This document shows positions 1 through 64,000 of a DNA stretch of 64,000 nucleotides, piece by piece (position 1 is the stretch's first letter; every line of letters starts with the position of its first letter). This stretch comes from a virus. The position numbers were made by a program, and so were the translations under genes. Location of the stretch: IMG/VR virus record IMGVR_UViG_3300027668_002455, positions 111,850 through 175,849 of that record; one strand, given 5' to 3'. The notes beneath the pieces were generated by a model that was not told the origin of the DNA, made no database searches, and worked only from the letters and a program-made list of their open reading frames with translations.

Positions 1-2309
1 TGTTGACCATATAAATTAGTTTGCTCGGAGTTAACTAGTGGCCCAAACGCGGGCGGCGTTGGAACAGGTTTCTCACTAGACTCTGACTCCCACGGGGGAG
101 GAGATTCCCCACCGGGACCCGGAGGTTGATTACCACCACCGCCCCCTTGATCATCACAGTCTTGAGAGTAAGGGTCACAGGGCGGAACCGGTTCGGCGTA
201 CGGGGGTTCGTTGGGCGGGTTTCCCGTCGGACAAATCGGTGGCTGTGGAGGGCCACCCGGCGATGTTGGTGGATGACCAGCGGAAGCTGCCGCCATTTGT
301 ACACACGGGTTATTATCATATCTTCCAGAAGCTGCCGTTCTATCAATATTGTTAAAATTAGTATTTCCAGCCAGCCCCGATGATAACACTTGCGTGGTAA
401 GAAAACAATTAATCAGATCAGGTTGAAAATTAGGAGAATTGACATCCAAATATTCCCAGTGACCGCTAAAATAAAACAAGAACGCCTGCTCACAACCACT
501 TAGGTAGTAAAGCGGAGAATCCCCCCTATCCTTCTTCGCTTGATAATCTTCCATGCAGGTTTGAACATTAGGGCCTGCTGTTGGATACCAAACACTTATA
601 GGTGCAGGGTCGATCCCTGTGATTTCACACCCCGAAATTCCGCTCATGTACCAATTCTGCACCGCGCTATTAACTGGGCGATAACCTAAATTACTTGAAA
701 CATTCGGCATCATCATTGAGTCAGATGAACCCTCATTGACAAGTACCCCGCTACTGTATGTAACCCCCGTCATTATGCCGCTCTCTAGAAGGCCAGTTAT
801 AGGGATATTAATATACCCACTTGGTCGTACCACAATACCCGAAATATAACCTGTAATTACGCCCGTGCCTGAAGCTAATCCGGTTACTACATAACCACTA
901 AACCCCGTATCTAAAACAGTATTGAAACCAGTAACACCGCTTATTGCACCGCTGATCCCACTTGATAAATATCCGGTCTGGGTCATCATTCGCGGCTCGG
1001 ACCCCACAGAAAAAACCTGTTCGGAACAGTTGCCCCAACACCCTGTGGTCTTATATACTCCAGAGTCATAGTTGCCTGTCTCTAAAAGATAGTGGGGCCA
1101 GAGACCTATACTATTATTTGTGACACCCGCTTGCATGCGTGTTGTCTCTGGGGCAAAAGGAGAAACATAATATTTATTATCAGAAATATAATAACCTGTT
1201 AATTCTCCATCAATATTTTCATTTTGTTTAATTCTAATGGGCCCAGTTCTAGCTGTGGCAGGGGTGTATCCTGTTAAGGCAAAAATCTCTGCGCCCGACT
1301 TAGGAAGAAACAGTCCAGTTGCTCCCTCTCCAGCAAACGCTACTAGATAACCAGCTTCATCATCATAAGTTCCAGTAGTATTTAAAAATTGTCCCTGTGT
1401 CCAGTGCATCAATTCGGGTAAAAAATACCTACCCGATATCGTCATTGCTCTTCCTGAAAAACCTATACCATTGTTACAATCATCCTCTGGAAACCAAGTG
1501 CATCCAGTAATTTTTATACTCGGTTTAATTTTTCCTACAGAAGGTTGGCTTTTTAAATTTCCGCTTGAAAGAATCTGAACGTGACCGTAAAAATTTCCAG
1601 ATGGTAACGTAAAACTAATTCCTGTATTATTAATTTTTTCAAAGGGTAGATAAACAGTAACATCGCCCGTAGTATTAGCATAAACACCCGTTACAGATTG
1701 ATATATAAAAATATTATTAGTGTTGTCTCCTGTAAATCCAACCCCAGTTACCCCCGTCGGTTCTTGCCAATAACCTGATTCATTTTGAGTAAAACCAGTG
1801 GTACTCAATAAGGCTAAACCGCTAGCAGATAAAAGGCCATCTCCCACTACATAAGCTGTGTCCCCCGATATACCTGAAAGTGGACTCAGATAATTAATCA
1901 TCGGTATAGCAGTGAAACGTTCTCCACTAATTCCGGAGGCATACCCAGTAACGTTTCTGGATGTAGAGATTACCGTGATGGGGGCCGGATAACCATATTT
2001 AACCCATTGATCTTTTGGCTGTAATCCGGTTATGGTGTCAATAGAGGGAACGGTAAATTGTATTGTATTTTTGTTTACAACTTCATACTCAGCCGAAGTT
2101 CCACTTACTAGAATATTTAATCCACCATAGACAGCATTCCCAGTTGGGTCACCCGAAGCTCCCGAAGCTAGTCCAGTAGGTGCCCATCCTGTTATGCCAC
2201 TAGTATAAACTCCGCCAACCCTAACATCATTAATCTTAAAGAATTTACTACCCGAGCCAGAGATTGTAACTTGGCTTTTGAGATTTCCAGTTGGAGGAAG
2301 AATTACCAT
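1..2309 (-). CDS. Large virion protein (partial, runs off left edge), IPT/TIG-like, SG/TG-rich, with a Pro/Gly/Cys-rich segment
   Basis: Absent from the ORF track because no stop lies in the window. ATG at 2309 directly follows the previous stop. Hand translation: MVILPPTGNLKSQVTISGSGSKFFKINDVRVGG...INYLSPLSGISGDTAYVVGDG at the start and ...PPTSPGGPPQPPICPTGNPPNEPP...EQTNLYGQ at the edge, in the same frame; the middle was not checked codon by codon. Confidence 0.8.
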   Translation of the reverse strand, partial: MVILPPTGNLKSQVTISGSGSKFFKINDVRVGGVYTSGITGWAPTGLASGASGDPTGNAVYGGLNILVSGTSAEYEVVNKNTIQFTVPSIDTITGLQPKDQWVKYGYPAPITVISTSRNVTGYASGISGERFTAIPMINYLSPLSGISGDTAYVVGDGLLSASGLALLSTTGFTQNESGYWQEPTGVTGVGFTGDNTNNIFIYQSVTGVYANTTGDVTVYLPFEKINNTGISFTLPSGNFYGHVQILSSGNLKSQPSVGKIKPSIKITGCTWFPEDDCNNGIGFSGRAMTISGRYFLPELMHWTQGQFLNTTGTYDDEAGYLVAFAGEGATGLFLPKSGAEIFALTGYTPATARTGPIRIKQNENIDGELTGYYISDNKYYVSPFAPETTRMQAGVTNNSIGLWPHYLLETGNYDSGVYKTTGCWGNCSEQVFSVGSEPRMMTQTGYLSSGISGAISGVTGFNTVLDTGFSGYVVTGLASGTGVITGYISGIVVRPSGYINIPITGLLESGIMTGVTYSSGVLVNEGSSDSMMMPNVSSNLGYRPVNSAVQNWYMSGISGCEITGIDPAPISVWYPTAGPNVQTCMEDYQAKKDRGDSPLYYLSGCEQAFLFYFSGHWEYLDVNSPNFQPDLINCFLTTQVLSSGLAGNTNFNNIDRTAASGRYDNNPCVQMAAASAGHPPTSPGGPPQPPICPTGNPPNEPPYAEPVPPCDPYSQDCDDQGGGGGNQPPGPGGESPPPWESESSEKPVPTPPAFGPLVNSEQTNLYGQ

Positions 2310-2312
2310 TTT

Positions 2313-3470
2313 TTAGAATCCTCCATCTTGTACTGTGAATATGCCGGGCATGCCGTCTCCGTAGTTTGTGGCGGCTCCCAATTTTGCATCACCACCGGGG
2401 GACTTTAAGCCCACTCGACAGGTAATGGCCTCATCCGGTATGGTCGTAACAATTGTGGTTGGGGTATGTGTCGTAAAGTGAGTGTACTCTCTTTTTTCAT
2501 CTCCGAAAGTTACTTCTGTTACATTTTCTAAAGCGGCTCCTGAAATAGTTATAGTTGCCCCCACTACTCCAGCAGTCGGAGTAAAGGAAGTAATTGCCGG
2601 GGCATTCTGATATTTTTCTTGGCTTAATGAAAGGGTGGTGGTAATTTTTTCACCTGCTGTTACATTTATGTTATGTGCTTTTAAGGCTCCTCGGATTTTA
2701 TAAGACTGCCCCGTAATGCCATTTGAATTACTAAAACCAACAAGCAATTCTCCCTCGGCTATTCCACTAAAAAATTTATCATTTAAATAATTTTGTTGCT
2801 CTGTATCACTAGTGAAGTCACCTACCCCTTCGTCCCACGAAGGTAAGGCATAGCCATTGATGCTGGCGTCAATAGTTTTCTTATTAAATCGCAACTCTCT
2901 AGGTACTGCGTCTCCGACTGTATAAACTGGTTGCACATTACTTGAGAAAGAAAAAGAAACACTAGTGGAAGCTTTGACCTGTTCGGTTTCTCCATCCTCG
3001 TGAGGGGTTACTCCGGAGATTTGTGTTAATTTACAATCGGTGTAAGTTAAGATATCTGCGTCTAGAGTTTCTCGAGTGGGGGCAAACCTCCCCCTAAGGC
3101 CTCCATAAAAAGCAATAGTAGCACTAATCATAGCAGGGCCAAATGGAGGGACCTCAAAAGAGTAGCTATTTAGAACCCCGCTTGAAAAAGAAAGTCCAGC
3201 AAAATTTCCAGATATGAGATTATCAGACTCCATGAAGTTGGCCAGAAAATCTTCCCCTGTTAGATAATAACTTAAGGAAAGGTTTCCGTCGATTCCCCCT
3301 CCAGCTAGATAACCAAAGCTACTTCGATTAGGTAGGAGGTCAATTGCTTTTAGGTTATTAGTTAAAGAAATTGCTAAATTTTCGACATAGATTGGAACTG
3401 CTGCACCCCAAGACCCCCCGGCATAGCTCGCTAGCTCTAATTTGGCATTATTATAATTATAATAAGACAT
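2313..3470 (-). CDS. Tail-tube-like structural protein with C-terminal IPT/TIG (Ig-like) domain
   Basis: C-terminus APAITSFTPTAGVVGATITISGAALENVTEVTFG is IPT/TIG-like. The beta-rich N-terminus (LSLSYYL...LNSYSFEV...SATIAFYG) resembles the tube proteins at 29734 and 45712. Confidence 0.6.
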   Translation of the reverse strand: MSYYNYNNAKLELASYAGGSWGAAVPIYVENLAISLTNNLKAIDLLPNRSSFGYLAGGGIDGNLSLSYYLTGEDFLANFMESDNLISGNFAGLSFSSGVLNSYSFEVPPFGPAMISATIAFYGGLRGRFAPTRETLDADILTYTDCKLTQISGVTPHEDGETEQVKASTSVSFSFSSNVQPVYTVGDAVPRELRFNKKTIDASINGYALPSWDEGVGDFTSDTEQQNYLNDKFFSGIAEGELLVGFSNSNGITGQSYKIRGALKAHNINVTAGEKITTTLSLSQEKYQNAPAITSFTPTAGVVGATITISGAALENVTEVTFGDEKREYTHFTTHTPTTIVTTIPDEAITCRVGLKSPGGDAKLGAATNYGDGMPGIFTVQDGGF

Positions 3471-3508
3471 TCTTCCTTTTAACCTTTTACCTTAATAAAT
3501 TACACATT

Positions 3509-4291
3509 TTACACCAAAAGTTCTTCTTTTAAATTCTTATATTTCGTTAACTCCTTTTTTTGCCGATCTACGTCCCAAGGTCTCGAAACTGTTCCATTTC
3601 TTACGTTATAGTAGCAAGCGATGACACTATCTACGGGTACCGTTTTAATTCCTGAAGACTTAAACTCATCCCATAAGAACATATCTTCGTGAGCATCCAT
3701 TCCTTCATAAAATAACTGCCCATCATCTGGGATTATATCTGCATGCATTAAGGTGGTCCACGGGCCATATTTGCCTGTTTTTATGGAATCTGTAGCTTTT
3801 CTTAAATTTTTTTCACCGTTTTTACAGTGATACCAGCTTCCAACTAGGAATCCCTCATTAAGCTCTCGGGCTATCTCGGGCAGAGCAAGGGCTCTTTCTT
3901 GGGTAAAAAAATCATCTGCATCTGCTAAAAATACAGCTGGATAATCTTCTTTATACCCTAAAGTCTTCTCAATTATTCTATTTTTGGCTCCCGCCACTGT
4001 TTGTGCCTTTTTAAATTTAAATAGATTAAATTCTTTTGCAGAGCTATATTGTGAAAAAAAATTAACTATTTTATAAGTATCATCATCACTTTCATCATCA
4101 GCAAAGTGCATGACCCAATCCAGATTTTTCATAGCATTCTCAATAGAATTAAGAACAATTGGCAACCAATCCGAGGCATTTCTCGCGGAAATCACTACTT
4201 GACAACCTCTTTTTTCCCATAAATTTTTATTTTTAATTTTCTGGGCTTTTTGTTGGAAAATTTTCTGCCTCTCTGCCACACTCCGGATCAT
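3509..4291 (-). CDS. Glycosyltransferase family 2 (GT-A fold)
   Basis: VVISARNASDWL...ADDESDDDT...AKNR...FLADADD (DxD motif). Start moved to ATG 4291 to avoid overlapping the divergent gene. Confidence 0.8.
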   Translation of the reverse strand: MIRSVAERQKIFQQKAQKIKNKNLWEKRGCQVVISARNASDWLPIVLNSIENAMKNLDWVMHFADDESDDDTYKIVNFFSQYSSAKEFNLFKFKKAQTVAGAKNRIIEKTLGYKEDYPAVFLADADDFFTQERALALPEIARELNEGFLVGSWYHCKNGEKNLRKATDSIKTGKYGPWTTLMHADIIPDDGQLFYEGMDAHEDMFLWDEFKSSGIKTVPVDSVIACYYNVRNGTVSRPWDVDRQKKELTKYKNLKEELLV

Positions 4292-4356
4292 TATTATAAT
4301 AATAATTTTTCGAAAAATGACTAGAAAAAGTGTAAAACATAGAAGGGATAAGGTAT

Positions 4357-4887
4357 ATGGCATCAATATATGACACTATAGCTCGGTGGTACACAGAAAA
4401 TACTTATGTAAAAAACCACATTGTAGAATGGCCAGAGAATTCAAATGATTACTGGTACTCTCTAGAAGATAGTAATAAGAGCAACGAGCCGAGCATCGGA
4501 TCGCCAGTTTGGGGCGGATTCGGGACTACGGACATCCTTGGTATAACAAAGCCACAATTCTTTTGGCCCTGCTCCTATAACCAAAGTACGTCAATTTCAC
4601 CTCGTGTTTTAACCATTCGATATGGTGACGGATATACCCAAAGAATTCCTGATGGTATTAATAACAATCTATTAAATTTAGAGTTGTCTTTTGATGGGAG
4701 AGATGAACAAGAAACTTTAGCTATTATCCATTTTTTAAACGTACGTCGAGCCTCAGAGGCTTTTCTTTATACTCCACCAGCGCCCTTTGCAACGGAAAGG
4801 CTCTTCGTATGCAAAAAAATAACTTCAGCAGTAATCTTTCGCGATAATTTTAATATAAAAGTTTCTTTTGAAGAAGTTCCGGATTAG
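4357..4887 (+). CDS. Minor tail protein, lambda gpM-like (distal tail)
   Basis: IRYGDGYTQRIPDGINNN...LSF...IIHFL...AFLYTPP signature; first gene of the M-L-K-I-J order. Confidence 0.85.
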   Translation: MASIYDTIARWYTENTYVKNHIVEWPENSNDYWYSLEDSNKSNEPSIGSPVWGGFGTTDILGITKPQFFWPCSYNQSTSISPRVLTIRYGDGYTQRIPDGINNNLLNLELSFDGRDEQETLAIIHFLNVRRASEAFLYTPPAPFATERLFVCKKITSAVIFRDNFNIKVSFEEVPD

Positions 4888-4891
4888 CATT

Positions 4892-6100
4892 ATGGCTGAA
4901 GAATTTGTTAATCCTAAAAATGATAGCGGTGGCGCGGTGATTTCAAAATCACAGGCGCAAACGGCCATGAAGAACTTGCAGGCGGAAGCCACCTCTTTAT
5001 CGCCCACTGCTTTAATAGAATTATTTGAAATAGATTTAAGTGATATACTTAGTCCTGATAAACTAATAGATCGAGAAGAATTTAATGCATTAAATGTATT
5101 TCTGGGAGGCTCGCTAGAAGTGAATATACATAATCCCGAAATAAATTTATTTAGATTTCATAATAACTTAAAATTAATTTCAAGAAATATTTGGTTTCAA
5201 GATAACCTATATAAAGCTATACCCATACAAGCGGATGGCTTTGAAATGAACTCTAATGGTGTAGCCGCTACCCCCAAGCTAAGCTTAAGTGTTAGCACGG
5301 AAAAAAGTCCACCTCAATTTGCTATTTTTAAACATCTTCTTAAAGATCTTAATGATCTAGTGGGCGCTCGGGTAAACCGTATAAGAACTTTTGCAAAGTT
5401 TTTAGATTATAAAAATTGGTATGAATTAAAAGCAGACGGAACTCCCGATCTAAATAAAAGACTATATGAAGATATTCCTAAGAATATTGCTCCAGATGAA
5501 GGCTCTTATTTCCCCCCGGATGTTTTTTATATAGATAGAAAATCACACGAAGATAAATCATCTATCCAATTTGAATTAGCTTCTTTTATTAATTTTGAAG
5601 AGCTTCAAATTCCACAAAGAATTTTTAACGTGACCCGATGTCCATGGACGTACCGGGGACAGGGGTGTACTTACGAGTATTCCAGCATGGTAAGGGCACA
5701 ACGAACTTCAGAGCCATTTCAGATGTTTTACAAGACGATGATACCAACAAACGCTCCTCCTATAGCTACAGAAAATAATGAAACTATTTCAAGCATTGTA
5801 GAGGGATACACCCCCGAAACAACAAATACCCCCGTGCCGTGGGAGCCGGCTCTTAAATATCCCAAAAAAAGCACTGTCTATGTAACCCATAACAAAATAA
5901 ATTATTATTTTGTTTCGTCCGCAGATGTACCCGAAAACACACCACCCCCTGATAAAGATTATTGGGTAGCAGATGTGTGTGCAAAAGATCTGGGGGCATG
6001 TAAGTTAAGGTGGGACAAGAAACTCAACACTGCCCTACAAGGAAGCCCATATGGCGCCGCAATTCCTTTTGGCGGTTTTCCAGCAATTAAGCGTCAGTAA
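4892..6100 (+). CDS. Minor tail protein, lambda gpL-like (tail tip, 4 conserved Cys)
   Basis: IELFEIDL, PIQADGFE, DLVGARVNRIRTFAKFLD, CPWTYRGQGC, DVCAKDLGACKLRW, PFGGFP. Confidence 0.9.
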   Translation: MAEEFVNPKNDSGGAVISKSQAQTAMKNLQAEATSLSPTALIELFEIDLSDILSPDKLIDREEFNALNVFLGGSLEVNIHNPEINLFRFHNNLKLISRNIWFQDNLYKAIPIQADGFEMNSNGVAATPKLSLSVSTEKSPPQFAIFKHLLKDLNDLVGARVNRIRTFAKFLDYKNWYELKADGTPDLNKRLYEDIPKNIAPDEGSYFPPDVFYIDRKSHEDKSSIQFELASFINFEELQIPQRIFNVTRCPWTYRGQGCTYEYSSMVRAQRTSEPFQMFYKTMIPTNAPPIATENNETISSIVEGYTPETTNTPVPWEPALKYPKKSTVYVTHNKINYYFVSSADVPENTPPPDKDYWVADVCAKDLGACKLRWDKKLNTALQGSPYGAAIPFGGFPAIKRQ

Positions 6101-6101
6101 A

Positions 6102-6854
6102 ATGATACTCACAAAAAAAAATAAAGAGAAAATAAAAAAACATGCCCGCGAGGAAAGCCCCCGGGAATGTTGCGGGGTATTAGTGTCTACTAACAAGGGT
6201 ACTGAAGCGCACCCGTGCATTAATACCTCTTCTTTGCCTGAGTCTAATTTTAGAGTTTCTCCACGAGATTATATAAAATTTTCTAATTATGGAAAAATAG
6301 AAGCCATCTATCATTCTCACCCGTCAGGGAAAGGAGGCTTCTCCTTGGGAGATCAACAAAATTATACAGTAAATAAAGAAAGATTTATATTATATAATAT
6401 AGAAAGTGATGAATTTTTTGATTCACTAGAAGAAGGGGCATCTCCTTACTTAGGGAGAGACTTCGAACTTGGAAAAACGGATTGTATAAATATAGTTATA
6501 GACTATTATTTAAATGAACTTAAAATAAAAAGCAACTACGACGAATGTTGGCCCGGACCAAAACACTATATTAAGAAAAACGGTTCCTCCAATGTAAAAA
6601 AAGTTGTTCGTTCAATTGAAAAAGTATGGAGTGTAGGACGTATTAAAAAATCAGAAACTCCGCGCAAACATGATATTATTTTGTATAAGGCTGACGGCAT
6701 AAGGTCGGAAGTAGGGCTGCATTTAGGCGTTTGTATAGGCCACGGAAAAATTATTATTCAACCAGTTGATAAAAAATCATGCCTAATTGATTATGAAGGA
6801 TTTCTAAAGAAAAAAACAATTATGATATTTAGACCAAATTCTGCAAATGAATAA
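6102..6854 (+). CDS. Tail assembly protein, lambda gpK-like (JAB/MPN + NlpC/P60)
   Basis: HAREESPRECCG, YHSHP...S..D, G.TDC, H.GVCIG. Confidence 0.9.
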   Translation: MILTKKNKEKIKKHAREESPRECCGVLVSTNKGTEAHPCINTSSLPESNFRVSPRDYIKFSNYGKIEAIYHSHPSGKGGFSLGDQQNYTVNKERFILYNIESDEFFDSLEEGASPYLGRDFELGKTDCINIVIDYYLNELKIKSNYDECWPGPKHYIKKNGSSNVKKVVRSIEKVWSVGRIKKSETPRKHDIILYKADGIRSEVGLHLGVCIGHGKIIIQPVDKKSCLIDYEGFLKKKTIMIFRPNSANE

Positions 6855-7644
6855 ATTAGTAAAAATAAAAATGCATGGCATTTTTGGCGAAAGAATCGGA
6901 AAGGAATTCAATTTAGCGGTGAAGTCTGTTCCAGAAGCCTTTCATGCTATCAATACGATAACAAATGGCGCTTGGCAAAGATTTCAGTGCGATATGGTTA
7001 ACGACTCTCTAAAGTATAACATCTTAGTTAACGAAAAAGAATTAAATTTAAATGAACTAGATAACTTAGATTCAAATAGTACAAGGGAAGATGAAAATAT
7101 CAATTTAATAAAAAACTCTGAATTAAACTTGATCCCTAAAGAGGGTTTAAAATCTATAGATATAGTGCCCAGTGTTGAGGGCCAAATGGGCTGGATTGCT
7201 GCCACGATTGCTCTTATCATAATAACGACAATAATCACACTAGCATTAATGAAGCCCCCAGCGTTTAAGAGCTTTAAGGAAATTGAAGACACAAAAAAGG
7301 GGTCATCTTACCTTTTTGATGGTCCCAAAAATACAGTAAACGAAGGGGGGCCAATTCCGCTTGGCTATGGAAGAGTTATGGCGGGATCTCAAGTTATAGC
7401 TCAGAGTTATTCGGTTTACCATCAAGACGCCACTGATAGCTCTCTAGATTCAAACGGAGCACCGACACCAATACAAGGTTATGATGCCTATGATGAAACG
7501 GAGCTTTGGGAGAATATGGGGTATCCCGGCATCTTTAATATGACGTCATATTTAGAGGCAAAAAATCTAAACAAACCTTTTCTAGGGGAATATGATCCCA
7601 ATGCCCTTGGTACACGGATCGGAAAAAAATTTATTGGTCTTTAG
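6847..7644 (+). CDS. Tail assembly protein, lambda gpI-like
   Basis: IKMHGIFGERIGKEFNLAVKSVPEA, IDIVP, hydrophobic stretch, SYLFDGPKNT...GPIPLGYGRVMAGSQVI. Confidence 0.9.
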   Translation: MNKLVKIKMHGIFGERIGKEFNLAVKSVPEAFHAINTITNGAWQRFQCDMVNDSLKYNILVNEKELNLNELDNLDSNSTREDENINLIKNSELNLIPKEGLKSIDIVPSVEGQMGWIAATIALIIITTIITLALMKPPAFKSFKEIEDTKKGSSYLFDGPKNTVNEGGPIPLGYGRVMAGSQVIAQSYSVYHQDATDSSLDSNGAPTPIQGYDAYDETELWENMGYPGIFNMTSYLEAKNLNKPFLGEYDPNALGTRIGKKFIGL

Positions 7645-7673
7645 ACTAAAAAATATAATAAGGAATTTAACAA

Positions 7674-10600
7674 ATGGCTAATGCAGAACCCGGAATTATA
7701 GTAGACGGCATTAAGAAAAAATCTATTTCTAATATAGAAACTATTGACTTAATAGCAGAAGGACCCATTGAAGGACCCGTTAAGCAGGAGTACGACTATG
7801 TAGGAACACTGGGGGCAACTGGTTGGGATACGGTAAATGCCCAGCCCGAAAAAAACTTCTTATCCTCTTTATATCTTAATGACACCCCTGTCATGGATGA
7901 GCAGGGTCTTTATAATTTTCAAAACATAGAAGTAGCTATTACAAAAGGTCAACCAAACGGTGGGATTGGAAACGCTCAATACTTCAATGACTGGGACATG
8001 CACGAGGCGGGTGTGGATTATTGGAAAGGTAATTCCCCAGCTTCGTTCAATATTAATGTCAGCCCCGACACTGAGCAAAATCCCGAACAGTATCAAAACT
8101 GTGAACTTACAAAAGTTATTAACCCCAATCCTCGTTCGGTTTCTACCTATCGTCAGAAACAAGCTGTTTTATCTCTGGGGTCCGGGTATCCGGAAAGGTC
8201 GAGCTCCGCTGCATATGGTGAGTACTCTGTAAAAATGCCGCCAAGTGCTGCACTAGTAGTACGTGACCCGGTGCTTGGTGATGACCTTTATAATTTTTGG
8301 CCGCGACAAGGGGGCTTTGTCGCTACGGAGGAAGAAGATTATACTCCTGAGGAGATAATCGAAGCACAAAACAAACAAGCGTTCACGTTTGAAGCGCAGG
8401 TTCAAGGGTCAGACTCAAACGGGCCGCAAGTGTTAGCGGGCAAGGGAAATCCGAATTACCCGGGAGGGTGGGTACTTATGATGGTTCCTAGTAACGAGGC
8501 ACTAGATGATGATGGTAATTTTTATTTTAAAGTTACCTTTATCAACAACAACATATCACTTGACACAGGTCATGTAATGCAATTTGGGGTTTGGTCTCAC
8601 GTTGCGGTGTGCCTCAGTGAAAGAGCAGTTAAAATTTTTATTAACGGTGTTGAGCAGACAGGCGGTGGCAAGAATTATCCCAATATAAAACTTTCTAGCC
8701 CCACAGACCTTTTTCTGGGTAGGCATCCTGACGGCTCAACTAACCCCTTAAGGAATGTATTTTTAGATAATATATGCATGTCAAATAGGGCAAAGTATGC
8801 AACTAATTTTACCCCGGGGAAAGTTGAGCCCAATGATAGTACTCTATTTTTAATAGATGGGGAAGATTGGCGCTTTGAAGGTGAAGTACCAATAATTCCT
8901 CAAGATGATTCTATAGAAATTAATACTATGCTGCGAGGCACCTTAGTTAACGATCAAAGGTTTGTATTACAAAGTAACCAGATTTTAAAAGATCTCAACA
9001 CAGCTGCAAACGCCACGTTTTATGACTTTAGTTGTGTAAATGCTAAATTACTAAAAAATAATACTCCCCAGTATGACACTACGATTACTGATCCCGGTGG
9101 GGGCTCAACACCAAGCATATATTTTGATGGAACCGAAGGTCTTGCAAACGAAGGTACATTACAAAATACAAGTCGAATGGTGGATTCTTTAACTCCGCAT
9201 GCAGAGGTATTTCTTAACCCCAACTACTACAACTATACCACAAATGGTAGTCGTGAGTGGTTATTTGAAACGTGGATTTATCCCGCTTCGATGTCCAATG
9301 GGGATGAACAGTTTGTTGCGGGTCTAATGAGAGGCGATGGAACTTCTGCCCCATGGATGCTAACAACGAAACACGAATCTGGCGCTACTAAAATTTATTG
9401 GTCGTGCGTAGATATTACCGATGAATCTGTCAAGCAGCTTTCAGGATCAATTTCAACGGCAAGCTGGAATCATGTTCAGGTTATATATAATGGTAGTTAT
9501 TGTAGACTTTTTGTGGATGGAATACAGGTAGACACACGTGGAATCATCCCTTCGCACGAAACCCTCAATGAGGATACTCGCTTTTGCATTGCCCGTTCAC
9601 ATCCGAACGTAATAATGGATAGTTTTAAAGGATATATATTCAATGCAAGAATACTGGGAGGCGAGTCCATCGCTCCAGTGGAAACAGGGAACACCTCTGT
9701 TTGGAGGAAGATTACGGCTATGGGTCCGAGTGTGCCAACAGCGGCGTTTACATCCACGACCAACTGCAAACTACTACTCCATTCAAACACTACGGATGGC
9801 TCCACTACGTTCACTGATTCAACTGGTAATTATAGCATAGGCAGATTTGGAAACGCCGTAAATTCAACGACTAAGAAAAAGTTTGGGACATCTTCGATTT
9901 ATTTTGATGGATGGAACGATGGCGGCGAACTCGCGTCATCGCTCTATATAGACACTACTGCGGGACAACTTGGCGTAGGCGTATATACAGTTGAGATGTG
10001 GTTTAACACTAGCAAGTCCGGCCTGCAGTATTTGATATCCAGAAATTCCAGCCAACAATATGGTGGGCTTTGTATCAGTCCAGAGAGTAACTATATACAA
10101 TGGGGCGGGAATTGTACTGGTCCAGTCTTGCATGCGAGCGGTGTGACCATTAATCTAAACACTTGGCACCACGTTGCAGTAGTAAGTAATGGTAAAGGAA
10201 ACAGCGCCCACATCTACTTTGACGGGGTTCAGGTTGGACACACTTCGTCTTGGGATAATTGGGGTTATCCGACTGCATCACACCGGATCACCATTGGCGC
10301 ACAGACTTATAATGGCGCTCGACCTCGTTACCTTTTTGAGGGCTACATAGATGAAATTCGTTGGAGTGACGTACCTCGTTATTCGCCTCAGGAGAATTAT
10401 GCCACATTGAGCTCCACAGACTTCGCAGGTTGCGGCGTGTTGGGCGATGGCAATTTATCCTTTACAGATGCAAGTGGGCACTGTGCAGCGAGGTCGACCC
10501 AAACCATCGCTCCGGGTAAGGGTAAAATCTACTTTGAAGTCCTGTGTATTGACGCTGCCAGTATCTGGTCCAGTCCGCCCGCCATCGGGGTCATGGGTGT

Positions 10601-13600
10601 TGGAAGCCCGATTAGCAGACAACTCGACGCGAGTCCATCAAGATGGGTTCGCGGAAACGGGTACAAATATAGTAATGGTTCTGAGATTGCAGCGGGCTAC
10701 TCCACATGGAGCAATGGCGATATTATTGGGGTAGAGATTGATAGCACCGCAGGAACTTTCAAATTTAGGATTAACAATGGAAGTTGGACTACCGCATTCA
10801 CAGATTTAGGAGACACCACTTGGATACCCACGATAAAAATCGCGGAAACAAGCATTAAGTTGACCGTTAATTTTGGGCAAGATTATTATTTTGCCGGCGG
10901 CAAGCCCAGCGGTCAAGATACCAGCCAGACACAATTTTATTACGCGCCCCCGAGCGATGCAGTAGCACTTAGCTTGCTCACTGTGGGTCAAGCAACGGTC
11001 TCGAGCAGTAGGCCGGGGCAGGTGTTTGCTTTGCAGTCTGATGCGGAAGATGGTACCACGGAGTTTACGGATCTGTCATCTTATCGAAACGCCATAACAG
11101 CTAATGGCTCCGTTGAAAACTCAACCGATGTAAATAACCAAGCGGGAAATCAGGAGAGTAGCGTTTTCTTCAACAAAGCAGCTGGCACATTTCTTTCCTC
11201 AACCGCCGCAAAGGATGGTGCAAATTTTAATAACGACGATTGGACTGTGGAGCTCTGGGTGCGCCCAGATCACGCGCTGGGCAGCACCGCCGAATGCTTT
11301 ATGAGTTGCGGAGGCGGCACGGCTAATTGGAATAGTTCTACTGGACACAGCTGGGCTATCACTAATTATGCCAATAAGATTTATTGGCAGTGGAACACTA
11401 CTGGTTCGGGTTTTGGGGAAATTTATACGTCAAATACTGCTGTGCCGGCAAATGAGTGGACGCACATCGCGATGGTAAATCAGTCAGGAACGAAACGACT
11501 TTATATTGGCGGGGTTCAAAAAGGCGAGGACACTACAGAGAAAACAACAACGTCAATGCCCACTATGCTTTCATTTGGTCAAACCTCTGTGTTAAATGAA
11601 GGACCCTTTGGGGGGTACATTAATAACGCCAGTATCCAGCGCGACTACTGCAAATATCCCGACGGTGCCACCTTCCTTCCCTCCACGGCTCGCTTGGTCG
11701 GATATTGGAGTAGCGGAGCTACATGGATGAATAGGCAATATGGACCCGGTGAAGGGACTAACGGTCAGCCTTACTTTACTCCAAATACCAGCCAGTTTAT
11801 AGGAAATATCACAGTCGCGAACGATGGGGAGCTAGTAATACAAAAAGATTTTATTGGTACAGGTAAGCTGTTAAAAGTAACTCGTCCCGAGGATTCCATA
11901 GAAGTTGAAAGATCGGGGGGCCTTAATGTTCACGTGATTCAGTGGGGGAGTGGCAAACCCTATCCTACATACGGGACTCACTACCCATGGAATGACACCA
12001 TAAACAAAAATCGACCCGGTATAGATGAAAGTACATGGGTTCCGGGCGACTATGGTGACCTTGATGGCACGTCATTTTCGAGCCATCGCGGAAATTATAT
12101 CAGAGGTCATGTCGCCAATACTCCCGTTGTAGAAACTGAACACCTTATCAAAAAGAGATTTTTTGTGCAAAAGGTTCCGCTTAAGGGTGGGGAGAATTAT
12201 ACTATCTCGTGCAGGTCTTATAGGGCTACAAACACATCCCAAGGCAATGCCGGGTTTAAATTTGTTGCGTGGTTGGATTCAGGTAGTGGTCCCTATGCTG
12301 AATCAAGTACTTTTACCCCTATCGCAGAGAAGTTGTCTTCTGTAGATGAATCCCAAAATGCCATGTCTTATACCTTCACTGCCCCGCCGGGTACGATGGA
12401 AAGCTGGATCGGAGTAGAGCTTCTACACGGAAACTCAACTCTATACTTTGATAAAGTGACACTTGAAAGCAGTAAGGGTTTCCCCCTAACTAAAGCCAAA
12501 GCAATTAAGGAAAGATTAAGGGGCCCTACTGTAGATGGAAGCGGAAATCCAACAGGTGATAATTATTCCGTCGACATGTTTGCAAAAAAATATAGAATTG
12601 TAAACAAGCATTGTGTGGGAGCAGAAGTTCACCTTAAAATTGACGCCTTATATAACAGCGTTAAAAGCTCGGGCGACTTGATTGACGCCTCTATAAATAA
12701 TATCGTGGTTAAATTTAGACCACTTATACACAATGGTACCTCAGCTTATAAGGACGCCTATGATCAGCAAATTACCGGAAGGGCAGATGTACCATTTCTG
12801 TGGGTTTTTGATTTAGATTTTAAAGAAGTCATTAGTAGTTTCTCAGCTTCGGATAGAAATAACTTCTATGGATGGGAAATAAAAATTTATAGAACAGAGC
12901 CAGAAGTAACAGTAACGAACATAAAAAAATCTACAACAGTTGATGTGTTAGTAGAAAAATATGATACTGCGGCAGCCTATCCCAATTCCTCAGTCATTAG
13001 GCAGCGCTTTAATGCAGCGTATTTTAATAGCATTCCCAGTAGGTCTGTAGATGTTCGACTTCTTCGGGTAAGAGTTCCGAGTAATTATAATCCAATCAAA
13101 AAAACATACGACGAAAGCCAAGGCCCATGGGATGGCACATGGAAAACCCAAAAATACTGGACTGATAATCCGGCTTGGTGTTTTTTAGATATGATTACCA
13201 ATGACCGATATGGGTTGGGTCGGTATATACCCCTTGATGGTTTTGATAAGTGGACTCTTTATAAAATTGCACAATATTGTGATGTTATTGTCCCAGATGG
13301 TGCGGGGGGCATGGAGCCGCGATTGACCCTTAATACTATAATTACCAGTCGAGAAGATGCATTTAAAGTCATAAATGATATGGCAAGTGTTTTTAGGGGA
13401 CTTCTTTATTACGCTGCAGGACAAATTTACGCAATTCAAGATTCTAAAAAAGATCCGATTTATACTTTTACAAATGCAAACGCACAAGACGGAAACTTTA
13501 CTTACTCTAATAAGAGCCGTAAAGAAAGATATAATGTAGGCATTATAAGGTATAATGATAAAACAAATTTTTATAAGCCCGCAATAGAATATGTAGAAGA

Positions 13601-16304
13601 TTTGGCAGGTATTAGAGCTAACGGAGTTCGGGAACAAGAAATAACAGCATTTGGTTGCACTTCTCGTGGTCAAGCTATTAGGCTGGGTAAGTGGTTGGTT
13701 TATACAAATAATCTTGAAATAGAAAATGTATCTTTTAAAGCTGGCGTGGAGGCTAGTTATTTGCGTCCGGGAGATACCATATCCATATCTGATAATAACC
13801 GAAACCCATTCCGATGGGGAGGGCGAACAACAGTTATTTCAGGCGCAGACACGACTACGAATACACCCGAAACTATTCAGTTAGATTCCTTTTTGGACCC
13901 CGAATACATTAATAATGATCAAGTATACAAGTTATCCCTTATAACCCCCGGATGGAATTATGATAGTTACAATGTAAGCGGACTGAACTCCGACGACACC
14001 CCGGACATCAGGCGTAGTCAGGTGCAGGATTTTTTAATTAGCGGTAGCTTTATTGATATGGGTTTAGATTTAGAAACTACTGCTCCTCCAAAATTTAGCA
14101 CAATAAAATTAGGGGGTGCCACCGCAGTTCATTGGCCAGCATGGCTAGCTGGCGGTTTTGACGGCTCTACAAAAAATATTAACAGATCTGATTATACTGT
14201 AGGTAACAATCAGATTTGGACAATTAACCCAACAGGTAAAGAATTTGCCCTCGGAAGCTCTTTTGATGCATCTACTACTAAAGAGAAGCTTTTTCGAATA
14301 GTAGACGTAAAAGAAGATGAGAAACAAGTATTCTCGATTAAGGCTGTTGAAAATAACCCCATAAAATATGATAGAATAGAAGATGATTTATTATTCGAGC
14401 AGGCTGGGTTATATAACTCGCCCACACTAAAAGTTCCGGATGGACCCACGAGCCTCGCTCTTAAGATAGATCAATTTTCCCCAAATTCAGCACAAGTTAA
14501 ATATTCTATTGGGGCCCCAACCAGCAAAAATGGTTTAGACGCTTATCAGGTATTTGCAAAAGAAAATTCTCCTTTCTTTAGCATCTCAGACTTTACTGGA
14601 AATTACCCGGTGCTGTGGACACAGTATACCGGAGGATCACTAAGTGGACGGGCGTTTATAGATAATACCCCCCTTACAAAAGTAGTCTCTTCAGGTACCC
14701 AATATATCCCTGATAATGAACATAGAATCACCAGAATTCCAGCCCTAGCTCAGGCGCAAGGAATATTCAGACCTGAGCAATCAGGATCATGTCTATTTAA
14801 AGTATTTTCTGTGAATAACATGAATCAATACTCCTTGTCTTCTAGGTCCGAGAGGATAATCGTTCCCACGATTCACCCTATTGAAGATGTTGAGGTAGAA
14901 AACCTTGGACTATCAACCAATGAAGGTAGTCTTATAACGGCTGAAAAAAAGAAAAAACCAAGAATCGAATTTACTGGAGGTAGCCCAACTATACTTTGGA
15001 CATCGACACTAGCTGCGTCCGGGTTTGTACCAAGCTCCTATGCGTACAGACTTACGGTTAGAGAGCCTTCTGAAGGTACTCCCATTCCGAATCCAAACAT
15101 TATCCATGAGATAACAGGATACAAGTCCGCTGACCGAGCGGCGACAAACTTAAGTGGATTTGCATTTACTTATGATTTAACAGGAAATTTATTTTATGCT
15201 TCTGGGAGGCGGACTTTTGACATCGTAGTAGAAGCTCATAATGAATATGGTGAAAGCTCTGCGGGCGGTAAATTTGGGTACAGCCTAGATCCAAGCGCAC
15301 AGCCCTATACTGACAGTTCGGGGAATCTTATTACTGAAACTTATACAAAATTAGATTCTCATTATACCAACATATATGGGTATGATATAGTCAGGCTAAA
15401 TAATCCCCCCGTTCATGCCCACCTATCAAGCGACGGGGATGTTTGTGCTCCTAGTGATGATATTTGCACTACCCAGCAAATCACATTAGATAATAAAGTT
15501 AAAATGGTTTTTGAAAAAAATAGCCCCCAGAGTTTTAATAGGGATGTAGCTGGTGGATTTTTATACGTTTCCCCTCAGTATTTTGACGTTACTGGGGTAC
15601 AGGGTGTTCTTCAAAATGACTTGCGCCATGACATTCAAAGAATAAAATTTGATTATGCTCCGACCATTGAAGTTACCCCTACTGGGAATCTTTTACTAGA
15701 TGGTTCGGCTTATATGGCTTACAGCCTTTATGATACCTTTGATCAAGAGAGAGACATCGCGTATCGTACTAATACAAAAAATAATCCAATCAAAAATAGA
15801 GGCTTTGATATGGCTAGAATGTTATCTGTAAGCTCTGTTCGTGAAGTTAAACTCGACGACACAAACACAGTAAGAAAGATTATTAAACAGGGAAATCAAA
15901 CCCTCACGTTTACCCTACCAGCCCAACGCCAATGGCACTTCCTTAAGATAGAGGGATCTCTCCAAGGGGAGAGGACCTTGTATACTAACGCTGAGTCTCA
16001 AAATGAGAAATGGCAGGAATTAAGTGAACTCAAAAATTGGAAAGTTTATGTTAATGACATCAGGGTAGATCAAGCTGAAAACTGGGCTTCTAATCCGCCC
16101 TCGGATAAAAACTTTGTATTTTGTAAAAATTCAAAATGGAATGGATCAACAGATTTATTGCCAGTATTTAATATACTTTCTAAAGGCGTTCCGCTTGAAC
16201 AATTTAATAGAGACACAACCCTTACGGTTAAGCTAGAATTTGAAGGGACTAATGTGGAATTTATTAACTTCAGCGCTGAAGCTGATTATGGAAGAAGGTA
16301 TTAG
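7674..16304 (+). CDS. Host-specificity/central tail fibre protein, lambda gpJ-like, with inserted LamG/ConA-like, SPRY-like and carbohydrate-binding-like domains
   Basis: DLIAEGPIEG, YLNDTPV, YPNS, RVRVPSNYNP, WTDNPAWCFLDMITNDRYGLG, AFGCTSRGQAIRLGKW, LRPGD. Insert has repeated T(V/F)ExW...WxH(V/I)A...G(Y)IDE motifs. Confidence 0.9.
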   Translation: MANAEPGIIVDGIKKKSISNIETIDLIAEGPIEGPVKQEYDYVGTLGATGWDTVNAQPEKNFLSSLYLNDTPVMDEQGLYNFQNIEVAITKGQPNGGIGNAQYFNDWDMHEAGVDYWKGNSPASFNINVSPDTEQNPEQYQNCELTKVINPNPRSVSTYRQKQAVLSLGSGYPERSSSAAYGEYSVKMPPSAALVVRDPVLGDDLYNFWPRQGGFVATEEEDYTPEEIIEAQNKQAFTFEAQVQGSDSNGPQVLAGKGNPNYPGGWVLMMVPSNEALDDDGNFYFKVTFINNNISLDTGHVMQFGVWSHVAVCLSERAVKIFINGVEQTGGGKNYPNIKLSSPTDLFLGRHPDGSTNPLRNVFLDNICMSNRAKYATNFTPGKVEPNDSTLFLIDGEDWRFEGEVPIIPQDDSIEINTMLRGTLVNDQRFVLQSNQILKDLNTAANATFYDFSCVNAKLLKNNTPQYDTTITDPGGGSTPSIYFDGTEGLANEGTLQNTSRMVDSLTPHAEVFLNPNYYNYTTNGSREWLFETWIYPASMSNGDEQFVAGLMRGDGTSAPWMLTTKHESGATKIYWSCVDITDESVKQLSGSISTASWNHVQVIYNGSYCRLFVDGIQVDTRGIIPSHETLNEDTRFCIARSHPNVIMDSFKGYIFNARILGGESIAPVETGNTSVWRKITAMGPSVPTAAFTSTTNCKLLLHSNTTDGSTTFTDSTGNYSIGRFGNAVNSTTKKKFGTSSIYFDGWNDGGELASSLYIDTTAGQLGVGVYTVEMWFNTSKSGLQYLISRNSSQQYGGLCISPESNYIQWGGNCTGPVLHASGVTINLNTWHHVAVVSNGKGNSAHIYFDGVQVGHTSSWDNWGYPTASHRITIGAQTYNGARPRYLFEGYIDEIRWSDVPRYSPQENYATLSSTDFAGCGVLGDGNLSFTDASGHCAARSTQTIAPGKGKIYFEVLCIDAASIWSSPPAIGVMGVGSPISRQLDASPSRWVRGNGYKYSNGSEIAAGYSTWSNGDIIGVEIDSTAGTFKFRINNGSWTTAFTDLGDTTWIPTIKIAETSIKLTVNFGQDYYFAGGKPSGQDTSQTQFYYAPPSDAVALSLLTVGQATVSSSRPGQVFALQSDAEDGTTEFTDLSSYRNAITANGSVENSTDVNNQAGNQESSVFFNKAAGTFLSSTAAKDGANFNNDDWTVELWVRPDHALGSTAECFMSCGGGTANWNSSTGHSWAITNYANKIYWQWNTTGSGFGEIYTSNTAVPANEWTHIAMVNQSGTKRLYIGGVQKGEDTTEKTTTSMPTMLSFGQTSVLNEGPFGGYINNASIQRDYCKYPDGATFLPSTARLVGYWSSGATWMNRQYGPGEGTNGQPYFTPNTSQFIGNITVANDGELVIQKDFIGTGKLLKVTRPEDSIEVERSGGLNVHVIQWGSGKPYPTYGTHYPWNDTINKNRPGIDESTWVPGDYGDLDGTSFSSHRGNYIRGHVANTPVVETEHLIKKRFFVQKVPLKGGENYTISCRSYRATNTSQGNAGFKFVAWLDSGSGPYAESSTFTPIAEKLSSVDESQNAMSYTFTAPPGTMESWIGVELLHGNSTLYFDKVTLESSKGFPLTKAKAIKERLRGPTVDGSGNPTGDNYSVDMFAKKYRIVNKHCVGAEVHLKIDALYNSVKSSGDLIDASINNIVVKFRPLIHNGTSAYKDAYDQQITGRADVPFLWVFDLDFKEVISSFSASDRNNFYGWEIKIYRTEPEVTVTNIKKSTTVDVLVEKYDTAAAYPNSSVIRQRFNAAYFNSIPSRSVDVRLLRVRVPSNYNPIKKTYDESQGPWDGTWKTQKYWTDNPAWCFLDMITNDRYGLGRYIPLDGFDKWTLYKIAQYCDVIVPDGAGGMEPRLTLNTIITSREDAFKVINDMASVFRGLLYYAAGQIYAIQDSKKDPIYTFTNANAQDGNFTYSNKSRKERYNVGIIRYNDKTNFYKPAIEYVEDLAGIRANGVREQEITAFGCTSRGQAIRLGKWLVYTNNLEIENVSFKAGVEASYLRPGDTISISDNNRNPFRWGGRTTVISGADTTTNTPETIQLDSFLDPEYINNDQVYKLSLITPGWNYDSYNVSGLNSDDTPDIRRSQVQDFLISGSFIDMGLDLETTAPPKFSTIKLGGATAVHWPAWLAGGFDGSTKNINRSDYTVGNNQIWTINPTGKEFALGSSFDASTTKEKLFRIVDVKEDEKQVFSIKAVENNPIKYDRIEDDLLFEQAGLYNSPTLKVPDGPTSLALKIDQFSPNSAQVKYSIGAPTSKNGLDAYQVFAKENSPFFSISDFTGNYPVLWTQYTGGSLSGRAFIDNTPLTKVVSSGTQYIPDNEHRITRIPALAQAQGIFRPEQSGSCLFKVFSVNNMNQYSLSSRSERIIVPTIHPIEDVEVENLGLSTNEGSLITAEKKKKPRIEFTGGSPTILWTSTLAASGFVPSSYAYRLTVREPSEGTPIPNPNIIHEITGYKSADRAATNLSGFAFTYDLTGNLFYASGRRTFDIVVEAHNEYGESSAGGKFGYSLDPSAQPYTDSSGNLITETYTKLDSHYTNIYGYDIVRLNNPPVHAHLSSDGDVCAPSDDICTTQQITLDNKVKMVFEKNSPQSFNRDVAGGFLYVSPQYFDVTGVQGVLQNDLRHDIQRIKFDYAPTIEVTPTGNLLLDGSAYMAYSLYDTFDQERDIAYRTNTKNNPIKNRGFDMARMLSVSSVREVKLDDTNTVRKIIKQGNQTLTFTLPAQRQWHFLKIEGSLQGERTLYTNAESQNEKWQELSELKNWKVYVNDIRVDQAENWASNPPSDKNFVFCKNSKWNGSTDLLPVFNILSKGVPLEQFNRDTTLTVKLEFEGTNVEFINFSAEADYGRRY

Positions 16305-19300
16305 CTTCTCTTTTCGCTGTAGAGAAGACCACCGGGGCGTTTTTGGTAAACAATCTCCTGTACCACTGCGCCTTTAATTCTAACGCCAAGCTCTTTATTG
16401 CGCTCGTTTTCCTCTAATCCGCCCTGTGTATTTTGATCCTTTTCGCCGAGTGCTGTCCTTCCGTCGTCACTACCGCCACCCTCATTGGTAACATTAACAT
16501 TGATAGTAAAGTCATTATTAACTGAGGAAGCGCTTCCGCCGCCAGAAGAAGGTGTCTCACCCCCGCCTCGTGGACCTACGTAGCCGCCCTCGGCAAAGTG
16601 CTGTACTTCTCCTTTATTTAATTTGTTCATGAAACCCATACCATACAAGTCTACGGTTTCCTTGGGAACCACCCACTCCCCGGCTGTTAGCATGGCGGGA
16701 ACCGTGTCCCGGCCCCTTGTGTGTGCAGGTCCCCCAGCAGCCACGTGCATCGTATCGTGATCCTGCCTAAATAACTTCAGCCTTGACGCATCGATCATTG
16801 TCTTCGGTCTCGTAATTCCGCCACCGCCGTCACCTTTCGTTAAGTTACTGGTTGCGCCCAAGATATTCACATCGCCTAAGCCGCCCTTTTTGCCCGTGCC
16901 CCCAGCTTTCTTCGATGGTGTCGTCAAGGGGCTGCCATAATTCGCTCCCGGTTGAAAACCTAACAATTGTTGTAGAAAGTTTTGTTTGGGAGTTCTGTCC
17001 TTTGTGAATTGCTTAAGCATAGCTTGATCCTGCATCTGCTCCATTACTCTATCAGCCCGGGCAACTTTATCCGACCCGTACACGCCTCCGCCGGGTGCCG
17101 TAGCAGGAAACCCTGTAGTCTTAGCCATCTGCATGTCCCGCACGCCTTGTGCCTTGTACTGCTGGACTTCTATCTGCGCAGGCGTACCCCCAATCGAACT
17201 GACGGGCGCACTGCTTATCGCCTGTGCCCAACCGCTACTGCCGGGTTTAATGACTTTTCCGCCTTTCGTTAGGACCTCGCCCGACTTGAGTGGCTTGCCC
17301 GTTTTCGGGTTCTTCGCCTTGGGCGAGGAACCCATTGACTGCATTCCAGCCTGAATGCCCACCATTGCAATTTGCATAACTGCGCTTTGAATGATCTTCC
17401 TTCTTTGGGTCTTGTATGCCATCATGGCATTTTTCTTCATTTCATCATCGGCGGCTTTGTCTTTGAGGTATTGATCAAGGGTAGCTTCTCTAGAGAATTT
17501 ATATGCATTTTGCGGATTGCTGCTATCCATCTGTCCGAGGGCCGACAGCCTAGAATCAACATTAAACGACCCCGCCGTAGGTTTCTTTGGGTCATTCCAG
17601 TCGTAGGTGTTTTGAAGGTTACTCCGCGCAGAATCAGCCGACCCACCAGCTGCAAATTTATTAACTCTTCCTGCATTTAGATCGTTTAGATAATTAGTTC
17701 CATATTTGCGAGCAGATGATTCTTTTATGACATACTCTCCACGTCCCAATCTGGCGGGAATGTCATCTACACCACCCTTACCGCCCGACACTAGACCACC
17801 CTTCTGGAAAGTCTGGACACCCCGTATGCCGCCTACGACATGACCGCCTGTGGCAGCACCCGGAGCACCGGGTTGAGGTATTAAAGCTTTTCCAACAGCA
17901 TTAAAAGCAGTATTAACGAGGCTACTAATGGAGGTGCTGAGCATATCAGCAGCTATATCCTGCATTACCTTGGCCATCGCCTCCCTGAAGGTCATGGTGC
18001 CATTAATGGCAGCAGCAAAAGCGTCTTTTACGCCATCCTTGAATGCCTTACCATTCCGATCAATCATTTTGATAAAATCTTTTTGGGCCGCATTTTTTTC
18101 TAGATGAGTTAGAGCCATAAGGGTGCTTTTAAGTGCGCTGTTAAAATCCCCCGCGCTCATGTCACCCTCCATCATGGTTTCAGCTAGCGCCCTCATGCCT
18201 GACTCGTACTCCGCCTGTGCGATGGTTCCGTCAGCGAGTGCTAGATTAAGTCTTTCTTGCTCCATTGGAGCACGCGCTTTCGCCATTCTGATCTCAGCTT
18301 GATTGGCATTAATCTGCCCATCTTTTAGCTGATTAAGAATATCGACCCTCTTTTTATCTAATTCAATCGAGTCGTTTTCAAGTTTATTAAGATTTTGTTT
18401 AGTCAGTGCCATCCCCATTGCGCGCCGAGCACCAATATCCGTATTGTCAGCCTCCATACCAGCGTTCATTGCACCAAGTTTGGTGTTAAGACTCGCGCCA
18501 AACGCGCCCTTTACTTCGCCCTCCCGCTTATCCCGCATTCGGCCAGCGTCCTTATAGATATTGAGGGGGTTGTACACGTCATCATTACTAAGGTTGTCCA
18601 GTGTCGTCTGTACATTGTCATAAGTGCTGCCGCCTTTGAGCATTTTTGCATTGTTTCGGTCAACTTCATCCTGTTTTAGTTTTTTCGGATCATAGGATCC
18701 CAGCATACCTAATTCGCGATTTAGTTTTGCTGTTGCGTGTGTCGCTTCTTTTGTCTTCTCACTAAGTAGGAAGTTAGCAGTCGCTTGGGTGATTATCCCG
18801 TTGGAAACTTTTTGCGCAATTTCTGTTCTGTATAGATCAAGTTCGTTATTTTTCTCAATAGCAGCGGCTAAGTCCCCAGTAACTTTATAGTATTCCACGG
18901 CAGCTGCTTTTTGTGACTCTATGACTTGTGCGTTGGCAGCATTAAGACTACCGATTAAAGCCGAACCAAGTTTTTTAGTTACTTCGCTGCTCCTCATCGC
19001 GCGTACCGCCTCGTTACCCACATCTCCTAAGGCTGCGACATAGCCCTTTAAACTTTCCCCCGCCTGCCTAGTTCCGTCTTCTACGCCTTCTTGCAAAAAT
19101 TTAGTAATATCGCTTTTAAATTGATCTGGGTCTAAAAAGCCTTTTTCGCGTTTGGATTTTTTCACTGCCTCTTGTGCTTTTCTCATCGCCTCAGCCAACT
19201 CTGTGATGTCGTCACCCGCGATTTCTCCATCCGCAGCGACACTCCTTAGTACAGTACCCAAGTTGCTCATCGCGTTCGTAGCCACTTCACCCTCAATACC

Positions 19301-22300
19301 ATATTTCGACATCTGTAACCTTAGGTCCTGCATCGAGGAGGAGGTCTCAAGGATTACGTCTCTTGCATCGATACTACCCTTAATTGCCGCAGACTCTTTA
19401 TCCCTAGCCTCAGAAAGTTTGAGCAATTGGTCGATTTGTTTGGTTAAATCAACCTCGGTCTTTTTACCCTTAGCATCATTGACTAGCGCATCCATGGTTT
19501 TCGAAATACCATTTTGTACTTCTTCAAAATTTTTCCTGCCAGCCGTGAATGACGACATATTAATGGTATCTTGGAAGAGCATTATTTCTTTTCGAGCTTG
19601 CTTAAGCTTCTCTGCCATAAGTGCAGGGTCTATATCTTTTAAATCAAGATCTTGTCCTTTCTGATTTTTAAACAATGAGTCACTCAGCTCTGTCATGAAT
19701 TTTTCAACTTTTTCCCGTTCTTTGTCGGGTAAAGATCTATTCGACCCACTAAAATCTTGGACAGCCTTCGCTATATTCTCCATATTAGCCGCACGACTTG
19801 GAGCAGCGATTGTCTCGACCTTGTCCCGAGCTCTTCCCGCTTGAACCGGGTTCAGTGGATTACCGTCCCCAAAGGGTGCGGACGTCTCACCCAAGGATAT
19901 CATCTGTGCCTTAGTCTTTATCTCTTCAAGTGAGTCTTTAAGTTGTTTCATATCTGCGGCAGAAAGTACACCATCATCATCAGTAAGCCTCGTAAGTAGT
20001 TCGTTCATGTCATAAAAGCCATCAACAATCATTTGGTCACCTTCTTTTGTGCCTGCGAAACCCTTAAGATTTGACATCTCGCCAAACGCCTTGCTGATCA
20101 TCGTCGTCATCGACCCTACATTTTCCCTGCTCTTCTCCATGCCCCCCTTATCCAGCTGGTTGAGCGCTGTAGTCAACTTACCTAGACTAGTTGTATTGTT
20201 CTGAAGTTCGGTTTTTAGCTGACCGATTTCTTTATTATATTGTGTGATCGCCTTCTCCTGCGAGGCCTTCGCCCTTTCCAGATTCGCAATACTCTTCTCG
20301 GCAGCTACTCTCTTTTTGGTGGCTTCATCCGCAGCGCGCTGCCAAGTTGATTCATTCGCCAACATAGCATCATACTCTCGAGTGTTCTCACGCTTGTTAC
20401 TCGGAAAATCGGGCTTTCCCGCTCTGAAGGCCTCCTCGTACATTGGTGTACCGTATTTGTGGCCCGCCGGCAGTGCTTTGCCCTCCTCGGGTGTTCGCCC
20501 CCAGCGACCAGTGTCCTTGTCACCGATCCAAGTCCCTCCTCTGGCATTCTTTTCAAAAGCTTCGCGGGCTGCCCTTGTTGTTTCTTTATTTTTCAGTGAA
20601 GTTTCTTCGTTTTGTTTCAAAAGAGCCAACCCCTCAATAGTTTTAGTAAGGGCGGCACTGGTTCTGGCAAAGGCTTCTGCCGCGACGCCGCGGGCGTGCT
20701 CGCGCCCTTTTAAAGTTTGCGCGATTTTGTCCCCTTCGGCTCCCCCTCCAGCATATTGTTTTTGTAATCTTTGAAGTTCCTTTGACTGTTCACTCCCGGC
20801 TGAGAAAGCTGCCATTGGATTACCCAAACCCCTTCTCGCTGCCCAATTGGCTCTGGGTTGCCCGGGGATGCTACCGCCCCCACCAAAGCCCGGGCCGCGA
20901 TCACCACCGACGCCGCCCTGCGCGCCAATGGGCAGCCCGGTGACAGGGTCAGTTCCCCCTCCCCCTTCTTTACCAGCATCCTGCCAATTTGCAATAAACA
21001 CCTTTAAGTTGTTTTTGCCATCAAATGAGAATCTCTCGTTTTGAGAAAACAGATCTTTTATCTCTCTGTCAGGTTTAATTAAATTTTTAGCTTGAGTTCT
21101 TGAAATGTCTTCTAGTTTTTTGTTGCTGAAGATTTGCTCCGACGACCCACCGAGCATTTTATCTAAGAATAACCTATGATTCTTTTGAAGTTGCTGGGTT
21201 AAGGGTTCAACATAGGCATTAGCGGGGTTATTGCCACCGGGGTCGGTAAGGCTTCTGAGCATTTTAAGATTGGCTATCATGCCGCTCGTTTGTAAATCCC
21301 TGCCCGAATCCCCAAGCATATTTCCTTGTTTATAATTTAATTTGTTAGATTCCCAGTCTTTAAAAGCTTTGATGGGGGCTCCGGCAGCGCCCCCGATACC
21401 ACCTGCAAAACTTATTTGCTGAGCTAATTTCAACTGAGCCGTAGCAGCTACTTTCATCGCTTTCGCGTAGTCCATCTCTGCCTTCTGCTTAGCCCTCATC
21501 ACTGTAATTTCTCGAGATGTTGCGGAAGTGAGGTCCTCTAACGCTTCCCGATGCTTCTTCATATTAGCGACAACAACTCTATTCTCCGCACCACCGGCGG
21601 GGCCCTTTGCCATTTTAATGGCATCAGCGATAGCCTTGTCTGCCCCTGATAAATCTGCATTTCTTATTGCTTCAAAAAATGCTGGGCCAAACTTTTTATT
21701 TATTTGGTTCTGAAAGTCTTTACCCATGAAGCCGCCCTTCTGAGGAGTAAGCTTTTCAGTCCCCCTTACCTTACTAAGAAGATGTGTTTCGAGATCCGAC
21801 ATTAGAGCTTCTTGTTTTTTAACCTGAAGGTCATTTAGCTCGTTCGCATGTTTTATTCTGAGCCTGCGCTCTTCTGAAGCGGCGTTAAATTCTATTAGCG
21901 TTCGTTCTGAAGCTGTTTTAGAAAGATTATCTACTAGAGTCTTAGTTCCAAGGTCAAACATCTTAAGAGTCTGATCTTCGAAAAGTTTAGTTAGTGATTT
22001 TTTTAATGTTATTTGATTTTTAAGACCCTTAAGGTTGTTTTTGAATTTTTGAATTTCGTCATGAAGAAGACTAGTTTCCTTCGCAAATGCATCCTCTTCT
22101 TTAATCAAGCCCTCTTCCATAGTGGCCCGCCGCTTTAAAATTGGAAGTAATTTTCCATTGATGATCATGTGCAATCTCATGAAGTCATCTTCATCTAGAT
22201 TAACTTTTTGATCCATTTCCTTGAGTGATTCGAGAAGATCCTTCTGCTCTGCTGAAAGACCGTCAAGGGAAGAGAGTTGTGCCACCACCTTCCTATTGTA

Positions 22301-25300
22301 GGCTTGCGCTTCATCTTGGGAGATATTATACTCATCTGAGAGACTCTTACCACTGTCCTTCAAATTAGTAAACTCCTTCAACATTTCTCTAGCCTTCTTC
22401 TGACCCACACCATCCAGCATACTTGCAAACCCCTGTGCCGCCTTAGCCATGTTTTCTGCAGAGGTATCCTTTGAATATAGCATACCTTGATTTTGAGCGA
22501 AGGCATCTAGTGCCGTTGCTGAAGCCCCTGCCCCTTGGGCCATTTGATTAAATCTCGATGCGGCACTTTTTATAGCTGCATTAAGCTCTCGAATATCTTC
22601 TACACTCGTATTAACATCTTGGATTTTTGAAATAACCTCGGCCTTGGTGTTTAACTTATCTTTGCCAACAGTAACACCACCACTCCTCTTCATTGTGTCG
22701 CCAATGCCGGCGAGATTCAGGCTTCTGATTATGTCATTCTTTGCAGCCGCGACCCCAGCCGCGTCCCCTTTACCAAGGGCTTTACCAAACGCAGAGGTTG
22801 CCTCACTGGCTTTGGACATGTGTTCATTAAGATTTTTAAAAGACTCGGCAGATTTTTTTGCAGCCTCTTGTACTCGTTTACGGGCAGCCGCTCCCTTTGC
22901 GTCATAAGCCCCCTGCATTAGCTTATTAACCCCGATTCCAACCGCCGCTACTGCGAGAGCAATTGCAACCGCTGGGTTAGCCGCTGCTGCGGCATACGCA
23001 GCGCGCCCGCCACGTGCAATTCCGCCGCCCATCCTAGCTCCCAGACCCTTCGTGCCACCCCCCTTATTAGCTTTAAAACGCATATCCGGCTTTCCGGACT
23101 TAGTAAGAGGCCCACTGAAGGCACTTTTTCCCATACTGACTTTCGCAGAGGCGATGACGCTTTTAGTCCATACAGCCAACCCTGCGATGCTGGCGCTAAT
23201 CCCTGTACCAAGTTTACTAAGAGCGCCCAATATTCCCCCGTAGCTTTGGGTAGCCATTGCAATCATGGGATAATACATCGCAAAAGAGGCCGATAAATCC
23301 AGTACACTGCTACTAAATGTAGAGACACCCTCATTTGTCTCTTTTAGTCTATCACTCATGACGCTCAGTTGACTACCGACCATCATCATGCCCATTGACA
23401 TGCCCATGCCCATATCATCGCCGCCACCTTGTTTTTTCTGTGCAAAGTTAGGAATATAACCATCCGCTTTTCCCTGTCTTTGGATGCTTTTCATGGTCGC
23501 ACCGGAAGCTAGATGCATATTAATTGCATTACCTAGTGAACCCTCTTTGGTATTGTAAACCCCTGTACCGCCGTTCAAGCGATCATCATGACCCACGCGT
23601 ACCTGATCTCTTCTTACTCCAGCGCGGTCTTCTCTATCTATAGCTGCTCCAAGCCCTCCAAGTGCGAAGTTTGGAATAAAACCTCCCGCCTTGGTTTTTT
23701 TGGACAGGAGCCCTGTATCGGCTCTTGCAGACGTATTGTTTGTCGGCCTAGAAATTAAGCTCTCAAACTCAATCTTATTCCGACGAAGCCCGTCAACAAC
23801 AACTTCCTTTGGCATACTGCCTACCATACCTTGAAGCTGTTTTAAGCTTCTAAATTTTTTCTCTGGCCCCACTTCAGGCATTGAGAAGATGCCAGATGTG
23901 ACCATGTTCGGTCTCATTCTGTGTCGAAGCTGGGGAAACGCAACTTTACTCATCCCTTCGAAAGGTGACATGCGGCCTAATAATTCAGATTTTCTTTTCT
24001 CAGGTGACTGCGAAGGGAGACCGGCCCAAAGTTGATTGATTAACTGGCTTGAATATATTGGTTTGCCTGTCTCTTGGCTGACATTAGCTAACTCTTTAAA
24101 TTGTTGAAATCCCCTTCCTTTTTGTTTTGACATGTTATATTGAATCTGAAGGGCCTCCTGCCCGGCAAGCCCTGAAGAACGCGAGTGCATCTTGCCCGAT
24201 GTGTAATCCATCCTCCCACCCTCATCACCACCAATATACTTCATGCCCCCGCGCTCGCCATCATCCCAACGCCGCAAGCCCGGTGCTAGCTTGTTCTTAT
24301 TGAGCGTCTTAGCTAGGTGAGCCCTCTGTTTCTCCGCCCAAGGGTTACCTCTTGGGGCCATAAAATTAGGAACAAAACCGAGTGCCGAAATTGCCTTCTG
24401 CATTCTAGTCGCCGTACTCAGCTTTTGTTTTTGAGTCATTTTCCGCGCACCAGACGAACCGGGTCCAGCCTTCAGATTTTTTCCAAGCCCGGGTAACTCT
24501 GTCGCGAACCTCGCCCCCAGCCCCATATCATCAAGAAGACCCTCGGTATATGCCTTATTTATAAGACTTTGCTTGGCCTCACCCGTAGCTGACCTTTTTG
24601 CATCAGCCTTCTTTAATTGGGAACCGAATTTAAAAGTTTTTATAAATTTAGAGTTTGCTTTCTCCCCTCTCCCCTCTTCAAAATCAAACGGAGCCTTAAA
24701 GCTTCCGCCCGCCTCCGATAGCTCATCTAGCTGCCCGGGGGTATTGGTGGCAATCCTTGCTAGATTTTCAAATATGTCTCCCTCCGTACCGGGGGATAAA
24801 AAGGCATTTGATTTTTTAAGTGAATCTACTAGCCCTTTCTTGTCTTTAAGTCTGCCTTTATGGTTAAGTCCTGTATGCTTAAGAAACTGCTCAGTTAAAC
24901 TTACCATTGGCCCTGCCATGTGATCTGAGATTTGTTGAGAAAACTTTTTCGAAGTTTCATCTCCTTTTTTTGGCATACTTTGAAGAGAGCTTATCTGCAA
25001 ACCTGTAAATTTTATCGAATCATTTGATAAATCATTACTCTTCATTAGGTCCGAAAGTGCAGGTATTTTCTTAATCGGCAGTTGAGCGTGGTCTGACTTA
25101 TTCGGCGTTCCATAATAAGATAAAAGACCTATTGCTCCCTGCGTATTATATGTATGTATATTTCGGGGATTTTTGGGCTCTCTGCCAGCCTTAGATTCTT
25201 TTATATTTTTTTGTGTACCATAACTATAACCCTGACCCGACGCCACATGACTAGGGTCGAGTTTTCCCTCATTTATTTTTCGAGTAATAGTGGATTGAGA

Positions 25301-27304
25301 CATAGACCCTTTGCCCATTATGCCTGCCCCTAGCGATGTAAGTTTTAAGTTAGCAAAATTCGGAACAAATCCACCCGCAGAATTATAAGGGTCATACCCA
25401 TGTACACCCTTAAATGAGTCTCTGTAATTATTGCCCGCAGAAGACGTTCGTGGTGGCATAATGCCCGGCTGTTGTAATCCCGGAAATTTCTTTATTTCTT
25501 CATTACCATTATAAGTAACTTTTCCTACCCCCGGAATGGTGGCTTCTTTTATTTTGCCCGCTTGGTAGCCGCCAGCTTTCGCGAGCCTTTTTTCTTGAAC
25601 TTCTTGACTAAAGTTAGGAACAAATCCAGAAGCAGCGCCCATATTGAAGCTGGGAATAAAACCGCCTGCCTTGGGTTTTTTGCCCCCCGTTCTCTTTGCG
25701 CCCCCCTGCATTGCTAATACCGCTGGCGCAGCCTTTTGTGCAGCCAGCGTAAGTTTTTCCATTTCTGCTCTAGATTCTTTAATTTTCTGAGCCAACACAC
25801 GAGCGACTGCCACCATCCCCTCTTCTGAAGCTGTGGCTTGATTAATAAGCGCGGGGCGTTGAGCTAAAATATTTTGAATTATATTTTGTGTACTTGCTAG
25901 TTTTTGGGAAGCAGTTTCCATTCCCATGAAACCCGCAGCAGCGTCTTTGACAAATACTGCTAACTTAGCTCCTATTTTGACAAGCACAAAACCAAGCAAT
26001 GCTAGCCCCGGACCGCTTATGATTTTCCCCATGCCCTCATACACAGCGGTACCAACTGTTTCACCCAAACCAAAAAAGTTTTTAGGGCTTATCAAATCAG
26101 CAAAGCCATTTACCATTTTAAGAATTCTATCTAAAGCGGGTTTAACAGTAAGGGCACCTACCTCTGTTGCAAACTTGGTTAAATTAACCATCGTTTTATT
26201 TACCATACCTTCAGTGGTAGAAGTCAAAAGTCCCATGCGTTGAGTAGCTTCATTAGTAGTTTCATTGGCTACCATTAATGCTTTTTGATATTTTCCTGTC
26301 TCATTAGCTAGTTCAGGCAGAACAGCTTTTAAAACGTTTACCTGAAAAACACCCGCTAACATTTCAGAAGAGGTAGCTCTAAGTGATGGAGCTAGTGAAC
26401 CATAAACTTTTGCATAGTTTTCTAAAACTTTCATAGCAGGAAGTAGCTCCCCGCTTGTTTTTCGTACAGCCACGCCAAGAGATTCTAGTTGACGCAGGGT
26501 TTCTGGTCTCTGAATCCTCGTAAAAATAGTTTTAAAGCTATTACCAATAACCGCACCACCCCGAGCAGTCTTTTCTTGAGCGGTGGTTACAATCGAAATC
26601 AATTCCTCGAAACTAACATTCGCACTATTAGCCGCAGCACCCGTCCTTTTGATAGCTTCTGCCAAATCACCAGAGCTAACAGCAAATTTAGCATCTACCT
26701 GAGCCATCTTATTAACAATCTGCGTTGAGTTACCAGCAGCTTTACCAAAGGTGTTTATGGCGGCGGTTAGTGATTCCGTTGCATTTTTAACATCCATACC
26801 ACCTAATTTTGCAAGGGTCATGGCGGCGGTTGTTCTTTTTAGTGACTGTTCAACATTTAAACCCTGCCTAGCAAATTCTTCCGCAGATTCAGCAACCTCA
26901 TAAAAACTATGCCCCGTGGCTTTGGCAGCCTTGAAAAGTCCATTTGAAAATCTTTCGAAATCTTTACCGGTGGCATTCAGAAGGACTTGAATATTTGTGA
27001 GTTGCTGCTCTACTTTGATAGTCGTCTTAACGAGCTCTGACATCGCTTTTTGAACAGCAAAAATAGCACCAGCCGAAGCACCGAATGCAATGACACGAGC
27101 GTTAGAAGCTTCTAGTGATTTATTGAACTCATTTGCCGCCCCAGTAATACGTCCAAGGGGCTGTGTAAAATTCTTGGCAACAATGGGGTTTTTATTGAAG
27201 GACTGAGTTTTATTGAAAAGGGCTTGAAGCTGCTGCTCCGCCTTCCGCATTTCTGAAGCGGGGACGTTGATTCCAATATCAATTGTTGCACTATTCCTAG
27301 CCAT
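16301..27304 (-). CDS. Tape measure protein (TP901-like core), 3667 aa
   Basis: N-terminal EEFARQG...LTAAIN...FAVSSGDLAEAI...TARGGAVIGNSFKTIFTRI; long Ala/Lys coiled coils; two C-terminal D.(I/V)PA.L..GE(Y/W)V motifs; position after tube and chaperones. Confidence 0.92.
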   Translation of the reverse strand: MARNSATIDIGINVPASEMRKAEQQLQALFNKTQSFNKNPIVAKNFTQPLGRITGAANEFNKSLEASNARVIAFGASAGAIFAVQKAMSELVKTTIKVEQQLTNIQVLLNATGKDFERFSNGLFKAAKATGHSFYEVAESAEEFARQGLNVEQSLKRTTAAMTLAKLGGMDVKNATESLTAAINTFGKAAGNSTQIVNKMAQVDAKFAVSSGDLAEAIKRTGAAANSANVSFEELISIVTTAQEKTARGGAVIGNSFKTIFTRIQRPETLRQLESLGVAVRKTSGELLPAMKVLENYAKVYGSLAPSLRATSSEMLAGVFQVNVLKAVLPELANETGKYQKALMVANETTNEATQRMGLLTSTTEGMVNKTMVNLTKFATEVGALTVKPALDRILKMVNGFADLISPKNFFGLGETVGTAVYEGMGKIISGPGLALLGFVLVKIGAKLAVFVKDAAAGFMGMETASQKLASTQNIIQNILAQRPALINQATASEEGMVAVARVLAQKIKESRAEMEKLTLAAQKAAPAVLAMQGGAKRTGGKKPKAGGFIPSFNMGAASGFVPNFSQEVQEKRLAKAGGYQAGKIKEATIPGVGKVTYNGNEEIKKFPGLQQPGIMPPRTSSAGNNYRDSFKGVHGYDPYNSAGGFVPNFANLKLTSLGAGIMGKGSMSQSTITRKINEGKLDPSHVASGQGYSYGTQKNIKESKAGREPKNPRNIHTYNTQGAIGLLSYYGTPNKSDHAQLPIKKIPALSDLMKSNDLSNDSIKFTGLQISSLQSMPKKGDETSKKFSQQISDHMAGPMVSLTEQFLKHTGLNHKGRLKDKKGLVDSLKKSNAFLSPGTEGDIFENLARIATNTPGQLDELSEAGGSFKAPFDFEEGRGEKANSKFIKTFKFGSQLKKADAKRSATGEAKQSLINKAYTEGLLDDMGLGARFATELPGLGKNLKAGPGSSGARKMTQKQKLSTATRMQKAISALGFVPNFMAPRGNPWAEKQRAHLAKTLNKNKLAPGLRRWDDGERGGMKYIGGDEGGRMDYTSGKMHSRSSGLAGQEALQIQYNMSKQKGRGFQQFKELANVSQETGKPIYSSQLINQLWAGLPSQSPEKRKSELLGRMSPFEGMSKVAFPQLRHRMRPNMVTSGIFSMPEVGPEKKFRSLKQLQGMVGSMPKEVVVDGLRRNKIEFESLISRPTNNTSARADTGLLSKKTKAGGFIPNFALGGLGAAIDREDRAGVRRDQVRVGHDDRLNGGTGVYNTKEGSLGNAINMHLASGATMKSIQRQGKADGYIPNFAQKKQGGGDDMGMGMSMGMMMVGSQLSVMSDRLKETNEGVSTFSSSVLDLSASFAMYYPMIAMATQSYGGILGALSKLGTGISASIAGLAVWTKSVIASAKVSMGKSAFSGPLTKSGKPDMRFKANKGGGTKGLGARMGGGIARGGRAAYAAAAANPAVAIALAVAAVGIGVNKLMQGAYDAKGAAARKRVQEAAKKSAESFKNLNEHMSKASEATSAFGKALGKGDAAGVAAAKNDIIRSLNLAGIGDTMKRSGGVTVGKDKLNTKAEVISKIQDVNTSVEDIRELNAAIKSAASRFNQMAQGAGASATALDAFAQNQGMLYSKDTSAENMAKAAQGFASMLDGVGQKKAREMLKEFTNLKDSGKSLSDEYNISQDEAQAYNRKVVAQLSSLDGLSAEQKDLLESLKEMDQKVNLDEDDFMRLHMIINGKLLPILKRRATMEEGLIKEEDAFAKETSLLHDEIQKFKNNLKGLKNQITLKKSLTKLFEDQTLKMFDLGTKTLVDNLSKTASERTLIEFNAASEERRLRIKHANELNDLQVKKQEALMSDLETHLLSKVRGTEKLTPQKGGFMGKDFQNQINKKFGPAFFEAIRNADLSGADKAIADAIKMAKGPAGGAENRVVVANMKKHREALEDLTSATSREITVMRAKQKAEMDYAKAMKVAATAQLKLAQQISFAGGIGGAAGAPIKAFKDWESNKLNYKQGNMLGDSGRDLQTSGMIANLKMLRSLTDPGGNNPANAYVEPLTQQLQKNHRLFLDKMLGGSSEQIFSNKKLEDISRTQAKNLIKPDREIKDLFSQNERFSFDGKNNLKVFIANWQDAGKEGGGGTDPVTGLPIGAQGGVGGDRGPGFGGGGSIPGQPRANWAARRGLGNPMAAFSAGSEQSKELQRLQKQYAGGGAEGDKIAQTLKGREHARGVAAEAFARTSAALTKTIEGLALLKQNEETSLKNKETTRAAREAFEKNARGGTWIGDKDTGRWGRTPEEGKALPAGHKYGTPMYEEAFRAGKPDFPSNKRENTREYDAMLANESTWQRAADEATKKRVAAEKSIANLERAKASQEKAITQYNKEIGQLKTELQNNTTSLGKLTTALNQLDKGGMEKSRENVGSMTTMISKAFGEMSNLKGFAGTKEGDQMIVDGFYDMNELLTRLTDDDGVLSAADMKQLKDSLEEIKTKAQMISLGETSAPFGDGNPLNPVQAGRARDKVETIAAPSRAANMENIAKAVQDFSGSNRSLPDKEREKVEKFMTELSDSLFKNQKGQDLDLKDIDPALMAEKLKQARKEIMLFQDTINMSSFTAGRKNFEEVQNGISKTMDALVNDAKGKKTEVDLTKQIDQLLKLSEARDKESAAIKGSIDARDVILETSSSMQDLRLQMSKYGIEGEVATNAMSNLGTVLRSVAADGEIAGDDITELAEAMRKAQEAVKKSKREKGFLDPDQFKSDITKFLQEGVEDGTRQAGESLKGYVAALGDVGNEAVRAMRSSEVTKKLGSALIGSLNAANAQVIESQKAAAVEYYKVTGDLAAAIEKNNELDLYRTEIAQKVSNGIITQATANFLLSEKTKEATHATAKLNRELGMLGSYDPKKLKQDEVDRNNAKMLKGGSTYDNVQTTLDNLSNDDVYNPLNIYKDAGRMRDKREGEVKGAFGASLNTKLGAMNAGMEADNTDIGARRAMGMALTKQNLNKLENDSIELDKKRVDILNQLKDGQINANQAEIRMAKARAPMEQERLNLALADGTIAQAEYESGMRALAETMMEGDMSAGDFNSALKSTLMALTHLEKNAAQKDFIKMIDRNGKAFKDGVKDAFAAAINGTMTFREAMAKVMQDIAADMLSTSISSLVNTAFNAVGKALIPQPGAPGAATGGHVVGGIRGVQTFQKGGLVSGGKGGVDDIPARLGRGEYVIKESSARKYGTNYLNDLNAGRVNKFAAGGSADSARSNLQNTYDWNDPKKPTAGSFNVDSRLSALGQMDSSNPQNAYKFSREATLDQYLKDKAADDEMKKNAMMAYKTQRRKIIQSAVMQIAMVGIQAGMQSMGSSPKAKNPKTGKPLKSGEVLTKGGKVIKPGSSGWAQAISSAPVSSIGGTPAQIEVQQYKAQGVRDMQMAKTTGFPATAPGGGVYGSDKVARADRVMEQMQDQAMLKQFTKDRTPKQNFLQQLLGFQPGANYGSPLTTPSKKAGGTGKKGGLGDVNILGATSNLTKGDGGGGITRPKTMIDASRLKLFRQDHDTMHVAAGGPAHTRGRDTVPAMLTAGEWVVPKETVDLYGMGFMNKLNKGEVQHFAEGGYVGPRGGGETPSSGGGSASSVNNDFTINVNVTNEGGGSDDGRTALGEKDQNTQGGLEENERNKELGVRIKGAVVQEIVYQKRPGGLLYSEKRS

Positions 27305-27342
27305 ATAATCCTTTTACCGACTATAATTACACTAAAAAAAAG

Positions 27343-28350
27343 CTATTCGCCGTGTAATTTTATTAAGTCATCCATGTCCAAATGACCGCCCTTTTCAGCA
27401 GCAGCTTTGGCTAAGGATACGCCTCCATCCGGTGCACCAGATGTAAGACCCATGCGCTTCATGTCTTCCTGTGTGGCACCCACTACGGTAGTAGCCGAAG
27501 ATTCGTCCATTTTTTGCTTTATTTTGTCACTGTTTTTACTGACATTGAATAAGTCAATTAGCTTATCTGGATCTGACATCGTTTCTGGGTCTGGGTCATG
27601 TTTAAGCTCAGAAAGTATATGTTTAAAGTATTTACCGAAACTAAAGAGTTCGTTTTGATTAAATGTTAATTCCACAACAGGTCTTCCATAAAAAATAAAT
27701 GGATTGTCCTCACATAAATAAAAAGAATTAAGAAAAAATCCCGAAAGAGCAACCCTTTTAAGGTTGTGGTCAGAATACATCTCAGAAAGGACGTTGTAAT
27801 TAGCAATTAATAAAAGGATATCTTTTTCATGAATTTCCTCGAAAACTTCTGCACTAAAAAGTGGCACCTTGCATTCTGCGTCTTTATAAGAGGTTGTATA
27901 TATAAAAAATTCATTTACTTTTTTTGTAGCATAAGACTCTACCGTGTATCCGACTAACTCGAGTTTCTCTGAAGCGATCTCTGCATGTTCTTGTTGTACA
28001 TCATTAATCTGCTTCTGAATAGAGTCCATATCAGCCTGCAATATGAATTTAGATTTTGTTATCTTTAAGGCTGATGCTTGTTGTAAGCACTCTTTTATTC
28101 GAGTATCTTTTTCAGAAGACCACAAACCTTCCTTTTCTAGATCTTTTAGTTTTTCCTCTTCAGTTGGAAGACCCTTACTTTTTGCATGATTTTCATATTC
28201 TTTTTTTCTTTCATCAATCTCCTCTGAAGAGAAGAGATCTATATGTTTTAGATAAAAGGTGCCAAATTTTTCTAAATAAGATTTATTATACCCACGGATT
28301 ACATCCATGTATACTCCTCTTAATAGATGTGGTTCAATTTTTTTAGACAT
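27343..28350 (-). CDS. Probable tail assembly chaperone (gpT position)
   Basis: Helical, acidic protein immediately upstream of the tape measure; synteny only. Confidence 0.5.
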   Translation of the reverse strand: MSKKIEPHLLRGVYMDVIRGYNKSYLEKFGTFYLKHIDLFSSEEIDERKKEYENHAKSKGLPTEEEKLKDLEKEGLWSSEKDTRIKECLQQASALKITKSKFILQADMDSIQKQINDVQQEHAEIASEKLELVGYTVESYATKKVNEFFIYTTSYKDAECKVPLFSAEVFEEIHEKDILLLIANYNVLSEMYSDHNLKRVALSGFFLNSFYLCEDNPFIFYGRPVVELTFNQNELFSFGKYFKHILSELKHDPDPETMSDPDKLIDLFNVSKNSDKIKQKMDESSATTVVGATQEDMKRMGLTSGAPDGGVSLAKAAAEKGGHLDMDDLIKLHGE

Positions 28351-28353
28351 TAC

Positions 28354-28380
28354 AAAAAAGGCCCCATTTTCATGGGGCCC
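28354..28380 (-). terminator. Intrinsic terminator between the two chaperone-like genes
   Basis: Minus strand GGCCCCAT-GAAA-ATGGGGCC-TTTTTT. Confidence 0.75.
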
Positions 28381-28398
28381 GTGTGTTCTTTTTATAAC

Positions 28399-29400
28399 CT
28401 ATGCATTGTTATCAGAACTTTCTTGTGAATCTTCGGTTGACCCCGAGTCTTCCACGGGAGGCTCTTCCACGGGAGGCTCTTCCACGGGAGGCTCTTCCAC
28501 GGGAGGCTCTTCTACGGGGGGCTCTTCTACGGGGACTTTCTTTTTTGCCTTTTTCTTTTTAGCAGTTTTCTTTTGAGGGGGATCTGCCTCTTCAGTAGAT
28601 TCTTCTTTTTTATCTCCAGCTTGCGCGAGTGCTTCCATTGAGGCATCCTCCAGTCCTGAAGCTTCTAGTTCTCCCAAAAGCTTCTTAAACTCTTCTTCGG
28701 TTTGAGCATTACCCACGTACCAATAGCTTACATAATAAATCAACTTCCTAAGAAGCTCTTCATAAAAAGGATCATCCGACTCCTCCAAGGAGTCATAGGA
28801 GCTTAGTCTTTCCTCATGAATATCACCCGGAAAAACGTTTATAGGATTTTCTCCATTGTCATCTGTCAGATAAGCGAGATTTAACACCCACCATAAAATG
28901 GTTTTATTGCGTGCTCGATTTTCTGCAGTTTGTTCAAATAGAGATGCCTGAGCTAATTCAAAATCTTGAATTTTTCTTTTAAGAATACCACCCTCTTTCA
29001 CAAAGGTAGCAAATTGACCCTTTTGCTCTTCGCTTCGGTTGTCAGACTTAACTGCTGAAAGCCTCTCTATTTCTCTTTGATTTTCAAATAACTCTAGATA
29101 AAGATCAGCGTATTCCTCTTTATCGTCATCACTCATCACTCCGCCATCATTAGAAAATCTTTTAGCTAAAAGAGCTCTTGTCAAAAGCCCAGCTTTAATG
29201 CCTTTGGAAAGAATTACGCCATAGTAAAGCTCCGCGTCATCAAACATGATTCGATTGGGTTTACGCAAGATAACGTGTTGCTCTACCTCAACTTCTACCT
29301 CTTTGCTGACAGTGACCTCGTTGCCTTCTGAGTCTTTGCTTTTTTCTTCTACTTTCGTAGTTGAACTTTTTTTCAGAACAAACTGATATAATCTTTTCAT
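28399..29400 (-). CDS. Probable tail assembly chaperone (gpG position) with (PVEEP)6 tail
   Basis: Lies between tube and tape measure; acidic and helical. Confidence 0.5.
   Translation of the reverse strand: MKRLYQFVLKKSSTTKVEEKSKDSEGNEVTVSKEVEVEVEQHVILRKPNRIMFDDAELYYGVILSKGIKAGLLTRALLAKRFSNDGGVMSDDDKEEYADLYLELFENQREIERLSAVKSDNRSEEQKGQFATFVKEGGILKRKIQDFELAQASLFEQTAENRARNKTILWWVLNLAYLTDDNGENPINVFPGDIHEERLSSYDSLEESDDPFYEELLRKLIYYVSYWYVGNAQTEEEFKKLLGELEASGLEDASMEALAQAGDKKEESTEEADPPQKKTAKKKKAKKKVPVEEPPVEEPPVEEPPVEEPPVEEPPVEDSGSTEDSQESSDNNA
28448..28535. repeat. 15-bp coding tandem repeat x6 (tcttccacgggaggc) encoding PVEEP
   Basis: Four exact and two variant copies are visible. Confidence 0.95.
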
Positions 29401-29405
29401 ACCTT

Positions 29406-29636
29406 TTACCTTAGTTTAATATCAAAATTATCTAAATAATCTTCGATTTCCCGAGTAGCATCGTTACCGTGATCGAGCACTCTTTTTCGGAGTTTTTGAT
29501 AAGTTTCCTCATCAATATTATAGTCTTTATCTTTTAAGTCTTCTAAAATAAATAAGAAGCTTTTATAAAGATTTTTAACTTTTCTATTGATCTGGAATTC
29601 AAGGAAGTCCTTTTCCCTATTACCTTTTTCCTCCAT
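29406..29636 (-). CDS. Hypothetical protein (76 aa)
   Basis: ORF with purine-rich RBS and upstream GTGTAA motif. Confidence 0.75.
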   Translation of the reverse strand: MEEKGNREKDFLEFQINRKVKNLYKSFLFILEDLKDKDYNIDEETYQKLRKRVLDHGNDATREIEDYLDNFDIKLR

Positions 29637-29684
29637 AACCCTTTACCTTCATATAGATTTACACGAAAGTATGTGTAAGAGAAC

Positions 29685-29712
29685 AAAAAAAAGCACCCCA
29701 AAAGGGGTGCTT
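29685..29712 (-). terminator. Intrinsic terminator after the tail tube gene
   Basis: Minus strand AAGCACCCC-TTTT-GGGGTGCTT-TTTTTT. Confidence 0.85.
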
Positions 29713-29733
29713 GTATTTATTAATATAAGTTTT

Positions 29734-30924
29734 TTAGTGAGCTAGACCACTAATGAATAGTCCGACAGTACTTTGCTTCGGTCCACCAACCTGAGCCGAG
29801 AAGGACAGGGAAACGGATTTGTTTGAACCAATGTCAGAAGTGTACTCTTGACTGTCAAGCTTACATTTCTTCAGTACGTAGCGAGCCATAACATTATCAG
29901 CGTTAGAGGTGCCCGGGGCATTGAGCTTGATGTCAAGATCATATGCGCTATCAGCATCAATAATGTCAGCCAAACTACCAGTCGTAATATCACCAAGGTT
30001 TGCATCTACCGAGCACGTCACGGTCACAGGGAAGGTAATTTCCCGCGCGAACGCGAAGCGTGAACCAAGCTTTTGCAGTGGGTCACGAGCAAGGTCGAAG
30101 GACAAGCTGTAGCTTTGAATCTTAGCGTCACTAAGACTTACACCGGTTAATTCGGTAATCGCAGTCGTTCCACCATTGGGATACCAACTTAACGTAATGT
30201 CGCCCGGACGAAGGGCACTTACACCAGATACGTTATTACTGGCTTCGCCAGAGGCCAACGCATACTTGGTAGCAGTGATCTTAGCGCCATCTGCGGGTGT
30301 AATTGCGGGAATAGCATTACCCGATACACCTTTGTCAAATTGCATATTCAGACCCTCAATACTTACCGAGGCTGTTGGGAAATCACCAACTGCGCCTTCA
30401 GTCGTATACGAGCTAATAAAGCCGTTACCAATACCAATTACACTGGTATTGCTAGTGGTGCTCGGGTCTAAAACATCCGAGTCACCTAAGGCGTCATTAC
30501 CCTCTGGGACTGTTTTAATAAAGTAATTTCTTTCATCCGACTCTTTATTTAGAAATCCAGAGAGAGCAGCAAATACAGCTGTGCTTCCACTGGGCGTCAT
30601 AGAGAAGCCGAGGATGTCTTCGTTCTCTAAAGATCCGAGGATATAAGAAGTGTCCAACGAAACCGTGGGAGACTCCAAAATAACCCGGTCAATAGCAGCT
30701 AGCTCGCCAAACTGATTAACGTCTTGGCGGGTGATGTTGAAACTGTAATTAGCAGTTTGTACTCTTTGAAGTTGTTTAACCTTGCTTCGCCCATCATTGG
30801 TCGTGGTTATGGAATTGACGCCCGTCCACACAGTTGTGGTTGTTTGCTCTAGGTGGAAACCTGTAGAGGGAGAAGGTCCAGCATAAACTGCTTCACTTTG
30901 ATAAATAATTCTATTTCTTGGCAT
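29734..30924 (-). CDS. Major tail tube protein
   Basis: Ser/Thr-rich beta protein between neck genes and chaperones/tape measure, followed by its own terminator. Confidence 0.7.
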   Translation of the reverse strand: MPRNRIIYQSEAVYAGPSPSTGFHLEQTTTTVWTGVNSITTTNDGRSKVKQLQRVQTANYSFNITRQDVNQFGELAAIDRVILESPTVSLDTSYILGSLENEDILGFSMTPSGSTAVFAALSGFLNKESDERNYFIKTVPEGNDALGDSDVLDPSTTSNTSVIGIGNGFISSYTTEGAVGDFPTASVSIEGLNMQFDKGVSGNAIPAITPADGAKITATKYALASGEASNNVSGVSALRPGDITLSWYPNGGTTAITELTGVSLSDAKIQSYSLSFDLARDPLQKLGSRFAFAREITFPVTVTCSVDANLGDITTGSLADIIDADSAYDLDIKLNAPGTSNADNVMARYVLKKCKLDSQEYTSDIGSNKSVSLSFSAQVGGPKQSTVGLFISGLAH

Positions 30925-30990
30925 AGGTTTTTCCTTATATTATGTCAATAATTACATTTTTTTTGGTTATATGTGAAATTTATTTTTAAC

Positions 30991-31881
30991 TTATCTTACT
31001 TTTTGTAGTTCAAAATCAACTAAGGCACTGTAGGTGTTGGGGTTCACATTATTAATCCCGGCAAAGGATGCCCCTCCGATCTTACTTACACGTATATTTT
31101 CAATAAAGCACGCATTATTTGTACTTTTTGCTGCTACGATATTAGTATAATTATAGCCATTTTTAGGGTCACTTTGATCTTGAAAATCGCCTAAATTATT
31201 AAAGGGCATTTCATTTTCCGCGAGAAGATCAATATATTTATCTTTTTGATCCCTAAACACAGAGCAAGCTCCATCTAACAAAAATTGTGAATCAGCCACA
31301 ATAATTGCCCTTACATCCATATTGGTTTGCTGGGTTCCCCCTAGCTGAAATGGGTTATTTTGGCCGCCCATATTCTTAAGAAATATAGCTGGATAAGTCA
31401 ATGAGTCTGGGGGAAGACCCGTGGCAGTTAAACCCATTTTATTTTTTAAGGTAAATTGAGTTTCAAAAAGTAGCTTCTCTTCAGTTTGATTGGTTAAATA
31501 AATATTATAATCTTTTACTGCATAATCACCGCTAACTGTTTTTGATGATAAAGCTCCACCGGCACCCGTAAAAAAGGACTGCCCTTTACTGTAATTAATT
31601 CCACTCAATAACCCTGACCCACGCAGGTTAAAATCCGCATCTGTACCAACAGTTCCTTTATCGGTTACGTACACACCACTCATAACCGTGGCCCCCGCGA
31701 TAGAGCTATCAGCAACAAACTGCCTAAATGGAGATCCATGAATGTAATAATTTTGATAAATATTATTAACAGGAAAAAGCTCAGACCCAAAATTTGAATA
31801 GGCCTGACCAACACTTAATAAGGTGTGATCAGCCCACAAATAAAAGCTTGACATAGCCTGATTGTCAAATTGTCCTATCAT
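30991..31881 (-). CDS. Probable tail terminator/neck protein
   Basis: Synteny (just before tube); YPAIFL...F.LGG...VRAIIVAD. Confidence 0.5.
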   Translation of the reverse strand: MIGQFDNQAMSSFYLWADHTLLSVGQAYSNFGSELFPVNNIYQNYYIHGSPFRQFVADSSIAGATVMSGVYVTDKGTVGTDADFNLRGSGLLSGINYSKGQSFFTGAGGALSSKTVSGDYAVKDYNIYLTNQTEEKLLFETQFTLKNKMGLTATGLPPDSLTYPAIFLKNMGGQNNPFQLGGTQQTNMDVRAIIVADSQFLLDGACSVFRDQKDKYIDLLAENEMPFNNLGDFQDQSDPKNGYNYTNIVAAKSTNNACFIENIRVSKIGGASFAGINNVNPNTYSALVDFELQKVR

Positions 31882-32525
31882 CCTTTAATTCTTCTCCCCT
31901 GTAATCTTCGTATATAATGATTAATCATTTCAGACATATATTTAGATGGTTTATACATTGCACCGCTATGCACTGAGTTGCGAGACTGAATACCTTGTCC
32001 TGATCTGCCTTGCCCCATCTGTCGAGCTAGGTAATAACTTAACCCAGAGATTCCTCGCTCAATTGCCCTAACCCAGCTTCGTCCACCCTCCCAAGGCATT
32101 GGGGTAAAACCCTCGATTTGGTTCATATTAGGAACCTCTACCTTGAAGGCATAAGAACCACGACGGGTACCTTTTCTCTGAAGCCTTGTTCTTTTAGAAA
32201 CATGTCCTGTAGATTTAAGATAACTTTTCACTTCTGACGTTGGATTTGAACTGTTATCAAATCCAATAAATCCAAATAAAGAGCCCTCTCCATAAGGTAA
32301 TCCCAATAAATTTCTACTAATATTTTTTGTGTTAGAAGCCCCCGCATCAATTTCTTTGGTTATCGCGTGAGAGTCAAACTCTTTTACTAATTCATCCCTA
32401 GCGTTTTTAGCAGTCTCCTCTGCCTTATCATAAGCCTTATCCTTGATACTTTTAGCGTCAAGACCTCTAGAAACTTGTCTCTCAAAAGTCCCTTTGTTAA
32501 TTTTTAATTTAAAAAATTTACCCAT
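31878..32525 (-). CDS. Probable neck/tail-completion protein
   Basis: Basic protein within the head-tail joining block; synteny. Confidence 0.45.
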   Translation of the reverse strand: MGKFFKLKINKGTFERQVSRGLDAKSIKDKAYDKAEETAKNARDELVKEFDSHAITKEIDAGASNTKNISRNLLGLPYGEGSLFGFIGFDNSSNPTSEVKSYLKSTGHVSKRTRLQRKGTRRGSYAFKVEVPNMNQIEGFTPMPWEGGRSWVRAIERGISGLSYYLARQMGQGRSGQGIQSRNSVHSGAMYKPSKYMSEMINHYIRRLQGRRIKG

Positions 32526-32974
32526 TAGTCTGTCTTCTCTAGGTAAAAAATATAATAGTACAAGCCAAGATAGTTTTGTACTTGTTCGCTAGAATACTTA
32601 TTAAAAGTATTTCCATCAATTTTTATTGATTCAGTTTTGGTTCCATCCAGAATAAAGTCGCGGGCGCTTTGTTCAACTTTTATTTTTACTGACCCTTTGT
32701 TAATGATAACATTTCCGATATTGTCTCCAAGCTCTGGAGTCTGATCTGAATAATAACTCACGATAGCTGAATAAACCCCTGAAACTGGGATGTATGTAAA
32801 TTCAATTGGGTTAGAGCTTTCACCGTAGCCCGCGTAATTGTTATTGGAGTACACATTACTTATGACTTTAATGGGTTCTTTGAATATCACGACGTCCCTC
32901 TTAAAGGTATCGAAATGATCCCCCAACGCCCCTGTGAGCGCCAGCTTGTCACTAGATGTTACTAGGCTGGCCAT
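32525..32974 (-). CDS. Probable head-closure protein
   Basis: 149-aa beta-rich protein; synteny. Confidence 0.45.
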   Translation of the reverse strand: MASLVTSSDKLALTGALGDHFDTFKRDVVIFKEPIKVISNVYSNNNYAGYGESSNPIEFTYIPVSGVYSAIVSYYSDQTPELGDNIGNVIINKGSVKIKVEQSARDFILDGTKTESIKIDGNTFNKYSSEQVQNYLGLYYYIFYLEKTD

Positions 32975-32976
32975 TA

Positions 32977-33474
32977 TTAGATTTTATAACGATTTATGTA
33001 GCTTTCTAAACGGGTGTCCTCGTTCTCTGCAATGGTGTCATCACCGGCGACCTGTAAGGGTTCGCTCGCAGTAATTCGATAAGCGGTTATCAACCTAGTG
33101 AGTTCTTCCTGCTCTGCACTCCTAGCGGCTAACCATGTTTTACTTAATTCATTTTTATTGATTTTACGGACCCGAGCTCCATCTGAGGAAACTTCGATTA
33201 CAGAGTCTGTTCCCGCAGCGCCAAGTGTCGAGCGGATTTTTAAATCATAAAAATGTATAAAATATAACTTCTTGAAAATTACTGCTTGATCAGCAGTTAG
33301 TCCGGTGCCGCTAAGTTCAAGAGTGACACCATCTATTTCTATACTTATATTGAGCAGGTTGTTAAGTTGTCCTAAATTTGTACGCAACCAAAAAGAAATG
33401 GTAGCAATTGACATATCTGTAGGATTTCCTAACTCTCGATAAATTTCATCTGAAATTGAAACAATTTTAGCCAT
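32977..33474 (-). CDS. Probable head-tail adaptor
   Basis: Helical 165-aa protein downstream of the capsid gene; synteny. Confidence 0.45.
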   Translation of the reverse strand: MAKIVSISDEIYRELGNPTDMSIATISFWLRTNLGQLNNLLNISIEIDGVTLELSGTGLTADQAVIFKKLYFIHFYDLKIRSTLGAAGTDSVIEVSSDGARVRKINKNELSKTWLAARSAEQEELTRLITAYRITASEPLQVAGDDTIAENEDTRLESYINRYKI

Positions 33475-33476
33475 AA

Positions 33477-33824
33477 TTAAAAACGTATGCTTGGGTTAAT
33501 ATTGATATATCCCTTAACTGCTTCCACTCTACTTTTCTGAGTGGAACTGTCTATAACCTGAATGTCATAAACGCCCTGTGTCGCTGCTAGGCCCGTTATA
33601 AGGCTACCTGTGAGGCTAATATCCACAACGCCGTTAGCGTAGCCTGATACTACCCTCATGGGGTTTAAATCAAGAAGAACACCAGAAGCACCATAAGTTG
33701 ATCGGGCTTGACCACTAACTAAATAGTTAGTTAAGTTAATGAAAGTACCGCCCGCACCAGTTAAATGAAACTGGTGGTAGAAATCCGTTCCCGCCGATAA
33801 ATTTATGTCAAAAGAAGCAGCCAT
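33477..33824 (-). CDS. Small Ig-like virion protein (BppU-N-like)
   Basis: Pattern I..GTDF...INLTNY...Q.R...G.V.ISLT...T..L....GVYDI.V......V.G.I.I.P, typical of small phage Ig-like structural proteins. Confidence 0.6.
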   Translation of the reverse strand: MAASFDINLSAGTDFYHQFHLTGAGGTFINLTNYLVSGQARSTYGASGVLLDLNPMRVVSGYANGVVDISLTGSLITGLAATQGVYDIQVIDSSTQKSRVEAVKGYININPSIRF

Positions 33825-33866
33825 AATACATCTAGTATTACACCTACTTCTGTAACTTTATAAGAT

Positions 33867-34265
33867 TTATCTTCCTTCCGCTAAAATATCTTTAGCTTTT
33901 TGAGAAAGCGGCTTTGAACGGGTTTTGATTTGCGGCATCCTATAGGTAGCCGTGTGCTTTGTGAATTCCCCTATGAGACGTTTATAAAGATTTTCTTTAT
34001 TGTCTATAGGGATGATACCCATCTCAGCGGCGTGACGATGTAAATCAGTTTTATTTAAAGAATCTAAATAACCTTTATATTCGCCCGCATCTAATGTCCG
34101 GTATTTACTGAGACCTGTATCGCCCCACACTTGATCAAGAGTGGAAGGGATAACCTTTGGAGTTTCCTCTCGTTTGCCGTGGGTTTGCTCTAGATCTGTT
34201 ACCTTTTTTACCCTCTTAGCCGTAGCCTTTTTAGTACTTTTTTTATTAGTTTTTTTAGCTGCCAT
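33867..34265 (-). CDS. Hypothetical basic protein with helix-extension-helix (Rho-N-like) motif
   Basis: LDSLNKTDLHRHAAEMGI...KENLYKRL; Lys-rich N-terminus. Confidence 0.5.
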   Translation of the reverse strand: MAAKKTNKKSTKKATAKRVKKVTDLEQTHGKREETPKVIPSTLDQVWGDTGLSKYRTLDAGEYKGYLDSLNKTDLHRHAAEMGIIPIDNKENLYKRLIGEFTKHTATYRMPQIKTRSKPLSQKAKDILAEGR

Positions 34266-34322
34266 AACCTTTTACCTCATTGAAGCTTACACATTTGCCT
34301 ATTTCTTGTGAAGTTATATAAT

Positions 34323-34350
34323 AAAAAAAACCCAGCCTTTCGGCTGGGCT
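34323..34350 (-). terminator. Intrinsic terminator after the major capsid gene
   Basis: Minus strand CCCAGCC-GAAA-GGCTGGG-TTTTTTTT. Confidence 0.9.
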
Positions 34351-34372
34351 TGTTTTAATTGTGAATATCGGT

Positions 34373-35494
34373 TTAGTTGTTATCAACAGTGACACCAACC
34401 ACAGCGCGAGAATCGATACAAACACGACCCTCCTCGAGATAACCGTAGAAGCCAGTCTTTTCTTGACGGGCAACAAACTGATCATCAGGAATCGCAGTGA
34501 AGGTGCTTCCACCGCCGTCTTGACGAGCAATCGGACGAATGAAGGCCTCACGACCCATGTCAACTCCAACGAGAATTTCGTCAGTAGCTGCACTCCAGTT
34601 ACCACTTGATCCAGCACCCGGAATAGTTACGCCAGAACCACTAACCATCTCGTCAAAGAGGGTGTTGTACTTCTTGCCAATTCCAAGTTCGAGAAGCTCA
34701 TGCAACACGATACCAAAGATTTCTTGCATACCAGAGGCACGGAAGATTTCTTCACGAATGGTGTAGGGAAGAGCAACAGGACCAGCGCTAAGACTACCTG
34801 TAGTATTAACAGGGTTGTAAGCGAAGCCGCGTACATATCCCATAATCTCAGGACTCACGAATAGATCCGTCACGCCCTTGCTGTCCCAATCAGAGGGGGT
34901 ACCGTTAGCAAAAGAGGTATTAATTCTTTTAGCGCGGGTCATCAAGGTAGATAGATCACCGGGTTTAAACGAGCTATTTGCATCAGCGCCAACAACATGT
35001 GTTAAACCGTTCGTGCTGGCCTCAGCCAACGCCTTAAGGATAACGGCCCAAGCATTGCGCTCTTGCTTAACAAGAACTTCTTGCGCCATTCTTTCAACAG
35101 CCTTGCTAACCACGTCCAAACGACCACGACGAGCGTAGCGTTTGAGGAAGCTAACTGCACTGTCCAAACGATAAGTGGCAATCTTCATTTCTGAGAGACC
35201 GCTTACCTGACTAGTGGGAAGACCACCGGCTACCGCTTGGGACCAAACACTGACGTAATCTACGCCCGCGTCATAAAAGAGGTCCAACGGAATGCTGGGG
35301 CTATCATCTTCATCATACAGACTATCATGATAAATCATGCCAGCTGTACCAGCTTGAGATAGTACCTTCTGAGCGACGGGTGCGATAAAAGCGGCGAACG
35401 CTTCAGCAGCCTGTGCTTGCTCCAGCGGGTTCTTGGAACCCAAAGCTTTGATAAGCTCTACCTGTTCTGGTGTTTCTTTTAATTTTAATTTCAT
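34373..35494 (-). CDS. Major capsid protein (HK97 fold expected)
   Basis: 373 aa; follows protease/scaffold and decoration genes; strong terminator; DVVSKAVERMAQEVLVKQE spine-helix-like segment. Confidence 0.8.
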   Translation of the reverse strand: MKLKLKETPEQVELIKALGSKNPLEQAQAAEAFAAFIAPVAQKVLSQAGTAGMIYHDSLYDEDDSPSIPLDLFYDAGVDYVSVWSQAVAGGLPTSQVSGLSEMKIATYRLDSAVSFLKRYARRGRLDVVSKAVERMAQEVLVKQERNAWAVILKALAEASTNGLTHVVGADANSSFKPGDLSTLMTRAKRINTSFANGTPSDWDSKGVTDLFVSPEIMGYVRGFAYNPVNTTGSLSAGPVALPYTIREEIFRASGMQEIFGIVLHELLELGIGKKYNTLFDEMVSGSGVTIPGAGSSGNWSAATDEILVGVDMGREAFIRPIARQDGGGSTFTAIPDDQFVARQEKTGFYGYLEEGRVCIDSRAVVGVTVDNN

Positions 35495-35522
35495 TTTAAA
35501 ATACTCCTATTTATTTAAAGGT

Positions 35523-36098
35523 TTACAGTTCGAGCTTGAGCATGATAAGACCATCGCTGGAATTACCACCTAATGCCATACCAACCTTTGTTGATTTTGC
35601 AATGTGAGCAGCACTCGTTGAGAGTTCTCCATCACCAGCAGCATAAACTGCAAGCCCGGGGGTAACAGCATCAGCCTTAAGGGTCGCTCCGCTATAAAGC
35701 ACAATTCCGCGTGTAAGGACGGGGCAGGCTTGTCCGCTGATTACCCAGTCATTCTCCGCAGCTTTACGGGGATGATAGAGCAGCTTCTCGCCGTTCTCGT
35801 CAGTTTCACGCACATCATATAAAAGCATACCAAGTGGGATATCTTTCACGCCAGCTGAGCCTGAACCACAAGCAACAACTTGAGCCTGAGTCCGATATCG
35901 TTGGGACACTGTGTTTCCATACGCATTTCCTGCAGCACCAAACATTTCCACTGGATCGGCTGCACCGGCTTGGAAGCCAGTAGCAGTAGCGATTTTTACC
36001 ATCAACCCTTTGGTTGCTGGAACCGCTCCGCTCCACGAAAATAAATTGATCACATCATGCGGATCATAATCATGTAATGGTTTTAATGTAGTAGCCAT
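35523..36098 (-). CDS. Capsid decoration/cement protein
   Basis: Gly/Ala-rich 191-aa protein between scaffold and capsid genes; SGQACPVLTRG, G..VY....G.L. Confidence 0.6.
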   Translation of the reverse strand: MATTLKPLHDYDPHDVINLFSWSGAVPATKGLMVKIATATGFQAGAADPVEMFGAAGNAYGNTVSQRYRTQAQVVACGSGSAGVKDIPLGMLLYDVRETDENGEKLLYHPRKAAENDWVISGQACPVLTRGIVLYSGATLKADAVTPGLAVYAAGDGELSTSAAHIAKSTKVGMALGGNSSDGLIMLKLEL

Positions 36099-36122
36099 AT
36101 TATTTTACTCCTATTCTTTTAA

Positions 36123-37607
36123 TTATCTTAATTCAAATTGATCCAAATCGAAAGCACTTTTGTACTTTTCAAAAATGGTAGGTTCAGCAGCTTCCATGAC
36201 ATTGGGAATATCAGCCTCTTGAGGCTCAGAGTTCTCAATAGCCTCTTCGACTACATCTTTAGCAGAAGCTTCAACCGCCTCTTGCGACTCTTGAGCCGCG
36301 GCAGCTTCTTCTTCTGCTTTTTTCTGTTCCTCCATCGCCTCAACGATCTCGCGGCGCTTAGTTTTCATAAGCACGTTAAGTTTGTCTTGGTATGAAGAAA
36401 AGTCTTCGTCACCCATGTCTTTAATGTCAGCGGCGATAAGCTCGCGCTCTTCATCCTCAAGGACAAACTCCTCATCCATTAGAGACATGCGTTGTGTAAA
36501 CTGCTCTTCCGATTCCTTGGCAGCCTTTTCGGCTTCCAATTTGTGGAGGACAGTTTGTACTCTATCGAGGGACTCACGTACTTCGGCGTGTTCCTTTTCC
36601 AAGGCTTCGTGCTTTTCATTGGCTTGTGTTAGCTCAGAGTCGAATCTCTTCTTTTCTGTGCTAAATTGTTCCGAAGCCGATTTAAGCTGCTCTTGAATAA
36701 AGTCACTTACGGCAGAAGCTTCAAGTACCTTGACGCTTTCTTCGGTAATATCTTCAAGTTTTGTAATTTTCATAGCTTTACTCGTATTGTTTTTTACATT
36801 ATTATTTGGGGTTTGTGAAATACTTTCTTCACTAGTTTTAACTATTTTTTCTGTTTTTGGTGATTTGGTCTTATGAGTGCAAACCCCTTCGACTTCTGCC
36901 GCTGGAGCTTCCGTTAGACCAATGCCTAGCGGGATGACGTCATTGAACACCTGTCGATAGACCTTTCGGCCATCTTCCAGAGCCCCAGAGCCGCCAAGAC
37001 CCTGTAAATTCTCACTTAATTCCTCAATTATCTCAGGGTTCTCGATGATTTGGGCGTCTTCAAGGTTTTTATTATTTCCTATTAGAACTGCAAGCTTGTA
37101 TTCAGAGAATCCCAGTTCCCAGCTAGCAGAAATCTTATTGTAATTTTCATCTTCAGGATCGCTTGAATTTTCAATTAATTCTGCAAGATCCGTATTTACC
37201 ACTTTCCAGATAACTCCACCCAAGGTGACATTAAATGGTCTTTTTATATCTTTTACCTGATCCTCTGTTAGGGGCTTGTCAGTTCCAAATTCACTAAATC
37301 CAGCTGTCAAAATCGTTCCGATTACACGACTACGATTATGTTCAATATTAATTGGTTTATTAATAAAGTTTTTATAAATTTCTAATGCTGTCCCTGTATT
37401 AATTACATCCCCATTTTTATTAACACGATTAGCCACGAAAGCATTGAAGGCCACAGGCAGTAAATCTACGTTAGATGCAGTATCAATCTCAGGGATAAAA
37501 TCTCCGATATCCACCAAGCTAGCCATAGCTAGGTACTTGTCTTTCTCCTCCGAAACTAAAGGTTTGACTATCGAACTAAAACTTGTTTTATATTTAAATT
37601 CCTTCAT
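36123..37607 (-). CDS. Prohead protease fused to scaffold
   Basis: NKNGD, FINKPINIEH, ISASWELGF, GIGLTEAPAA; acidic coiled-coil C-terminal half. Confidence 0.75.
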   Translation of the reverse strand: MKEFKYKTSFSSIVKPLVSEEKDKYLAMASLVDIGDFIPEIDTASNVDLLPVAFNAFVANRVNKNGDVINTGTALEIYKNFINKPINIEHNRSRVIGTILTAGFSEFGTDKPLTEDQVKDIKRPFNVTLGGVIWKVVNTDLAELIENSSDPEDENYNKISASWELGFSEYKLAVLIGNNKNLEDAQIIENPEIIEELSENLQGLGGSGALEDGRKVYRQVFNDVIPLGIGLTEAPAAEVEGVCTHKTKSPKTEKIVKTSEESISQTPNNNVKNNTSKAMKITKLEDITEESVKVLEASAVSDFIQEQLKSASEQFSTEKKRFDSELTQANEKHEALEKEHAEVRESLDRVQTVLHKLEAEKAAKESEEQFTQRMSLMDEEFVLEDEERELIAADIKDMGDEDFSSYQDKLNVLMKTKRREIVEAMEEQKKAEEEAAAAQESQEAVEASAKDVVEEAIENSEPQEADIPNVMEAAEPTIFEKYKSAFDLDQFELR

Positions 37608-37622
37608 AAAAAATTCCTTTCA

Positions 37623-37895
37623 CTAAGCAGAGTATGGGGATTTAGCTTCGTAATAAACGATGGACATCGCGGCGTGACCGGGCGTGAAGCTAGAACACAT
37701 AATCGGTGGGTTTAAGGTAATAGAGCCGACAGGAGCTTCCAAGACTGCCAGATCACCATCGTCCGCAAAAGTTAAAGTGCTTGCGGCGGAATGAGAATTG
37801 GTTACGGCGGTAACTAGAATCTTATAATCGGTGGCAGCCGAGACTTTAGCAACTCCATTATTTGATATTTTATTGGCGAAATATTGTGCGGGCAT
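37623..37895 (-). CDS. Hypothetical small virion-type protein
   Basis: ORF with AAAGGA RBS. Confidence 0.7.
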   Translation of the reverse strand: MPAQYFANKISNNGVAKVSAATDYKILVTAVTNSHSAASTLTFADDGDLAVLEAPVGSITLNPPIMCSSFTPGHAAMSIVYYEAKSPYSA

Positions 37896-37911
37896 ATTTT
37901 ATTTTCCTTTT

Positions 37912-38025
37912 TTATTTACTCTCTTCTTGGTGACAGGCGCATTCGCAACCGACATCTGTGCCATCACAGCATTCACATACTTGGTTGTTACAATTACATT
38001 CTTTATTTTCACATCCACATTCCAT
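37912..38025 (-). CDS. Cys-rich metallothionein-like mini-protein (37 aa, 10 Cys)
   Basis: Hand translation MECGCENKECNCNNQVCECCDGTDVGCECACHQEESK*; fills the gap between flanking genes. Confidence 0.7.
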   Translation of the reverse strand: MECGCENKECNCNNQVCECCDGTDVGCECACHQEESK

Positions 38026-38036
38026 AATTATTCTTT

Positions 38037-38660
38037 CTACCAGACAAAGCCAAGGGGTTTGTAGTCTTCTAAATACAATTCATCTATGTTTTCAAAATCA
38101 TAATTTAATCCGTGTTCTTTTATATCCTCGGAAGCTTGTTCAAAGTCTCCATCTCTAGGGGTTAATGCGCCAGTTAAATCAAACTCCTCTTCTTTAGTTG
38201 GCAACTCTTTGGAAAGAACAATATCCATTTGAAAAGTTGGTGATTTTGCTTTGGGGGTAAGCGAAGCTTTCTCTGCATTAATTTTTGATTTGTTACTTTT
38301 TATTTCCAAAAACATATTCACTCGAGCCAACGCCCATTGTCCCCTCGTTTTACCTAGGGACTCAGAAGGTGAAAAAGCGTTTGCGCCTCCTCGGTAAACC
38401 GTTTTTAATTGGGACAAGGTGACTTTGTTAGAAGGGTATTTTTTATTGTGCCCTTTGAGTTTGCCCTTTAAGAGAAAAACAACCTTTGAAGAAAAAGCGA
38501 TAGCTAGGTTGGTTTCACGAGTGGTCTCTGAAGGCTCAACCTCGGGAGAGACAGAGACAAAAGTAGCCGACGCATTCTTATCGGCTGTAGACTTTTTTTC
38601 AGGTGCTCCAAAGTCTTCAAAGCCGAAATTCTGATTATTTAAGTTTATATCTTTAGCCAT
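38037..38660 (-). CDS. Hypothetical protein with LK.VYR.G..A...QWA.ARVN.FL motif
   Basis: Motif recalled from uncharacterised viral proteins (DUF5824-like); not verified by search. Confidence 0.55.
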   Translation of the reverse strand: MAKDINLNNQNFGFEDFGAPEKKSTADKNASATFVSVSPEVEPSETTRETNLAIAFSSKVVFLLKGKLKGHNKKYPSNKVTLSQLKTVYRGGANAFSPSESLGKTRGQWALARVNMFLEIKSNKSKINAEKASLTPKAKSPTFQMDIVLSKELPTKEEEFDLTGALTPRDGDFEQASEDIKEHGLNYDFENIDELYLEDYKPLGFVW

Positions 38661-38723
38661 TATGGATGCGCCGCCTTTTCAGTACTAAATACACAAAAAG
38701 GAAAGGGTTTAGAAAAAAAGAAA

Positions 38724-38752
38724 CAAAAAAGCTCACATTTTTAATGTGAGCT
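38724..38752 (-). terminator. Intrinsic terminator after the lipoprotein gene
   Basis: Minus strand AGCTCACATT-AAA-AATGTGAGCT-TTTTT. Confidence 0.75.
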
Positions 38753-38784
38753 GTGATCTTAGTAATTTAGATGTATATATCTAA

Positions 38785-39000
38785 TTATTCTTTATCAACC
38801 TTTAGAGTAGGCAGTGGGACATTAATATCCACGAGCGGTACGGTGACCGTAAGGGCCTCCTTGCTAACCGTAGCCCCTAAAACGGACTTATGGTTAGCTG
38901 CTCCTCCGACTGTTACTGAGGGTAGTTTCTGTGAAATAGCACAACCCATTGTAAAAGTGGTCATAAGTGCTCCGACTGCAATCAACTTAATAGTTTTCAT
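38785..39000 (-). CDS. Small lipoprotein
   Basis: Signal peptide MKTIKLIAVGALMTTFTMG-C. Confidence 0.75.
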   Translation of the reverse strand: MKTIKLIAVGALMTTFTMGCAISQKLPSVTVGGAANHKSVLGATVSKEALTVTVPLVDINVPLPTLKVDKE

Positions 39001-39035
39001 AGTTTAAAAAGAGCCATACTGTGACTCAGAACAAG

Positions 39036-39064
39036 AGTATAGGACAAATCTGAAAATAAGTCAA
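39036..39064 (-). promoter_or_regulatory. Sigma70-type promoter for the lipoprotein gene
   Basis: TTGACT-17 bp-TATACT. Confidence 0.7.
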
Positions 39065-39071
39065 ATCTTTT

Positions 39072-39575
39072 TTAGTTAGGTTTTATTAAAAAAATAATCT
39101 TCACTAAGGTTGAATCTCCCCAATAAGTAAGAATGTCAGAATCAACAGGGAAACACACCCAGTGGTAATAAATCGTATTTTTCTTTTTTATCAAAATAAT
39201 AGATATATCGGTCTCTTTAAGTTGCTTAAAATTTTTAATCTTTTTAATTTGAAAGCCCCGAGACTCAAAATACCTAATAATTTCACTAGGCATTGTTATT
39301 TCCCTAGCTTTATAGGTAAAAACAGAAAGAAGGCTCCTAGCCCAGTTTCCGTGGTCTAATATCTCCTTACTGATGCTCGAACTAAAAACATTTCCCCCAA
39401 GGGCGTCGTGGGCTTTTCGGATAGCTATGGGGCCGCAACTATAAACATGAAGGGGGTCAAAACCGTTGGCCCTTTTTTCGCGCGCGAACTTACTCTCACT
39501 AAGGTTATATAGTGTGCCGCAGCCAACAGAAAAAAACAAAAGATTAAAAATAAGAATGTTAATTACATTCTTCAC
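39072..39575 (-). CDS. Lipoprotein with C39-like cysteine peptidase domain
   Basis: Lipobox SVGC; SCGPIAI and HWV give a papain-like Cys/His pair. Confidence 0.6.
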   Translation of the reverse strand: MKNVINILIFNLLFFSVGCGTLYNLSESKFAREKRANGFDPLHVYSCGPIAIRKAHDALGGNVFSSSISKEILDHGNWARSLLSVFTYKAREITMPSEIIRYFESRGFQIKKIKNFKQLKETDISIILIKKKNTIYYHWVCFPVDSDILTYWGDSTLVKIIFLIKPN

Positions 39576-39874
39576 TTTGGCATGAGGTCAATATATGATT
39601 TTAAAAGCACATACTGGTAAAGATTCAAGGCAACGCTTATTCCCAATAAAAAAGAAAAAGTCATTGCCCACAAGTTTTCCTTGGAAAAGAATGCACTTAA
39701 AAAATCAAGCTTTTTCTTATCTAGGTTCTCAATGGGATTTACACATGAACTCATCGTCTTTTTTTTGTTTCCTTCCGTATCTTTTATTAACCACCAATCT
39801 CCGTTTTTATCTTTATAAGCCCACTCTTTTTCTGAACTTATCCACCATTTTGTATTTTTATCTATGATTTTCAC
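39572..39874 (-). CDS. Hypothetical membrane protein
   Basis: C-terminal TM segment LWAMTFSFLLGISVALNLY. Confidence 0.6.
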   Translation of the reverse strand: MKIIDKNTKWWISSEKEWAYKDKNGDWWLIKDTEGNKKKTMSSCVNPIENLDKKKLDFLSAFFSKENLWAMTFSFLLGISVALNLYQYVLLKSYIDLMPK

Positions 39875-40258
39875 TCACGCATCACTCCTTGATGGATTCG
39901 GGGTCTCGTATCCGTTAAGCTTATTAAGCTCATCTACCAGTTGTTGAATAATTGCTCTATATCTAAAAATAATTTCACTAGCTCTTTCTATTAGCTGTTT
40001 TTGAGAAGCGTTAACTATTTCTGTGTTATAGACTCGTCGCTCTAATCCCTCAGTTTGTTTTTTATGGTATTCTCCTTGTGCAGCCATAGCCGCATCAGTG
40101 CTTTCTACTAGTTCTACTATTTTTTCAGTATACTGAATATCCCGGAGATTGATAAAAATACCTGTACAAGTTATAGATGTAACTAGAACTCCCGCAAAAA
40201 AGCTACTAAAAAACATTTTTTTTGCGCCATCTTTTATCTTAAGAAGAAAAGCTTTCAT
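39875..40258 (-). CDS. Membrane-anchored coiled-coil protein
   Basis: N-terminal TM segment followed by heptad repeats. Confidence 0.6.
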   Translation of the reverse strand: MKAFLLKIKDGAKKMFFSSFFAGVLVTSITCTGIFINLRDIQYTEKIVELVESTDAAMAAQGEYHKKQTEGLERRVYNTEIVNASQKQLIERASEIIFRYRAIIQQLVDELNKLNGYETPNPSRSDA

Positions 40259-40288
40259 AGCTGTATATTAAATTACACTTATTTTAAT

Positions 40289-40321
40289 AAAAAAAGAGGA
40301 GAAACCTTTCGGTTTCCCCCC
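40289..40321 (-). terminator. Intrinsic terminator after the holin/spanin-like cassette
   Basis: Minus strand GGGGGAAACC-GAAA-GGTTTCTCCTC-TTTTTTT. Confidence 0.8.
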
Positions 40322-40377
40322 TTAGTGGGTGATATCGCACTAGTTACATATATAAAGTACCAACGCTTTGTGGGTAA

Positions 40378-40599
40378 TTAGTCTTCTTCTCTTGGTATAC
40401 CTCCAGCATACCAACCTTCAGGTAGCTTCACTTTATTTTTAGAAAGAACCCATTCTCCGTTTTTTAGTACGTAAACACGAGCCTCAGAATCAGGGCCAAT
40501 TCTTACTAGGTCTGACTGTGTATCCACGAAAACAACCCTAGTTGAACCACACCCAGCTAAAAAGAGTAAACTACTCAGAAGTATTATCATCTTCTTCAT
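40378..40599 (-). CDS. Lipoprotein, o-spanin-like
   Basis: Lipobox LAGC; overlaps the upstream small gene; follows the holin. Confidence 0.55.
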   Translation of the reverse strand: MKKMIILLSSLLFLAGCGSTRVVFVDTQSDLVRIGPDSEARVYVLKNGEWVLSKNKVKLPEGWYAGGIPREED

Positions 40600-40759
40600 T
40601 TTTCTTTACTTTCTTTACTTTCTTTTCTTGTTCTTCTATTCTTTTTCGCCATCTGTCCTTTAGGGACTTGGGCATAGAATCTCCGTCACTTGCCTTTGTA
40701 TCTTCTTTAACAAGTGCGGTTAACCAATCTAGCAGAGCCTTAATAAAGGCAACCCACAT
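40571..40759 (-). CDS. Small amphipathic protein, possible i-spanin
   Basis: Hydrophobic N-terminus and charged tail; lies between holin and lipoprotein. Confidence 0.45.
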   Translation of the reverse strand: MWVAFIKALLDWLTALVKEDTKASDGDSMPKSLKDRWRKRIEEQEKKVKKVKKNEEDDNTSE

Positions 40760-40762
40760 AAA

Positions 40763-40981
40763 TTAGCTACCTTTCTTGGCAAGACCTCTTGAGATAGTAT
40801 AACCCAGAGCGGCAGCAGCAGAGCAGACAAATCCAAAGATTTTATCAGCATTCGATGCACCTTCTGGGTCTACGACTCCCGCTCCCCATGCTAGAGAACA
40901 CACAGTGACGGTAACCGTAACCCAAAACTCAGTCGTCTTCCAACCGGGTTTTACTTCATTTGTTTTTTTTGTAGTAGCCAT
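40763..40981 (-). CDS. Holin-like protein (2 TM)
   Basis: KPGWKTTEFW, two TM helices, basic C-terminus SRGLAKKGS. Confidence 0.65.
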   Translation of the reverse strand: MATTKKTNEVKPGWKTTEFWVTVTVTVCSLAWGAGVVDPEGASNADKIFGFVCSAAAALGYTISRGLAKKGS

Positions 40982-40999
40982 AGCTTTTTTATTTCCTTA

Positions 41000-42190
41000 T
41001 TATTCTAAATCGCCAAGTTTTTTCAATTCTTCTAATTTGGCATGAGGTTTTTGTATTCCCCCAATTGCCGTGTAGACTGTTAGATCGGGTTTGTCCCCGC
41101 TATAAATTCCACGATGGACAACGCTCCCCTTTGTTAGCATGCGGGAGAATTGATCAAAAGCCCTATCAAGATTCTGTTGTGGTAATGTCTCTAAAATTTG
41201 TTTTCCGCCAACGATAACTACACCAGCAGAGTTACCACTACTTAAATCAACACCACCAGAAAGCATGTTGTTTTTTAAATTATCTCTAACCACTTTGCTA
41301 ATACTGGAGGGACCATCCCAGTCGCTAACGCCAGCGGCACCAAAAACAATTAACCCAGTATCTAACACCTGTTTATAGTCATTGGAATCAAAAGCAGAAT
41401 AGCTGCTATTTTTAGCTGCGGTATGATTAAATAGGTGAAATAATCCCGCAATACTCATGTTAGCGGTTTCCCAGAAAGTCCCCACTGGTAACCCCGGATA
41501 AAGAGTATTGATTTTTTCGTTGTCTAGTATTATTAGAGGAGATACTATTCCGCGCTCAACCAGATCCCAAACCTTAACCAAGGTGGCATAAGCATTTGCA
41601 TTAACCTTTTTTCCTTCGGAATGTTTTGGTAATGCAAGCACAACGCCTACTTTATCAGTGGGAGCCTTAATGGTCCGTTGCATTTCTTGGGCGGTCTCAA
41701 CCAATGGACAAACAGTTCCTGCACCCGAGCCACCGCCAGCCCCAGCACAAACAAAAATTCTATCTACTGACTCCCCAAAAGAATCATACATGAAATCGAG
41801 AACATCTTCTCTATGATCAGTATATAGTCTTTCAGCAATATCGGGGTTTTTTCCAGCCCCTCCATTACCAATACAGAGTTTATTATCAAGATTAATTGTA
41901 TTTAAATCCTGCTGAGCTGTGTTAAGAACGGCAATTTTTCTATAGCCTAATTTATGAAAAGATTCTGCAATTCTAGAGCCTCCCTGCCCCGCACCGATAA
42001 AAGCAAAGTTAAAAGCGACATTGCAATTATCCTTATTTTTATCTTCCTTTTCCGCCACCACTTTAGGCATCGGGATAGGAATTTCAGGCATAGAAATATC
42101 GACACTAGAATCTGTATTCATATAAGAATCTAGATCATCAACGGGGGGTTGATTATCTGGCGTGGGAGAATTTAGATTTTCAGTATTCAT
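41000..42190 (-). CDS. Tubulin/FtsZ-family GTPase
   Basis: T1 loop FIGAGQGGSRIA, LNTAQQDL, GGAGKNP, signature GAGGGSGAG, LP..SEG, ILDN, T7-like FDSNDY. Confidence 0.92.
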   Translation of the reverse strand: MNTENLNSPTPDNQPPVDDLDSYMNTDSSVDISMPEIPIPMPKVVAEKEDKNKDNCNVAFNFAFIGAGQGGSRIAESFHKLGYRKIAVLNTAQQDLNTINLDNKLCIGNGGAGKNPDIAERLYTDHREDVLDFMYDSFGESVDRIFVCAGAGGGSGAGTVCPLVETAQEMQRTIKAPTDKVGVVLALPKHSEGKKVNANAYATLVKVWDLVERGIVSPLIILDNEKINTLYPGLPVGTFWETANMSIAGLFHLFNHTAAKNSSYSAFDSNDYKQVLDTGLIVFGAAGVSDWDGPSSISKVVRDNLKNNMLSGGVDLSSGNSAGVVIVGGKQILETLPQQNLDRAFDQFSRMLTKGSVVHRGIYSGDKPDLTVYTAIGGIQKPHAKLEELKKLGDLE

Positions 42191-42203
42191 TAGTGATTAC
42201 TAA

Positions 42204-42401
42204 TTACACGGGCTTTTCTTCTTGAGTCTCCTCTTTTTCAGACTCCGCCTTATTTAAGGCTTCTAAGACCGTTTGAACTGACTGCTCCAGAACAAGATGT
42301 TCTTTGTGACTTAACTTCATTTCTCGTGCAATTCCAACCAGATTGTTGAAAGCCGTGTCGATAGTCATTTCGTTTTGATTTGTGGGATTTTCTTCACTCA
42401 T
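42204..42401 (-). CDS. Hypothetical protein (65 aa)
   Basis: ORF preceded by TTGATT-17-TATAAT (42413-42441). Confidence 0.7.
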   Translation of the reverse strand: MSEENPTNQNEMTIDTAFNNLVGIAREMKLSHKEHLVLEQSVQTVLEALNKAESEKEETQEEKPV

Positions 42402-42442
42402 AATTAATAACCATTATAGTATCATCTAAATAAAAAATCAAA

Positions 42443-42964
42443 TTAATTAATAATGTCTTTTAAAACTAAATGGCTAGAAACCATAAGGACTAGCCATGTT
42501 TGACGGTTATTTACTTTATTAACCCTATGTATTGTTTTGGGAGAAAATTCAATAGCGTGGTACCGAGGTACATATGCCATAAAGTCTTCAAACTCAATAG
42601 CTCCATCACTTTCTAAAGCTATTGAAAAAAACTTCCCTATAATAGCCTTAGATTGTTGCCACATAAAATAGTCCATCCAATCTAAAAAATCTCCGCGCTG
42701 AAATCTAAGAATGTAATTAACAAGGAGGTGCGGAGTTAAATTCAGGTCATCTGTGAGAGTGTGTAATTCTTTTTTAAGTAGACTATTTTTAAAAACTGAA
42801 CGAGTATTTATGTATTCGTATTCTGAAAGATTTTCCCTCTCCATAGAGTTCCCGGTCCGTCTACCAAAGCCAGAAGCTCTCTTAAATTTTTGTCCCTTTA
42901 TATAAGATGAAAAATTATCTATTTCTTCTTTATGAGACGATAGATTATGGGTTTTAAATTGCAT
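42443..42964 (-). CDS. 2OG-Fe(II) oxygenase-like protein, degenerate
   Basis: DSBH-like pattern RFQRGDFLDWMD...IEFSPKTIHRVNKV; first His of HxD missing. Confidence 0.45.
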   Translation of the reverse strand: MQFKTHNLSSHKEEIDNFSSYIKGQKFKRASGFGRRTGNSMERENLSEYEYINTRSVFKNSLLKKELHTLTDDLNLTPHLLVNYILRFQRGDFLDWMDYFMWQQSKAIIGKFFSIALESDGAIEFEDFMAYVPRYHAIEFSPKTIHRVNKVNNRQTWLVLMVSSHLVLKDIIN

Positions 42965-43505
42965 ATAAAAAAGTAGCGCTATACCTCTTTGACTTTACAG
43001 GAGGAACCCAGTGAACTAAGTGAACACCGTCGAACCTGTAACCGTTGCCTTTTATATCGGGAAATGATTTGGTTTTTCCTTCCTTATCAGATTCTTCTAC
43101 GCTTGTGCCATTATAATAACACTCAGGGTCACCAATTACAAGTTTATTTTCGCAATCATCTTGCAGGGGTACGATAATAGTGTGAATGGATCTCTGCATA
43201 TCTTTGTGGGGCGGAATAAAATCCCCAACTTCATATCTATTAAGCTGGACTTCTTTCACCGGAAGTCCATTGAAAGTAATGTCTAGGTGTTCCTTAAAAA
43301 TATCACTAAAGCAATCTCTAGAAAATTGACAAGAAAAATACTCTCCTAAATCTTTTTTTAATCCATAGTTCGGAAAAAAAGTTTTTCGTGACTTAAAAAT
43401 GTCAGGATTATCTTCTGCAAAAGATACTAAAAAATCACAAGAGAAAGAAGATAAAAAATCCTTTTCTATTTTTATATCACTGAGTATTTCCCTTGTTAGG
43501 TCCAC
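42954..43505 (-). CDS. 2OG-Fe(II) oxygenase
   Basis: QLNRYEVGDFIPPHKD...VHWVPPVKSKRYS (HxD...H...RxS). Confidence 0.85.
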   Translation of the reverse strand: MDLTREILSDIKIEKDFLSSFSCDFLVSFAEDNPDIFKSRKTFFPNYGLKKDLGEYFSCQFSRDCFSDIFKEHLDITFNGLPVKEVQLNRYEVGDFIPPHKDMQRSIHTIIVPLQDDCENKLVIGDPECYYNGTSVEESDKEGKTKSFPDIKGNGYRFDGVHLVHWVPPVKSKRYSATFLYAI

Positions 43506-44172
43506 CGAGTCCTTTATTTACGAGCCAAACATTACCGGTTGAAACATCCGGAGCTTCGGCTATATCATGGTGGGGCATCTGTTGAGACTTAGGCCCCAGT
43601 TCCTCATGTAAGCCACCATCAAGCTCCCGCCCAAGTCTTGCCACCATTTCCTCTTTACTTTCATATTCAAAAGAAGGGTTATCCTTATAAGCCTCTTTAA
43701 AGTTTTTACCGGACCCACGCCGACCCTTTACATAATCTAAAATAGATTTAAAATCATCAACCTCTTCTCCCGAAAGATTATTTTTTTCAATTAATTTTTC
43801 TACCACGTCAAAGAGAACGTTCACTTGATTATGCCAATCATGTACATCCCTAATTGAATAACCTGTTTGGGTATCTATTTCTTCCTCACTAATTCGAACA
43901 GGGGCATTAATAACTTCCACCAAGGCCCCATTATCAAAGTCTCCACGCCACTCATGAATGGTTGGGTCAAATTTAAGTCTTTTAAATTTATAATGAGTTG
44001 AGTCGTGCTCTGTGGAACCAACGTTCCCGACGGCTCGCCCCATGTATGCCCCTGATGCTTTATTAAAAATAAGCAAAAAATCAGTAGCGCCGGAGCCCTC
44101 CATTAACTCATGAAGCTTGTCGCCCTGCTCATGAATGTGACTATTTAATTGGACATTGATTGTATCGCTCAT
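43477..44172 (-). CDS. Hypothetical protein (possible fibre-associated/assembly protein)
   Basis: Directly downstream of the fibre gene. Confidence 0.55.
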   Translation of the reverse strand: MSDTINVQLNSHIHEQGDKLHELMEGSGATDFLLIFNKASGAYMGRAVGNVGSTEHDSTHYKFKRLKFDPTIHEWRGDFDNGALVEVINAPVRISEEEIDTQTGYSIRDVHDWHNQVNVLFDVVEKLIEKNNLSGEEVDDFKSILDYVKGRRGSGKNFKEAYKDNPSFEYESKEEMVARLGRELDGGLHEELGPKSQQMPHHDIAEAPDVSTGNVWLVNKGLGGPNKGNTQ

Positions 44173-44196
44173 AATATTTTTTATTCTATTAACTTA

Positions 44197-45696
44197 TCAA
44201 CCTGCCGTGAAGTGAAGCGTCCACGTTCCATTAACTACTTGATAAAAATCCCTTCGGTGAGCAGTCGCGCCACAAGTACCATTACCGCAACCGTAAGTAT
44301 AATACCAATGATAATAAACAATTACCATACCATTTTGAATTCCGCCATAGCTAGCATTGACTATGCTTTGCGCTCTAGCGACGATGTTACTGCTCCCGTT
44401 ACCGATATTAACGGCGAGAGCCTTCATGCCTACTTGACCCACAGAGCTAAAGCTGGTTCCGTCTGCAAATACAAGAGCGTTACATCTTACGGTTCCGTTT
44501 ACATCAAGCTTGTACGCGGGGCTATTGGTGCCAATGCCGACTCGGCCTTGTGAATTAACATATATTCTTTCATTACCACTAGTTCTTACCATCCAAGTAT
44601 CATTCTGGAATCGCATGTATGTATCGGTGTCTCCGTTATGATAAATGTATTCATTTACAGCAACATCACCAGCAATCTCCAAGTCGAAAGATGGTGTCTC
44701 CGTCCCGATGCCGACGTTGCCGTTTTGGGCTACGGTGACTGCGGTTCCTAATGCTGAGTCTATTTTGTACTTATCACTATCATCTCCATCATTATAAATT
44801 TGCCATTTGAAAGCGTCGGCCTCATAAAGTCTGATTCCAGCATTGAGATTAGTTGCAGAATCTAAATCAAGATATGCAGAAGATGTGCTTTTTATATCAA
44901 GATTTCCGTGGGGATTGGTGGTCCCGATGCCGACGTAGCCAGTGTCATTATGAATGATCATATCAGCACTGGCTCTACCACCTGCCATGAGCTCTAAATT
45001 TTTACTAGAGTCGCAATTTATCCGAGCTCCTAACGATCCACCATCATATAAATCAACGCTACTTGCACCGCCACCTCCTGAGTCAATTCTGATCCTCGTA
45101 CTTCCACCAGAGGATACTTCTAGAAGCTCACCCGGCGCATTCGTTCCGATACCGACTTTGCCACTCTCTTTGATTCTCATGACCTCACCCCCACTGTCAG
45201 CGGAGAAGTAAATATCAGCATCATTAGAACTGTCAACCGTTGCGTCAGTTTGAATTCGAAGCCCAGTATCGGACATACCAAAGTTAGCACTACCATATGA
45301 TGGTGCAGTAACACGTATATAAGCACCTGTACCACCTGCGCTTTGAACATGAAGCAGCTGTGATGGCGCAGTCGTCCCGATGCCGACTTTGCCACCAGCA
45401 AGGACAGTAAGACGTGTTGTATATGTATCGCTACCCGCACTAGCACCAGAAGATTGAGTGCCACTAGATATCTCCAAAGCATCACTAACCGTTTCTTGAG
45501 CCGCTATTCTAAAGTTTGTATGAGAAGCACTACTTGTTCCAAAATATAAATCAGGACTTCCTGTTTCTATTAGTAGATTACCATTTACGTGTAGCTTAGT
45601 AGATGGTGAAGCCGTCCCGATGCCGACATTCGACATCATATAGACATTGTAGTCAAATCTTGCTGGGTTTATGTTTCTTAATGAAATTGATGCCAT
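44197..45696 (-). CDS. Fibre protein with six (G/N)xVGIGTxxP repeats
   Basis: NVGIGTASP, KVGIGTTAP, KVGIGTNAP, YVGIGTTNP, NVGIGTETP, RVGIGTNSP. Confidence 0.8.
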   Translation of the reverse strand: MASISLRNINPARFDYNVYMMSNVGIGTASPSTKLHVNGNLLIETGSPDLYFGTSSASHTNFRIAAQETVSDALEISSGTQSSGASAGSDTYTTRLTVLAGGKVGIGTTAPSQLLHVQSAGGTGAYIRVTAPSYGSANFGMSDTGLRIQTDATVDSSNDADIYFSADSGGEVMRIKESGKVGIGTNAPGELLEVSSGGSTRIRIDSGGGGASSVDLYDGGSLGARINCDSSKNLELMAGGRASADMIIHNDTGYVGIGTTNPHGNLDIKSTSSAYLDLDSATNLNAGIRLYEADAFKWQIYNDGDDSDKYKIDSALGTAVTVAQNGNVGIGTETPSFDLEIAGDVAVNEYIYHNGDTDTYMRFQNDTWMVRTSGNERIYVNSQGRVGIGTNSPAYKLDVNGTVRCNALVFADGTSFSSVGQVGMKALAVNIGNGSSNIVARAQSIVNASYGGIQNGMVIVYYHWYYTYGCGNGTCGATAHRRDFYQVVNGTWTLHFTAG

Positions 45697-45711
45697 ATAG
45701 ACTCCTTACAC

Positions 45712-47142
45712 TCAATATACCGGAAAAAGATCAAAAGACCTTGATTGTGATATAAAATTACCCGCGTCATCCACCAGCCATCCTGTCGCTGAAGTTGACG
45801 AACTAGGATCATATTTTAGGTACTGGTATTGGTTTTGTTTTACATTTCCACTAACCCAAAAATTTCTATGGGGATTATCAAAATCGATTTCAATTTCAAA
45901 ATTTAAAGAGGTACTCTTATTCGCTCCAATGCTAGAGGTGTAATCTGCAGTAAGTAGTCGGGCCCCAGATATTTGGTAACTTAGCACTCTCTCCCTAACC
46001 CCTGCGGTGCCCGGAGCAACGTCGTCGGGGCCCGCATCCACAGGTAAATTAACTTTTCCATTACAATCAATTTTTAAATCATAATCAGAGTCTTTACGTA
46101 GAGATTGTAGGAAGTTGCCCGTAACATTACCGCTAGTAAGAAGACTCATGCTAACAGTTCCTTTCAGGGGTAGTTTGGTGGGTCTGTAAGTATACAGTTT
46201 ATGACCAAGGTAAGCTGTGCCGGGATCTCGACTAACATCAAAAGATATCTCACAGCTTTGAACTGTATCAATTAGCCAGTTGATACCAGAGGGAGCCCTT
46301 TCAGTGATGGATAAACTTATATCCTTGGAGGAAAAAACATTAGAGGGATATTTATTCGCATCCCCGGCACCATCGACCTCCTTGAAGACTTTTGGGAAAA
46401 AAATCTGTTCGTCACGATCTACAGTTTGTCCATTTTTTGAATTCAGAGTGGGGAGCTTTAAACCGCTAGCCGTGTCATAAAAAATAGCATTATCTCCAAT
46501 GTAGCTTACATCTACAGAGGCTATTTCTCCAACAGCAAATTTTACGCCATACTTGTTTAGGTAGCAATTTTGAAAAACTAAAGTATTATAATTAGGACTA
46601 TTGGGATCAATAACCTCATCAATATTAATATGTCCACCGGAATCATTATCAATCGTCGGATACCCAGCCTCCTCAATGTCCTGAATTTGGTCTTCCCCTT
46701 CCTTGGTGGATATTAGGTAAACATTTCTAGCATCTGTTCCGCTCTCCATTAGCCCTGAAAAAAATGAAGTATGAGAAGTGGTAAGTTGATTATAGGTAGT
46801 TAGCCCCATGCGGGATTCATTATTAATACCATCTAACATGTAACTTAATGTTAACTGAACGGACGCGGGGGAGGTTTCTATTTTTTTAGTAAGCGGGGAT
46901 ACCTTTCCTAAGACGAGAGGTGAAGTCTTCGGGGCATCAAAGGTATAACTAAAGCTTTGAACCTGCTCTAGTCGCTGAAGACAACACAGAGATGCTCCAA
47001 CCAAATCCCCGTCCCCCGTAAAGCCTGTAATATTAAAAGCCTTTATGGTATTGAGCGCAGGCCAAGCGGTGTTCGAATTACCAAGGGGAGAGCCTACGAA
47101 TACATCTTGTACCGCATATGTTACCCTGTTCCTGTTGCCCAT
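45712..47142 (-). CDS. Paralogue of the major tail tube protein
   Basis: RNRVTY..QDVFVG vs RNRIIY..EAVYAG; LEQVQSFSYTF vs LQRVQTANYSF; YTSSIGANKSTSLNF vs YTSDIGSNKSVSLSF. Confidence 0.75.
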   Translation of the reverse strand: MGNRNRVTYAVQDVFVGSPLGNSNTAWPALNTIKAFNITGFTGDGDLVGASLCCLQRLEQVQSFSYTFDAPKTSPLVLGKVSPLTKKIETSPASVQLTLSYMLDGINNESRMGLTTYNQLTTSHTSFFSGLMESGTDARNVYLISTKEGEDQIQDIEEAGYPTIDNDSGGHINIDEVIDPNSPNYNTLVFQNCYLNKYGVKFAVGEIASVDVSYIGDNAIFYDTASGLKLPTLNSKNGQTVDRDEQIFFPKVFKEVDGAGDANKYPSNVFSSKDISLSITERAPSGINWLIDTVQSCEISFDVSRDPGTAYLGHKLYTYRPTKLPLKGTVSMSLLTSGNVTGNFLQSLRKDSDYDLKIDCNGKVNLPVDAGPDDVAPGTAGVRERVLSYQISGARLLTADYTSSIGANKSTSLNFEIEIDFDNPHRNFWVSGNVKQNQYQYLKYDPSSSTSATGWLVDDAGNFISQSRSFDLFPVY

Positions 47143-47155
47143 GACATTTTAGTCC

Positions 47156-49150
47156 TTAAACCTTACTTATGTATAAAATACTTGCTAAATACTCATCGAC
47201 CTGATGACGTGCAGAAATTTCCCTAATTTTAGAAATTCTTTCGTCATTCGTATCAACGGGTTTTTTAACATATTTATCTATAGACTTTCTCCAATTTTGT
47301 GGTTCTTCATTTGCGATGATAACTCCCACGATGTCGTGTGCTATAGATTTTTGTCGTTTACTAAGTCTTTTGATTTTATGATACTTTCTCAAGGAGGCCT
47401 CTACGCCTTTAACCAAGCTATTTGCTGAAACCATATTGGTAGAAATCTTTTGTAAGCTGTACCCCTCCTTCTCAGCCTTGCTTTGCTCCCCCTCTCCAAT
47501 TGGGCTAACCTTATTGGTTTCCTTCGGAACTCCTGTTCCCGGTGGACGCCCATTTTCTTGAGGCCCCTTCTGTGGTGAGGGTTGCCCACCCAGATTGGGA
47601 TTATGTGGGTGCGCCCCGCCACCGACCAGAGGCTCGTAAAGACCTGATTCCTTAAGCTTTCTAAATCTCTTCTGAGATTCTTCAGATTCTTCCTGAGTCG
47701 GCAGCCTGCCAGAGTCGATAGCCGTCAAGCCCTCTTCCGCTGTCAAGATGCCAAGCTCAATGAGACGATTAATCACTCGAGACTTGGTCGCATCATCACT
47801 CAGGCAGATGTGTTCAAAATAAGGAGTAGGATAATTCTTGAACCCCATAGTTTGAGAAACTCGTTTTATTTCAGGGAGTAAAAATTCATTTATAAAAGAT
47901 TCCCTTGCCTGTCTTAATCGAGCCATGAAGACATCAATTTTAATTGATTGATTAGCAAATTTTTCTCCACTTAACAAAATATTTTGAAGCCCACTTTGGA
48001 TATCTCTATCTACTACTTCATATTTTTCGGGGCCAAGTAAATTGCCAATCTCTGGAATAACAAATTCAGCTTTGGTTGTGTAATCTGCAATTAGCACTCT
48101 TCCCACGGATTCATTTGTAAAAAGGGTTTGCATCGCTGCAAGATTTTTTTGATTTACACCGCCCTTGTCAGGCTCGGTTCCCATAGTAATAAGTAGGATA
48201 GCTTGTTGCATGGTTCTAGCAACAGCCATGTCCATTTTCTTCATTTCTGCTTTCCAGTTTATATCTTCCAATACAGGGTAACCCATTGGAACTGAGAAGG
48301 GTTCGTAGTCTTGCTTTTTATAAAAAACTGCATTAATCTTATCAGAGTCTAAAGGAACTAAAATTAAATTACTTTTTGTATTTTTAATTTGCTCTCTTAC
48401 ACTAGATGGTAAAGTCGAAAGAACTTCGGCATCTTCTTCAGTTCGTGGATTCCTCAGTCGTGCAAGTTCATAATCAGTAAGAATTTTATAGTAAAGTCCT
48501 TTTACAAAATTCAAACCGCCTTGAATTTGAATATCTGCAGGATTAAGAATTGTGTATCTTACGGGTAAGTGTTTTTCTGACCTAGAGGATCCAAAGGTTT
48601 TTGTTATCTTTTTTACATCGCTGTCTTTGAGAAGAGCGTCGAACCTATATACAAAAACATTTCCGGATCTATAATACTCTCTAAAGAATTTGTCCATTAC
48701 AGACCACAATCCAATTTTTCCAAAAAGAGCCTCAAAAAATTCTCGAGACTTTTTGCTCCCTCCTCTATAATAAACATCAGAGGTAGAGAATTCCGTCATC
48801 ATATCAATAGTGTTTCTAAATACAGCAAAGTTATAATAAGCCTTCTGACACAGGACAACAGTGTCCCGAATATTTAGGTTGGACTTATTGGAAACACCAT
48901 ACGTGTATTTAAAGGGAATTACTCCATCAGAAATATTTTTAAATCTATCTGTGCGATGGATATCGGCAGCAGCATTCCTACGGGTTGACGCTCGAGTCTC
49001 ATTGGCTACAAGCGGGGAAGCAGAAGAAGCCACAATCTCTTTAATCCCCTTTTCAGGAGCTACTTTTGCAGAAGCAGCCTTTTTAACAGCCGACTTTGGC
49101 TTAGCTGTTACAGCTTTTGTAACTTTTGTTTCTTTTTGCCCTTTTTTCAT
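47156..49150 (-). CDS. Portal protein
   Basis: Follows TerL; AYYNFAVFRNTID, FFREYYRSGNVF, ILNP, KKQDYEPF.VP. Confidence 0.8.
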   Translation of the reverse strand: MKKGQKETKVTKAVTAKPKSAVKKAASAKVAPEKGIKEIVASSASPLVANETRASTRRNAAADIHRTDRFKNISDGVIPFKYTYGVSNKSNLNIRDTVVLCQKAYYNFAVFRNTIDMMTEFSTSDVYYRGGSKKSREFFEALFGKIGLWSVMDKFFREYYRSGNVFVYRFDALLKDSDVKKITKTFGSSRSEKHLPVRYTILNPADIQIQGGLNFVKGLYYKILTDYELARLRNPRTEEDAEVLSTLPSSVREQIKNTKSNLILVPLDSDKINAVFYKKQDYEPFSVPMGYPVLEDINWKAEMKKMDMAVARTMQQAILLITMGTEPDKGGVNQKNLAAMQTLFTNESVGRVLIADYTTKAEFVIPEIGNLLGPEKYEVVDRDIQSGLQNILLSGEKFANQSIKIDVFMARLRQARESFINEFLLPEIKRVSQTMGFKNYPTPYFEHICLSDDATKSRVINRLIELGILTAEEGLTAIDSGRLPTQEESEESQKRFRKLKESGLYEPLVGGGAHPHNPNLGGQPSPQKGPQENGRPPGTGVPKETNKVSPIGEGEQSKAEKEGYSLQKISTNMVSANSLVKGVEASLRKYHKIKRLSKRQKSIAHDIVGVIIANEEPQNWRKSIDKYVKKPVDTNDERISKIREISARHQVDEYLASILYISKV

Positions 49151-49175
49151 AATTTTACACTCATTTTTACACTTT

Positions 49176-50987
49176 TCATATCATTATGGGAGCAAAAGTC
49201 TCCTCCGGACCTTCCTCCTTCGTTAGCATTATATCATAATAGCACTTTAAAGTCCACATGCCCAACATTAAAGTAGTATAGTTATCTCTTCGGGCCCTAG
49301 TAGAGGAGGTGTTTCTTTTTAAATGCTGGGGAAGGTCGAAAGTTTGAGTTCCCTTGGCCGTACTCTTCACCTCAATGAGAGCACACTGCTTTTTTGTTTG
49401 GTGTATTAAATTATCCTGCTCTTCGATAAGGTCTAACACGGTTTCACCTTTTTTAAATTTTAGCTCAATTTTTTGATTGGTCATCCTGTTAAAAGTCTCG
49501 TTACTGGCTGTCGCCTTAGATGCAAACCACAATCTTTTATGATCAATAGATGCCTGTAATTGCTCGTTGGCTTTTCGCAACCAGTTAGATGTAAATACCT
49601 GTTTAAAGCAAATTTTTCCATCTTGTTTATTATACTGTTTGCGAGAGCTCTTAATTTCTTTTTGATAATTAATTCCTTCTGCATCACTATTAAAATCAAA
49701 AAAATCTAGCTTCTTAGTAAAGGCCCCTGATTCATTACAGCTATCAATAAATTGAAACCCTGCATTATCAATACATATCATTTCAAAATCAAAAGCATTA
49801 CATAAATAATTAAAATATACAATGTGATCTTTTAGATCCCCACCAGCAATCGCATAACCATGGACAAGGGTTCCTGTTTGTGTCTCATTGTCAAGTTCAA
49901 TTACTGACATTGCAAAAAAGTCAGAACTGGGGCTATTAGAAAAACTAGGGTCAATTGCACAGATATACTTCGAGTCTGATTCGCCCACTATTTTTGTTGT
50001 GGGGTGTTCACCATCGGGGACAGTACACTCGTGCATTTTTTTTGCACTAAAATAAGAATCACTGCCGTCAGTAAATTGAGCACAATATTCCCGGCGAAAA
50101 GAGGCGTTGGAAGTTCCACCGCTTCTAGCCTCTTCAATAATAGTAGTATCTATCATCTCTTCTGGCAGAGCTTCATACCCTAATTGACCTATAAAATAAG
50201 AAGACTCTTTTTTTTCTTTACTGTAAATATTTTGCATCCACTCTTTGTAAGTTTTATATAAATTTTCAAAAGTATAAGAAGCTGACGATAGTGCTATCAT
50301 TTTAGAATTGTTTTCAAAAACCATTCTATCTTTTTCTTTCATTACCCCCTCTTTTATAAGGCTGTCTTCGACCTCTCTGATCTCTAAGCGTTCCTTCATG
50401 TTTTGTGGTGCAACCAAAAAGGGCATTAGAACATTATTGATAATATCCTCCGGTAAAAGAAGGTACTCATCAAGCACTAGTATGTTTGCTCGGAATCCTC
50501 GAATTTTTTCACCGTTAAGTGGAATGGCCGTAATCGAGCCTCCATTAATTTGCCATTCAAATTGGTCATTTCGTTTTGCCTTAGAACCAAACGCTTGAGC
50601 AAGAAGTTCAGCCCCTTTAGATTCAACCATCTTCTCTAAGTTGTTAAAAATAAAACGAGCAGTACGAAAGGTTGGGCCTGCAACAAGAATTTTTGTTCCC
50701 GGTTCAAAGATGCACTGTAGAAAACAAAATACAGCAGCCAAAAAAGTTTTTCCACAACCGCGACCCAAAACAAGCATACTAAAATTATTATTTAGCATAC
50801 CCTTTAACAGTACCTCTTGAAAGGGTGCAAGTTTGATTCCTGAAATAAGTTCCGTCGTAAGCCCTAGGTTAGCTCTTAAAAACTTAGCCAAAGTAATCTT
50901 GGACTCTTTATTTTCGAGCTCCCCTTTTAAGGCTCTGAACTGAGCATTAATATCAGTTAGCTTTTTTGTTTCTTGTGCGTACCACAT
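49176..50987 (-). CDS. terL: Terminase large subunit
   Basis: Q motif LAPFQ, Walker A GRGCGKT, Walker B ILVLDE, ALSSA, FRREY.AQF, nuclease AIDPS...SD and C-terminal D. Confidence 0.92.
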   Translation of the reverse strand: MWYAQETKKLTDINAQFRALKGELENKESKITLAKFLRANLGLTTELISGIKLAPFQEVLLKGMLNNNFSMLVLGRGCGKTFLAAVFCFLQCIFEPGTKILVAGPTFRTARFIFNNLEKMVESKGAELLAQAFGSKAKRNDQFEWQINGGSITAIPLNGEKIRGFRANILVLDEYLLLPEDIINNVLMPFLVAPQNMKERLEIREVEDSLIKEGVMKEKDRMVFENNSKMIALSSASYTFENLYKTYKEWMQNIYSKEKKESSYFIGQLGYEALPEEMIDTTIIEEARSGGTSNASFRREYCAQFTDGSDSYFSAKKMHECTVPDGEHPTTKIVGESDSKYICAIDPSFSNSPSSDFFAMSVIELDNETQTGTLVHGYAIAGGDLKDHIVYFNYLCNAFDFEMICIDNAGFQFIDSCNESGAFTKKLDFFDFNSDAEGINYQKEIKSSRKQYNKQDGKICFKQVFTSNWLRKANEQLQASIDHKRLWFASKATASNETFNRMTNQKIELKFKKGETVLDLIEEQDNLIHQTKKQCALIEVKSTAKGTQTFDLPQHLKRNTSSTRARRDNYTTLMLGMWTLKCYYDIMLTKEEGPEETFAPIMI

Positions 50988-51940
50988 TATAAAATTTTGT
51001 TATCATAACAATATTGCAGATCAACATGTCCATGATTTGAATCTCCTAAAAATATTTTCTCGATGACCCTAGAAGCATCATCCCTGTTATTAACAAATAA
51101 AAATTGAACATGGGGATAGGCTTGAATTAAATATCTTACATTATGAAAAACATATTCTGGAGTAGCTTTAATTTTTTTCGACACCTGTGGCAAATGATTA
51201 AAAGACCGGCATTTATTTATGTTTTCTTCTACCAAGATAATTAAACTTGTACTAGCTTCCCCCGCTCTTTCAATTTCATTTACGAATCTTTTAAAACCCC
51301 CGCTCAGAGTTCCAACAAAGTCGCTAACAGACTTTCTTTCTATATGACATGCCCCCGAGCAACCGGGGTGGCTAAATGCATAATCTCCAAATTTTAAATT
51401 CTTAACCTCAGTGTTCACACCAAACTTTAAAGGCTTTTGCTCTCTAGTATCTACATAAATTTTAAATTTCTGTTTAATAGATTTTTTATCTAATTCACGG
51501 CCATATTCTCCTTTGGGATTGCGGAATTTAGGAAGTAAGCCAATCTCCTCGCAAAGGTCATAGTAGTCTCCAAACAGCGCATTGTAGATTTGAATTGCTG
51601 GCATCATTAGTGTTCGAAGCTCAACTTGTGTTGGCGCAAATATTAAATTCTTTTTTTCTTTTCTTATTACGAGCAACTCCCTGCAGTAGCTCTTGGCTGT
51701 CTCCTTATCTTGATCTTTAAGCCAAAGCCTTAAATTAGTTCGTGAATTAAAATCATGTTCAAAGTAATAGTCTTTACTTTTGAACTTAATAATCTTGCCA
51801 TCATGTTTGTCGTGTCGTGGGTAATGCGTTTGATAATATTCAGCCATTCTCATCTTGTGGGCTTTAAGGTGACCGTGAAGCTGTCGCTCTGTGTCAAATA
51901 CCTTTTCGCAAGCAGCGCACTTCTGTTTTTTAGAATTCAT
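50987..51940 (-). CDS. C2H2 zinc finger + ERCC4/XPF-family nuclease
   Basis: CAACEKVF...LHGHLKAH; VDTREQ...L.FGDY...IERKSVSDF. Confidence 0.85.
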   Translation of the reverse strand: MNSKKQKCAACEKVFDTERQLHGHLKAHKMRMAEYYQTHYPRHDKHDGKIIKFKSKDYYFEHDFNSRTNLRLWLKDQDKETAKSYCRELLVIRKEKKNLIFAPTQVELRTLMMPAIQIYNALFGDYYDLCEEIGLLPKFRNPKGEYGRELDKKSIKQKFKIYVDTREQKPLKFGVNTEVKNLKFGDYAFSHPGCSGACHIERKSVSDFVGTLSGGFKRFVNEIERAGEASTSLIILVEENINKCRSFNHLPQVSKKIKATPEYVFHNVRYLIQAYPHVQFLFVNNRDDASRVIEKIFLGDSNHGHVDLQYCYDNKIL

Positions 51941-52514
51941 AATTAAAGTATTCGATGTCATCTTTATATAATCTTTCTATAGTCTTTATGGAGTTAGTGT
52001 TATAAAATTTTGAATAATGAGGTTTCCCTTTTAATTTCTTTTCACTACTTAGTTTGACAGTCGGTTTGTTTATTTTTTTACAAAGAGAATTAAAATCTTT
52101 TTGCAGGCTCTCGTAGCGGCCTATGAAATTCATGTTTATATTTCCATCTAAATCCTTTAGCCAATCGACTTGATTTGCTACCCATCTTCCCTTGTCGCAG
52201 TTTTCTAACGTGTCTGGGTATAGTTTAACATCATGGCTGTTTTTTATGTTTTTTATAAATCTATTAAATTTACTTTTGAGTTTTAAATAGGACTCCGATC
52301 TACTATCTTTAACGATGTCCCTGTTAAACCAAAAAAACCAAGACACCATTCTATCCCAAGGGTTCCTGACAAAAGAAAACTTAAAAGAAGTATACCAATC
52401 CCCCTCCCCGTTCGCATGATGCTCTTTCATCGTCATATGCAACGTCTTAGAATTAAAAGCCCCCTCTATACTTGTACCTCCAGTTTTATTTATGTGAATA
52501 AAAGTTAATTGCAT
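51930..52514 (-). CDS. Sulfotransferase (Sulfotransfer_2-like)
   Basis: 5'-PSB FIHINKTGGTSI; 3'-PB SFVRNPWDRMVS; FIGRYESL; YKDDIEYFNY. Confidence 0.9.
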   Translation of the reverse strand: MQLTFIHINKTGGTSIEGAFNSKTLHMTMKEHHANGEGDWYTSFKFSFVRNPWDRMVSWFFWFNRDIVKDSRSESYLKLKSKFNRFIKNIKNSHDVKLYPDTLENCDKGRWVANQVDWLKDLDGNINMNFIGRYESLQKDFNSLCKKINKPTVKLSSEKKLKGKPHYSKFYNTNSIKTIERLYKDDIEYFNYEF

Positions 52515-52519
52515 AGACG

Positions 52520-53641
52520 CTAACCATTTAGTACCTCGTCCTCACTTATACCGAGTATTCTAGCTTTAACCTCATCCATCGACGAAAGTTTTTCTACTTC
52601 ACCTTTAATAACTTTTTTGCGTAGCTCAGCTAGCTTTATAAGTTTTTGTCTAGACTCCTCTTCTTTCCATAGCTGTACTAAATTAATAATACTGGCATTT
52701 TCTTTAATTTGGTTTTTAAGTCTATCTGATCTCTTTTCTTTTAAATCATTAAGCAATTTATTTTGGCGGGTTACAGATTGATGGTAATCAGTTTGAGCTT
52801 TACCAATAGCCTCAACCAGTGACATTGAAATCCTTCTCCCATCTGTATCTGCAGCTACGTCATCAAGTAGATGTTGGAGATGTTCTACTCGCCTCTGGAT
52901 GTTCGAAGCAATTACTACCTCCGAGGCAAGAACGATATATTGATCTACCTCTTCCTGTGTTAAGTCAGATTTGTCATAAGTGTATCTTACAAAACTAGAT
53001 TCAAATAAATCACGATCTATTTGACTTTCAAAATGATTTATATGATGTAGAAATCTATAAGTATGCAAATAACCTATTAAAGCCTCGACACCCCGACGCT
53101 GAAAGGCTGTGATCTTATCTTTGTTAATACCATTTAAAACATACTTGTTAATTCGACTGACTATTAAATTTAAAGTTCTAGGGGGCTTATACTCTTCCGA
53201 AGGTACCGGGTTAGAATCAGCGGGCGATACATTAGATTGTTGAATGTCATTTTCTTTTTTGAACTCGCTTACCAAGCGGGTTTCCTTATGTAGGTTCGTA
53301 AGAGTATTGTCTTCAAAAATCATACGAGCTATATCTTGGTCCGTCATAGCATGTCCATTGTTGACAATGAACTCTTCCATTTCACTGGTCAGGCTTACAT
53401 CACTACGACCCACATATTCATGTGAGGCTTTCGCTTTAATATCCCTAGATACCAAAAAAGCTTTTAAACATTTACCATACTTACTTCTTCCGTCTTGTAG
53501 TTTTTCTTCTATGTCTGGAAAAGCAATTTGAACTAGCTCCTTTAAAGAGGGAGGCGTTTTTGGGCACCTATTCCATTCATTAATGATATCCTTTTGACGT
53601 TCGTCAGAAATAGTTAAATCTCCACTTTTGAAATCACTCAT
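52520..53641 (-). CDS. Hypothetical coiled-coil protein (candidate small terminase/DNA-binding)
   Basis: HTH-like MTDQDIARMIF and long C-terminal coiled coil; lies upstream of TerL. Confidence 0.5.
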   Translation of the reverse strand: MSDFKSGDLTISDERQKDIINEWNRCPKTPPSLKELVQIAFPDIEEKLQDGRSKYGKCLKAFLVSRDIKAKASHEYVGRSDVSLTSEMEEFIVNNGHAMTDQDIARMIFEDNTLTNLHKETRLVSEFKKENDIQQSNVSPADSNPVPSEEYKPPRTLNLIVSRINKYVLNGINKDKITAFQRRGVEALIGYLHTYRFLHHINHFESQIDRDLFESSFVRYTYDKSDLTQEEVDQYIVLASEVVIASNIQRRVEHLQHLLDDVAADTDGRRISMSLVEAIGKAQTDYHQSVTRQNKLLNDLKEKRSDRLKNQIKENASIINLVQLWKEEESRQKLIKLAELRKKVIKGEVEKLSSMDEVKARILGISEDEVLNG

Positions 53642-54402
53642 TAATAATCCACCTCCCCTTTATTTAAAACTTTTTTTACTTTTTCGATTATAGATTTTTT
53701 TATATTTTTAATTTGTTTGTAGCCGGGAATCCTGTTCTTTTCAGAAGTTCTATAACCCATTAGCCGTGCAACCTCTTCTTCGCTTTTATATTCTATGTAG
53801 AGATGTTTGTATACTTTCCACTCTATGGGTTTTAGTATCTCTTCCATTTTTATATGTAATTTTTTGGCAAATTTTTCTATATCAGTGTTATCGGAGTTTC
53901 TTGAAAATACTTCTTGGGGGTGATCTTCTAATGAGACAGGGAGCTTCGCGTCGTGTGCTGATTTTTTTGTTTTTTCCCAATGAGCATAAAGAGGGCATGT
54001 AGAATCTTGATCGGTGTAAATGGAGCAGGAGTTACTAGACTCAGCAGCAGCGCATCGTAAACATGGGCGCGCGTAATTGCCGTAGTTGTTTCTAATGAGG
54101 TTTTTTATTTGATTGGAGATTATCCTATTTATCCATGGGCCCAAGGGTTTGTCGGAATCATATAAATCCCATTTTTTATAAATATGAATCCTAAGAATTT
54201 GTGACACATCCTCAAAATCCATCCACGCCAGAACGGTTAAGTTCCACTTAGGTCTCCGCTTAATTATCTCTGTGTTGATTTGGTCAATTGAGTCTTCAAA
54301 AGAAGGCCCCTTTTTCTTTTTATTTTTTTTTGGTTTTTGTGATTTTTTCGGAGATTTTGTGGAATGGCCGCTCTGGCTATTTTTTGGGCGACCTCTAGGC
54401 AT
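53641..54402 (-). CDS. Phage RNA polymerase sigma factor (sigma70-family regions 2 and 4) with Cys-rich insert
   Basis: DFEDVSQ...YD...L..WINRIISNQIKNLIR; L...EWKVY...SEEEVARLMG...IKNIKKSI. Confidence 0.8.
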   Translation of the reverse strand: MPRGRPKNSQSGHSTKSPKKSQKPKKNKKKKGPSFEDSIDQINTEIIKRRPKWNLTVLAWMDFEDVSQILRIHIYKKWDLYDSDKPLGPWINRIISNQIKNLIRNNYGNYARPCLRCAAAESSNSCSIYTDQDSTCPLYAHWEKTKKSAHDAKLPVSLEDHPQEVFSRNSDNTDIEKFAKKLHIKMEEILKPIEWKVYKHLYIEYKSEEEVARLMGYRTSEKNRIPGYKQIKNIKKSIIEKVKKVLNKGEVDY

Positions 54403-54429
54403 ATATAAACCTTTAATAAAAAATAAAAA

Positions 54430-54816
54430 TTAGACCTTTTTCGAAGGCGGCGTGGAACCGCCACGAGCGGTACTACCCTCCTGACGAAGCTGTCGTAAGA
54501 CTTCCTCCTTAGGAATGTCATCGGATGGACGCGTGTAAACGTCTCCGGCTTTAGTGCCATTATCTTGAGAGGCAATTCCACAGATATCTCCAAACTTTAC
54601 CCCTCGAGGCTTGGGAACCTCAAGATCAACATGGAGTCCCCCTAGACGATCAAAGTCAGAGGGTTCTCTTTCTTCCTCGGCGTACTGCTCATCGGGTACA
54701 GGAGCGGTATGTTCTACTTGGGCACCAGCAAATTTATATCCACAATTTACGCAGAAATTGGGCTTTTTTGCGGCATATTCAAGTCTATTTCCACAATCGG
54801 GGCAATAAATCTTCAT
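54430..54816 (-). CDS. Zinc-ribbon protein
   Basis: YCPDCG...FCVNCG. Confidence 0.8.
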   Translation of the reverse strand: MKIYCPDCGNRLEYAAKKPNFCVNCGYKFAGAQVEHTAPVPDEQYAEEEREPSDFDRLGGLHVDLEVPKPRGVKFGDICGIASQDNGTKAGDVYTRPSDDIPKEEVLRQLRQEGSTARGGSTPPSKKV

Positions 54817-54888
54817 AATCTATGTATATAATATACACTAAATAATAAAATTCAATTCTTTTTATTTAATAGTGTAATATACAGTAGA

Positions 54889-55221
54889 ATGAGAAAAGGG
54901 GACAAAAGACCGGGCTTTACCTTTAAAAACTCAAAAGGAGTAGAGTATGAAGTCCTTTTCTATAAGCCCAATAAAAAGATATATGATGGAGCCGTTGGGC
55001 TCTGTTACGATCCCAACGAAGATTCCCCAAAGATATATATAGACCCATATCAAAGTGATCAGGGGGAGCTTAATACTGCCATCCACGAATTCGCCCATGC
55101 CTTCTTCTGGGAAAAGACCGAAAAAGAAATTAGAACCTTTGCTGACACCATGAGTAGGTTCCTATACAATGAATGTCATTGGAGAAAAAAGAGAGCCGCC
55201 AAAAAGAAAAAAAAGAAATGA
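54889..55221 (+). CDS. Small HExxH zincin-like protein
   Basis: GLC...IYID...TAIHEFAHA...E. Confidence 0.7.
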   Translation: MRKGDKRPGFTFKNSKGVEYEVLFYKPNKKIYDGAVGLCYDPNEDSPKIYIDPYQSDQGELNTAIHEFAHAFFWEKTEKEIRTFADTMSRFLYNECHWRKKRAAKKKKKK

Positions 55222-55406
55222 AAATGACCGAAATTAATAATATAGACTTATTAATGGATCAAATGGACCAAGTAGGAAAATTAACCCTACCCTTATGTAA
55301 GCATCCTGATTCAAAAGTCGCTGAAGCTGCAGTTCATGTCAATAAAATAGCACACAAGTGCTTTTTAGCTCTAGAAGTGCAAAAAGAACTACTACCCCCC
55401 AAATAA
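55218..55406 (+). CDS. Hypothetical protein
   Basis: ATGA overlap with the upstream gene. Confidence 0.55.
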   Translation: MKMTEINNIDLLMDQMDQVGKLTLPLCKHPDSKVAEAAVHVNKIAHKCFLALEVQKELLPPK

Positions 55407-55477
55407 AATAATTAAAACAACAATTATTCCGCCAATAAGCAAAATATTTAATCTTTCTTTATCTTTACTGTTCATTT

Positions 55478-56248
55478 TTATTTCCACGAAGATAAATCAT
55501 CTATAATTGTATCGTCATACACAGCCCACTTAGCGAACTCCTCGTCGCCTACCCCGAGACGTCTGGAATGAATTATAGCAACGTTATCTATGAAATGAGC
55601 TATTGGATCAATTCCTACCCATCTAGGATGTAGAGGTTTAACAACTATACCAAGACGTCCAGCGTACTCCTTGAATGCTCGATTAAATGCAACTTGATCG
55701 TTTAGCGACGTCCAAGGACGATCTGAGAGTGATTCCCAGTCCTTCATGTTTACATCCTTATGAATTCTCGCATCCGGGTTCTTTTCCAGTTGTAGGTACG
55801 TTTCCTTAACCCGTTCAAAAAATAGATCTGTAACCCGATTCTTATTATACAAAAATGTAGCAGTACCACATATATGCCAGTAACCGTTCCATATACTATT
55901 CTTATAGTCACACTTGGGTGCAGGTGGTGAACGGAAATCATAATCCATACCAAATAACGGCTCAGGGTCTTCCAACACTTCGGTGTCAGCGTCTATGAAG
56001 ATTGTAGACTCGTATGGTGTATGCTGCATATAGAACGTTTTATCTTTAGTATAGTCTTTTTCTGTATTGACAGATTCTACTTGCACTACGTTAATGTCAT
56101 CTCGATCACAAGGAACGTTAGTGATTAACGTAACCGGTAGCTTTGACACCTTCTGTAGAGAGTCAATGCTGTGCAGGGCCATCTTCAGGTAGTCGCCACG
56201 GTTAAAGTACTTCGATTTAGTAGCTATATACAATGCACCACGATTCAT
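55478..56248 (-). CDS. Glycosyltransferase (GT-A fold, GT8/GT77-like)
   Basis: GALYIAT...SIDSL...K...TPYESTIFIDADT...NDQVAF...IIH. Confidence 0.8.
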   Translation of the reverse strand: MNRGALYIATKSKYFNRGDYLKMALHSIDSLQKVSKLPVTLITNVPCDRDDINVVQVESVNTEKDYTKDKTFYMQHTPYESTIFIDADTEVLEDPEPLFGMDYDFRSPPAPKCDYKNSIWNGYWHICGTATFLYNKNRVTDLFFERVKETYLQLEKNPDARIHKDVNMKDWESLSDRPWTSLNDQVAFNRAFKEYAGRLGIVVKPLHPRWVGIDPIAHFIDNVAIIHSRRLGVGDEEFAKWAVYDDTIIDDLSSWK

Positions 56249-56254
56249 TTTTAT

Positions 56255-57010
56255 TTATCCCAAGTGTTTTAGTTTTCCAACAAGGAATTTAACTAGCTCA
56301 GAGCGCATAATATCTTCTTCAGTAAATTTAAAAGTATATACTCCATGCTCTAGGCTGTCTTGGTCTTCATGAAAAAGATCATACATTTTACTAAAACCAC
56401 TTTTCCCCCCATGTAAATCAGTTTGCATAGGATCTGCCAGAACAAAGCACTTAGACCCTTCACCCAGACGGGTCAGGATGGTCGTAATTTCCTTTGTAGT
56501 GCAGTTTTGAGCTTCATCCATGATAATACACTTGTTCGTCCAGTTAACGCCTCTAGCGAAGTTTACGGGGAACATTGAAATACGCTCTTCTTTTTCCAAA
56601 CGCTCTGTAGTTGTGTCTGGAAGTAGCTCATCAAGTTTTTCTAAAAGAGGAATTTTATAGTAAGCCAGTTTTTCATCTGCACTTCCCGGTAAAAAACCGA
56701 TTCTTTGATCAGAAGATTCAACAGAAGACCTTAAATACACAAGATCAGAGATACATTTCATATTAAGCATCTGTAATGCACAATATACAGCGAGTAGGGT
56801 TTTACTTGTCCCTGCGGGACCATCAACAAATGTTATTTTTGTATTTCTATCTAAAGCGATACGAAAGAAATCCCTTTGTTTCTCAGTCCATTTGAACTGA
56901 TTGATTTTTATTTGTCTTTTAATCGGATCGAAGGCTGTCATTTCTTCTGCGATCTCATCCGCTAACTCGATTCTCTCGCCTCTCTTGGAGGCCTTGTTTC
57001 TTTTAGCCAT
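56255..57010 (-). CDS. phoH: PhoH-like ATPase
   Basis: GPAGTSKT, IGFLPG, FARG, IMDEAQN, LTRLGE, DP.QTD, DIMRS. Confidence 0.93.
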   Translation of the reverse strand: MAKRNKASKRGERIELADEIAEEMTAFDPIKRQIKINQFKWTEKQRDFFRIALDRNTKITFVDGPAGTSKTLLAVYCALQMLNMKCISDLVYLRSSVESSDQRIGFLPGSADEKLAYYKIPLLEKLDELLPDTTTERLEKEERISMFPVNFARGVNWTNKCIIMDEAQNCTTKEITTILTRLGEGSKCFVLADPMQTDLHGGKSGFSKMYDLFHEDQDSLEHGVYTFKFTEEDIMRSELVKFLVGKLKHLG

Positions 57011-57246
57011 GTATATATAATTACACTTTAAATTAAAAAAGTGCCCGCCGATTTTTTGACCTTTACCCCCAAGCATATTTAAATGTATTTAAATATATTT
57101 GAAAAAGGGGGGGGTGCCTTTATTTATATGATAAGAGATGTATATTAGAAGACTTTTGGTTTCTCGGGGAGACTCAGGATACCCCCCACGCACCGGAAAG
57201 GCAACAAAAAAAGACCGTTTTTTTTCAAAAAGGGGGTGGGGCTATA

Positions 57247-57326
57247 TTAAAATCGCCTTTAAATATCATTTTAAATACCATTTTAAACAATTACCTTAAA
57301 CGATTACCTTAAATGATTTCACTAAA
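57247..57326. repeat. Phased TTAAA direct repeats (12-13 bp period, 7 units)
   Basis: TTAAA at 57247, 57259, 57271, 57283, 57296, 57309; CTAAA at 57322. Confidence 0.8.
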
Positions 57327-57338
57327 GAAATCAACGGA

Positions 57339-57593
57339 TTAAATAGGGTTGTGATTTTCTAGGCCATACATACGGGCGACACTGCCATCTGGTCTGCGGT
57401 TATCGTCAAGGTCTATCTCCTCGGGTGGTGGCGCGAGTGGGTTACCACACGCAGTAAGGAAACGCTCCGCGTCAAAGCGTGGGTTGTCCTGCTCGAACTT
57501 AGCAACGGCAAGCAGTGCGAGTTTAGAGGCTGGCGCGCCTTGATTGGCTGCGTTAATAAGAGAGGCGATGAATTCGAAATGTTGTTTAGTCAT
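57339..57593 (-). CDS. Small early protein, T(K/R)xHF...PRFD..(R/K)F family, copy 1
   Basis: MTKQHFEFIA...FEQDNPRFDAERF; paralogue at 63472. Confidence 0.75.
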   Translation of the reverse strand: MTKQHFEFIASLINAANQGAPASKLALLAVAKFEQDNPRFDAERFLTACGNPLAPPPEEIDLDDNRRPDGSVARMYGLENHNPI

Positions 57594-57627
57594 AATATAA
57601 TAAGTGTTAAGTTTAATAGTGTTAGTG

Positions 57628-57996
57628 TTAATCTCTGCATCGGATGTCATTGCCATCATTATCATCGTACCATCCGATAACGGCTGAGCCATCCGAATCA
57701 CGCACAATCTCCTTGCCATAAGCGTACTCACGCGCTGGCTTGTGTGATGGTGCTTTAGCATCAGCGGTGAACGTGCGGTGGTCTTCTAAGAAGTCTTGCA
57801 CTTCATCCTCGGATGCGTAAAACACATCTTCAAATGCTACCGTGTCACCGTAGCCATCACCAAAGGCATTCTCTAACCATACACCCTCACAGGCTAGGAT
57901 GGTGAGAAGGCGGCAAGGCTCGCCTGTGTTTGCATTGATGTAAATTCTGCCACATTGCAGATCCGTTGCTTTTTTGTTTTGTTCTTTCATAATCAT
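57628..57996 (-). CDS. Small early protein with shared C-terminal module
   Basis: Ends GKEIVRDSDGSAVIGWYDDNDGNDIRCRD, nearly identical to the end of the 60726 protein. Confidence 0.75.
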   Translation of the reverse strand: MIMKEQNKKATDLQCGRIYINANTGEPCRLLTILACEGVWLENAFGDGYGDTVAFEDVFYASEDEVQDFLEDHRTFTADAKAPSHKPAREYAYGKEIVRDSDGSAVIGWYDDNDGNDIRCRD

Positions 57997-58008
57997 TTAA
58001 CTGTGTTA

Positions 58009-58045
58009 AGTATATCACACGAGGTGAGACATCCGCTGTCCTACC
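58009..58045 (-). promoter_or_regulatory. Type A element copy 1: 8-7-8 dyad + extended -10
   Basis: Minus strand GGTAGGAC-N7-GTCTCACC-TCGTGTGATATACT. Confidence 0.8.
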
Positions 58046-58235
58046 TGTTAACTTTCCCAACTTTCTTTACTGTGCGGGTGAATGGCTCACTGCCATCGGA
58101 GAAGCTCCGACGCCAAGCCTTGCCGTCTACGATACGTCGAGCGTGTGCCTCGTCCATCGCTTGGATGAATATCGATCCACCATCGGTGAAGGTTACGTTG
58201 AAAATTCTCTCTGGTTTCTTAGGTGTGTTTATCAT
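58041..58235 (-). CDS. Small early protein, F.V...FI.A..EAHARR family
   Basis: Paralogous to the 61078 protein. Confidence 0.7.
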   Translation of the reverse strand: MINTPKKPERIFNVTFTDGGSIFIQAMDEAHARRIVDGKAWRRSFSDGSEPFTRTVKKVGKVNR

Positions 58236-58261
58236 AATCTTTTTAGTTTCTTCTGTTGTGT

Positions 58262-58325
58262 CTCTCACTTTCAATACGAATAGTATACCTGAAAAAAACG
58301 AAAAAGTCAATCACTTTCTTTAAAA
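58262..58325 (-). promoter_or_regulatory. Type B element copy 1: sigma70 promoter + GAAAGTGAGAGA leader
   Basis: TTGACT-17-TATACT; block repeated at 59529, 61032, 61259 and 62849. Confidence 0.85.
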
Positions 58326-58364
58326 ACTATTCACAAAATAAATGGCAATTGTGAATAACTTTTG

Positions 58365-58448
58365 CTTGACAGGGGGCCTCGGCGGGGGGACCCTCGCAGA
58401 TAGTACGTGTACGTACTATCTCAGGCGGCCCGCCCCCGATTATATAAT
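58365..58448. repeat. Type C element copy 1: TTGACA, G-run, palindromic core, C-run
   Basis: ggcgggggg...agatagtacgt-gt-acgtactatct...cccccg. Confidence 0.9.
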
Positions 58449-58472
58449 GCAAGCCTTTTAATAGTAAAAGGT

Positions 58473-58541
58473 TTACCAGTCCATCCCGATGCATACGCCA
58501 AACATACACACCATAATGATAAGTAAAGGATACAATTCCAT
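58473..58541 (-). CDS. 22-aa hydrophobic peptide
   Basis: MELYPLLIIMVCMFGVCIGMDW*; GGAGGT RBS. Confidence 0.6.
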   Translation of the reverse strand: MELYPLLIIMVCMFGVCIGMDW

Positions 58542-58542
58542 A

Positions 58543-58848
58543 CTAGGCTACCTCCTTATATACTGGGCTTGTGCGGTGTCCTTCGCCGTAGGAAGGGCAC
58601 ATCGCTGTGACTTTTTTGTTGCCTGTTTGGGCGAACAGCTTGCCAACCGTATAGTCAACCCAACCGCGAGAGGTTTGCTGCTCACCGATGTACTCAATCG
58701 CATCTTGCTGGGCTGCGTGGAAAGTCAGAGTACCGACCTTGGCGCGAGTGCTGAAGTGAGCGCAAACAGAATCAAATCCGCTGAACTTGTTTGTGTGGCG
58801 AAATCCCTTTGCGTGGATCTCGGTATAATAATGTTGTATGTCTCTCAT
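58543..58848 (-). CDS. Hypothetical early protein
   Basis: ORF MRDIQHYY... tightly packed after the HAD gene. Confidence 0.65.
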   Translation of the reverse strand: MRDIQHYYTEIHAKGFRHTNKFSGFDSVCAHFSTRAKVGTLTFHAAQQDAIEYIGEQQTSRGWVDYTVGKLFAQTGNKKVTAMCPSYGEGHRTSPVYKEVA

Positions 58849-58852
58849 AATC

Positions 58853-59314
58853 TTAATTAAATTCCTTCTGGTCTTCACTTACTAACTCACCCAGTTCACC
58901 CAGTCCATCTATGTTGCGTGGGTCATTGTCTACTAGCTTACGCATCACCCACTTAACGATACGCTGCTTGCGTTCGACTATTCTCTTGCTACTTACCTTT
59001 GCCCAATCGGCTGGCTCGTTAACGTCTACGCCTACAGTGATCACGCGCCCTACATTGAAATTCAATTTCTCAAGTGCCATCCGAATGAACCAAGCACTGT
59101 CATTGCCTCGTGCAGTGAGGATATCAACGTGCTTGCCTGAATCCCTGACCAGCTTGCCTAGTGGGGTGAGATCGCTTTCCTCTAGGTTAAGGATAGCGGC
59201 AGGATTAGTGAAATCAAATAAGCGTTTGGAGTCGCGCATCTCTTTGATGAGTGTGCCGTCTAGGTCAAATAATGGTTGTAAGGTTTCTTCTGTCATATCG
59301 TTTTTAATTATCAT
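58853..59314 (-). CDS. HAD-superfamily phosphatase
   Basis: FDLDGTL (motif I), ILTARG (II), K (III), LVDND (IV). Confidence 0.8.
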   Translation of the reverse strand: MIIKNDMTEETLQPLFDLDGTLIKEMRDSKRLFDFTNPAAILNLEESDLTPLGKLVRDSGKHVDILTARGNDSAWFIRMALEKLNFNVGRVITVGVDVNEPADWAKVSSKRIVERKQRIVKWVMRKLVDNDPRNIDGLGELGELVSEDQKEFN

Positions 59315-59320
59315 ACGTAT

Positions 59321-59357
59321 AGTATATCACACGAGGTGGGACATTTGCCGTCCTACC
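59321..59357 (-). promoter_or_regulatory. Type A element copy 2
   Basis: agtatatcacacga-ggtgggac-atttgcc-gtcctacc. Confidence 0.8.
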
Positions 59358-59359
59358 CT

Positions 59360-59524
59360 CTAACTTTCTTCATCCTCTACAGGGTGGAGGAAAGGGCCAA
59401 GGTGGGCGTTATCCCGTTGCCATTGGCGGTTGCCTTCCCGCACTTGCCGCACGGATTCGTTCCAGCGTTGCACACGGGCATCTGCCTTGCGTTGCTCTTC
59501 TTGTACTTCTTCTCTAGTTCTCAT
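59360..59524 (-). CDS. 54-aa charged helical early protein
   Basis: MRTREEVQEEQRKADARVQRWNESVRQ...; directly after a type B promoter/RBS. Confidence 0.7.
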   Translation of the reverse strand: MRTREEVQEEQRKADARVQRWNESVRQVREGNRQWQRDNAHLGPFLHPVEDEES

Positions 59525-59528
59525 AAGT

Positions 59529-59593
59529 CTCTCACTTTCAATACGGTAAGTATATCACAAACATCCGCGAAAGTAAAGAACTTTCTTTAAAAA
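59529..59593 (-). promoter_or_regulatory. Type B element copy 2
   Basis: TTTACT-17-TATACT with GAAAGTGAGAGA leader. Confidence 0.75.
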
Positions 59594-59630
59594 CTATTAA
59601 CAGGCTGTGAATAACTTTCTGACCTTTACG

Positions 59631-59722
59631 CTTGACAAGCAGGCCGGCGGGGGGACCCTCGCAGATAGTACGTGTACGTACTATCTCGGCGGGTGGGCCC
59701 CCGCCTATAAAAGTACAACTAT
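59631..59722. repeat. Type C element copy 2
   Basis: cttgacaagcaggccggcggggggaccctcgcagatagtacgtgtacgtactatctcggcgggtgggcccccgcctataaa. Confidence 0.9.
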
Positions 59723-59737
59723 TAAATACTAATTTCT

Positions 59738-59836
59738 TTATAATGTTTCTATGTAGATTCCTGCTACCAGTATAATCGCGAAGGATACGATACCGATAAT
59801 AAGAACAAAATAAATATCTCTGTAGTCGTCTTTCAT
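59738..59836 (-). CDS. 32-aa single-TM peptide
   Basis: MKDDYRDIYFVLIIGIVSFAIILVAGIYIETL*. Confidence 0.55.
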   Translation of the reverse strand: MKDDYRDIYFVLIIGIVSFAIILVAGIYIETL

Positions 59837-59837
59837 A

Positions 59838-59906
59838 TCACTTTATACTTAAGTAAAAGGATCCAAACATAAATACAAAAACACTAATAATTAATAATAA
59901 TTCCAT
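59838..59906 (-). CDS. 22-aa hydrophobic peptide
   Basis: MELLLIISVFVFMFGSFYLSIK*; start abuts the upstream stop. Confidence 0.55.
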   Translation of the reverse strand: MELLLIISVFVFMFGSFYLSIK

Positions 59907-60074
59907 TTAGGCAAATTCCCCCGTGCCGTGAACATACCAAACGGGATAAAGCTTCTCGTTGGCATATTGCGGAAAATGCATCTTAAAGTTTTGAAGCGCA
60001 CCCGCCTTGTCAAATCCGCAAGTGTTGAATGTTTGCCCGTTGCGTAAGTTGATAGTAAATTTAAATCCTTTCAT
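59907..60074 (-). CDS. 55-aa early protein
   Basis: MKGFKFTINLRNGQTFNTCGFDKAGALQNFKMHFPQY... Confidence 0.65.
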   Translation of the reverse strand: MKGFKFTINLRNGQTFNTCGFDKAGALQNFKMHFPQYANEKLYPVWYVHGTGEFA

Positions 60075-60078
60075 AATC

Positions 60079-60267
60079 TTAAAAAGTTAAAATGTCAATT
60101 GCCTCAATAAGTTGAAATCCAAAGTCTAAAATCACAGCAACAAATAAAATTGTCACAACGAACTTAATCATTGGCATAAACACTTCATCACGAAATGCTT
60201 GATTGAATGCTTCGTTTATGTCTTGCAATGTCCCGACTATGGGTAGTTTGTTTTTGTTTTTCATCAT
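60079..60267 (-). CDS. Small membrane protein
   Basis: C-terminal TM segment. Confidence 0.6.
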   Translation of the reverse strand: MMKNKNKLPIVGTLQDINEAFNQAFRDEVFMPMIKFVVTILFVAVILDFGFQLIEAIDILTF

Positions 60268-60446
60268 AATTCAATTGGTCTTGCGCCCGTGAGGATGCCT
60301 TTAATGGCGGGTTGCATATGCCCCACAACGTCCAGCCTTGCGAGAGCCTTGGCTTGTGGGGTTGGGTTGTTAGCTGCCCACTCATTCCACAATGGGGATG
60401 ATGGGAGGGGTTTCGGTGCGCCTGTGGCGGTCAGTAGTTTTTTCAT
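60264..60446 (-). CDS. Hypothetical early protein
   Basis: ORF in a packed operon; GGAGG RBS. Confidence 0.6.
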   Translation of the reverse strand: MKKLLTATGAPKPLPSSPLWNEWAANNPTPQAKALARLDVVGHMQPAIKGILTGARPIEL

Positions 60447-60451
60447 AATCT

Positions 60452-60718
60452 TTACGCCTCCGCCGTATCAAATGTGAATGTCTCGCCTTCGTCGCTTGAG
60501 TAAATCTCAAACAGTCGTTTAGTGATGGGGTTCCACACTTGCACAGTTTCAAGGCCCGCGCCTTCACCATCAAATGTGTGCCAATTCATAATATGATATG
60601 TCCCCATTTTAATAGGATGTTTCACCCGCGCATCGGTGCTGCGCCTGTGCAGAGTCACCTTGCCTTGGTTCAAGTCGTTGGGGTTGGTATCTTCGTAGGT
60701 TGCTTCGTACTGTTTCAT
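60452..60718 (-). CDS. Hypothetical early protein
   Basis: Start revised to MKQYEATY. Confidence 0.65.
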   Translation of the reverse strand: MKQYEATYEDTNPNDLNQGKVTLHRRSTDARVKHPIKMGTYHIMNWHTFDGEGAGLETVQVWNPITKRLFEIYSSDEGETFTFDTAEA

Positions 60719-60725
60719 AATCGTT

Positions 60726-61022
60726 TTAATCTCTGCAACGAATATCGTTGCCATTTTCATCATCGTACCATCCGACAACAGCCGAACCATCAGAGTCCCG
60801 CACAACTTCTTTGCCGTGCCAAAACTCGCGAGGTGACCAAGGTTTTTCTACCTTCGCCGCAATCTCTTCAATGGAGGTTACAAATGCACCGTTTGGGAGG
60901 TTGTCCCGCTTGTCGGCGATTAAGGTTGCGAGTTCCAAATTTTCGGTTTGGATCTCATACTCTCCGAATTGACCATAGCGGTCTTCGGTTTCTACTCTGA
61001 ATTTTTTCATTTTGTCTTTCAT
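60726..61022 (-). CDS. Chimeric small early protein
   Basis: N-terminus resembles 61785 (MK.KMK.FRVETE); C-terminus resembles 57628. Confidence 0.75.
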   Translation of the reverse strand: MKDKMKKFRVETEDRYGQFGEYEIQTENLELATLIADKRDNLPNGAFVTSIEEIAAKVEKPWSPREFWHGKEVVRDSDGSAVVGWYDDENGNDIRCRD

Positions 61023-61031
61023 AATCTTGTT

Positions 61032-61095
61032 TCTCTCACTCTCAATACGTAAAGTATACCTGAAATTCTTTAAAAAGTCAAGCACTTTCTTTAAC
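61032..61095 (-). promoter_or_regulatory. Type B element copy 3
   Basis: TTGACT-17-TATACT; the TGA stop of the upstream gene lies inside the -35. Confidence 0.85.
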
Positions 61096-61248
61096 TTTTT
61101 CTGTGGGCAATACCCACAGCACCTTACCAAGGGCCAATGCCCGACCCATACCCACCGCAACGCGGCGAGCGTGTGCCTCATTCTGGGCGTTGATAAAAGT
61201 GGTTTCGCCGTAGGCCCAACTAACTTCGAATGTTTGTTCTTTTTTCAT
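61078..61248 (-). CDS. Small early protein, EAHARR family
   Basis: TFEVSWAYGETTFINAQNEAHARR. Confidence 0.7.
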   Translation of the reverse strand: MKKEQTFEVSWAYGETTFINAQNEAHARRVAVGMGRALALGKVLWVLPTEKVKESA

Positions 61249-61258
61249 AATCTTTAAT

Positions 61259-61323
61259 CTCTCACTTTCGATACGTAAAGTATACCTGAAAATTCTGGAA
61301 AAGTCAATCACTTTCTTTAAAAA
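61259..61323 (-). promoter_or_regulatory. Type B element copy 4
   Basis: TTGACT-17-TATACT with GAAAGTGAGAGA leader. Confidence 0.85.
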
Positions 61324-61360
61324 GTATTAACAAAAAAGTTGCAAATGTTGATAAAAAAGA

Positions 61361-61461
61361 CTTGACAAGCAGGCCGGCGGGGGGGGCCCGTGCAGATAGT
61401 ACGTGTACGTACTATCTCGAGAGGTGGGCCCCCGCCTATAAAAAGGCAAGTATTAAATACT
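61361..61461. repeat. Type C element copy 3
   Basis: Near-identical to copy 2, including the trailing gtattaaatac. Confidence 0.9.
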
Positions 61462-61470
61462 AGTTTTTTT

Positions 61471-61542
61471 CTAGTCGCTCCAAATATAATCGTCGGCGTT
61501 CCAACCTAGTATAATAATCGCGATAATAAATATAATAATCAT
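61471..61542 (-). CDS. 23-aa hydrophobic peptide
   Basis: MIIIFIIAIIILGWNADDYIWSD*; GGAAAGG RBS. Confidence 0.55.
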   Translation of the reverse strand: MIIIFIIAIIILGWNADDYIWSD

Positions 61543-61543
61543 T

Positions 61544-61771
61544 TTACCTTTCCATACTTTCTTCGTAGGTAAGCACTCGCGTGCCTTGGCTACCGATAAT
61601 TTTCGAACGGTCAACGTAAACGTCAATCTCGTTTTCTGTTAGCTCTAACTCTTCACCGTCTTGATCGATCACGATCACGGTGTCAAATTCTGTGATTTCG
61701 TCAACTATCATCAGTTGCATTCCTACGCGAACTTCGTCGCCTACTTTTACTTGTTGGTTTTCTATTGTCAT
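61544..61771 (-). CDS. Small SH3/KOW-like beta protein
   Basis: VKVGDEVRVG...VDEI...VIVIDQDGEE. Confidence 0.6.
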   Translation of the reverse strand: MTIENQQVKVGDEVRVGMQLMIVDEITEFDTVIVIDQDGEELELTENEIDVYVDRSKIIGSQGTRVLTYEESMER

Positions 61772-61784
61772 AATCTTAAATCTC

Positions 61785-62075
61785 TTACATTTCCGAATAG
61801 GTTCCATCGTAGCAGCTTGGCTCATAAGTCTCTGGCTGCGCGTCATACCAAAACTCTTCGGCGGTGGGCATCATATCGGAAAAGTCATCCTCGATTTTTT
61901 GAGTGCTCTCCTGCACTTCGGATATCTCTTTAACGTCCACCACCATTACGTGGGGCTGTTGTTCGGCGATTGCGTTAGCAACTTCCCAGCTCTCGGCTTG
62001 GATGTCGTAAGCATTCTTGCTTACTGAATAATACGATTCAGTTTCGACTCGGAATGTTTTCATTTTGTTTTTCAT
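61785..62075 (-). CDS. Small acidic early protein
   Basis: MKNKMKTFRVETE...IQAESWEVANAIA; acidic tail. Confidence 0.7.
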   Translation of the reverse strand: MKNKMKTFRVETESYYSVSKNAYDIQAESWEVANAIAEQQPHVMVVDVKEISEVQESTQKIEDDFSDMMPTAEEFWYDAQPETYEPSCYDGTYSEM

Positions 62076-62090
62076 ATTGTCTATGCTATA

Positions 62091-62127
62091 AGTATATCAC
62101 ACGAGGTGGGACATCCGTAGTCCTACC
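62091..62127 (-). promoter_or_regulatory. Type A element copy 3
   Basis: ggtgggac-atccgta-gtcctacc. Confidence 0.8.
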
Positions 62128-62350
62128 TGCATCTTTCTTCATCTTTTTCTCTGTTCAATTGTTGCTCCTCCTCATCGGTGAAAAGCTTGCCTCTCTCAAT
62201 GGACTGGATCTCCATGCCTTTCATGCCTTTGCCAAAGCTCCTGCCAAAGAACTCTCTGCGCACTTGCGCGAATGATGCTGCGGTTGCACCCCAACGGGTT
62301 CCGTTGGTGGTGGTTACGATGAAATCTTGTTTGTTGTTTTCTTTATTCAT
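62123..62350 (-). CDS. Small early protein
   Basis: ORF bounded by two type A elements. Confidence 0.7.
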   Translation of the reverse strand: MNKENNKQDFIVTTTNGTRWGATAASFAQVRREFFGRSFGKGMKGMEIQSIERGKLFTDEEEQQLNREKDEERCR

Positions 62351-62359
62351 TATGCTTAT

Positions 62360-62396
62360 AGTATATCATAGGAGGTGGGACATCCGTAGTCCTACC
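62360..62396 (-). promoter_or_regulatory. Type A element copy 4
   Basis: agtatatcatagga-ggtgggac-atccgta-gtcctacc. Confidence 0.8.
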
Positions 62397-62622
62397 CTAA
62401 AACCTTTTCAATAAACTTTTCACCCACGCATTCAACGTGAAACTGGTTCCTTGGCATCCAGCCAAGCCACTTGCCCGACCTTAAAAGCCACTGCGCACCG
62501 TGCATGCTTTCCGCTTCTTTTGTGAACACCGGCCCGCGCTCACTGATGCGGTTCTTGGTGCGTTTGCATGCCCTGCTTGTCGGGCTTATCATTATCGTTC
62601 TCATGTCTGTTTCAATCATCAT
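62392..62622 (-). CDS. Small basic early protein
   Basis: Start revised to the ATG 6 nt after the -10 hexamer. Confidence 0.7.
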   Translation of the reverse strand: MMIETDMRTIMISPTSRACKRTKNRISERGPVFTKEAESMHGAQWLLRSGKWLGWMPRNQFHVECVGEKFIEKVLG

Positions 62623-62628
62623 GCGTCT

Positions 62629-62665
62629 AGTATACCACGCGAGGTGGGACATTTGCAGTCCTACC
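62629..62665 (-). promoter_or_regulatory. Type A element copy 5
   Basis: agtataccacgcga-ggtgggac-atttgca-gtcctacc. Confidence 0.8.
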
Positions 62666-62840
62666 CTTTAATTTCTTTTACTCGGATGCTACCGAGTCGG
62701 GCAACGTCAGGGAAAAGCTTTGCAGCTATCTTAAAAGCGGCTCGCAAGTCAAATGCTTGGATGGTTTCGGTTTGCTTGCAAGCGGGACGGCTAGGGTCTA
62801 CTTGCGTTACTAGGGTTAGTTCGAATAATTTGTCTTTCAT
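62661..62840 (-). CDS. Small early protein
   Basis: MKDKLFELTL...IQAFDLRAAFKIA. Confidence 0.7.
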   Translation of the reverse strand: MKDKLFELTLVTQVDPSRPACKQTETIQAFDLRAAFKIAAKLFPDVARLGSIRVKEIKG

Positions 62841-62848
62841 AATCTTTT

Positions 62849-62902
62849 CTCTCTTACTTTCAATACGTAAAGTATACAGGAAAAATCGGGAAAAGTCGAT
62901 AA
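62849..62902 (-). promoter_or_regulatory. Type B element copy 5
   Basis: TCGACT-17-TATACT with GAAAGTAAGAGAGA leader. Confidence 0.75.
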
Positions 62903-62941
62903 CCAACTGTGTCATAAAAAAGAAAGTTTTTGCATTTTGTT

Positions 62942-63019
62942 GTTGACAAACGTGCCGGCGGGGGGGGCCCGCCGGATAGTACGTGTACGTACTATATGGA
63001 AAGCTTGCTATTAAATAGC
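62942..63019. repeat. Type C element copy 4 (right C-rich arm absent)
   Basis: gttgaca...ggcgggggggg...gatagtacgtgtacgtactat...gctattaaatagc. Confidence 0.85.
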
Positions 63020-63038
63020 GGCTTTATGATAGTCGTCG

Positions 63039-63191
63039 CTACTCCTCACTAGCTCGCAGCACTAGCTGCTCCCAGTAATCACCATCCGCGCGGTAGCGCG
63101 TAAGGCTGTCGGCCTCAAGCTGGGCCTCGATGTCGGGGGTGATAGCCTCCTCGCAGGAGACTTGGATCATATCGTGTAGGTCGTTCATCAT
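63039..63191 (-). CDS. 50-aa acidic early protein
   Basis: MMNDLHDMIQVSCEEAITPDIEAQLEADSL... Confidence 0.6.
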   Translation of the reverse strand: MMNDLHDMIQVSCEEAITPDIEAQLEADSLTRYRADGDYWEQLVLRASEE

Positions 63192-63210
63192 AATTTAATT
63201 TCTGTGATTG

Positions 63211-63426
63211 CTATCGGTACATTTCATTGACTTCCCAAGCGCGTTCCAGCTTGGCGTAATCGGTTTCAGTTGTGCCTCGCCCCTCTCCGTGCTGGAGTTC
63301 ACGAAATGCTACCTGTGCATCGCGCAGGGTTGCTTCGCCACAGGCGAGAAAGAGATGTTTTGCCGTGGAGTTTGTACGGCCCTCAGAGGGATTTTGATTT
63401 TTCTTCATATGTTCGTCGTTCATCAT
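63211..63426 (-). CDS. Small early protein
   Basis: TATAAT lies 6 nt before the ATG. Confidence 0.65.
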   Translation of the reverse strand: MMNDEHMKKNQNPSEGRTNSTAKHLFLACGEATLRDAQVAFRELQHGEGRGTTETDYAKLERAWEVNEMYR

Positions 63427-63471
63427 TTAAAAATTATATCAGATTGGTTGAAAGTTACAAGGAAAAGTTAT

Positions 63472-63708
63472 TCACACACCCTTCTCATAGATAGGGCCAT
63501 TATCCGACCAGCAGTCGGCGTGAACCTCCTCCACATAAGCCTCAAACTTGGCACGGTCAAACCGTGGGTGAGTTTGCTCAAAAAGGATGGCGTACGCTTG
63601 CGCGGTTCCTTCCCTGTTTCCCTTGTCATCGACTTGACCGATAATCTCGGCGATGAGGGTGAAGTGTTTGCGGGTGAGGTTTAGGGATTGCGCTTCGTTA
63701 ATTAACAT
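63472..63708 (-). CDS. Small early protein, T(K/R)xHF...PRFD family, copy 2
   Basis: LTRKHFTLIA...FEQTHPRFDRAKF. Confidence 0.75.
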   Translation of the reverse strand: MLINEAQSLNLTRKHFTLIAEIIGQVDDKGNREGTAQAYAILFEQTHPRFDRAKFEAYVEEVHADCWSDNGPIYEKGV

Positions 63709-63784
63709 GAAAGAAGTATAACAGAATGGCGAAAGATTGCAACAATTAAATTCACGAAGTTATTCACAGGCTGGGCATAAAAAA

Positions 63785-63910
63785 GCTTGACAAACAGGCG
63801 CGGCGGGGGGGCCGGCCAGATAGTACGTGTACGTATGATATTGTACGTATACGTATTGTACGTGTACGTATGACATTGTACGTATACGTATTGTACGCGT
63901 ACGTATGATA
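63785..63910. repeat. Type C element copy 5, expanding into five tandem GTACG(T/C)(G/A)TACGTA cores
   Basis: 35-bp higher-order unit gtacgtgtacgtatga(t/c)att-gtacgtatacgtatt repeated about 2.5 times. Confidence 0.9.
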
Positions 63911-63925
63911 TATCATTATTTCGCG

Positions 63926-63970
63926 CTTATTTGTTTCTTATTTGTTTCTTATTTGTTTCTTATTTGTTTC
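63926..63970. repeat. 11-bp tandem repeat (cttatttgttt) x4
   Basis: Visible directly. Confidence 0.9.
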
Positions 63971-64000
63971 TTTCTTATTTCGTTATCGGGCGTTTCTTTC

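Follow-up and report, generated by a model that had tools for sequence, protein, structure and literature searches.

The tape measure protein (TMP) studied here most probably carries a soluble array of four modules, A-B-C-D, placed between two hydrophobic segments, in which each module would fold independently and is fenced by copies of a short junction peptide, A-x-G-[FY]-[IV]-P-N-F. The architecture and the modularity of the array are near certain, and the same holds for the conclusion that the DNA coding for the motif is a place where related phages gain or lose modules. As related phages gain and lose modules at this peptide, the molecular ruler of the tail may also carry enzymes into the host.

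The protein (P0001) is encoded by one open reading frame in the window, the whole stretch of 64,000 nt of DNA that was analysed:

16301..27304, minus strand: TMP gene (P0001), one ORF of 3,667 aa
26363..26926, minus strand: PhageMin_Tail domain (PF10145, detected with Pfam), TMP aa 127-314

On sequence evidence, ORF 16301-27304 is a TMP of the TP901 family, with a PF10145 match at aa 127-314 (E=2e-28, 100 bits vs a cutoff of 33.2) and matches to seven PHROG TMP families at aa ~12-536. Homologs of the lambda proteins gpM, gpL, gpK, gpI and gpJ (the last with 2,876 aa) are encoded at 4357-16304 on the plus strand, converging on the stop of the TMP gene, which lies on the opposite strand, and the large terminase gene is located at 49176-50987. 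Altogether, the TMP, the lambda-type tail tip genes and the large terminase indicate that the window is part of the genome of an uncultured siphophage. The contig from which the TMP is recorded has 175,849 bp. INPHARED returned no match (tblastn with the array, megablast with 20 kb), and hence no cultured relative is known. With regard to the host, a scan of species genomes gave only eight loci, every one of them in MAGs of mixed taxa. Pfam detected nothing besides PF10145 in the whole TMP. Searched C-terminal to the array, the family profile matched only coiled-coil proteins and the Douge TMP in the PDB, and a PDB sequence search with the TMP's own C-terminus gave no match.

The junction peptide and its flanking segments

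P0001 contains six in-frame copies of A-x-G-[FY]-[IV]-P-[NS]-F, detected by pattern scan:

25646..25663, minus strand: junction motif 1, GFIPSF, aa 548-553 (pLDDT <50)
25610..25627, minus strand: junction motif 2, GFVPNF, aa 560-565 (edge of a stretch with pLDDT <50)
25355..25372, minus strand: junction motif 3, GFVPNF, aa 645-650 (pLDDT ~60; site of a one-module indel)
24362..24379, minus strand: junction motif 4, GFVPNF, aa 976-981 (pLDDT <50 in both models)
23666..23683, minus strand: junction motif 5, GFIPNF, aa 1208-1213 (pLDDT <50)
23444..23461, minus strand: junction motif 6, GYIPNF, aa 1282-1287 (pLDDT <50)

The composition of 120 homologs predicts ~0.0004 occurrences of G[FY][IV]P[NS]F for a protein as long as P0001 and 0.03 for the 120 proteins together, where 422 copies were observed. 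The motif was not found elsewhere in the six frames of the 64,000-nt window. A search with aa 540-1300 against 5.8 billion protein clusters retrieved 192 near-length giant TMPs of 2,000-5,250 aa, metagenomic without exception. Among the matches listed, all 120 giant TMPs contain the motif (1-21 copies under the strict pattern, typically four), and it is always localized between modules. The logo of 482 copies reads [AK]-[AS]-x-G-F-[VI]-P-N-F-[AS], with conservation of 100% for G and P, 97% for N and 99% for F/Y. A full-text search of the literature gave no paper on the motif, the strings matching only an unrelated human proteomics paper.

AlphaFold models were obtained for aa 540-981 (pLDDT 72) and aa 970-1300 (pLDDT 71) from the window fragment aligned with full-length homologs, and both consist of compact domains of the alpha/beta type. 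All motif copies but one fall within, or border on, stretches with pLDDT <50 (for motif 2, the means of the 10-residue blocks are 37 and 62); the exception is motif 3, at ~60. These low values suggest that the peptide is an exposed linker element and not part of a domain core. An earlier note, made from the DNA letters and their translated reading frames, had placed six motifs in this region, had described a non-coiled-coil stretch of ~750 aa and had read the motif as a cleavage or linker signal. The six copies are all present in frame in the minus-strand ORF at those places, the stretch (aa 548-1287) was modelled as alpha/beta domains joined by low-confidence linkers, and the conservation of the peptide between modules across relatives agrees with a boundary role.

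According to Kyte-Doolittle profiles, the strongest hydrophobic stretches of P0001 flank the array on both sides:

25925..26035, minus strand: hydrophobic segment upstream of the array, aa ~424-460 (Kyte-Doolittle peak)
22928..22984, minus strand: hydrophobic segment downstream of the array, aa 1441-1459 (Kyte-Doolittle score 2.01)

A hydrophobic peak occurs within 170 aa upstream of the array in 104/120 homologs and within 300 aa downstream of it in 81/120, and inside the array in only 7/120. This distribution, with peaks that flank the array and rarely fall inside it, suggests that the array is a soluble insertion between two putative membrane segments.

The modules and their exchange among relatives

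The modules were defined by cutting the homologs at the motifs and clustering the resulting pieces (501 segments from 138 proteins), which produced 120 clusters, 82 of them singletons. P0001 has the following modules:

25373..25609, minus strand: module A, 79 aa (aa 566-644), opening module of arrays
24380..25354, minus strand: module B, 325 aa (aa 651-975), putative TMP-specific domain with a nuclease-like residue set
24545..24793, minus strand: conserved core of module B, aa 838-920 (E846, D874, D901, K903, K917), from the alignment of 94 relatives
23684..24361, minus strand: module C, 226 aa (aa 982-1207), rare accessory module
23738..24250, minus strand: predicted GNAT-fold core of module C, aa 1019-1189 (AlphaFold model)
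23462..23665, minus strand: module D, 68 aa (aa 1214-1281), closing module of arrays

Across the 138 proteins, arrays usually open with A and close with D. Module A is present in 109/138 proteins and is the first module in most arrays; module D is present in 99/138 and is the last one in most arrays; B occurs in 94/138. The architecture A-B-D was found in 64/138 proteins, and the array of P0037 reaches 22 modules. The constant core of this TMP family consists of A, B and D, leaving C as the sole accessory module of P0001 (A-B-C-D). Module A was modelled by AlphaFold as a small alpha/beta domain (pLDDT 80-88) for which no fold match was obtained, and module D was modelled with pLDDT 64-75, likewise without an assigned fold. 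A relationship between A and D, based on a shared G-x-G-x-x-YN-x-x-E, was unsupported (hhalign probability 13%), as was a relationship of either module to the C-terminal D-x-[IV]-P-A-x-L-x-x-G-E units.

Module B combines a strongly conserved residue set with a divergent sequence, as the 94 B modules show a median identity of 20% to that of P0001. E846, D874 and K903 are kept in 94/94 modules and K917 in 93/94, while position 901 carries D in 79 of them and E in the other 15, and the order of these residues follows the classical E...D...(D/E)xK pattern. Two B subfamilies align over exactly the conserved core (hhalign probability 96%) and have the residue set in common. In the model (pLDDT 72), E846 is in a helix and D901/K903 in a strand, and the D874 region is a low-confidence coil. 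No nuclease fold was retrieved for B by the structure searches (Foldseek PDB, VIA wide, VIA second look and BFVD), which are weakened by the multi-domain nature of the 442-aa model. B gave no Pfam match at E<=0.1 and no PDB sequence or profile match, nor was a stand-alone B homolog of 178-569 aa found. The chances that B possesses a real PD-(D/E)xK-type active site appear slightly better than even.

Module C is rare, with only 18 relatives among 1.8 billion representatives, most of them between motifs and a few as stand-alone ORFs. Its core (aa 1019-1189) was modelled mostly with pLDDT >90, and Foldseek with this module gave weak matches that were yet enriched in GNATs. The stretch K1060-Q-K-G1063-R-G1065 follows a strand (1050-1058) and begins a helix (1064-1079), being localized at the beta4-alpha3 junction as is GNAT motif A, (Q/R)-x-x-G-x-(G/A). 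G1063 is kept in 20/20 C relatives and G1065 in 15/20; the first position of motif A is K or S, not Q/R, and the best-conserved residues (FPQLRHR, TSG) are not classical GNAT motifs. P0001 has no Pfam GNAT match, Pfam detected nothing in short proteins carrying module C, and a PDB sequence search with modules C+D gave no match. In another relative, P0119, a different inter-motif module matches the GNAT family PF00583, marginally but reaching the Pfam threshold; apart from this match, Pfam found nothing besides PF10145 in five module-rich relatives. Module C and the GNAT module of P0119 look alike by eye (KG-x-G ... FPQL), and homology between them was not significant by BLASTP or hhalign.

Both enzyme likenesses had been proposed in the earlier note. 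The GNAT-like reading of 23684-24361 holds, in that SKQKGRGFQQF is found there, at the beta4-alpha3 junction, and the GNAT fold predicted by the model is accepted for module C. The PD-(D/E)xK reading of B stands in part: GDIFE, PFDF and ADAKRS are present in 24380-25354 and the residue set is kept in 94/94 modules, but the nuclease fold was unconfirmed.

The closest relative, P0002, illustrates how modules are exchanged. This protein has the architecture A-Y-B-C-D and is 93% identical to P0001 over aa 1-655, with DNA ~95% identical around the junction. The two differ at motif 3 by a 249-nt indel that corresponds exactly to module Y (77 aa) plus one motif and is flanked by direct repeats, TTTGTTCCGAATTT, made of motif DNA and identical over 14 nt. 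In P0012 this Y recurs, together with a near-identical D, after an unrelated module X. In addition, a search with the module C profile detected copies in other TMPs, each bracketed by motifs and some of them in tandem (three in P0137). Natural genes split at the motif were also looked for and none was found; the short matches look like fragmented ORF calls.

The motifs had previously been suggested to bracket swappable effectors, a proposal to be examined by comparing homologous TMPs for variable domains between conserved motifs. Variable modules were indeed found by this comparison, since relatives carry differing modules (120 clusters, 82 singletons), but A, B and D do not follow the proposal as they form a constant core. 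The idea of a magazine of exchangeable effectors suits the family more than it suits P0001, a modest example in which one accessory GNAT-like module joins three core modules.

Proposed processing and alternative readings

TMPs are expelled into the envelope at infection, and this makes their fate relevant to any module that they carry. [quoted passage not shown] T5 pb2 is converted into pb2* and pb2C by a cut after R1127, between a hydrophobic stretch and the enzymatic domain (Linares et al., 2023, PMC10038345), and its sequence at this site is ...NSFVPR|AEGG.... According to the available text of a study on Thermus phage P23-45, gp96 is a 5,002-aa TMP fused to a virion RNA polymerase (PMC10770324). 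From the resemblance to the T5 pb2 cut site, the precedent of gp96 and the expulsion of TMPs, we infer that the junction peptide is most likely a processing site.

The proposed mechanism is as follows. A and D are fixed bookends of the array, B is a near-universal, TMP-specific domain with a nuclease-type residue set, and C is an accessory domain with a predicted GNAT fold. The junction peptide would be processed in a manner similar to the SFVPR|A cut of T5 pb2, freeing the modules after tail assembly or ejection. Once free, the GNAT module would act on targets in the host, as B possibly would too. A candidate for the processing enzyme is encoded among the tail genes:

6051..6854, plus strand: gpK-like tail protein with a JAB metallopeptidase domain (phrog_30; PF14464 Prok-JAB, E=8e-9)

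This protein is a candidate by context only. Taken as a whole, the combination of a motif-fenced array, processing and host-acting modules is the best explanation, and it is held at about even chances; cleavage at the motif and delivery of the modules into the host, which are argued by analogy, may be placed at even chances or slightly below. In its broadest form, the proposal would make the peptide a universal cut signal throughout a large clade of uncultured, long-tailed phages of aquatic habitats, acting autocatalytically at the invariant Asn or via a tail or host protease, and the TMP a magazine of exchangeable enzymes (AcrVA5-like acetyltransferases, a TMP-specific nuclease) released ahead of the DNA; this extension is speculative and rather doubtful.

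Alternatively, the junction peptide could be a docking motif and not a cut site, the array remaining covalently linked and looped between two membrane-inserting segments. Possible partners include the tail assembly chaperone and the tube lumen or, on the host side, a chaperone or prolyl isomerase by which the ejected modules are refolded. The motif has the character of a linear, exposed peptide in which G, P and N are invariant and aromatics flank them. Hydrophobic segments flank the array in most relatives, and TMPs are considered to cross the envelope via two transmembrane regions (PMC13033339). Moreover, the HK97 TMP reportedly requires a periplasmic chaperone (Cumby et al., 2015, as cited in PMC13033339), and the P23-45 enzyme was proposed, in the available text of that study, to act while fused to the TMP (PMC10770324). 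However, the number of motif copies ranges from 1 to 22, without a fixed stoichiometry, the motif is confined to the TMP within the window, and the T5 cut site resembles it. Docking is considered unlikely, although it is the main rival reading.

It can also be hypothesized that the array is purely structural, serving as a plug, a spacer or a holder of the leading DNA end, with B derived from a nuclease fold and binding DNA ends, and with no host role for the enzyme likenesses. This would agree with the constancy of A, B and D in the family, with the failure to find a stand-alone relative of B in the range of 178-569 aa, with the absence of any enzyme family recognised by Pfam in P0001 and with the position of the N-terminal part of the TMP, which in tails of the lambda type adjoins the DNA end (cited in the available text of PMC13033339). 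Conversely, the retention of the full E/D/(D/E)xK set in 94/94 modules at a median identity of 20% suggests that catalysis or metal binding has been retained, the accessory modules are highly diverse and swapped, and a GNAT fold in one accessory module together with a Pfam GNAT match in another relative is hard to explain on structural grounds alone. A purely structural array is, on this evidence, improbable.

That the motif is kept mainly as a DNA recombination site for in-frame cassette exchange, with a functionless peptide, would account for the 14-nt identical direct repeats of motif DNA that bound the indel between close relatives, but it is highly improbable, as the six copies of P0001 differ at synonymous positions and the peptide hardly varies among TMPs with only ~20-30% identity elsewhere, both of which indicate that selection acts on the amino acids.

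Comparison with known systems

Processing at the junction peptide, the reading preferred here, finds its closest parallel in T5 pb2, a TMP with an embedded enzymatic domain. The layout with a hydrophobic stretch ahead of the site is present in both proteins, and the core [GS]-F-V-P is common to the T5 site and the junction peptide. The T5 site has an Arg whereas the junction peptide has an invariant Asn, and pb2, unlike P0001, has one site and one C-terminal peptidoglycan-hydrolase domain, without a repeated motif, an array or module exchange. P23-45 gp96 is likewise a giant TMP, and its N-terminal part is an enzyme that acts in the cytoplasm and is thought to enter with the TMP; in contrast to P0001, it is a single large enzyme without a repeated junction peptide or a cassette array, and processing is not reported in the available text (PMC10770324).

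Polyvalent proteins of phages and conjugative elements are large multi-domain proteins for which transfer along with the DNA is predicted (Iyer et al., 2017, PMC5512222). Conflict domains such as GNATs and nucleases occur together in them, and cleavage into parts is a frequent prediction (PMC5512222). P0001 has four modules, one with a predicted GNAT fold and one nuclease-like, of which only one is accessory. The hub domain of polyvalent proteins is a zincin-like peptidase, and Pfam detects none in P0001; the paper that describes these proteins contains no mention of tape measure proteins and no conserved junction peptide (PMC5512222). The Sle1-type effectors of actinobacterial contractile injection systems, which are TMP-related, resemble P0001 in that a modular scaffold related to TMPs bears exchangeable functional domains and is ejected by a tail-like machine (PMC13277306, available text). 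They differ from it as they are cargo of an injection system and not a phage ruler, and as their variable C-terminal domain is a single one; the available text of that report describes no repeated motif (PMC13277306).

The junction peptide provides a concrete and testable candidate for the rules of TMP processing, and the arrays point to unexplored enzymes that may counter host defences as well as to a natural cassette system. A few TMPs are known to carry one enzyme, a peptidoglycan hydrolase in the case of T5 and an RNA polymerase in that of P23-45. The searchable literature appears to contain no description of a TMP with a cassette array fenced by a motif, and a junction peptide that fences exchangeable modules would represent a new organising principle for proteins delivered by virions.

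Tail gene order and neighbouring genes

The tail tip genes, encoding homologues of the lambda-type proteins gpM, L, K and I, and a gpJ homologue of 2,876 aa (4357-16304, + strand), lie on the strand opposite to that of the head, tail and tape measure protein (TMP) genes. This block converges on the TMP gene (16301-27304, - strand), with the stop codons of the two overlapping (4 nt). Convergent tail tip genes on the opposite strand are an unusual layout for a tail module. Two ORFs, separated by 48 nt, are found at the other end of the TMP gene.

27343-29400, - strand: two ORFs of 335 and 333 aa, directly upstream of the TMP gene

This position is the usual site of tail assembly chaperones; both ORFs are far above the usual size of such proteins, and neither matched any family. 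The 333-aa ORF ends in a proline-rich tail with a weak extensin-like match. Elsewhere, the large terminase gene (49176-50987) has a gene for a nuclease homologue immediately downstream, and no tRNA genes were found by ARAGORN across the whole 64 kb (1-64000).

50987-51961, - strand: ERCC4-type nuclease homologue (phrog_3490, E=3e-14)

Stand-alone ORFs carrying the module C domain

The GNAT-like domain of TMP module C is also present in four stand-alone ORFs of 281-460 aa (P0128, P0129, P0133 and P0136; e.g., L012:367-1521), seen without gene context on short contigs. All four have a Gly/Ala-rich, hydrophobic C-terminus, the N-terminus is proline-rich in three, and in three of the four the canonical junction motif gives way to a peptide of the form x-[IL]-P-x-W.

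Interrupted TMP gene in the closest relative, and the C-terminal units

In the closest relative, the TMP gene is split by an in-frame TAG (L013:10567-10569, contig ERZ26051151 ctg167910). The alignment with the window TMP continues unbroken across the TAG, at 87% identity over aa 1460-3435; therefore, P0002 (2,522 aa) and the ORF that comes after it represent a single TMP, and the break between them may be due to a stop, to an error in sequencing or to read-through.

The C-terminal part of the window TMP contains two units with the pattern G-G...D-x-[IV]-P-A-x-L-x-x-G-E-[YW]-V, and after each of them comes F-A-x-G-G.

17726-17761, - strand: C-terminal unit, aa 3182-3193
16667-16702, - strand: C-terminal unit, aa 3535-3546

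The C-terminal unit is the only part whose family profile matches a solved TMP: mycobacteriophage Douge gp16 (8zdo), residues 1410-1462 (E=2e-13). Just past its cut site, the T5 TMP (AEGGMMYPG...GEHGTEVV) is similar by eye to this unit.

Follow-up and report, generated by a model that had tools for sequence, protein, structure and literature searches.

A shuffled array of small genes and repeated promoter cassettes in an uncultured marine siphophage, probably a PeSL-type hyperplastic region

We describe 24 small genes set among three repeated non-coding elements (A, B and C) on the minus strand, at 57.3–63.9 kb of a 64-kb stretch of viral DNA (the window, meaning the whole stretch that was analysed). 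This array is probably a hyperplastic small-gene region of a marine siphophage, in which regulatory cassettes of the PeSL (promoter-early stem-loop) type mediate modular shuffling by general recombination. All copies of A, B and C lie in the array at 58.0–63.9 kb and none elsewhere in the window.

Layout of the array

The window comes from an uncultured marine siphophage genome of at least 167 kb, whose siphophage markers are a tape measure protein (PF10145; 3667 aa) and lambda-like tail genes. Its TerL is just 24% identical to those of large siphophages, and no DNA-level match to any cultured phage was found. The window ends inside the array, and relatives L099 and G002 carry further C copies past that point.

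A sequence-only reading of this DNA had proposed a scaffold of C, promoter blocks and ORFs repeated five times on the minus strand. The scaffold is real, with repeat counts far above chance, and the five C cores lie near the predicted places (exactly matching at 58400, 59665, 61396 and 62976, and with 2 mismatches at 63820). Its inventory of A, B and C was right for all three elements but lacked a fourth repeat, the start junction AAGATTATG, which has nine copies. Block B is present in modules 1–4 as proposed, but module 3 has two copies and module 5 has two other promoters. DnaA-box-like 9-mers are also present, but at just 4 places (by C1, C2 and C5, and at the g02 promoter). The features are listed below from the right end leftwards.

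63916–63981, minus: A/T-rich 11-nt tandem repeat (unit TTATTTGTTTC on the plus strand, about 5 copies), upstream of the tandem core cluster
63820–63924, minus: C5, about five tandem core-like dyads (GTACGTNNACGTA), spacing 15–20 bp, 35-nt period
63790–63819, minus: G/C-run hairpin and TTGTCAAG motif after C5
63760–63768, plus: DnaA-box 9-mer TTATTCACA
63715–63742, minus: predicted g01 promoter, TTGCAA-16-TGTTATACT, ATG 6 nt past the -10 (leaderless)
63472–63708, minus: g01 (78 aa), paralogue of g24
63433–63476, minus: DnaA box and predicted g02 promoter, TTGTAA-16-TATAAT, ATG 6 nt past the -10
63039–63426, minus: g02 (71 aa), g03 (50 aa)
62935–62998, minus: C4, core 62976–62995, one self-complementary G/C hairpin, TTGTCAAC
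62850–62899, minus: B4, TCGACT-17-TATACT and conserved leader
62661–62840, minus: g04 (59 aa), K1 family
62629–62665, minus: A, hairpin and TGnTATACT, predicted leaderless start of g05
62392–62622, minus: g05 (76 aa)
62360–62396, minus: A before g06
62123–62350, minus: g06 (75 aa), family F0 (several paralogues in relatives)
62091–62127, minus: A before g07, left breakpoint of the L047 cassette swap
61471–62075, minus: g07 (96 aa), g08 (75 aa), g09 (23-aa hydrophobic peptide)
61365–61445, minus: C3, two-armed hairpin, core 61396–61415
61258–61307, minus: B3, predicted promoter and leader
61078–61248, minus: g10 (56 aa), K1 family, paralogue of g22
61032–61081, minus: second B of module 3
60726–61022, minus: g11 (98 aa), chimera (N-terminus g07-like, C-terminus g23-like)
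59738–60718, minus: g12, g13, g14, g15, g16, g17
59635–59715, minus: C2, two-armed hairpin, core 59665–59684
59606–59614, minus: DnaA-box 9-mer
59528–59577, minus: B2, predicted promoter TTTACT-17-TGnTATACT and leader
59360–59524, minus: g18 (54 aa)
59321–59357, minus: A, predicted leaderless start of g19
58473–59314, minus: g19 (153 aa), g20 (101 aa), g21 (22-aa hydrophobic peptide)
58370–58450, minus: C1, two-armed hairpin, core 58400–58419
58350–58358, minus: DnaA-box 9-mer, with a second inverted near-box at about 58326
58261–58310, minus: B1, predicted promoter and leader
58041–58235, minus: g22 (64 aa), K1 family, last codons and TAG stop inside A
58009–58045, minus: A before g23
57339–57996, minus: g23 (122 aa), g24 (84 aa), last cargo before a non-coding gap and phoH
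56255–57076, minus: PhoH-like ATPase, conserved anchor gene downstream of the array

Promoter elements and cargo genes

Element A (GGTAGGAC-N7-GTCCCACC-N5-TGnTATACT) combines a hairpin with an extended -10 promoter motif and has five copies vs 0 expected. Its 8-bp stem lies across the -35 position, and the element contributes the last codons and stop of the preceding gene. Across five genomes, 21 A copies keep the right arm ATGTCCCACC, TGnTATACT and an ATG 6–7 nt downstream. The A promoters would yield leaderless mRNA, and the -10-to-ATG spacing is the same at g01 and g02. Element B (TATACT and the CGTATTGAAAGTGAGAGA leader, with TTGACT 17 nt before) also has five copies vs 0 expected, and is a predicted promoter with near-consensus -35 and -10 and a conserved leader. 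Together with the g01 and g02 promoters, the five A and five B give 12 promoter-like sites per 24 genes, and strong consensus promoters are concentrated in the array. The stop/start junction is 9–15 nt long (TAAAGATTATG).

The cargo consists of coding sequence, with 62% of substitutions at third codon positions, which is the pattern expected of real genes. Host-takeover or anti-defence roles had been suggested for the cargo; no clear Pfam or PHROG family was reached by any of the 20 genes in the scan, which left out the four tiny peptides. Gene g19 contains a DxDGT motif and gives a weak HAD/polynucleotide-kinase-phosphatase match. Dispersed paralogues (g22/g10 and g01/g24), a chimeric gene (g11) and a tiny peptide before C (hydrophobic ORFs g09, g16, g17 and g21 ahead of C3, C2 and C1) had all been read from the sequence, and all were recovered.

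Gene order and breakpoints in relatives

The earlier claim of interchangeable cargo on a conserved scaffold, carrying its own expression signals, agrees with natural variants, in which genes are reordered, missing or replaced. Gene order and breakpoints in relatives had been set beforehand as the comparison on which this claim could fall; the order differs, and the breakpoints are enriched at the repeats. Relatives retrieved with the PhoH-like ATPase gene as anchor contain the same families in different contexts. In metagenome variants, the shared genes are mostly ~60–100% identical in protein sequence, yet stand in other orders and combinations, and nine further variants, beyond a 91% relative and L047, have the same genes in other orders. 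These shuffled orders are read from assembled contigs, and metagenome contigs can be chimeric at 50–90-nt repeats. Contigs from an independent sponge metagenome span A1, C3 and C4-B4 exactly as the window has them.

In L047, a 99% identical strain, [A-g07] is replaced by [A'-69-aa ORF-A'], and the swap has one end within the hairpin of A and the other at the start junction. The 91% relative is a mosaic with breaks at A1, A2, the B2 edge and the C2 core centre; it lacks g13-g14, and this indel ends at two copies of AAGATTATG (15-nt repeat). In L009, homology is lost exactly at the C2 core centre. With BLAST alignment ends taken as breakpoints, whose positions are hence fuzzy, 31 of 61 distinct breakpoints are inside elements, which occupy 27% of the region (p = 6e-5). 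Enrichment is ~3–5 fold at the start junction (26% of alignment ends on 5% of sequence) and slight at A (1.3-fold). The other 30 breakpoints are outside all elements, several of them within paralogous genes. Selection by itself would also be expected to concentrate breakpoints at gene borders.

The same data can be read as ordinary duplicated early promoters and terminators, with repeats that come from tandem gene duplication and serve transcription only, and mosaic borders left by selection for intact genes. Paralogues do accompany the repeats (a K1 family gene follows C-B three times), A is hardly breakpoint-enriched, and about half of the breakpoints fall outside the elements. Moreover, L019 (74% PhoH identity) has a variable small-gene region without A, B or C, and therefore the elements are not needed for plasticity. 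However, the clean L047 swap has both ends within repeats, the g13-g14 indel runs between two copies of one repeat, the L009 break falls at a core centre, and alignment ends crowd at the start junction; we therefore regard duplication alone as unlikely.

In the shuffling that we favour, about every second gene would have a strong sigma-70-like (host-type) promoter of its own, drawn from a small set of repeated composite cassettes. Because the short repeats recur in the same orientation, general recombination, homologous or by short homology, could join their copies, either inside one genome or when relatives co-infect a cell. Intervening genes would be deleted, duplicated, swapped or reordered, and each recombinant would retain working expression signals. 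The same route has been described for PeSL cassettes in T4-like phages. The array genes are probably early-expressed.

Element C as a putative regulatory site

Element C is an invariant 20-bp palindrome with G/C-run arms, present in five copies in the window. Its core ATAGTACGTGTACGTACTAT gives nine matches, both strands counted, vs 0.01 expected, and 105 contigs of marine metagenomes, from Tara, JGI and other surveys, contain it. The core is built as a 9-2-9 dyad whose asymmetry is confined to the 2-nt centre (AC:GT:AT = 120:20:22, oriented relative to the inferred gene strand), and a TGTCAAG motif stands at a fixed 27–30 nt. C marks the border between transcription units, ~90–100 bp upstream of B. 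The DnaA-box 9-mers (TTATNCACA; 4 in the array) match by sequence and are candidate DnaA sites; in 372 kb of related loci, such boxes occur at 0.55 per kb vs 0.046 expected, with a positional peak 60–80 nt from the core start.

The C copies fold at -29 to -42 kcal/mol (z -3.3 to -4.7). An arm-swap test of C gave no specific pairing or covariation (own arms -35.4 vs swapped arms -40.4 kcal/mol). An intrinsic-terminator scan of either strand flagged zero C copies; the G+C-rich hairpin has no directly adjoining U-tract, T-runs begin 15–20 nt past the stem, and C is therefore not a canonical terminator. Some relatives have a predicted canonical terminator just upstream of the core.

A dimeric DNA-binding protein, encoded by the phage (or by the host), probably binds the C core as an operator or iteron, and such a protein would most likely co-ordinate or insulate early units. 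Stoperators of cluster A mycobacteriophages, the sites of the L5 gp71 repressor, are asymmetric 13-mers bound by a monomer (PMC9283540). C resembles them in the many copies of one conserved site in short early-region intergenic spaces, in the strong one-orientation bias of its core relative to transcription, and in that a single DNA-binding protein could plausibly use it for silencing or insulation genome-wide; in contrast, the C core is a 20-bp dyad, asymmetric at its centre alone. The relatives' arrays contain genes like L5 gp82 and gp88. A gp71-like repressor was not found.

A likeness to C is also seen in iteron origins of the lambda type and in plasmid global operator sets (KorB OB sites of RK2, omega heptads of pSM19035), with dyads clustered by A/T-rich repeats and DnaA boxes, and single copies upstream of many promoters. 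No cognate protein for C as in KorB systems was found, and no ParB domain. C cores might be replication-initiator iterons, with the cluster at 63.7–64.0 kb as an origin of the lambda-ori type and the single cores as satellite sites. The window, L099, L086, G003 and L011 each have 3–5 tandem dyads 15–20 bp apart by A/T-rich direct repeats and DnaA boxes, the layout with the 11-nt repeat recurs in L099 and L086, three tandem TTATTCACA boxes adjoin the core cluster directly in G003, and the density and position of DnaA boxes point the same way. We nevertheless consider this quite improbable: every genome has 10 or more dispersed copies, each of them upstream of promoters where transcription units meet, which a transcriptional role fits better, and no initiator gene was identified beside the cluster. 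An iteron role of C may coexist with the cassette role.

Decidedly speculative is a wider role for the whole C unit (dyad, G/C hairpin, TGTCAAG and paired DnaA boxes) as a site for a phage protein and host DnaA, which would be both the switch or insulator of at least 10 early transcription units and a preferred crossover making promoter-plus-gene modules mobile. The switch may act genome-wide, in a stoperator- or KorB-like manner or as a set of iteron origins, and the modules, perhaps packaged as mini-circles, would move through a widespread lineage of marine phages.

Evidence against an integron-like mechanism

The platform proposed from the sequence was integron-like or repeat-mediated; reordered and replaced cargo and breakpoints at repeats speak for the latter, while the integron-like part is unsupported. 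The array does share with integrons a row of small unrelated exchangeable genes in one orientation with palindromic separators. However, it has no IntI in the sequence scanned, no attI and no single Pc promoter, since about every second gene has its own promoter-like site, whereas integron cassettes are promoterless and depend on one Pc beside attI. Its separators are invariant in sequence and of four kinds, whereas an integron has one attC at each cassette's 3' end, conserved in structure and variable in sequence. In line with the earlier reading, Pfam scans of the window's 36 larger ORFs found no tyrosine or serine recombinase; profile searches with PF00589 and PF00239 gave zero matches in four relatives' partial contigs, and no recombination gene of any kind was identified in the available sequence, outside which lies ~40% of the genome. 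With no recombinase found in that sequence, several boundary kinds and promoter-bearing cassettes, the array is not integron-like in mechanism.

That a recombinase encoded elsewhere, in the ~40% of the genome outside the scanned sequence, cuts the 2-nt C-core centre (or A) and moves cassettes as circles is very improbable: the asymmetric centre, the one orientation relative to genes (AC:GT = 120:20) and one homology break at the core centre would suit it, but most breaks are away from C, the border kinds, own promoters and recombinase searches speak against it, and cores also form tandem clusters and pairs spaced 44 bp, and have AC, AT or GT centres, which fits an operator better than a crossover site.

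Comparison with PeSL cassettes

PeSL cassettes of T4-like myoviruses consist of a sigma-70-like promoter plus a stem-loop, with hyperplastic regions, adjacent indels and mini-circles (Arbiol et al. 2010, PMC2839356; Comeau et al. 2014, PMC4122927). Measured promoter and terminator activity, like the mini-circles, belongs to PeSLs; in the present array, the promoters are predicted. Both have short (about 50–100 bp) repeated intergenic cassettes with a strong promoter and a stem-loop, often overlapping; here these are A (8-bp stem and TGnTATACT) and the C hairpin plus the predicted B promoter. Both also have hyperplastic regions of small ORFans, with indels, replacements and reordering at or beside the cassettes between close relatives, and a moved gene retains its own promoter. 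Here, all copies are within an array of small ORFans, and close relatives differ by indels and replacements at the cassettes, a likeness to be read with selection and possible contig chimeras in mind.

The differences are also clear. The array sits in a marine siphophage instead of a T4-like myovirus, its sequences are unrelated to PeSLs, and it has several cassette types. With A-type promoters and two others, the ATG follows directly and the mRNAs would be leaderless, in contrast to PeSLs, which have a Shine-Dalgarno sequence at their end. Nor do PeSLs have a counterpart of the invariant 20-bp dyad with its G/C-run arms, its TGTCAAG at a fixed distance and its DnaA boxes. Given the siphophage tail and TerL genes and the lack of a cultured-phage DNA match, the array is therefore a PeSL analogue, not a member.

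To our knowledge, PeSL-mediated modular shuffling has been described so far in T4-like myoviruses only. The array would represent the same logic, independently evolved and richer, in an abundant uncultured marine siphophage lineage, and gives a concrete, testable model of ORFan-region turnover in ocean phages. It also supplies very compact natural promoters, predicted leaderless ones included. The 20-bp dyad plus DnaA boxes is a newly defined putative regulatory site, and its binding protein could be fished out.

Repeated elements of the array

On the minus strand between 57.3 and 63.9 kb, 24 ORFs of 22–153 aa (the cargo genes g01 to g24) are interspersed with three repeated elements, A, B and C, which are absent from the remainder of the 64 kb. 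For the core of C, a 20-bp dyad (ATAGTACGTGTACGTACTAT) with G/C-run arms, 0.01 copies would be expected; there are four exact ones and a fifth with 2 mismatches. A and B have 5 copies each against 0 expected. B contains a promoter-like sequence, TTGACT-17-TATACT, which follows an A/T-rich tract and precedes a conserved leader, while A has a stem of 8 bp and a loop of 7 nt over the -35 position and then TGnTATACT. The C hairpins have folding energies of -29 to -42 kcal/mol, and no U-tract follows them on either strand. A short stop/start sequence between genes (the start junction, around AAGATTATG) forms a fourth repeat with 9 copies. Rfam returned only spurious miRNA matches, on TA/CG repeats. 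The description given in the sequence-only reading is correct apart from corrections to some details, and the dispersed paralogues (g22/g10 and g01/g24) and the chimera (g11) that it saw in the cargo are real.

Shuffled gene orders in related contigs

An exact C core is present in 105 metagenome stretches and, within IMG/VR, in 7 stretches of 6 contigs. The 91% relative (L009/L017) is colinear with the window across modules 1–2, yet it is mosaic: blocks of 100% identity alternate with blocks of 45–77%, and the borders lie at A1 and A2, at B2 (its upstream edge) and at C2 (the core centre), elements being numbered by module. This relative is without g13-g14, the gap being flanked by two start-junction copies, and g17 is also absent. 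In a 99% identical contig (L047), A-g07 is replaced by A'-new 69-aa ORF-A', and the swap ends within the A hairpin on the left and at TAAAGATTATG on the right. Other orders of the same genes, with protein identity mostly 60–100%, exist in 9 further contigs, for example:

B g10 A g02 g08 g09 C B A g11 g12 g15 C B g18 ...
A g02 g08 g15 C B g18 ... phoH

In PhoH-anchored loci the elements are patchy: some loci have C but no A, others have A but no C, and others again lack C, A and B altogether.

About half of the distinct breakpoints (31 of 61) are located within A, B, C or the start junction, elements that together make up 27% of the region (p = 6e-5), with the caveats that gene-border positions are favoured by selection alone and that the ends of BLAST alignments are imprecise. 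Breakpoints are most enriched at the start junction and least at A. Short-read contigs can also be chimeric at repeats; against this, identical alternative orders were seen in more than one independent assembly, the sequence differences between variants extend along their whole length, and contigs from an unrelated sponge metagenome span A1, C3 and C4-B4 just as the window has them. Many joints in Logan contigs end at A, B or C (e.g. 58065>59310, 62938>63785, 59511>61258 and 62671>61544), but these were not counted as evidence because their shorter sides (20–68 nt) have the length of the repeats and they are possibly placement ambiguities. From the above, the genes are reordered in relatives and the breakpoints are enriched at the elements, and therefore the array is not a fixed gene order whose breaks ignore the repeats.

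Comparison with known cassette systems

An integron-like platform had been proposed for this array. Neither the larger ORFs of the window nor the contigs of four partial relatives yielded a tyrosine or serine recombinase, the cassette borders are of four kinds, and the cassettes carry their own promoters; nothing points to a site-specific system. A search of the relatives' partial contigs for a Rad52 domain found none. In T4-like phages, promoter-early stem-loop (PeSL) cassettes are sigma-70-like promoters fused to stem-loops and repeated in hyperplastic ORFan regions, and recombination between their copies mediates indels, swaps and mini-circles (PMC2839356, PMC4122927). The array pattern matches these cassettes. 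On this basis we regard the array as a variant of the PeSL regulatory cassettes, independent and richer, that does not belong to the same family. The observation stands and is right in its descriptive part; the label "integron-like" is wrong. Our verdict is a PeSL-type array that belongs to a lineage of uncultured marine siphophages and has a widely conserved dyad/DnaA-box unit attached to it.

Predicted promoters and leaderless starts

A comparison of 21 copies of A, drawn from five genomes, shows three conserved features: the right arm ATGTCCCACC, the extended -10, and a start codon (ATG) 6–7 nt beyond the -10. The left arm is variable, with no compensatory change in the stem among the copies compared. 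A thus resembles a sequence-specific promoter, from which leaderless or nearly leaderless mRNAs would start. A also provides the final codons and the TAG stop of the preceding gene. The promoters of g01 and g02 share this spacing from -10 to ATG, and judging by this spacing the mRNAs from all these promoters would be leaderless. Consensus promoters are concentrated within the array.

63715-63708, 63433-63426, 62629-62620 and 59321-59312, minus strand: starts 6–7 nt past the -10 hexamer (A-type, g01 and g02 promoters)

Nature of the C element

The 20-bp dyad is nearly invariant in 130–143 distinct copies, partly because the search required it, while the flanks vary. G/C-rich arms exist on both sides in 33 of 130 copies, downstream only in 57 and upstream only in 30. 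TGTCAAG lies 27–30 nt past the core in 53 of 140 copies, and DnaA boxes, some of them perfect (TTATCCACA), are about 12-fold enriched in related loci with a peak 60–80 nt from the core start. C cores also occur paired 44 bp apart and in tandem clusters adjoining A/T-rich repeats, and the core centre is AC, AT or GT, with AC:GT at 120:20 relative to the gene strand. Taken together, the near-invariant dyad, its variable flanks, TGTCAAG, the DnaA boxes, the pairs and clusters and the centre bias agree better with binding by a dimeric protein than with the function of a terminator or crossover site. This putative C-binding protein might act as repressor or insulator, in the manner of stoperators or KorB, or alternatively as a replication initiator (lambda-ori-like iterons). 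No ParB_N domain was found in the partial contigs of the relatives, and in a co-occurrence search for core-binding candidates the most widespread neighbouring families showed no DNA-binding domain; no candidate gene came out of these searches.

A swap test did not support specific pairing of the C arms: a copy's own arms pair no better than swapped ones. In one relative (G003), three tandem TTATTCACA DnaA boxes, 11–13 nt apart, adjoin a cluster of three core dyads, and by its sequence this site looks like an origin:

L010 (G003) about 7776-7860 = G003 43779-43850: tandem DnaA boxes and core cluster

Cargo genes

Third codon positions take 62% of the substitutions between homologous cargo genes, so these mini-genes are under protein-level selection. 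Pfam and PHROGs gave no clear family for the 20 of them that were scanned, and the protein atlas placed g01 in unnamed viral clusters only; in g19 there is a DxDGT motif, along with a weak match to polynucleotide-kinase/phosphatase. Members of the K1 family (55–70 aa) almost always stand first among the genes that follow C-B:

62664-62840, minus strand: g04
61081-61248, minus strand: g10
58044-58235, minus strand: g22

The AlphaFold model of K1 is weak (pLDDT 65), with beta-beta-alpha-beta topology. Its best Foldseek match is the RNA-polymerase epsilon subunit YkzG (E = 0.37), and VIA-align gave T7 Gp2 at Z 4.6 and epsilon at Z 4.1, with ribosomal proteins and anti-CRISPRs tying. The likeness to YkzG/T7 Gp2 may serve as a lead only, and not as a fold assignment.

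The host phage genome

By gene content the source is a large tailed phage, and the window contains:

16301-27304: tape measure, 3667 aa (PF10145)
within the window: gpJ-like fibre, 2876 aa, with LamG domains
within the window: lambda-type minor tail proteins
within the window: T4-type large terminase
within the window: PhoH-like ATPase
41000-42190: tubulin/FtsZ-family GTPase (PF00091)
50987-51961: ERCC4 (XPF/Mus81-type) structure-specific nuclease domain protein
53641-54402: sigma-70 region 2 protein (region 2 only)
51930-52514 and 3509-4366: sulfotransferase and family-2 glycosyltransferase, among structural genes

The tape measure would imply a tail of unusual length, and as the 3667-aa ORF is a tape measure, an N4-like phage whose virion RNA polymerase would use hairpin promoters is excluded. 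The GTPase gene is located among siphophage structural-lysis genes, and the ERCC4 nuclease gene is immediately upstream of the large terminase gene. A relative (G002) encodes a full sigma-70-family factor with regions 2, 3 and 4 (L012:2405-3412); together with the region 2 protein of the window, this suggests that the phage may redirect host RNA polymerase once the early phase is over.

Megablast and blastn found no close relative, no DNA match and no C core among cultured phages. TerL identity to large Bacillus and Lactococcus siphophages is 24%, and PhoH identity to cultured-phage homologues is at most 37%. The public runs containing the window stretch are marine or sponge metagenomes, and a 67.6-kb relative is estimated by CheckV to be 43% complete. 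Arrays of relatives also contain larger cargo common to unrelated phages (L5 is a mycobacteriophage):

L008:5880-6629: L5 gp88-like protein (PF17338)
L008:8325-9212: L5 gp82-like protein (PF25735)
L084:4649-5284: DUF932 protein

Between the array and phoH there is a non-coding gap (57075-57318) with 10–13-nt tandem repeats (ATATTTAAAT, TTTAAATACCAT and TTAAACGATTACC) and G-run/C-run hairpins with T-tracts. It could hold a cluster of terminators or, alternatively, a site at which a protein binds or one that has to do with packaging.

Follow-up and report, generated by a model that had tools for sequence, protein, structure and literature searches.

The closest described counterparts of the repeat analysed here, Element C, are the PeSL (promoter-early stem-loop) cassettes of the T4-type phages RB49 and phi1 (Arbiol et al. 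2010, PMC2839356), whose stem-loops, "generally involving GGGG...CCCC", terminated transcription in vivo (PMC2839356). PeSLs and Element C are both repeated intergenic modules among small accessory early genes, both combine a strong sigma70-type promoter and its AT-rich upstream part with a polyG-then-polyC stem-loop, and both are crossover points at which units are added, deleted or replaced between relatives. Element C differs in carrying a strictly conserved palindrome of 22-24 bp, which is not described for PeSLs, and in the position of its polyG/polyC box, which lies ~60-100 bp upstream of the forward promoter whereas that of a PeSL lies within it. The box of Element C adjoins an opposite-facing -35 or sigma54 box, 43-55 bp beyond the forward -35. 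Of the features that mark a PeSL, Element C thus has the early promoter, the stem-loop and the recombination between copies, and it lacks a stem-loop in or next to the forward promoter hexamers. We regard the two as analogues and not homologues because Element C belongs to a long-tailed phage unrelated to T4.

Two further systems invite comparison. Intrinsic terminators resemble Element C in having a GC-rich stem where a transcription unit ends, but no T-run adjoins the stem on either strand at any of the five copies, none of the five was called by a terminator scan, and some relatives place a canonical terminator directly before the palindrome. Canonical hairpin-plus-T7-9 terminators serve the late genes of this phage, and none were found on the coding strand of the early region; the opinion of an earlier note on this DNA that Element C is not a standard intrinsic terminator is therefore upheld. 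The hairpin promoters of the phage N4 virion RNA polymerase likewise involve a short conserved hairpin-forming repeat in the early region, in one orientation. Here, in contrast, the early genes have ordinary sigma70-type promoters and the arms of the repeat lack structural covariation. N4-like hairpin promoters were ruled out, as the only protein of giant-polymerase size in the window is a tape measure protein.

Element C and its setting in the early region

The window, that is, the whole 64-kb stretch of DNA analysed, comes from a large uncultured marine long-tailed phage, of a family whose genomes measure ~155 kb or more by CheckV completeness estimates. Its 3667-aa protein is the tape measure protein (PF10145), its terminase has only ~24% identity to those of large Bacillus and Lactococcus siphophages, and a nucleotide search of cultured phages with positions 58-64 kb as query gave zero matches. 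The earlier note had described five copies of Element C in a single orientation with an invariant core, and this is confirmed: the 17-mer GATAGTACGTGTACGTA occurs at 58399, 59664, 61395, 62975 and 63819, always on the + strand and confined to 58.4-63.9 kb, against 0.01 occurrences expected from shuffles. The shorter unit GTACGTRTACGTA is confined to 58403-63905 of the 64 kb (0 expected). As that note also held, TTGACA lies 5' of GATAGTACGTGTACGTA in every copy, across a gap of 25-27 nt, and TATTAAATA usually follows, being found 3' of three of the five (Table 1). Folding as single-stranded DNA reproduced the core nested in a GC-clamped outer stem in copies 1-3, each forming one composite hairpin with the core within GC arms (-19.7, -25.4 and -20.7 kcal/mol; z = -2.5 to -4.8). 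Copy 4 yields two separate hairpins, one from the GC part and one from the core, and copy 5, in which the second long arm is absent, continues into a tandem palindrome array.

Each of the five copies occupies the gap that separates the end of a small early-gene unit from the sigma70-type promoter that comes next. In related contigs the palindrome is similarly confined: in a contig of 67.6 kb it stays within the first 11 kb, and in one of 40 kb within the first 6 kb. The forward early promoters are strong sigma70-consensus promoters with an AT-rich upstream region, and the distance from the palindrome centre to the first base of the forward -35 is 99.5, 97.5, 98.5, 86.5 and 87.5 bp. The gap between backward and forward -35 hexamers (55, 54, 54, 43 and 44 bp) changes by a step of one helical turn, an argument for phasing that is based on five homologous copies; among relatives, a forward promoter could be scored in only 18 of 65 modules, which are again homologous copies. 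The relative L079 has the array and the 11-bp repeats arranged as in the window, and the layout past position 64000 is read from this relative only. The second operator-like motif of Table 1 recurs in relatives directly upstream of TTGACA or of a sigma54 box.

Table 1. Features of Element C and its surroundings (window positions)
Feature	Position	Strand	Details
Element C copy 1	58366..58438	+	TTGACA 58366-58371; palindrome (24 bp) 58398-58421; G-run/CCC box; mirrored GC arm ending 58438
Element C copy 2	59632..59705	+	TTGACA 59632-59637; palindrome 59663-59686; GC box; mirrored GC arm; TATTAAATA 59720
Element C copy 3	61362..61437	+	TTGACA 61362-61367; palindrome 61394-61417; GC box; mirrored GC arm; TATTAAATA 61451
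Element C copy 4	62943..62997	+	TTGACA 62943-62948; self-folding GC box 62955-62974; palindrome 62974-62997, arms shorter; right side without GC arm; TATTAAATA 63009
Element C copy 5	63787..63905	+	TTGACA 63787-63792; GC box; first palindrome unit 63819-63835
Tandem array of copy 5		+	4 further units GTACG(T/C)(G/A)TACGTA, spacing alternately 20/15 bp (35-bp double unit)
Phased 11-bp repeats TTATTTGTTTC, ~5 units	63916..63985	+	adjoin palindrome array, upstream of it in gene direction
Second operator-like motif TTATTCACA...TGTGAATAA(C)	58328..58359	.	between forward -35 and backward TTGACA
Second operator-like motif, other copies	59606-59615, 63467-63476, 63759-63768
Forward sigma70-type promoter putatively served by copy 1	58282..58310	-	TTGACT-17-TATACT
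Sister forward promoters	59549-59577, 61279-61307, 62871-62899, 63715-63742	coding strand

Conservation of sequence and of pairing

More than 100 contigs of marine phages, drawn from many ocean samples, contain the same 17-mer. Loss of the core in relatives had been proposed in the earlier note as a result that would refute its reading; the core is kept in 8 IMG/VR and at least 114 metagenome stretches, and its invariance amid variable surroundings is borne out. The 17-mer's own invariance is partly a matter of ascertainment because contexts were collected by the exact 17-mer; the flank and inner-stem tests each relax different parts of it. Across 247 unique palindrome contexts examined for pairing in the flanks, Watson-Crick pairs at mirrored positions numbered 152 at d1 and 219 at d3, against 154.5 and 220.1 expected from independent columns. 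Mutual information between mirrored columns does not exceed 0.074 bits, and all eight flank positions pair at chance level. When the flanks are kept constant, the inner TACG/CGTA shows zero variation and no compensatory change at all, with variation limited to the central four bases, and where the centre is asymmetric its orientation is unlinked to the flanking parts. The half-site consensus persists even where the partner arm is missing. GC arms swapped between copies fold much like native ones (-35.3 vs -33.1 kcal/mol), with the caveat that generic G-run/C-run arms pair even without covariation, and the arm layout of 92 related contexts is variable: 42 are clamped on both sides, 28 on one side, and 22 have a palindrome-GC-palindrome order.

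Because the halves vary independently, the inner stem is fixed and foreign GC arms fold equally well, sequence and not pairing is what has been conserved, a pattern better explained by a protein-binding site of two-fold symmetry than by a cruciform or a structured RNA. Two half-sites of the same consensus that vary independently around a tolerant centre are what a dimer-bound operator should look like; the compensatory base pairs expected of a structured RNA or a structure-specific hairpin were not found. The invariant palindrome of 22-24 bp behaves like a putative protein dock on double-stranded DNA, not like a folded hairpin. A hairpin function for it is simply unsupported, and a palindrome kept for a protein could fold too. 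The earlier suggestion of a protein-recognised cruciform or single-stranded hairpin accordingly survives in its first part, which is still the best reading; the independent flanks and lack of compensatory change favour a duplex palindrome over the folded forms.

The polyG/polyC box and the candidate backward polymerase site

TTGAC precedes the palindrome by 25-30 nt (mode 27) in 72 of 139 contexts, and in these 72 the box between them keeps a fixed register, with G at -15 to -9 and C at -8 to -6. The 24-nt G/C box has a mean fold energy of -10.8 kcal/mol, vs -8.7 for shuffles. The backward TTGACA matches the -35 hexamer perfectly and points at the palindrome, in the direction opposite to the genes; no -10 element stands 17 bp after it, where the sequence is G/C-rich. 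In a sister clade this hexamer is replaced by TGGCAY-N5-NTGCT, a sigma54 (-24/-12) box placed 9-28 nt before the palindrome, and the palindrome follows 13 of 18 such boxes in relatives. The likeness to sigma54 promoters extends to sequence and position; the window itself holds no sigma54 box (TGGCAC-N5-TTGCW), the boxes of relatives face away from all genes, and a sigma54-type activator ATPase was not found in two partial related genomes. We know of no textbook explanation for the swap of a sigma70 -35 and a sigma54 box at one site, both facing off the genes.

Some simpler assignments were tried and rejected. A normal sigma70 promoter formed by TTGACA with the first half-site or a downstream TATAAA would have an unworkable spacing of 27 nt, and notional removal of the hairpin leaves ~8 nt, which is also unworkable. 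A promoter for the phage's ECF-type sigma factor lacks a fitting AAC...CGT geometry. A type I toxin-antitoxin arrangement, pairing a small hydrophobic gene with a convergent antisense RNA, was dismissed because such genes precede copies 1-3 but only 8 of 81 contexts (control 3).

A proposed palindromic operator in an early-gene boundary cassette

Our leading explanation, which we hold with moderate confidence, is that Element C forms the upstream and boundary part of a reusable early-gene control cassette, and that its core is a duplex operator bound by a dimer. The core consensus AGATAGTACG-YRYR-CGTACTATCT would most likely be a duplex site for a two-fold symmetric DNA-binding protein, probably phage-encoded, situated ~120-135 bp upstream of the predicted start point of each strong sigma70-type early promoter; in copy 5, several putative operator units would be arrayed upstream of the adjoining promoter. 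The fixed-register polyG/polyC box may be the equivalent of the GGGG...CCCC stem-loop of PeSLs, its two-sided mirroring making the "GC clamp", and we infer that it probably attenuates read-through from the upstream unit. The site facing the palindrome, antisense to the genes, is a candidate docking site for host RNA polymerase, in the form of a -35 hexamer or, in the sister clade, a sigma54 -24/-12 box. A bolder extension, tentative and rather unlikely in our estimation, is that Element C represents a new boundary device, in which a symmetric operator is joined to a backward host-polymerase dock with interchangeable sigma70 and sigma54 forms, and polymerase gating insulates or silences units. 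A parked or activator-gated polymerase would then point against the flow of early transcription, and neighbouring units would be insulated, or shut off by collision or antisense RNA, under the control of the palindrome-binding protein.

A search for that protein found no clear helix-turn-helix protein among the small genes of the window and no clear helix-turn-helix family among the gene families from 1603 clustered ORFs of 95 related loci. The 95 loci offered two loose candidates, a DGQHR-motif protein and a RuvB-like ATPase, and palindrome-bearing early regions often include a RuvB-like motor gene. Outside phages, the perfect core TAGTACGTATACGTACTA occurs at 20 bacterial loci (~9 expected), and at 5 of the 20 it stands beside a MarR-family regulator gene, in promoter regions of Amycolatopsis (two), Saccharopolyspora, Bradyrhizobium and a Dehalococcoidales genome. 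Judged by gene context, these loci show that winged-helix dimers use such a site. MarR-family operators thus share with Element C the perfect form of its core in promoter regions by MarR-family genes, but they are single cellular sites with cupin, beta-lactamase-fold or similar neighbours, and the phage sequences searched yielded no MarR gene; the resemblance may be convergence. A host-site hypothesis was rejected, as the 18-mer occurs at 28 loci in 185,579 bacterial genomes, which is about chance, and only the perfect palindrome is enriched.

Alternative explanations

The backward site could instead be a working promoter, its TTGACA or sigma54 box firing toward the palindrome to yield a short or antisense RNA, with the palindrome as operator or 5' hairpin; the upstream early unit would then be insulated or switched off by that RNA or by polymerase collision. 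Two distinct holoenzyme-docking motifs share one place and orientation, with either motif the start predicted for many copies is only a few nt from the first half-site, TGTGAATAA boxes lie directly upstream as in a regulated divergent promoter pair, and in copies 1 and 3 the palindrome is succeeded on that strand by small AT-rich hairpins, of which some have T-runs; yet the missing -10, the lack of any gene on the strand that would be transcribed, and the absence of a sigma54 activator from the two partial genomes leave this unlikely. Several relatives, moreover, have inward-pointing TTGACA on both sides, which would drive head-on transcription, and small hydrophobic genes, which could be the targets of such an antisense RNA, stand before few contexts (8/81). 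Action at the RNA level, with the composite hairpin of early mRNA as factor-independent attenuator, 3' stabiliser or RNase III-type processing site, is in our view quite unlikely, even though every copy is in the transcribed orientation at a unit end, copies 1-3 can form an interrupted helix of ~25 bp, the early coding strand lacks canonical terminators, and PeSL stem-loops, for which no U-tract is described, terminate in vivo. Compensatory change is nowhere seen, the architecture is not kept, a U-tract is absent, and a canonical terminator stands just upstream of the palindrome (in gene direction) in 17 of the 92 related contexts, where the palindrome would seldom be transcribed. With an Rfam search returning only sub-threshold microRNA-like matches, to the tandem array, the processed structured RNA raised in the earlier note is improbable.

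We give little credence to a DNA structure signal, in which a cruciform or single-stranded fold is recognised for nicking, recombination, injection pausing or priming. Arms of only 5 bp in copy 5 and many relatives, the lack of covariation, a loop of two to four bases constrained to YRYR, and a half-site consensus maintained without its partner arm outweigh the perfect 11-bp arms inside GC clamps of copies 1-3, an alternating purine-pyrimidine core that favours unusual supercoiled structures upstream of strong promoters, and the frequent RuvB-like motor gene. Very doubtful, too, is a role in replication or partition, with the palindrome as the site of an initiator or ParB/KorB-like protein, the array and its phased A/T-rich repeats at 63819-63985 as an origin or centromere-like region, and single palindromes as scattered copies with an added part in silencing or tuning promoters nearby. 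Arrays of 3-6 palindromes (mean spacing ~17.5 bp) do lie by phased 11-bp A/T-rich repeats, and a ParB-fold (DGQHR-motif) gene is found ~0.9 kb from the array in L079 and is present in 9 related loci. Dispersed palindromes upstream of many promoters may also parallel the KorB sites of plasmid RK2. The DGQHR protein, however, matches no curated family among those searched, most sites have no DGQHR gene next to them, close relatives differ in how many array units they have, and no replication gene stands beside the array.

Recombination between copies

Alignment of the window with more than 40 loci gives a mosaic in which relatives are shuffled sets of the same units. One related locus, L018, is chimeric, combining the left flank of window copy 3 with the right flank of copy 4, and the crossover junction falls inside Element C; on this evidence, relatives have recombined within the element. 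Because 60-100 bp are repeated at every unit border, the copies would also act as homology patches for gaining, losing and swapping units. The recombination role once proposed for Element C holds to this extent, as a shared patch of homology where relatives crossed over, and no sign of a dedicated recombinase was seen. The accessory early genes of these large marine phages are arrays of small units with the palindrome at their borders, and since this arrangement recurs in more than 100 contigs, it is probable that early expression in an abundant group of phages is under the control of a single protein-DNA interaction. Element C marks recombination sites and so aids the reading of mosaic early regions, and the sigma70/sigma54 swap, if functional, would amount to a new mode of host RNA polymerase use by a phage. 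The window also contains a separate repeat family, D2, whose hairpin is located at the -35 position.

Genomic setting of Element C

The window derives from a phage, as judged from a 3667-aa ORF identified as the tape measure protein, tail-fibre domains in a 2876-aa ORF, the large terminase, a PhoH gene, and a gene for an ECF-type sigma factor immediately upstream of the block of terminase and structural genes. Searches against cultured phages found no close cultured relative. All genes at 16-64 kb are on the minus strand; about 25 small genes fall within 57-64 kb, and a HAD-type DxDGT motif in one of them confirms the coding strand. Element C, a repeated module whose 17-mer core sits inside a 22-24-bp palindrome, occurs here in five copies, against 0.01 matches predicted from shuffles. 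A shorter unit, GTACGTRTACGTA, occurs 10 times, all within 58403-63905, and is absent from the remaining 58 kb of the window. The earlier note's description, a GC-clamped hairpin with an invariant core in one orientation, proved accurate throughout: TTGACA precedes the 17-mer in all five copies (25-27 nt from hexamer to 17-mer), TATTAAATA follows three of the five, and no T-run adjoins any of the five stems. On single-strand folding, copies 1-3 each form one long, interrupted, composite hairpin that carries the core at the tip, and copy 4 forms two neighbouring hairpins. Copy 5 lacks the second long arm and continues into four more palindrome units, whose spacing alternates between 20 and 15 bp to give a 35-bp double unit; beyond these lie about five repeats of an 11-bp sequence. 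Such an array might be origin-like, or an upstream region under heavy regulation. The number of array units varies from 1 to 6 in the related loci L018, L047, L064, L079, L110 and L115.

Coordinates of Element C and associated features in the window
Feature	Position	Strand	Details
17-mer GATAGTACGTGTACGTA	58399, 59664, 61395, 62975, 63819	+ (5/5 copies)	exact matches
Palindrome array	63819-63985		5 units, then ~5 phased 11-bp TTATTTGTTTC repeats
D2 repeats	57981-58054, 59293-59366, 62063-62136, 62332-62405, 62601-62674	minus (promoter)	
Strong sigma70-type promoters	58310, 59577, 61081, 61307, 62899, 63460, 63742	minus	
Promoter TTGCAA-16-TATACT	63715-63742	minus	six bases ahead of ATG at 63708
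Tiny hydrophobic ORFs	58473-58541, 59738-59836, 61471-61542	minus	22, 32 and 23 aa
ECF-type sigma factor, phage-encoded	53644-54402	minus	Sigma70_r2, 28.5 bits; TIGR02937, 38 bits

Read along the coding strand, every Element C copy comes after a unit's last gene and ahead of one of the listed sigma70-type promoters. The order runs from gene stop through a small AT-rich palindrome, the core palindrome, a G/C box and TGTCAA to TTATTCACA/TGTGAATAA boxes, an AT-rich stretch, and finally the -35 and -10. From the first base of this forward -35 to the palindrome centre the distances are 99.5, 97.5, 98.5, 86.5 and 87.5 bp in copies 1-5, and the two opposed -35 hexamers are separated by 55, 54, 54, 43 and 44 bp, a step close to one turn of the helix. 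The promoter after copy 5 is so close to its ATG that the first gene there may be translated from a leaderless mRNA. Three tiny hydrophobic ORFs, one with a strong ribosome-binding site, are the last in their gene units, immediately before copies 1-3; they are kept in close relatives, yet accompany the palindrome in just 8 of 81 contexts and are no general companion.

Distribution among related phages

Element C is a genuine, non-random feature and is widespread. The exact 17-mer is present in 8 IMG/VR contig stretches and in at least 114 metagenome contig stretches, the latter mostly from marine samples among the matches listed, so that the core is conserved in relatives, as the reading in the earlier note presupposed. 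These matches listed supplied 139 unique 17-mer contexts. Two longer related contigs confine the palindrome to one end, as the window does: nine sites all fall in the first 11 kb of a 67.6-kb contig, and every site in a 40-kb contig falls in its first 6 kb. CheckV completeness estimates of 43% and 26%, respectively, suggest genomes of roughly 155 kb. Coding direction is opposite to the 17-mer in 93 and the same in 28 of 156 contexts among the matches listed; the window belongs to the opposite class.

Conservation of sequence and of pairing

The earlier note had proposed a protein-recognised cruciform or single-stranded DNA hairpin, or else a processed structured RNA. Its invariant core sequence stands; selection for pairing finds no support. 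When sites were gathered with the inner 12-mer only (247 unique contexts), complementary pairs at mirrored flank positions were as frequent as expected for independent columns at each distance from 1 to 8. At distance 1 the combinations (G/C 141, A/C 42, G/T 40, A/T 10) are exactly multiplicative. Departures from the half-site consensus A(G/T)ATAGTACG arise separately in each half, with no compensation in the partner. When the outer ATAG...CTAT alone served to gather sites, the inner TACG/CGTA was invariant and variation was confined to the central four bases (TGTA, TATA, TGTG, CATA); the orientation of this asymmetric centre showed no tie to flanking parts. The arms gave a similar result: in 22 non-redundant contexts flanked by GC arms left and right, exchanging the right arm for that of another context yielded a fold energy of -35.3 versus -33.1 kcal/mol for native arms, and the foreign arm equalled or surpassed the native one in 55% of trials. 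Nor is the architecture kept, with 42 of 92 family contexts having both-sided arms, 28 a one-sided GC box and 22 a palindrome-GC-palindrome arrangement. Independent half-sites, an invariant inner stem, equal folding of swapped arms and an unconserved architecture together form the pattern expected of a sequence-specific, two-fold symmetric duplex site and not that of an element selected for intrastrand pairing.

Element C is probably neither a plain terminator nor a processed RNA. The late region carries canonical terminators after several genes, a stem and then a run of seven to nine T, while Element C has no such run, and a standard intrinsic terminator had rightly been set aside from the outset. 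The early coding strand has essentially no canonical terminators. A processed structured RNA is disfavoured by the lack of compensatory change and by 17 of 92 related contexts in which, read along the genes, a canonical terminator immediately precedes the palindrome; there the palindrome would lie in an untranscribed spacer, which fits a role at the DNA level. In L079, a related locus that continues past the window's right end, a manA RNA (RF01745) at 2231-2411 (+) scores 72.6 bits, exceeding the gathering score, and another structured-looking non-coding stretch lies at 6100-6290.

Putative polymerase-docking motifs facing the palindrome

The G/C box keeps a fixed register before the 17-mer, with G at -15 to -9 and C at -8 to -6, and its mirroring across the palindrome accounts for the GC clamp of the earlier note. 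In 72 of 139 contexts among the matches listed, TTGAC stands 25-30 nt (mode 27) ahead of the 17-mer, pointing toward the palindrome and antisense to the genes; G/C-rich sequence 17 bp on leaves this backward TTGAC without a -10. A sister clade (L003, L005, L025, L033, L045, L058, L065) has TGGCAY-N5-NTGCT, a textbook sigma54 box, in TTGAC's place. No sigma54 box is found in the window. Across the collected loci, 13 of 18 such boxes are followed by a palindrome within 9-28 nt, and those of L045 also point away from genes. In many copies, for TTGAC and sigma54 box alike, transcription is predicted to start at the first half-site or a few bases ahead of it. That two unrelated motifs for polymerase docking share one position suggests selection for docking toward the palindrome. 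In the sigma54-type clade, L045 (9200-12300) and other loci also carry repeated TATTTGCA(T/A) motifs in the spacer that separates each canonical terminator from the palindrome pair.

Recombination and likeness to PeSL cassettes

Aligned with the collected loci, 57-64 kb breaks up into segments of 150-2600 bp at 70-99% identity, in varying order and combination. In L018 one junction joins two window copies: as far as the G-run its sequence matches copy 3's left flank, and from the palindrome onward copy 4's right flank, without the 1.56 kb and five small genes found between these copies. Such recombination is the behaviour described for the promoter-early stem-loop (PeSL) cassettes of the T4-type phages RB49 and phi1, in which the stem-loop, generally of GGGG...CCCC type, was shown to terminate transcription in a reporter (PMC2839356). 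The G/C box of Element C can fold locally, only slightly better than shuffles. Element C is best read as the upstream and boundary half of a PeSL-like early-gene cassette with an extra, strictly conserved, operator-type palindrome. It resembles a PeSL in layout and recombination but is no homologue, and differs in having the palindrome and the backward docking site besides. Nearer to the classical PeSL layout is a second repeat family, D2, in which a conserved hairpin, GGGTAGGAC-N7-GTCCCACC, occupies the -35 position of a minus-strand, extended -10 promoter (TGnTATACT); two D2 copies score as terminator-like on the plus strand.

Candidate binding proteins

The window's small proteins, and 97 gene families common to related loci, included no clear helix-turn-helix protein. 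In bacterial genomes the 18-mer has 28 loci, about the chance number, with no overall enrichment; the perfect palindrome TAGTACGTATACGTACTA has 20 loci versus about 9 expected. These are in promoter regions, beside MarR-family genes in five cases and cupin or beta-lactamase-fold genes at others. A winged-helix dimer is evidently able to read TAGTACGTATACGTACTA; the MarR-side loci resemble the phage palindrome without establishing a link. Loose candidates for palindrome binders are a RuvB-like ATPase, present in 15 related loci with its gene end always 360-470 bp ahead of a palindrome, and a 311-aa protein that carries a ParB-type DGQHR motif and whose gene lies about 0.9 kb away from the L079 palindrome array. 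Between one and three sigma factors are encoded per related contig, and one such contig, G001, has three sigma70-family genes. By eye, a minus-strand motif, (G/A)TGTA(A/T)(A/T)T, lies about 20-35 nt ahead of several late start codons in the window, upstream of genes starting at 29736, 30993, 34375, 40380 (a weaker fit) and 54816, and may serve the phage sigma factor as a promoter element.
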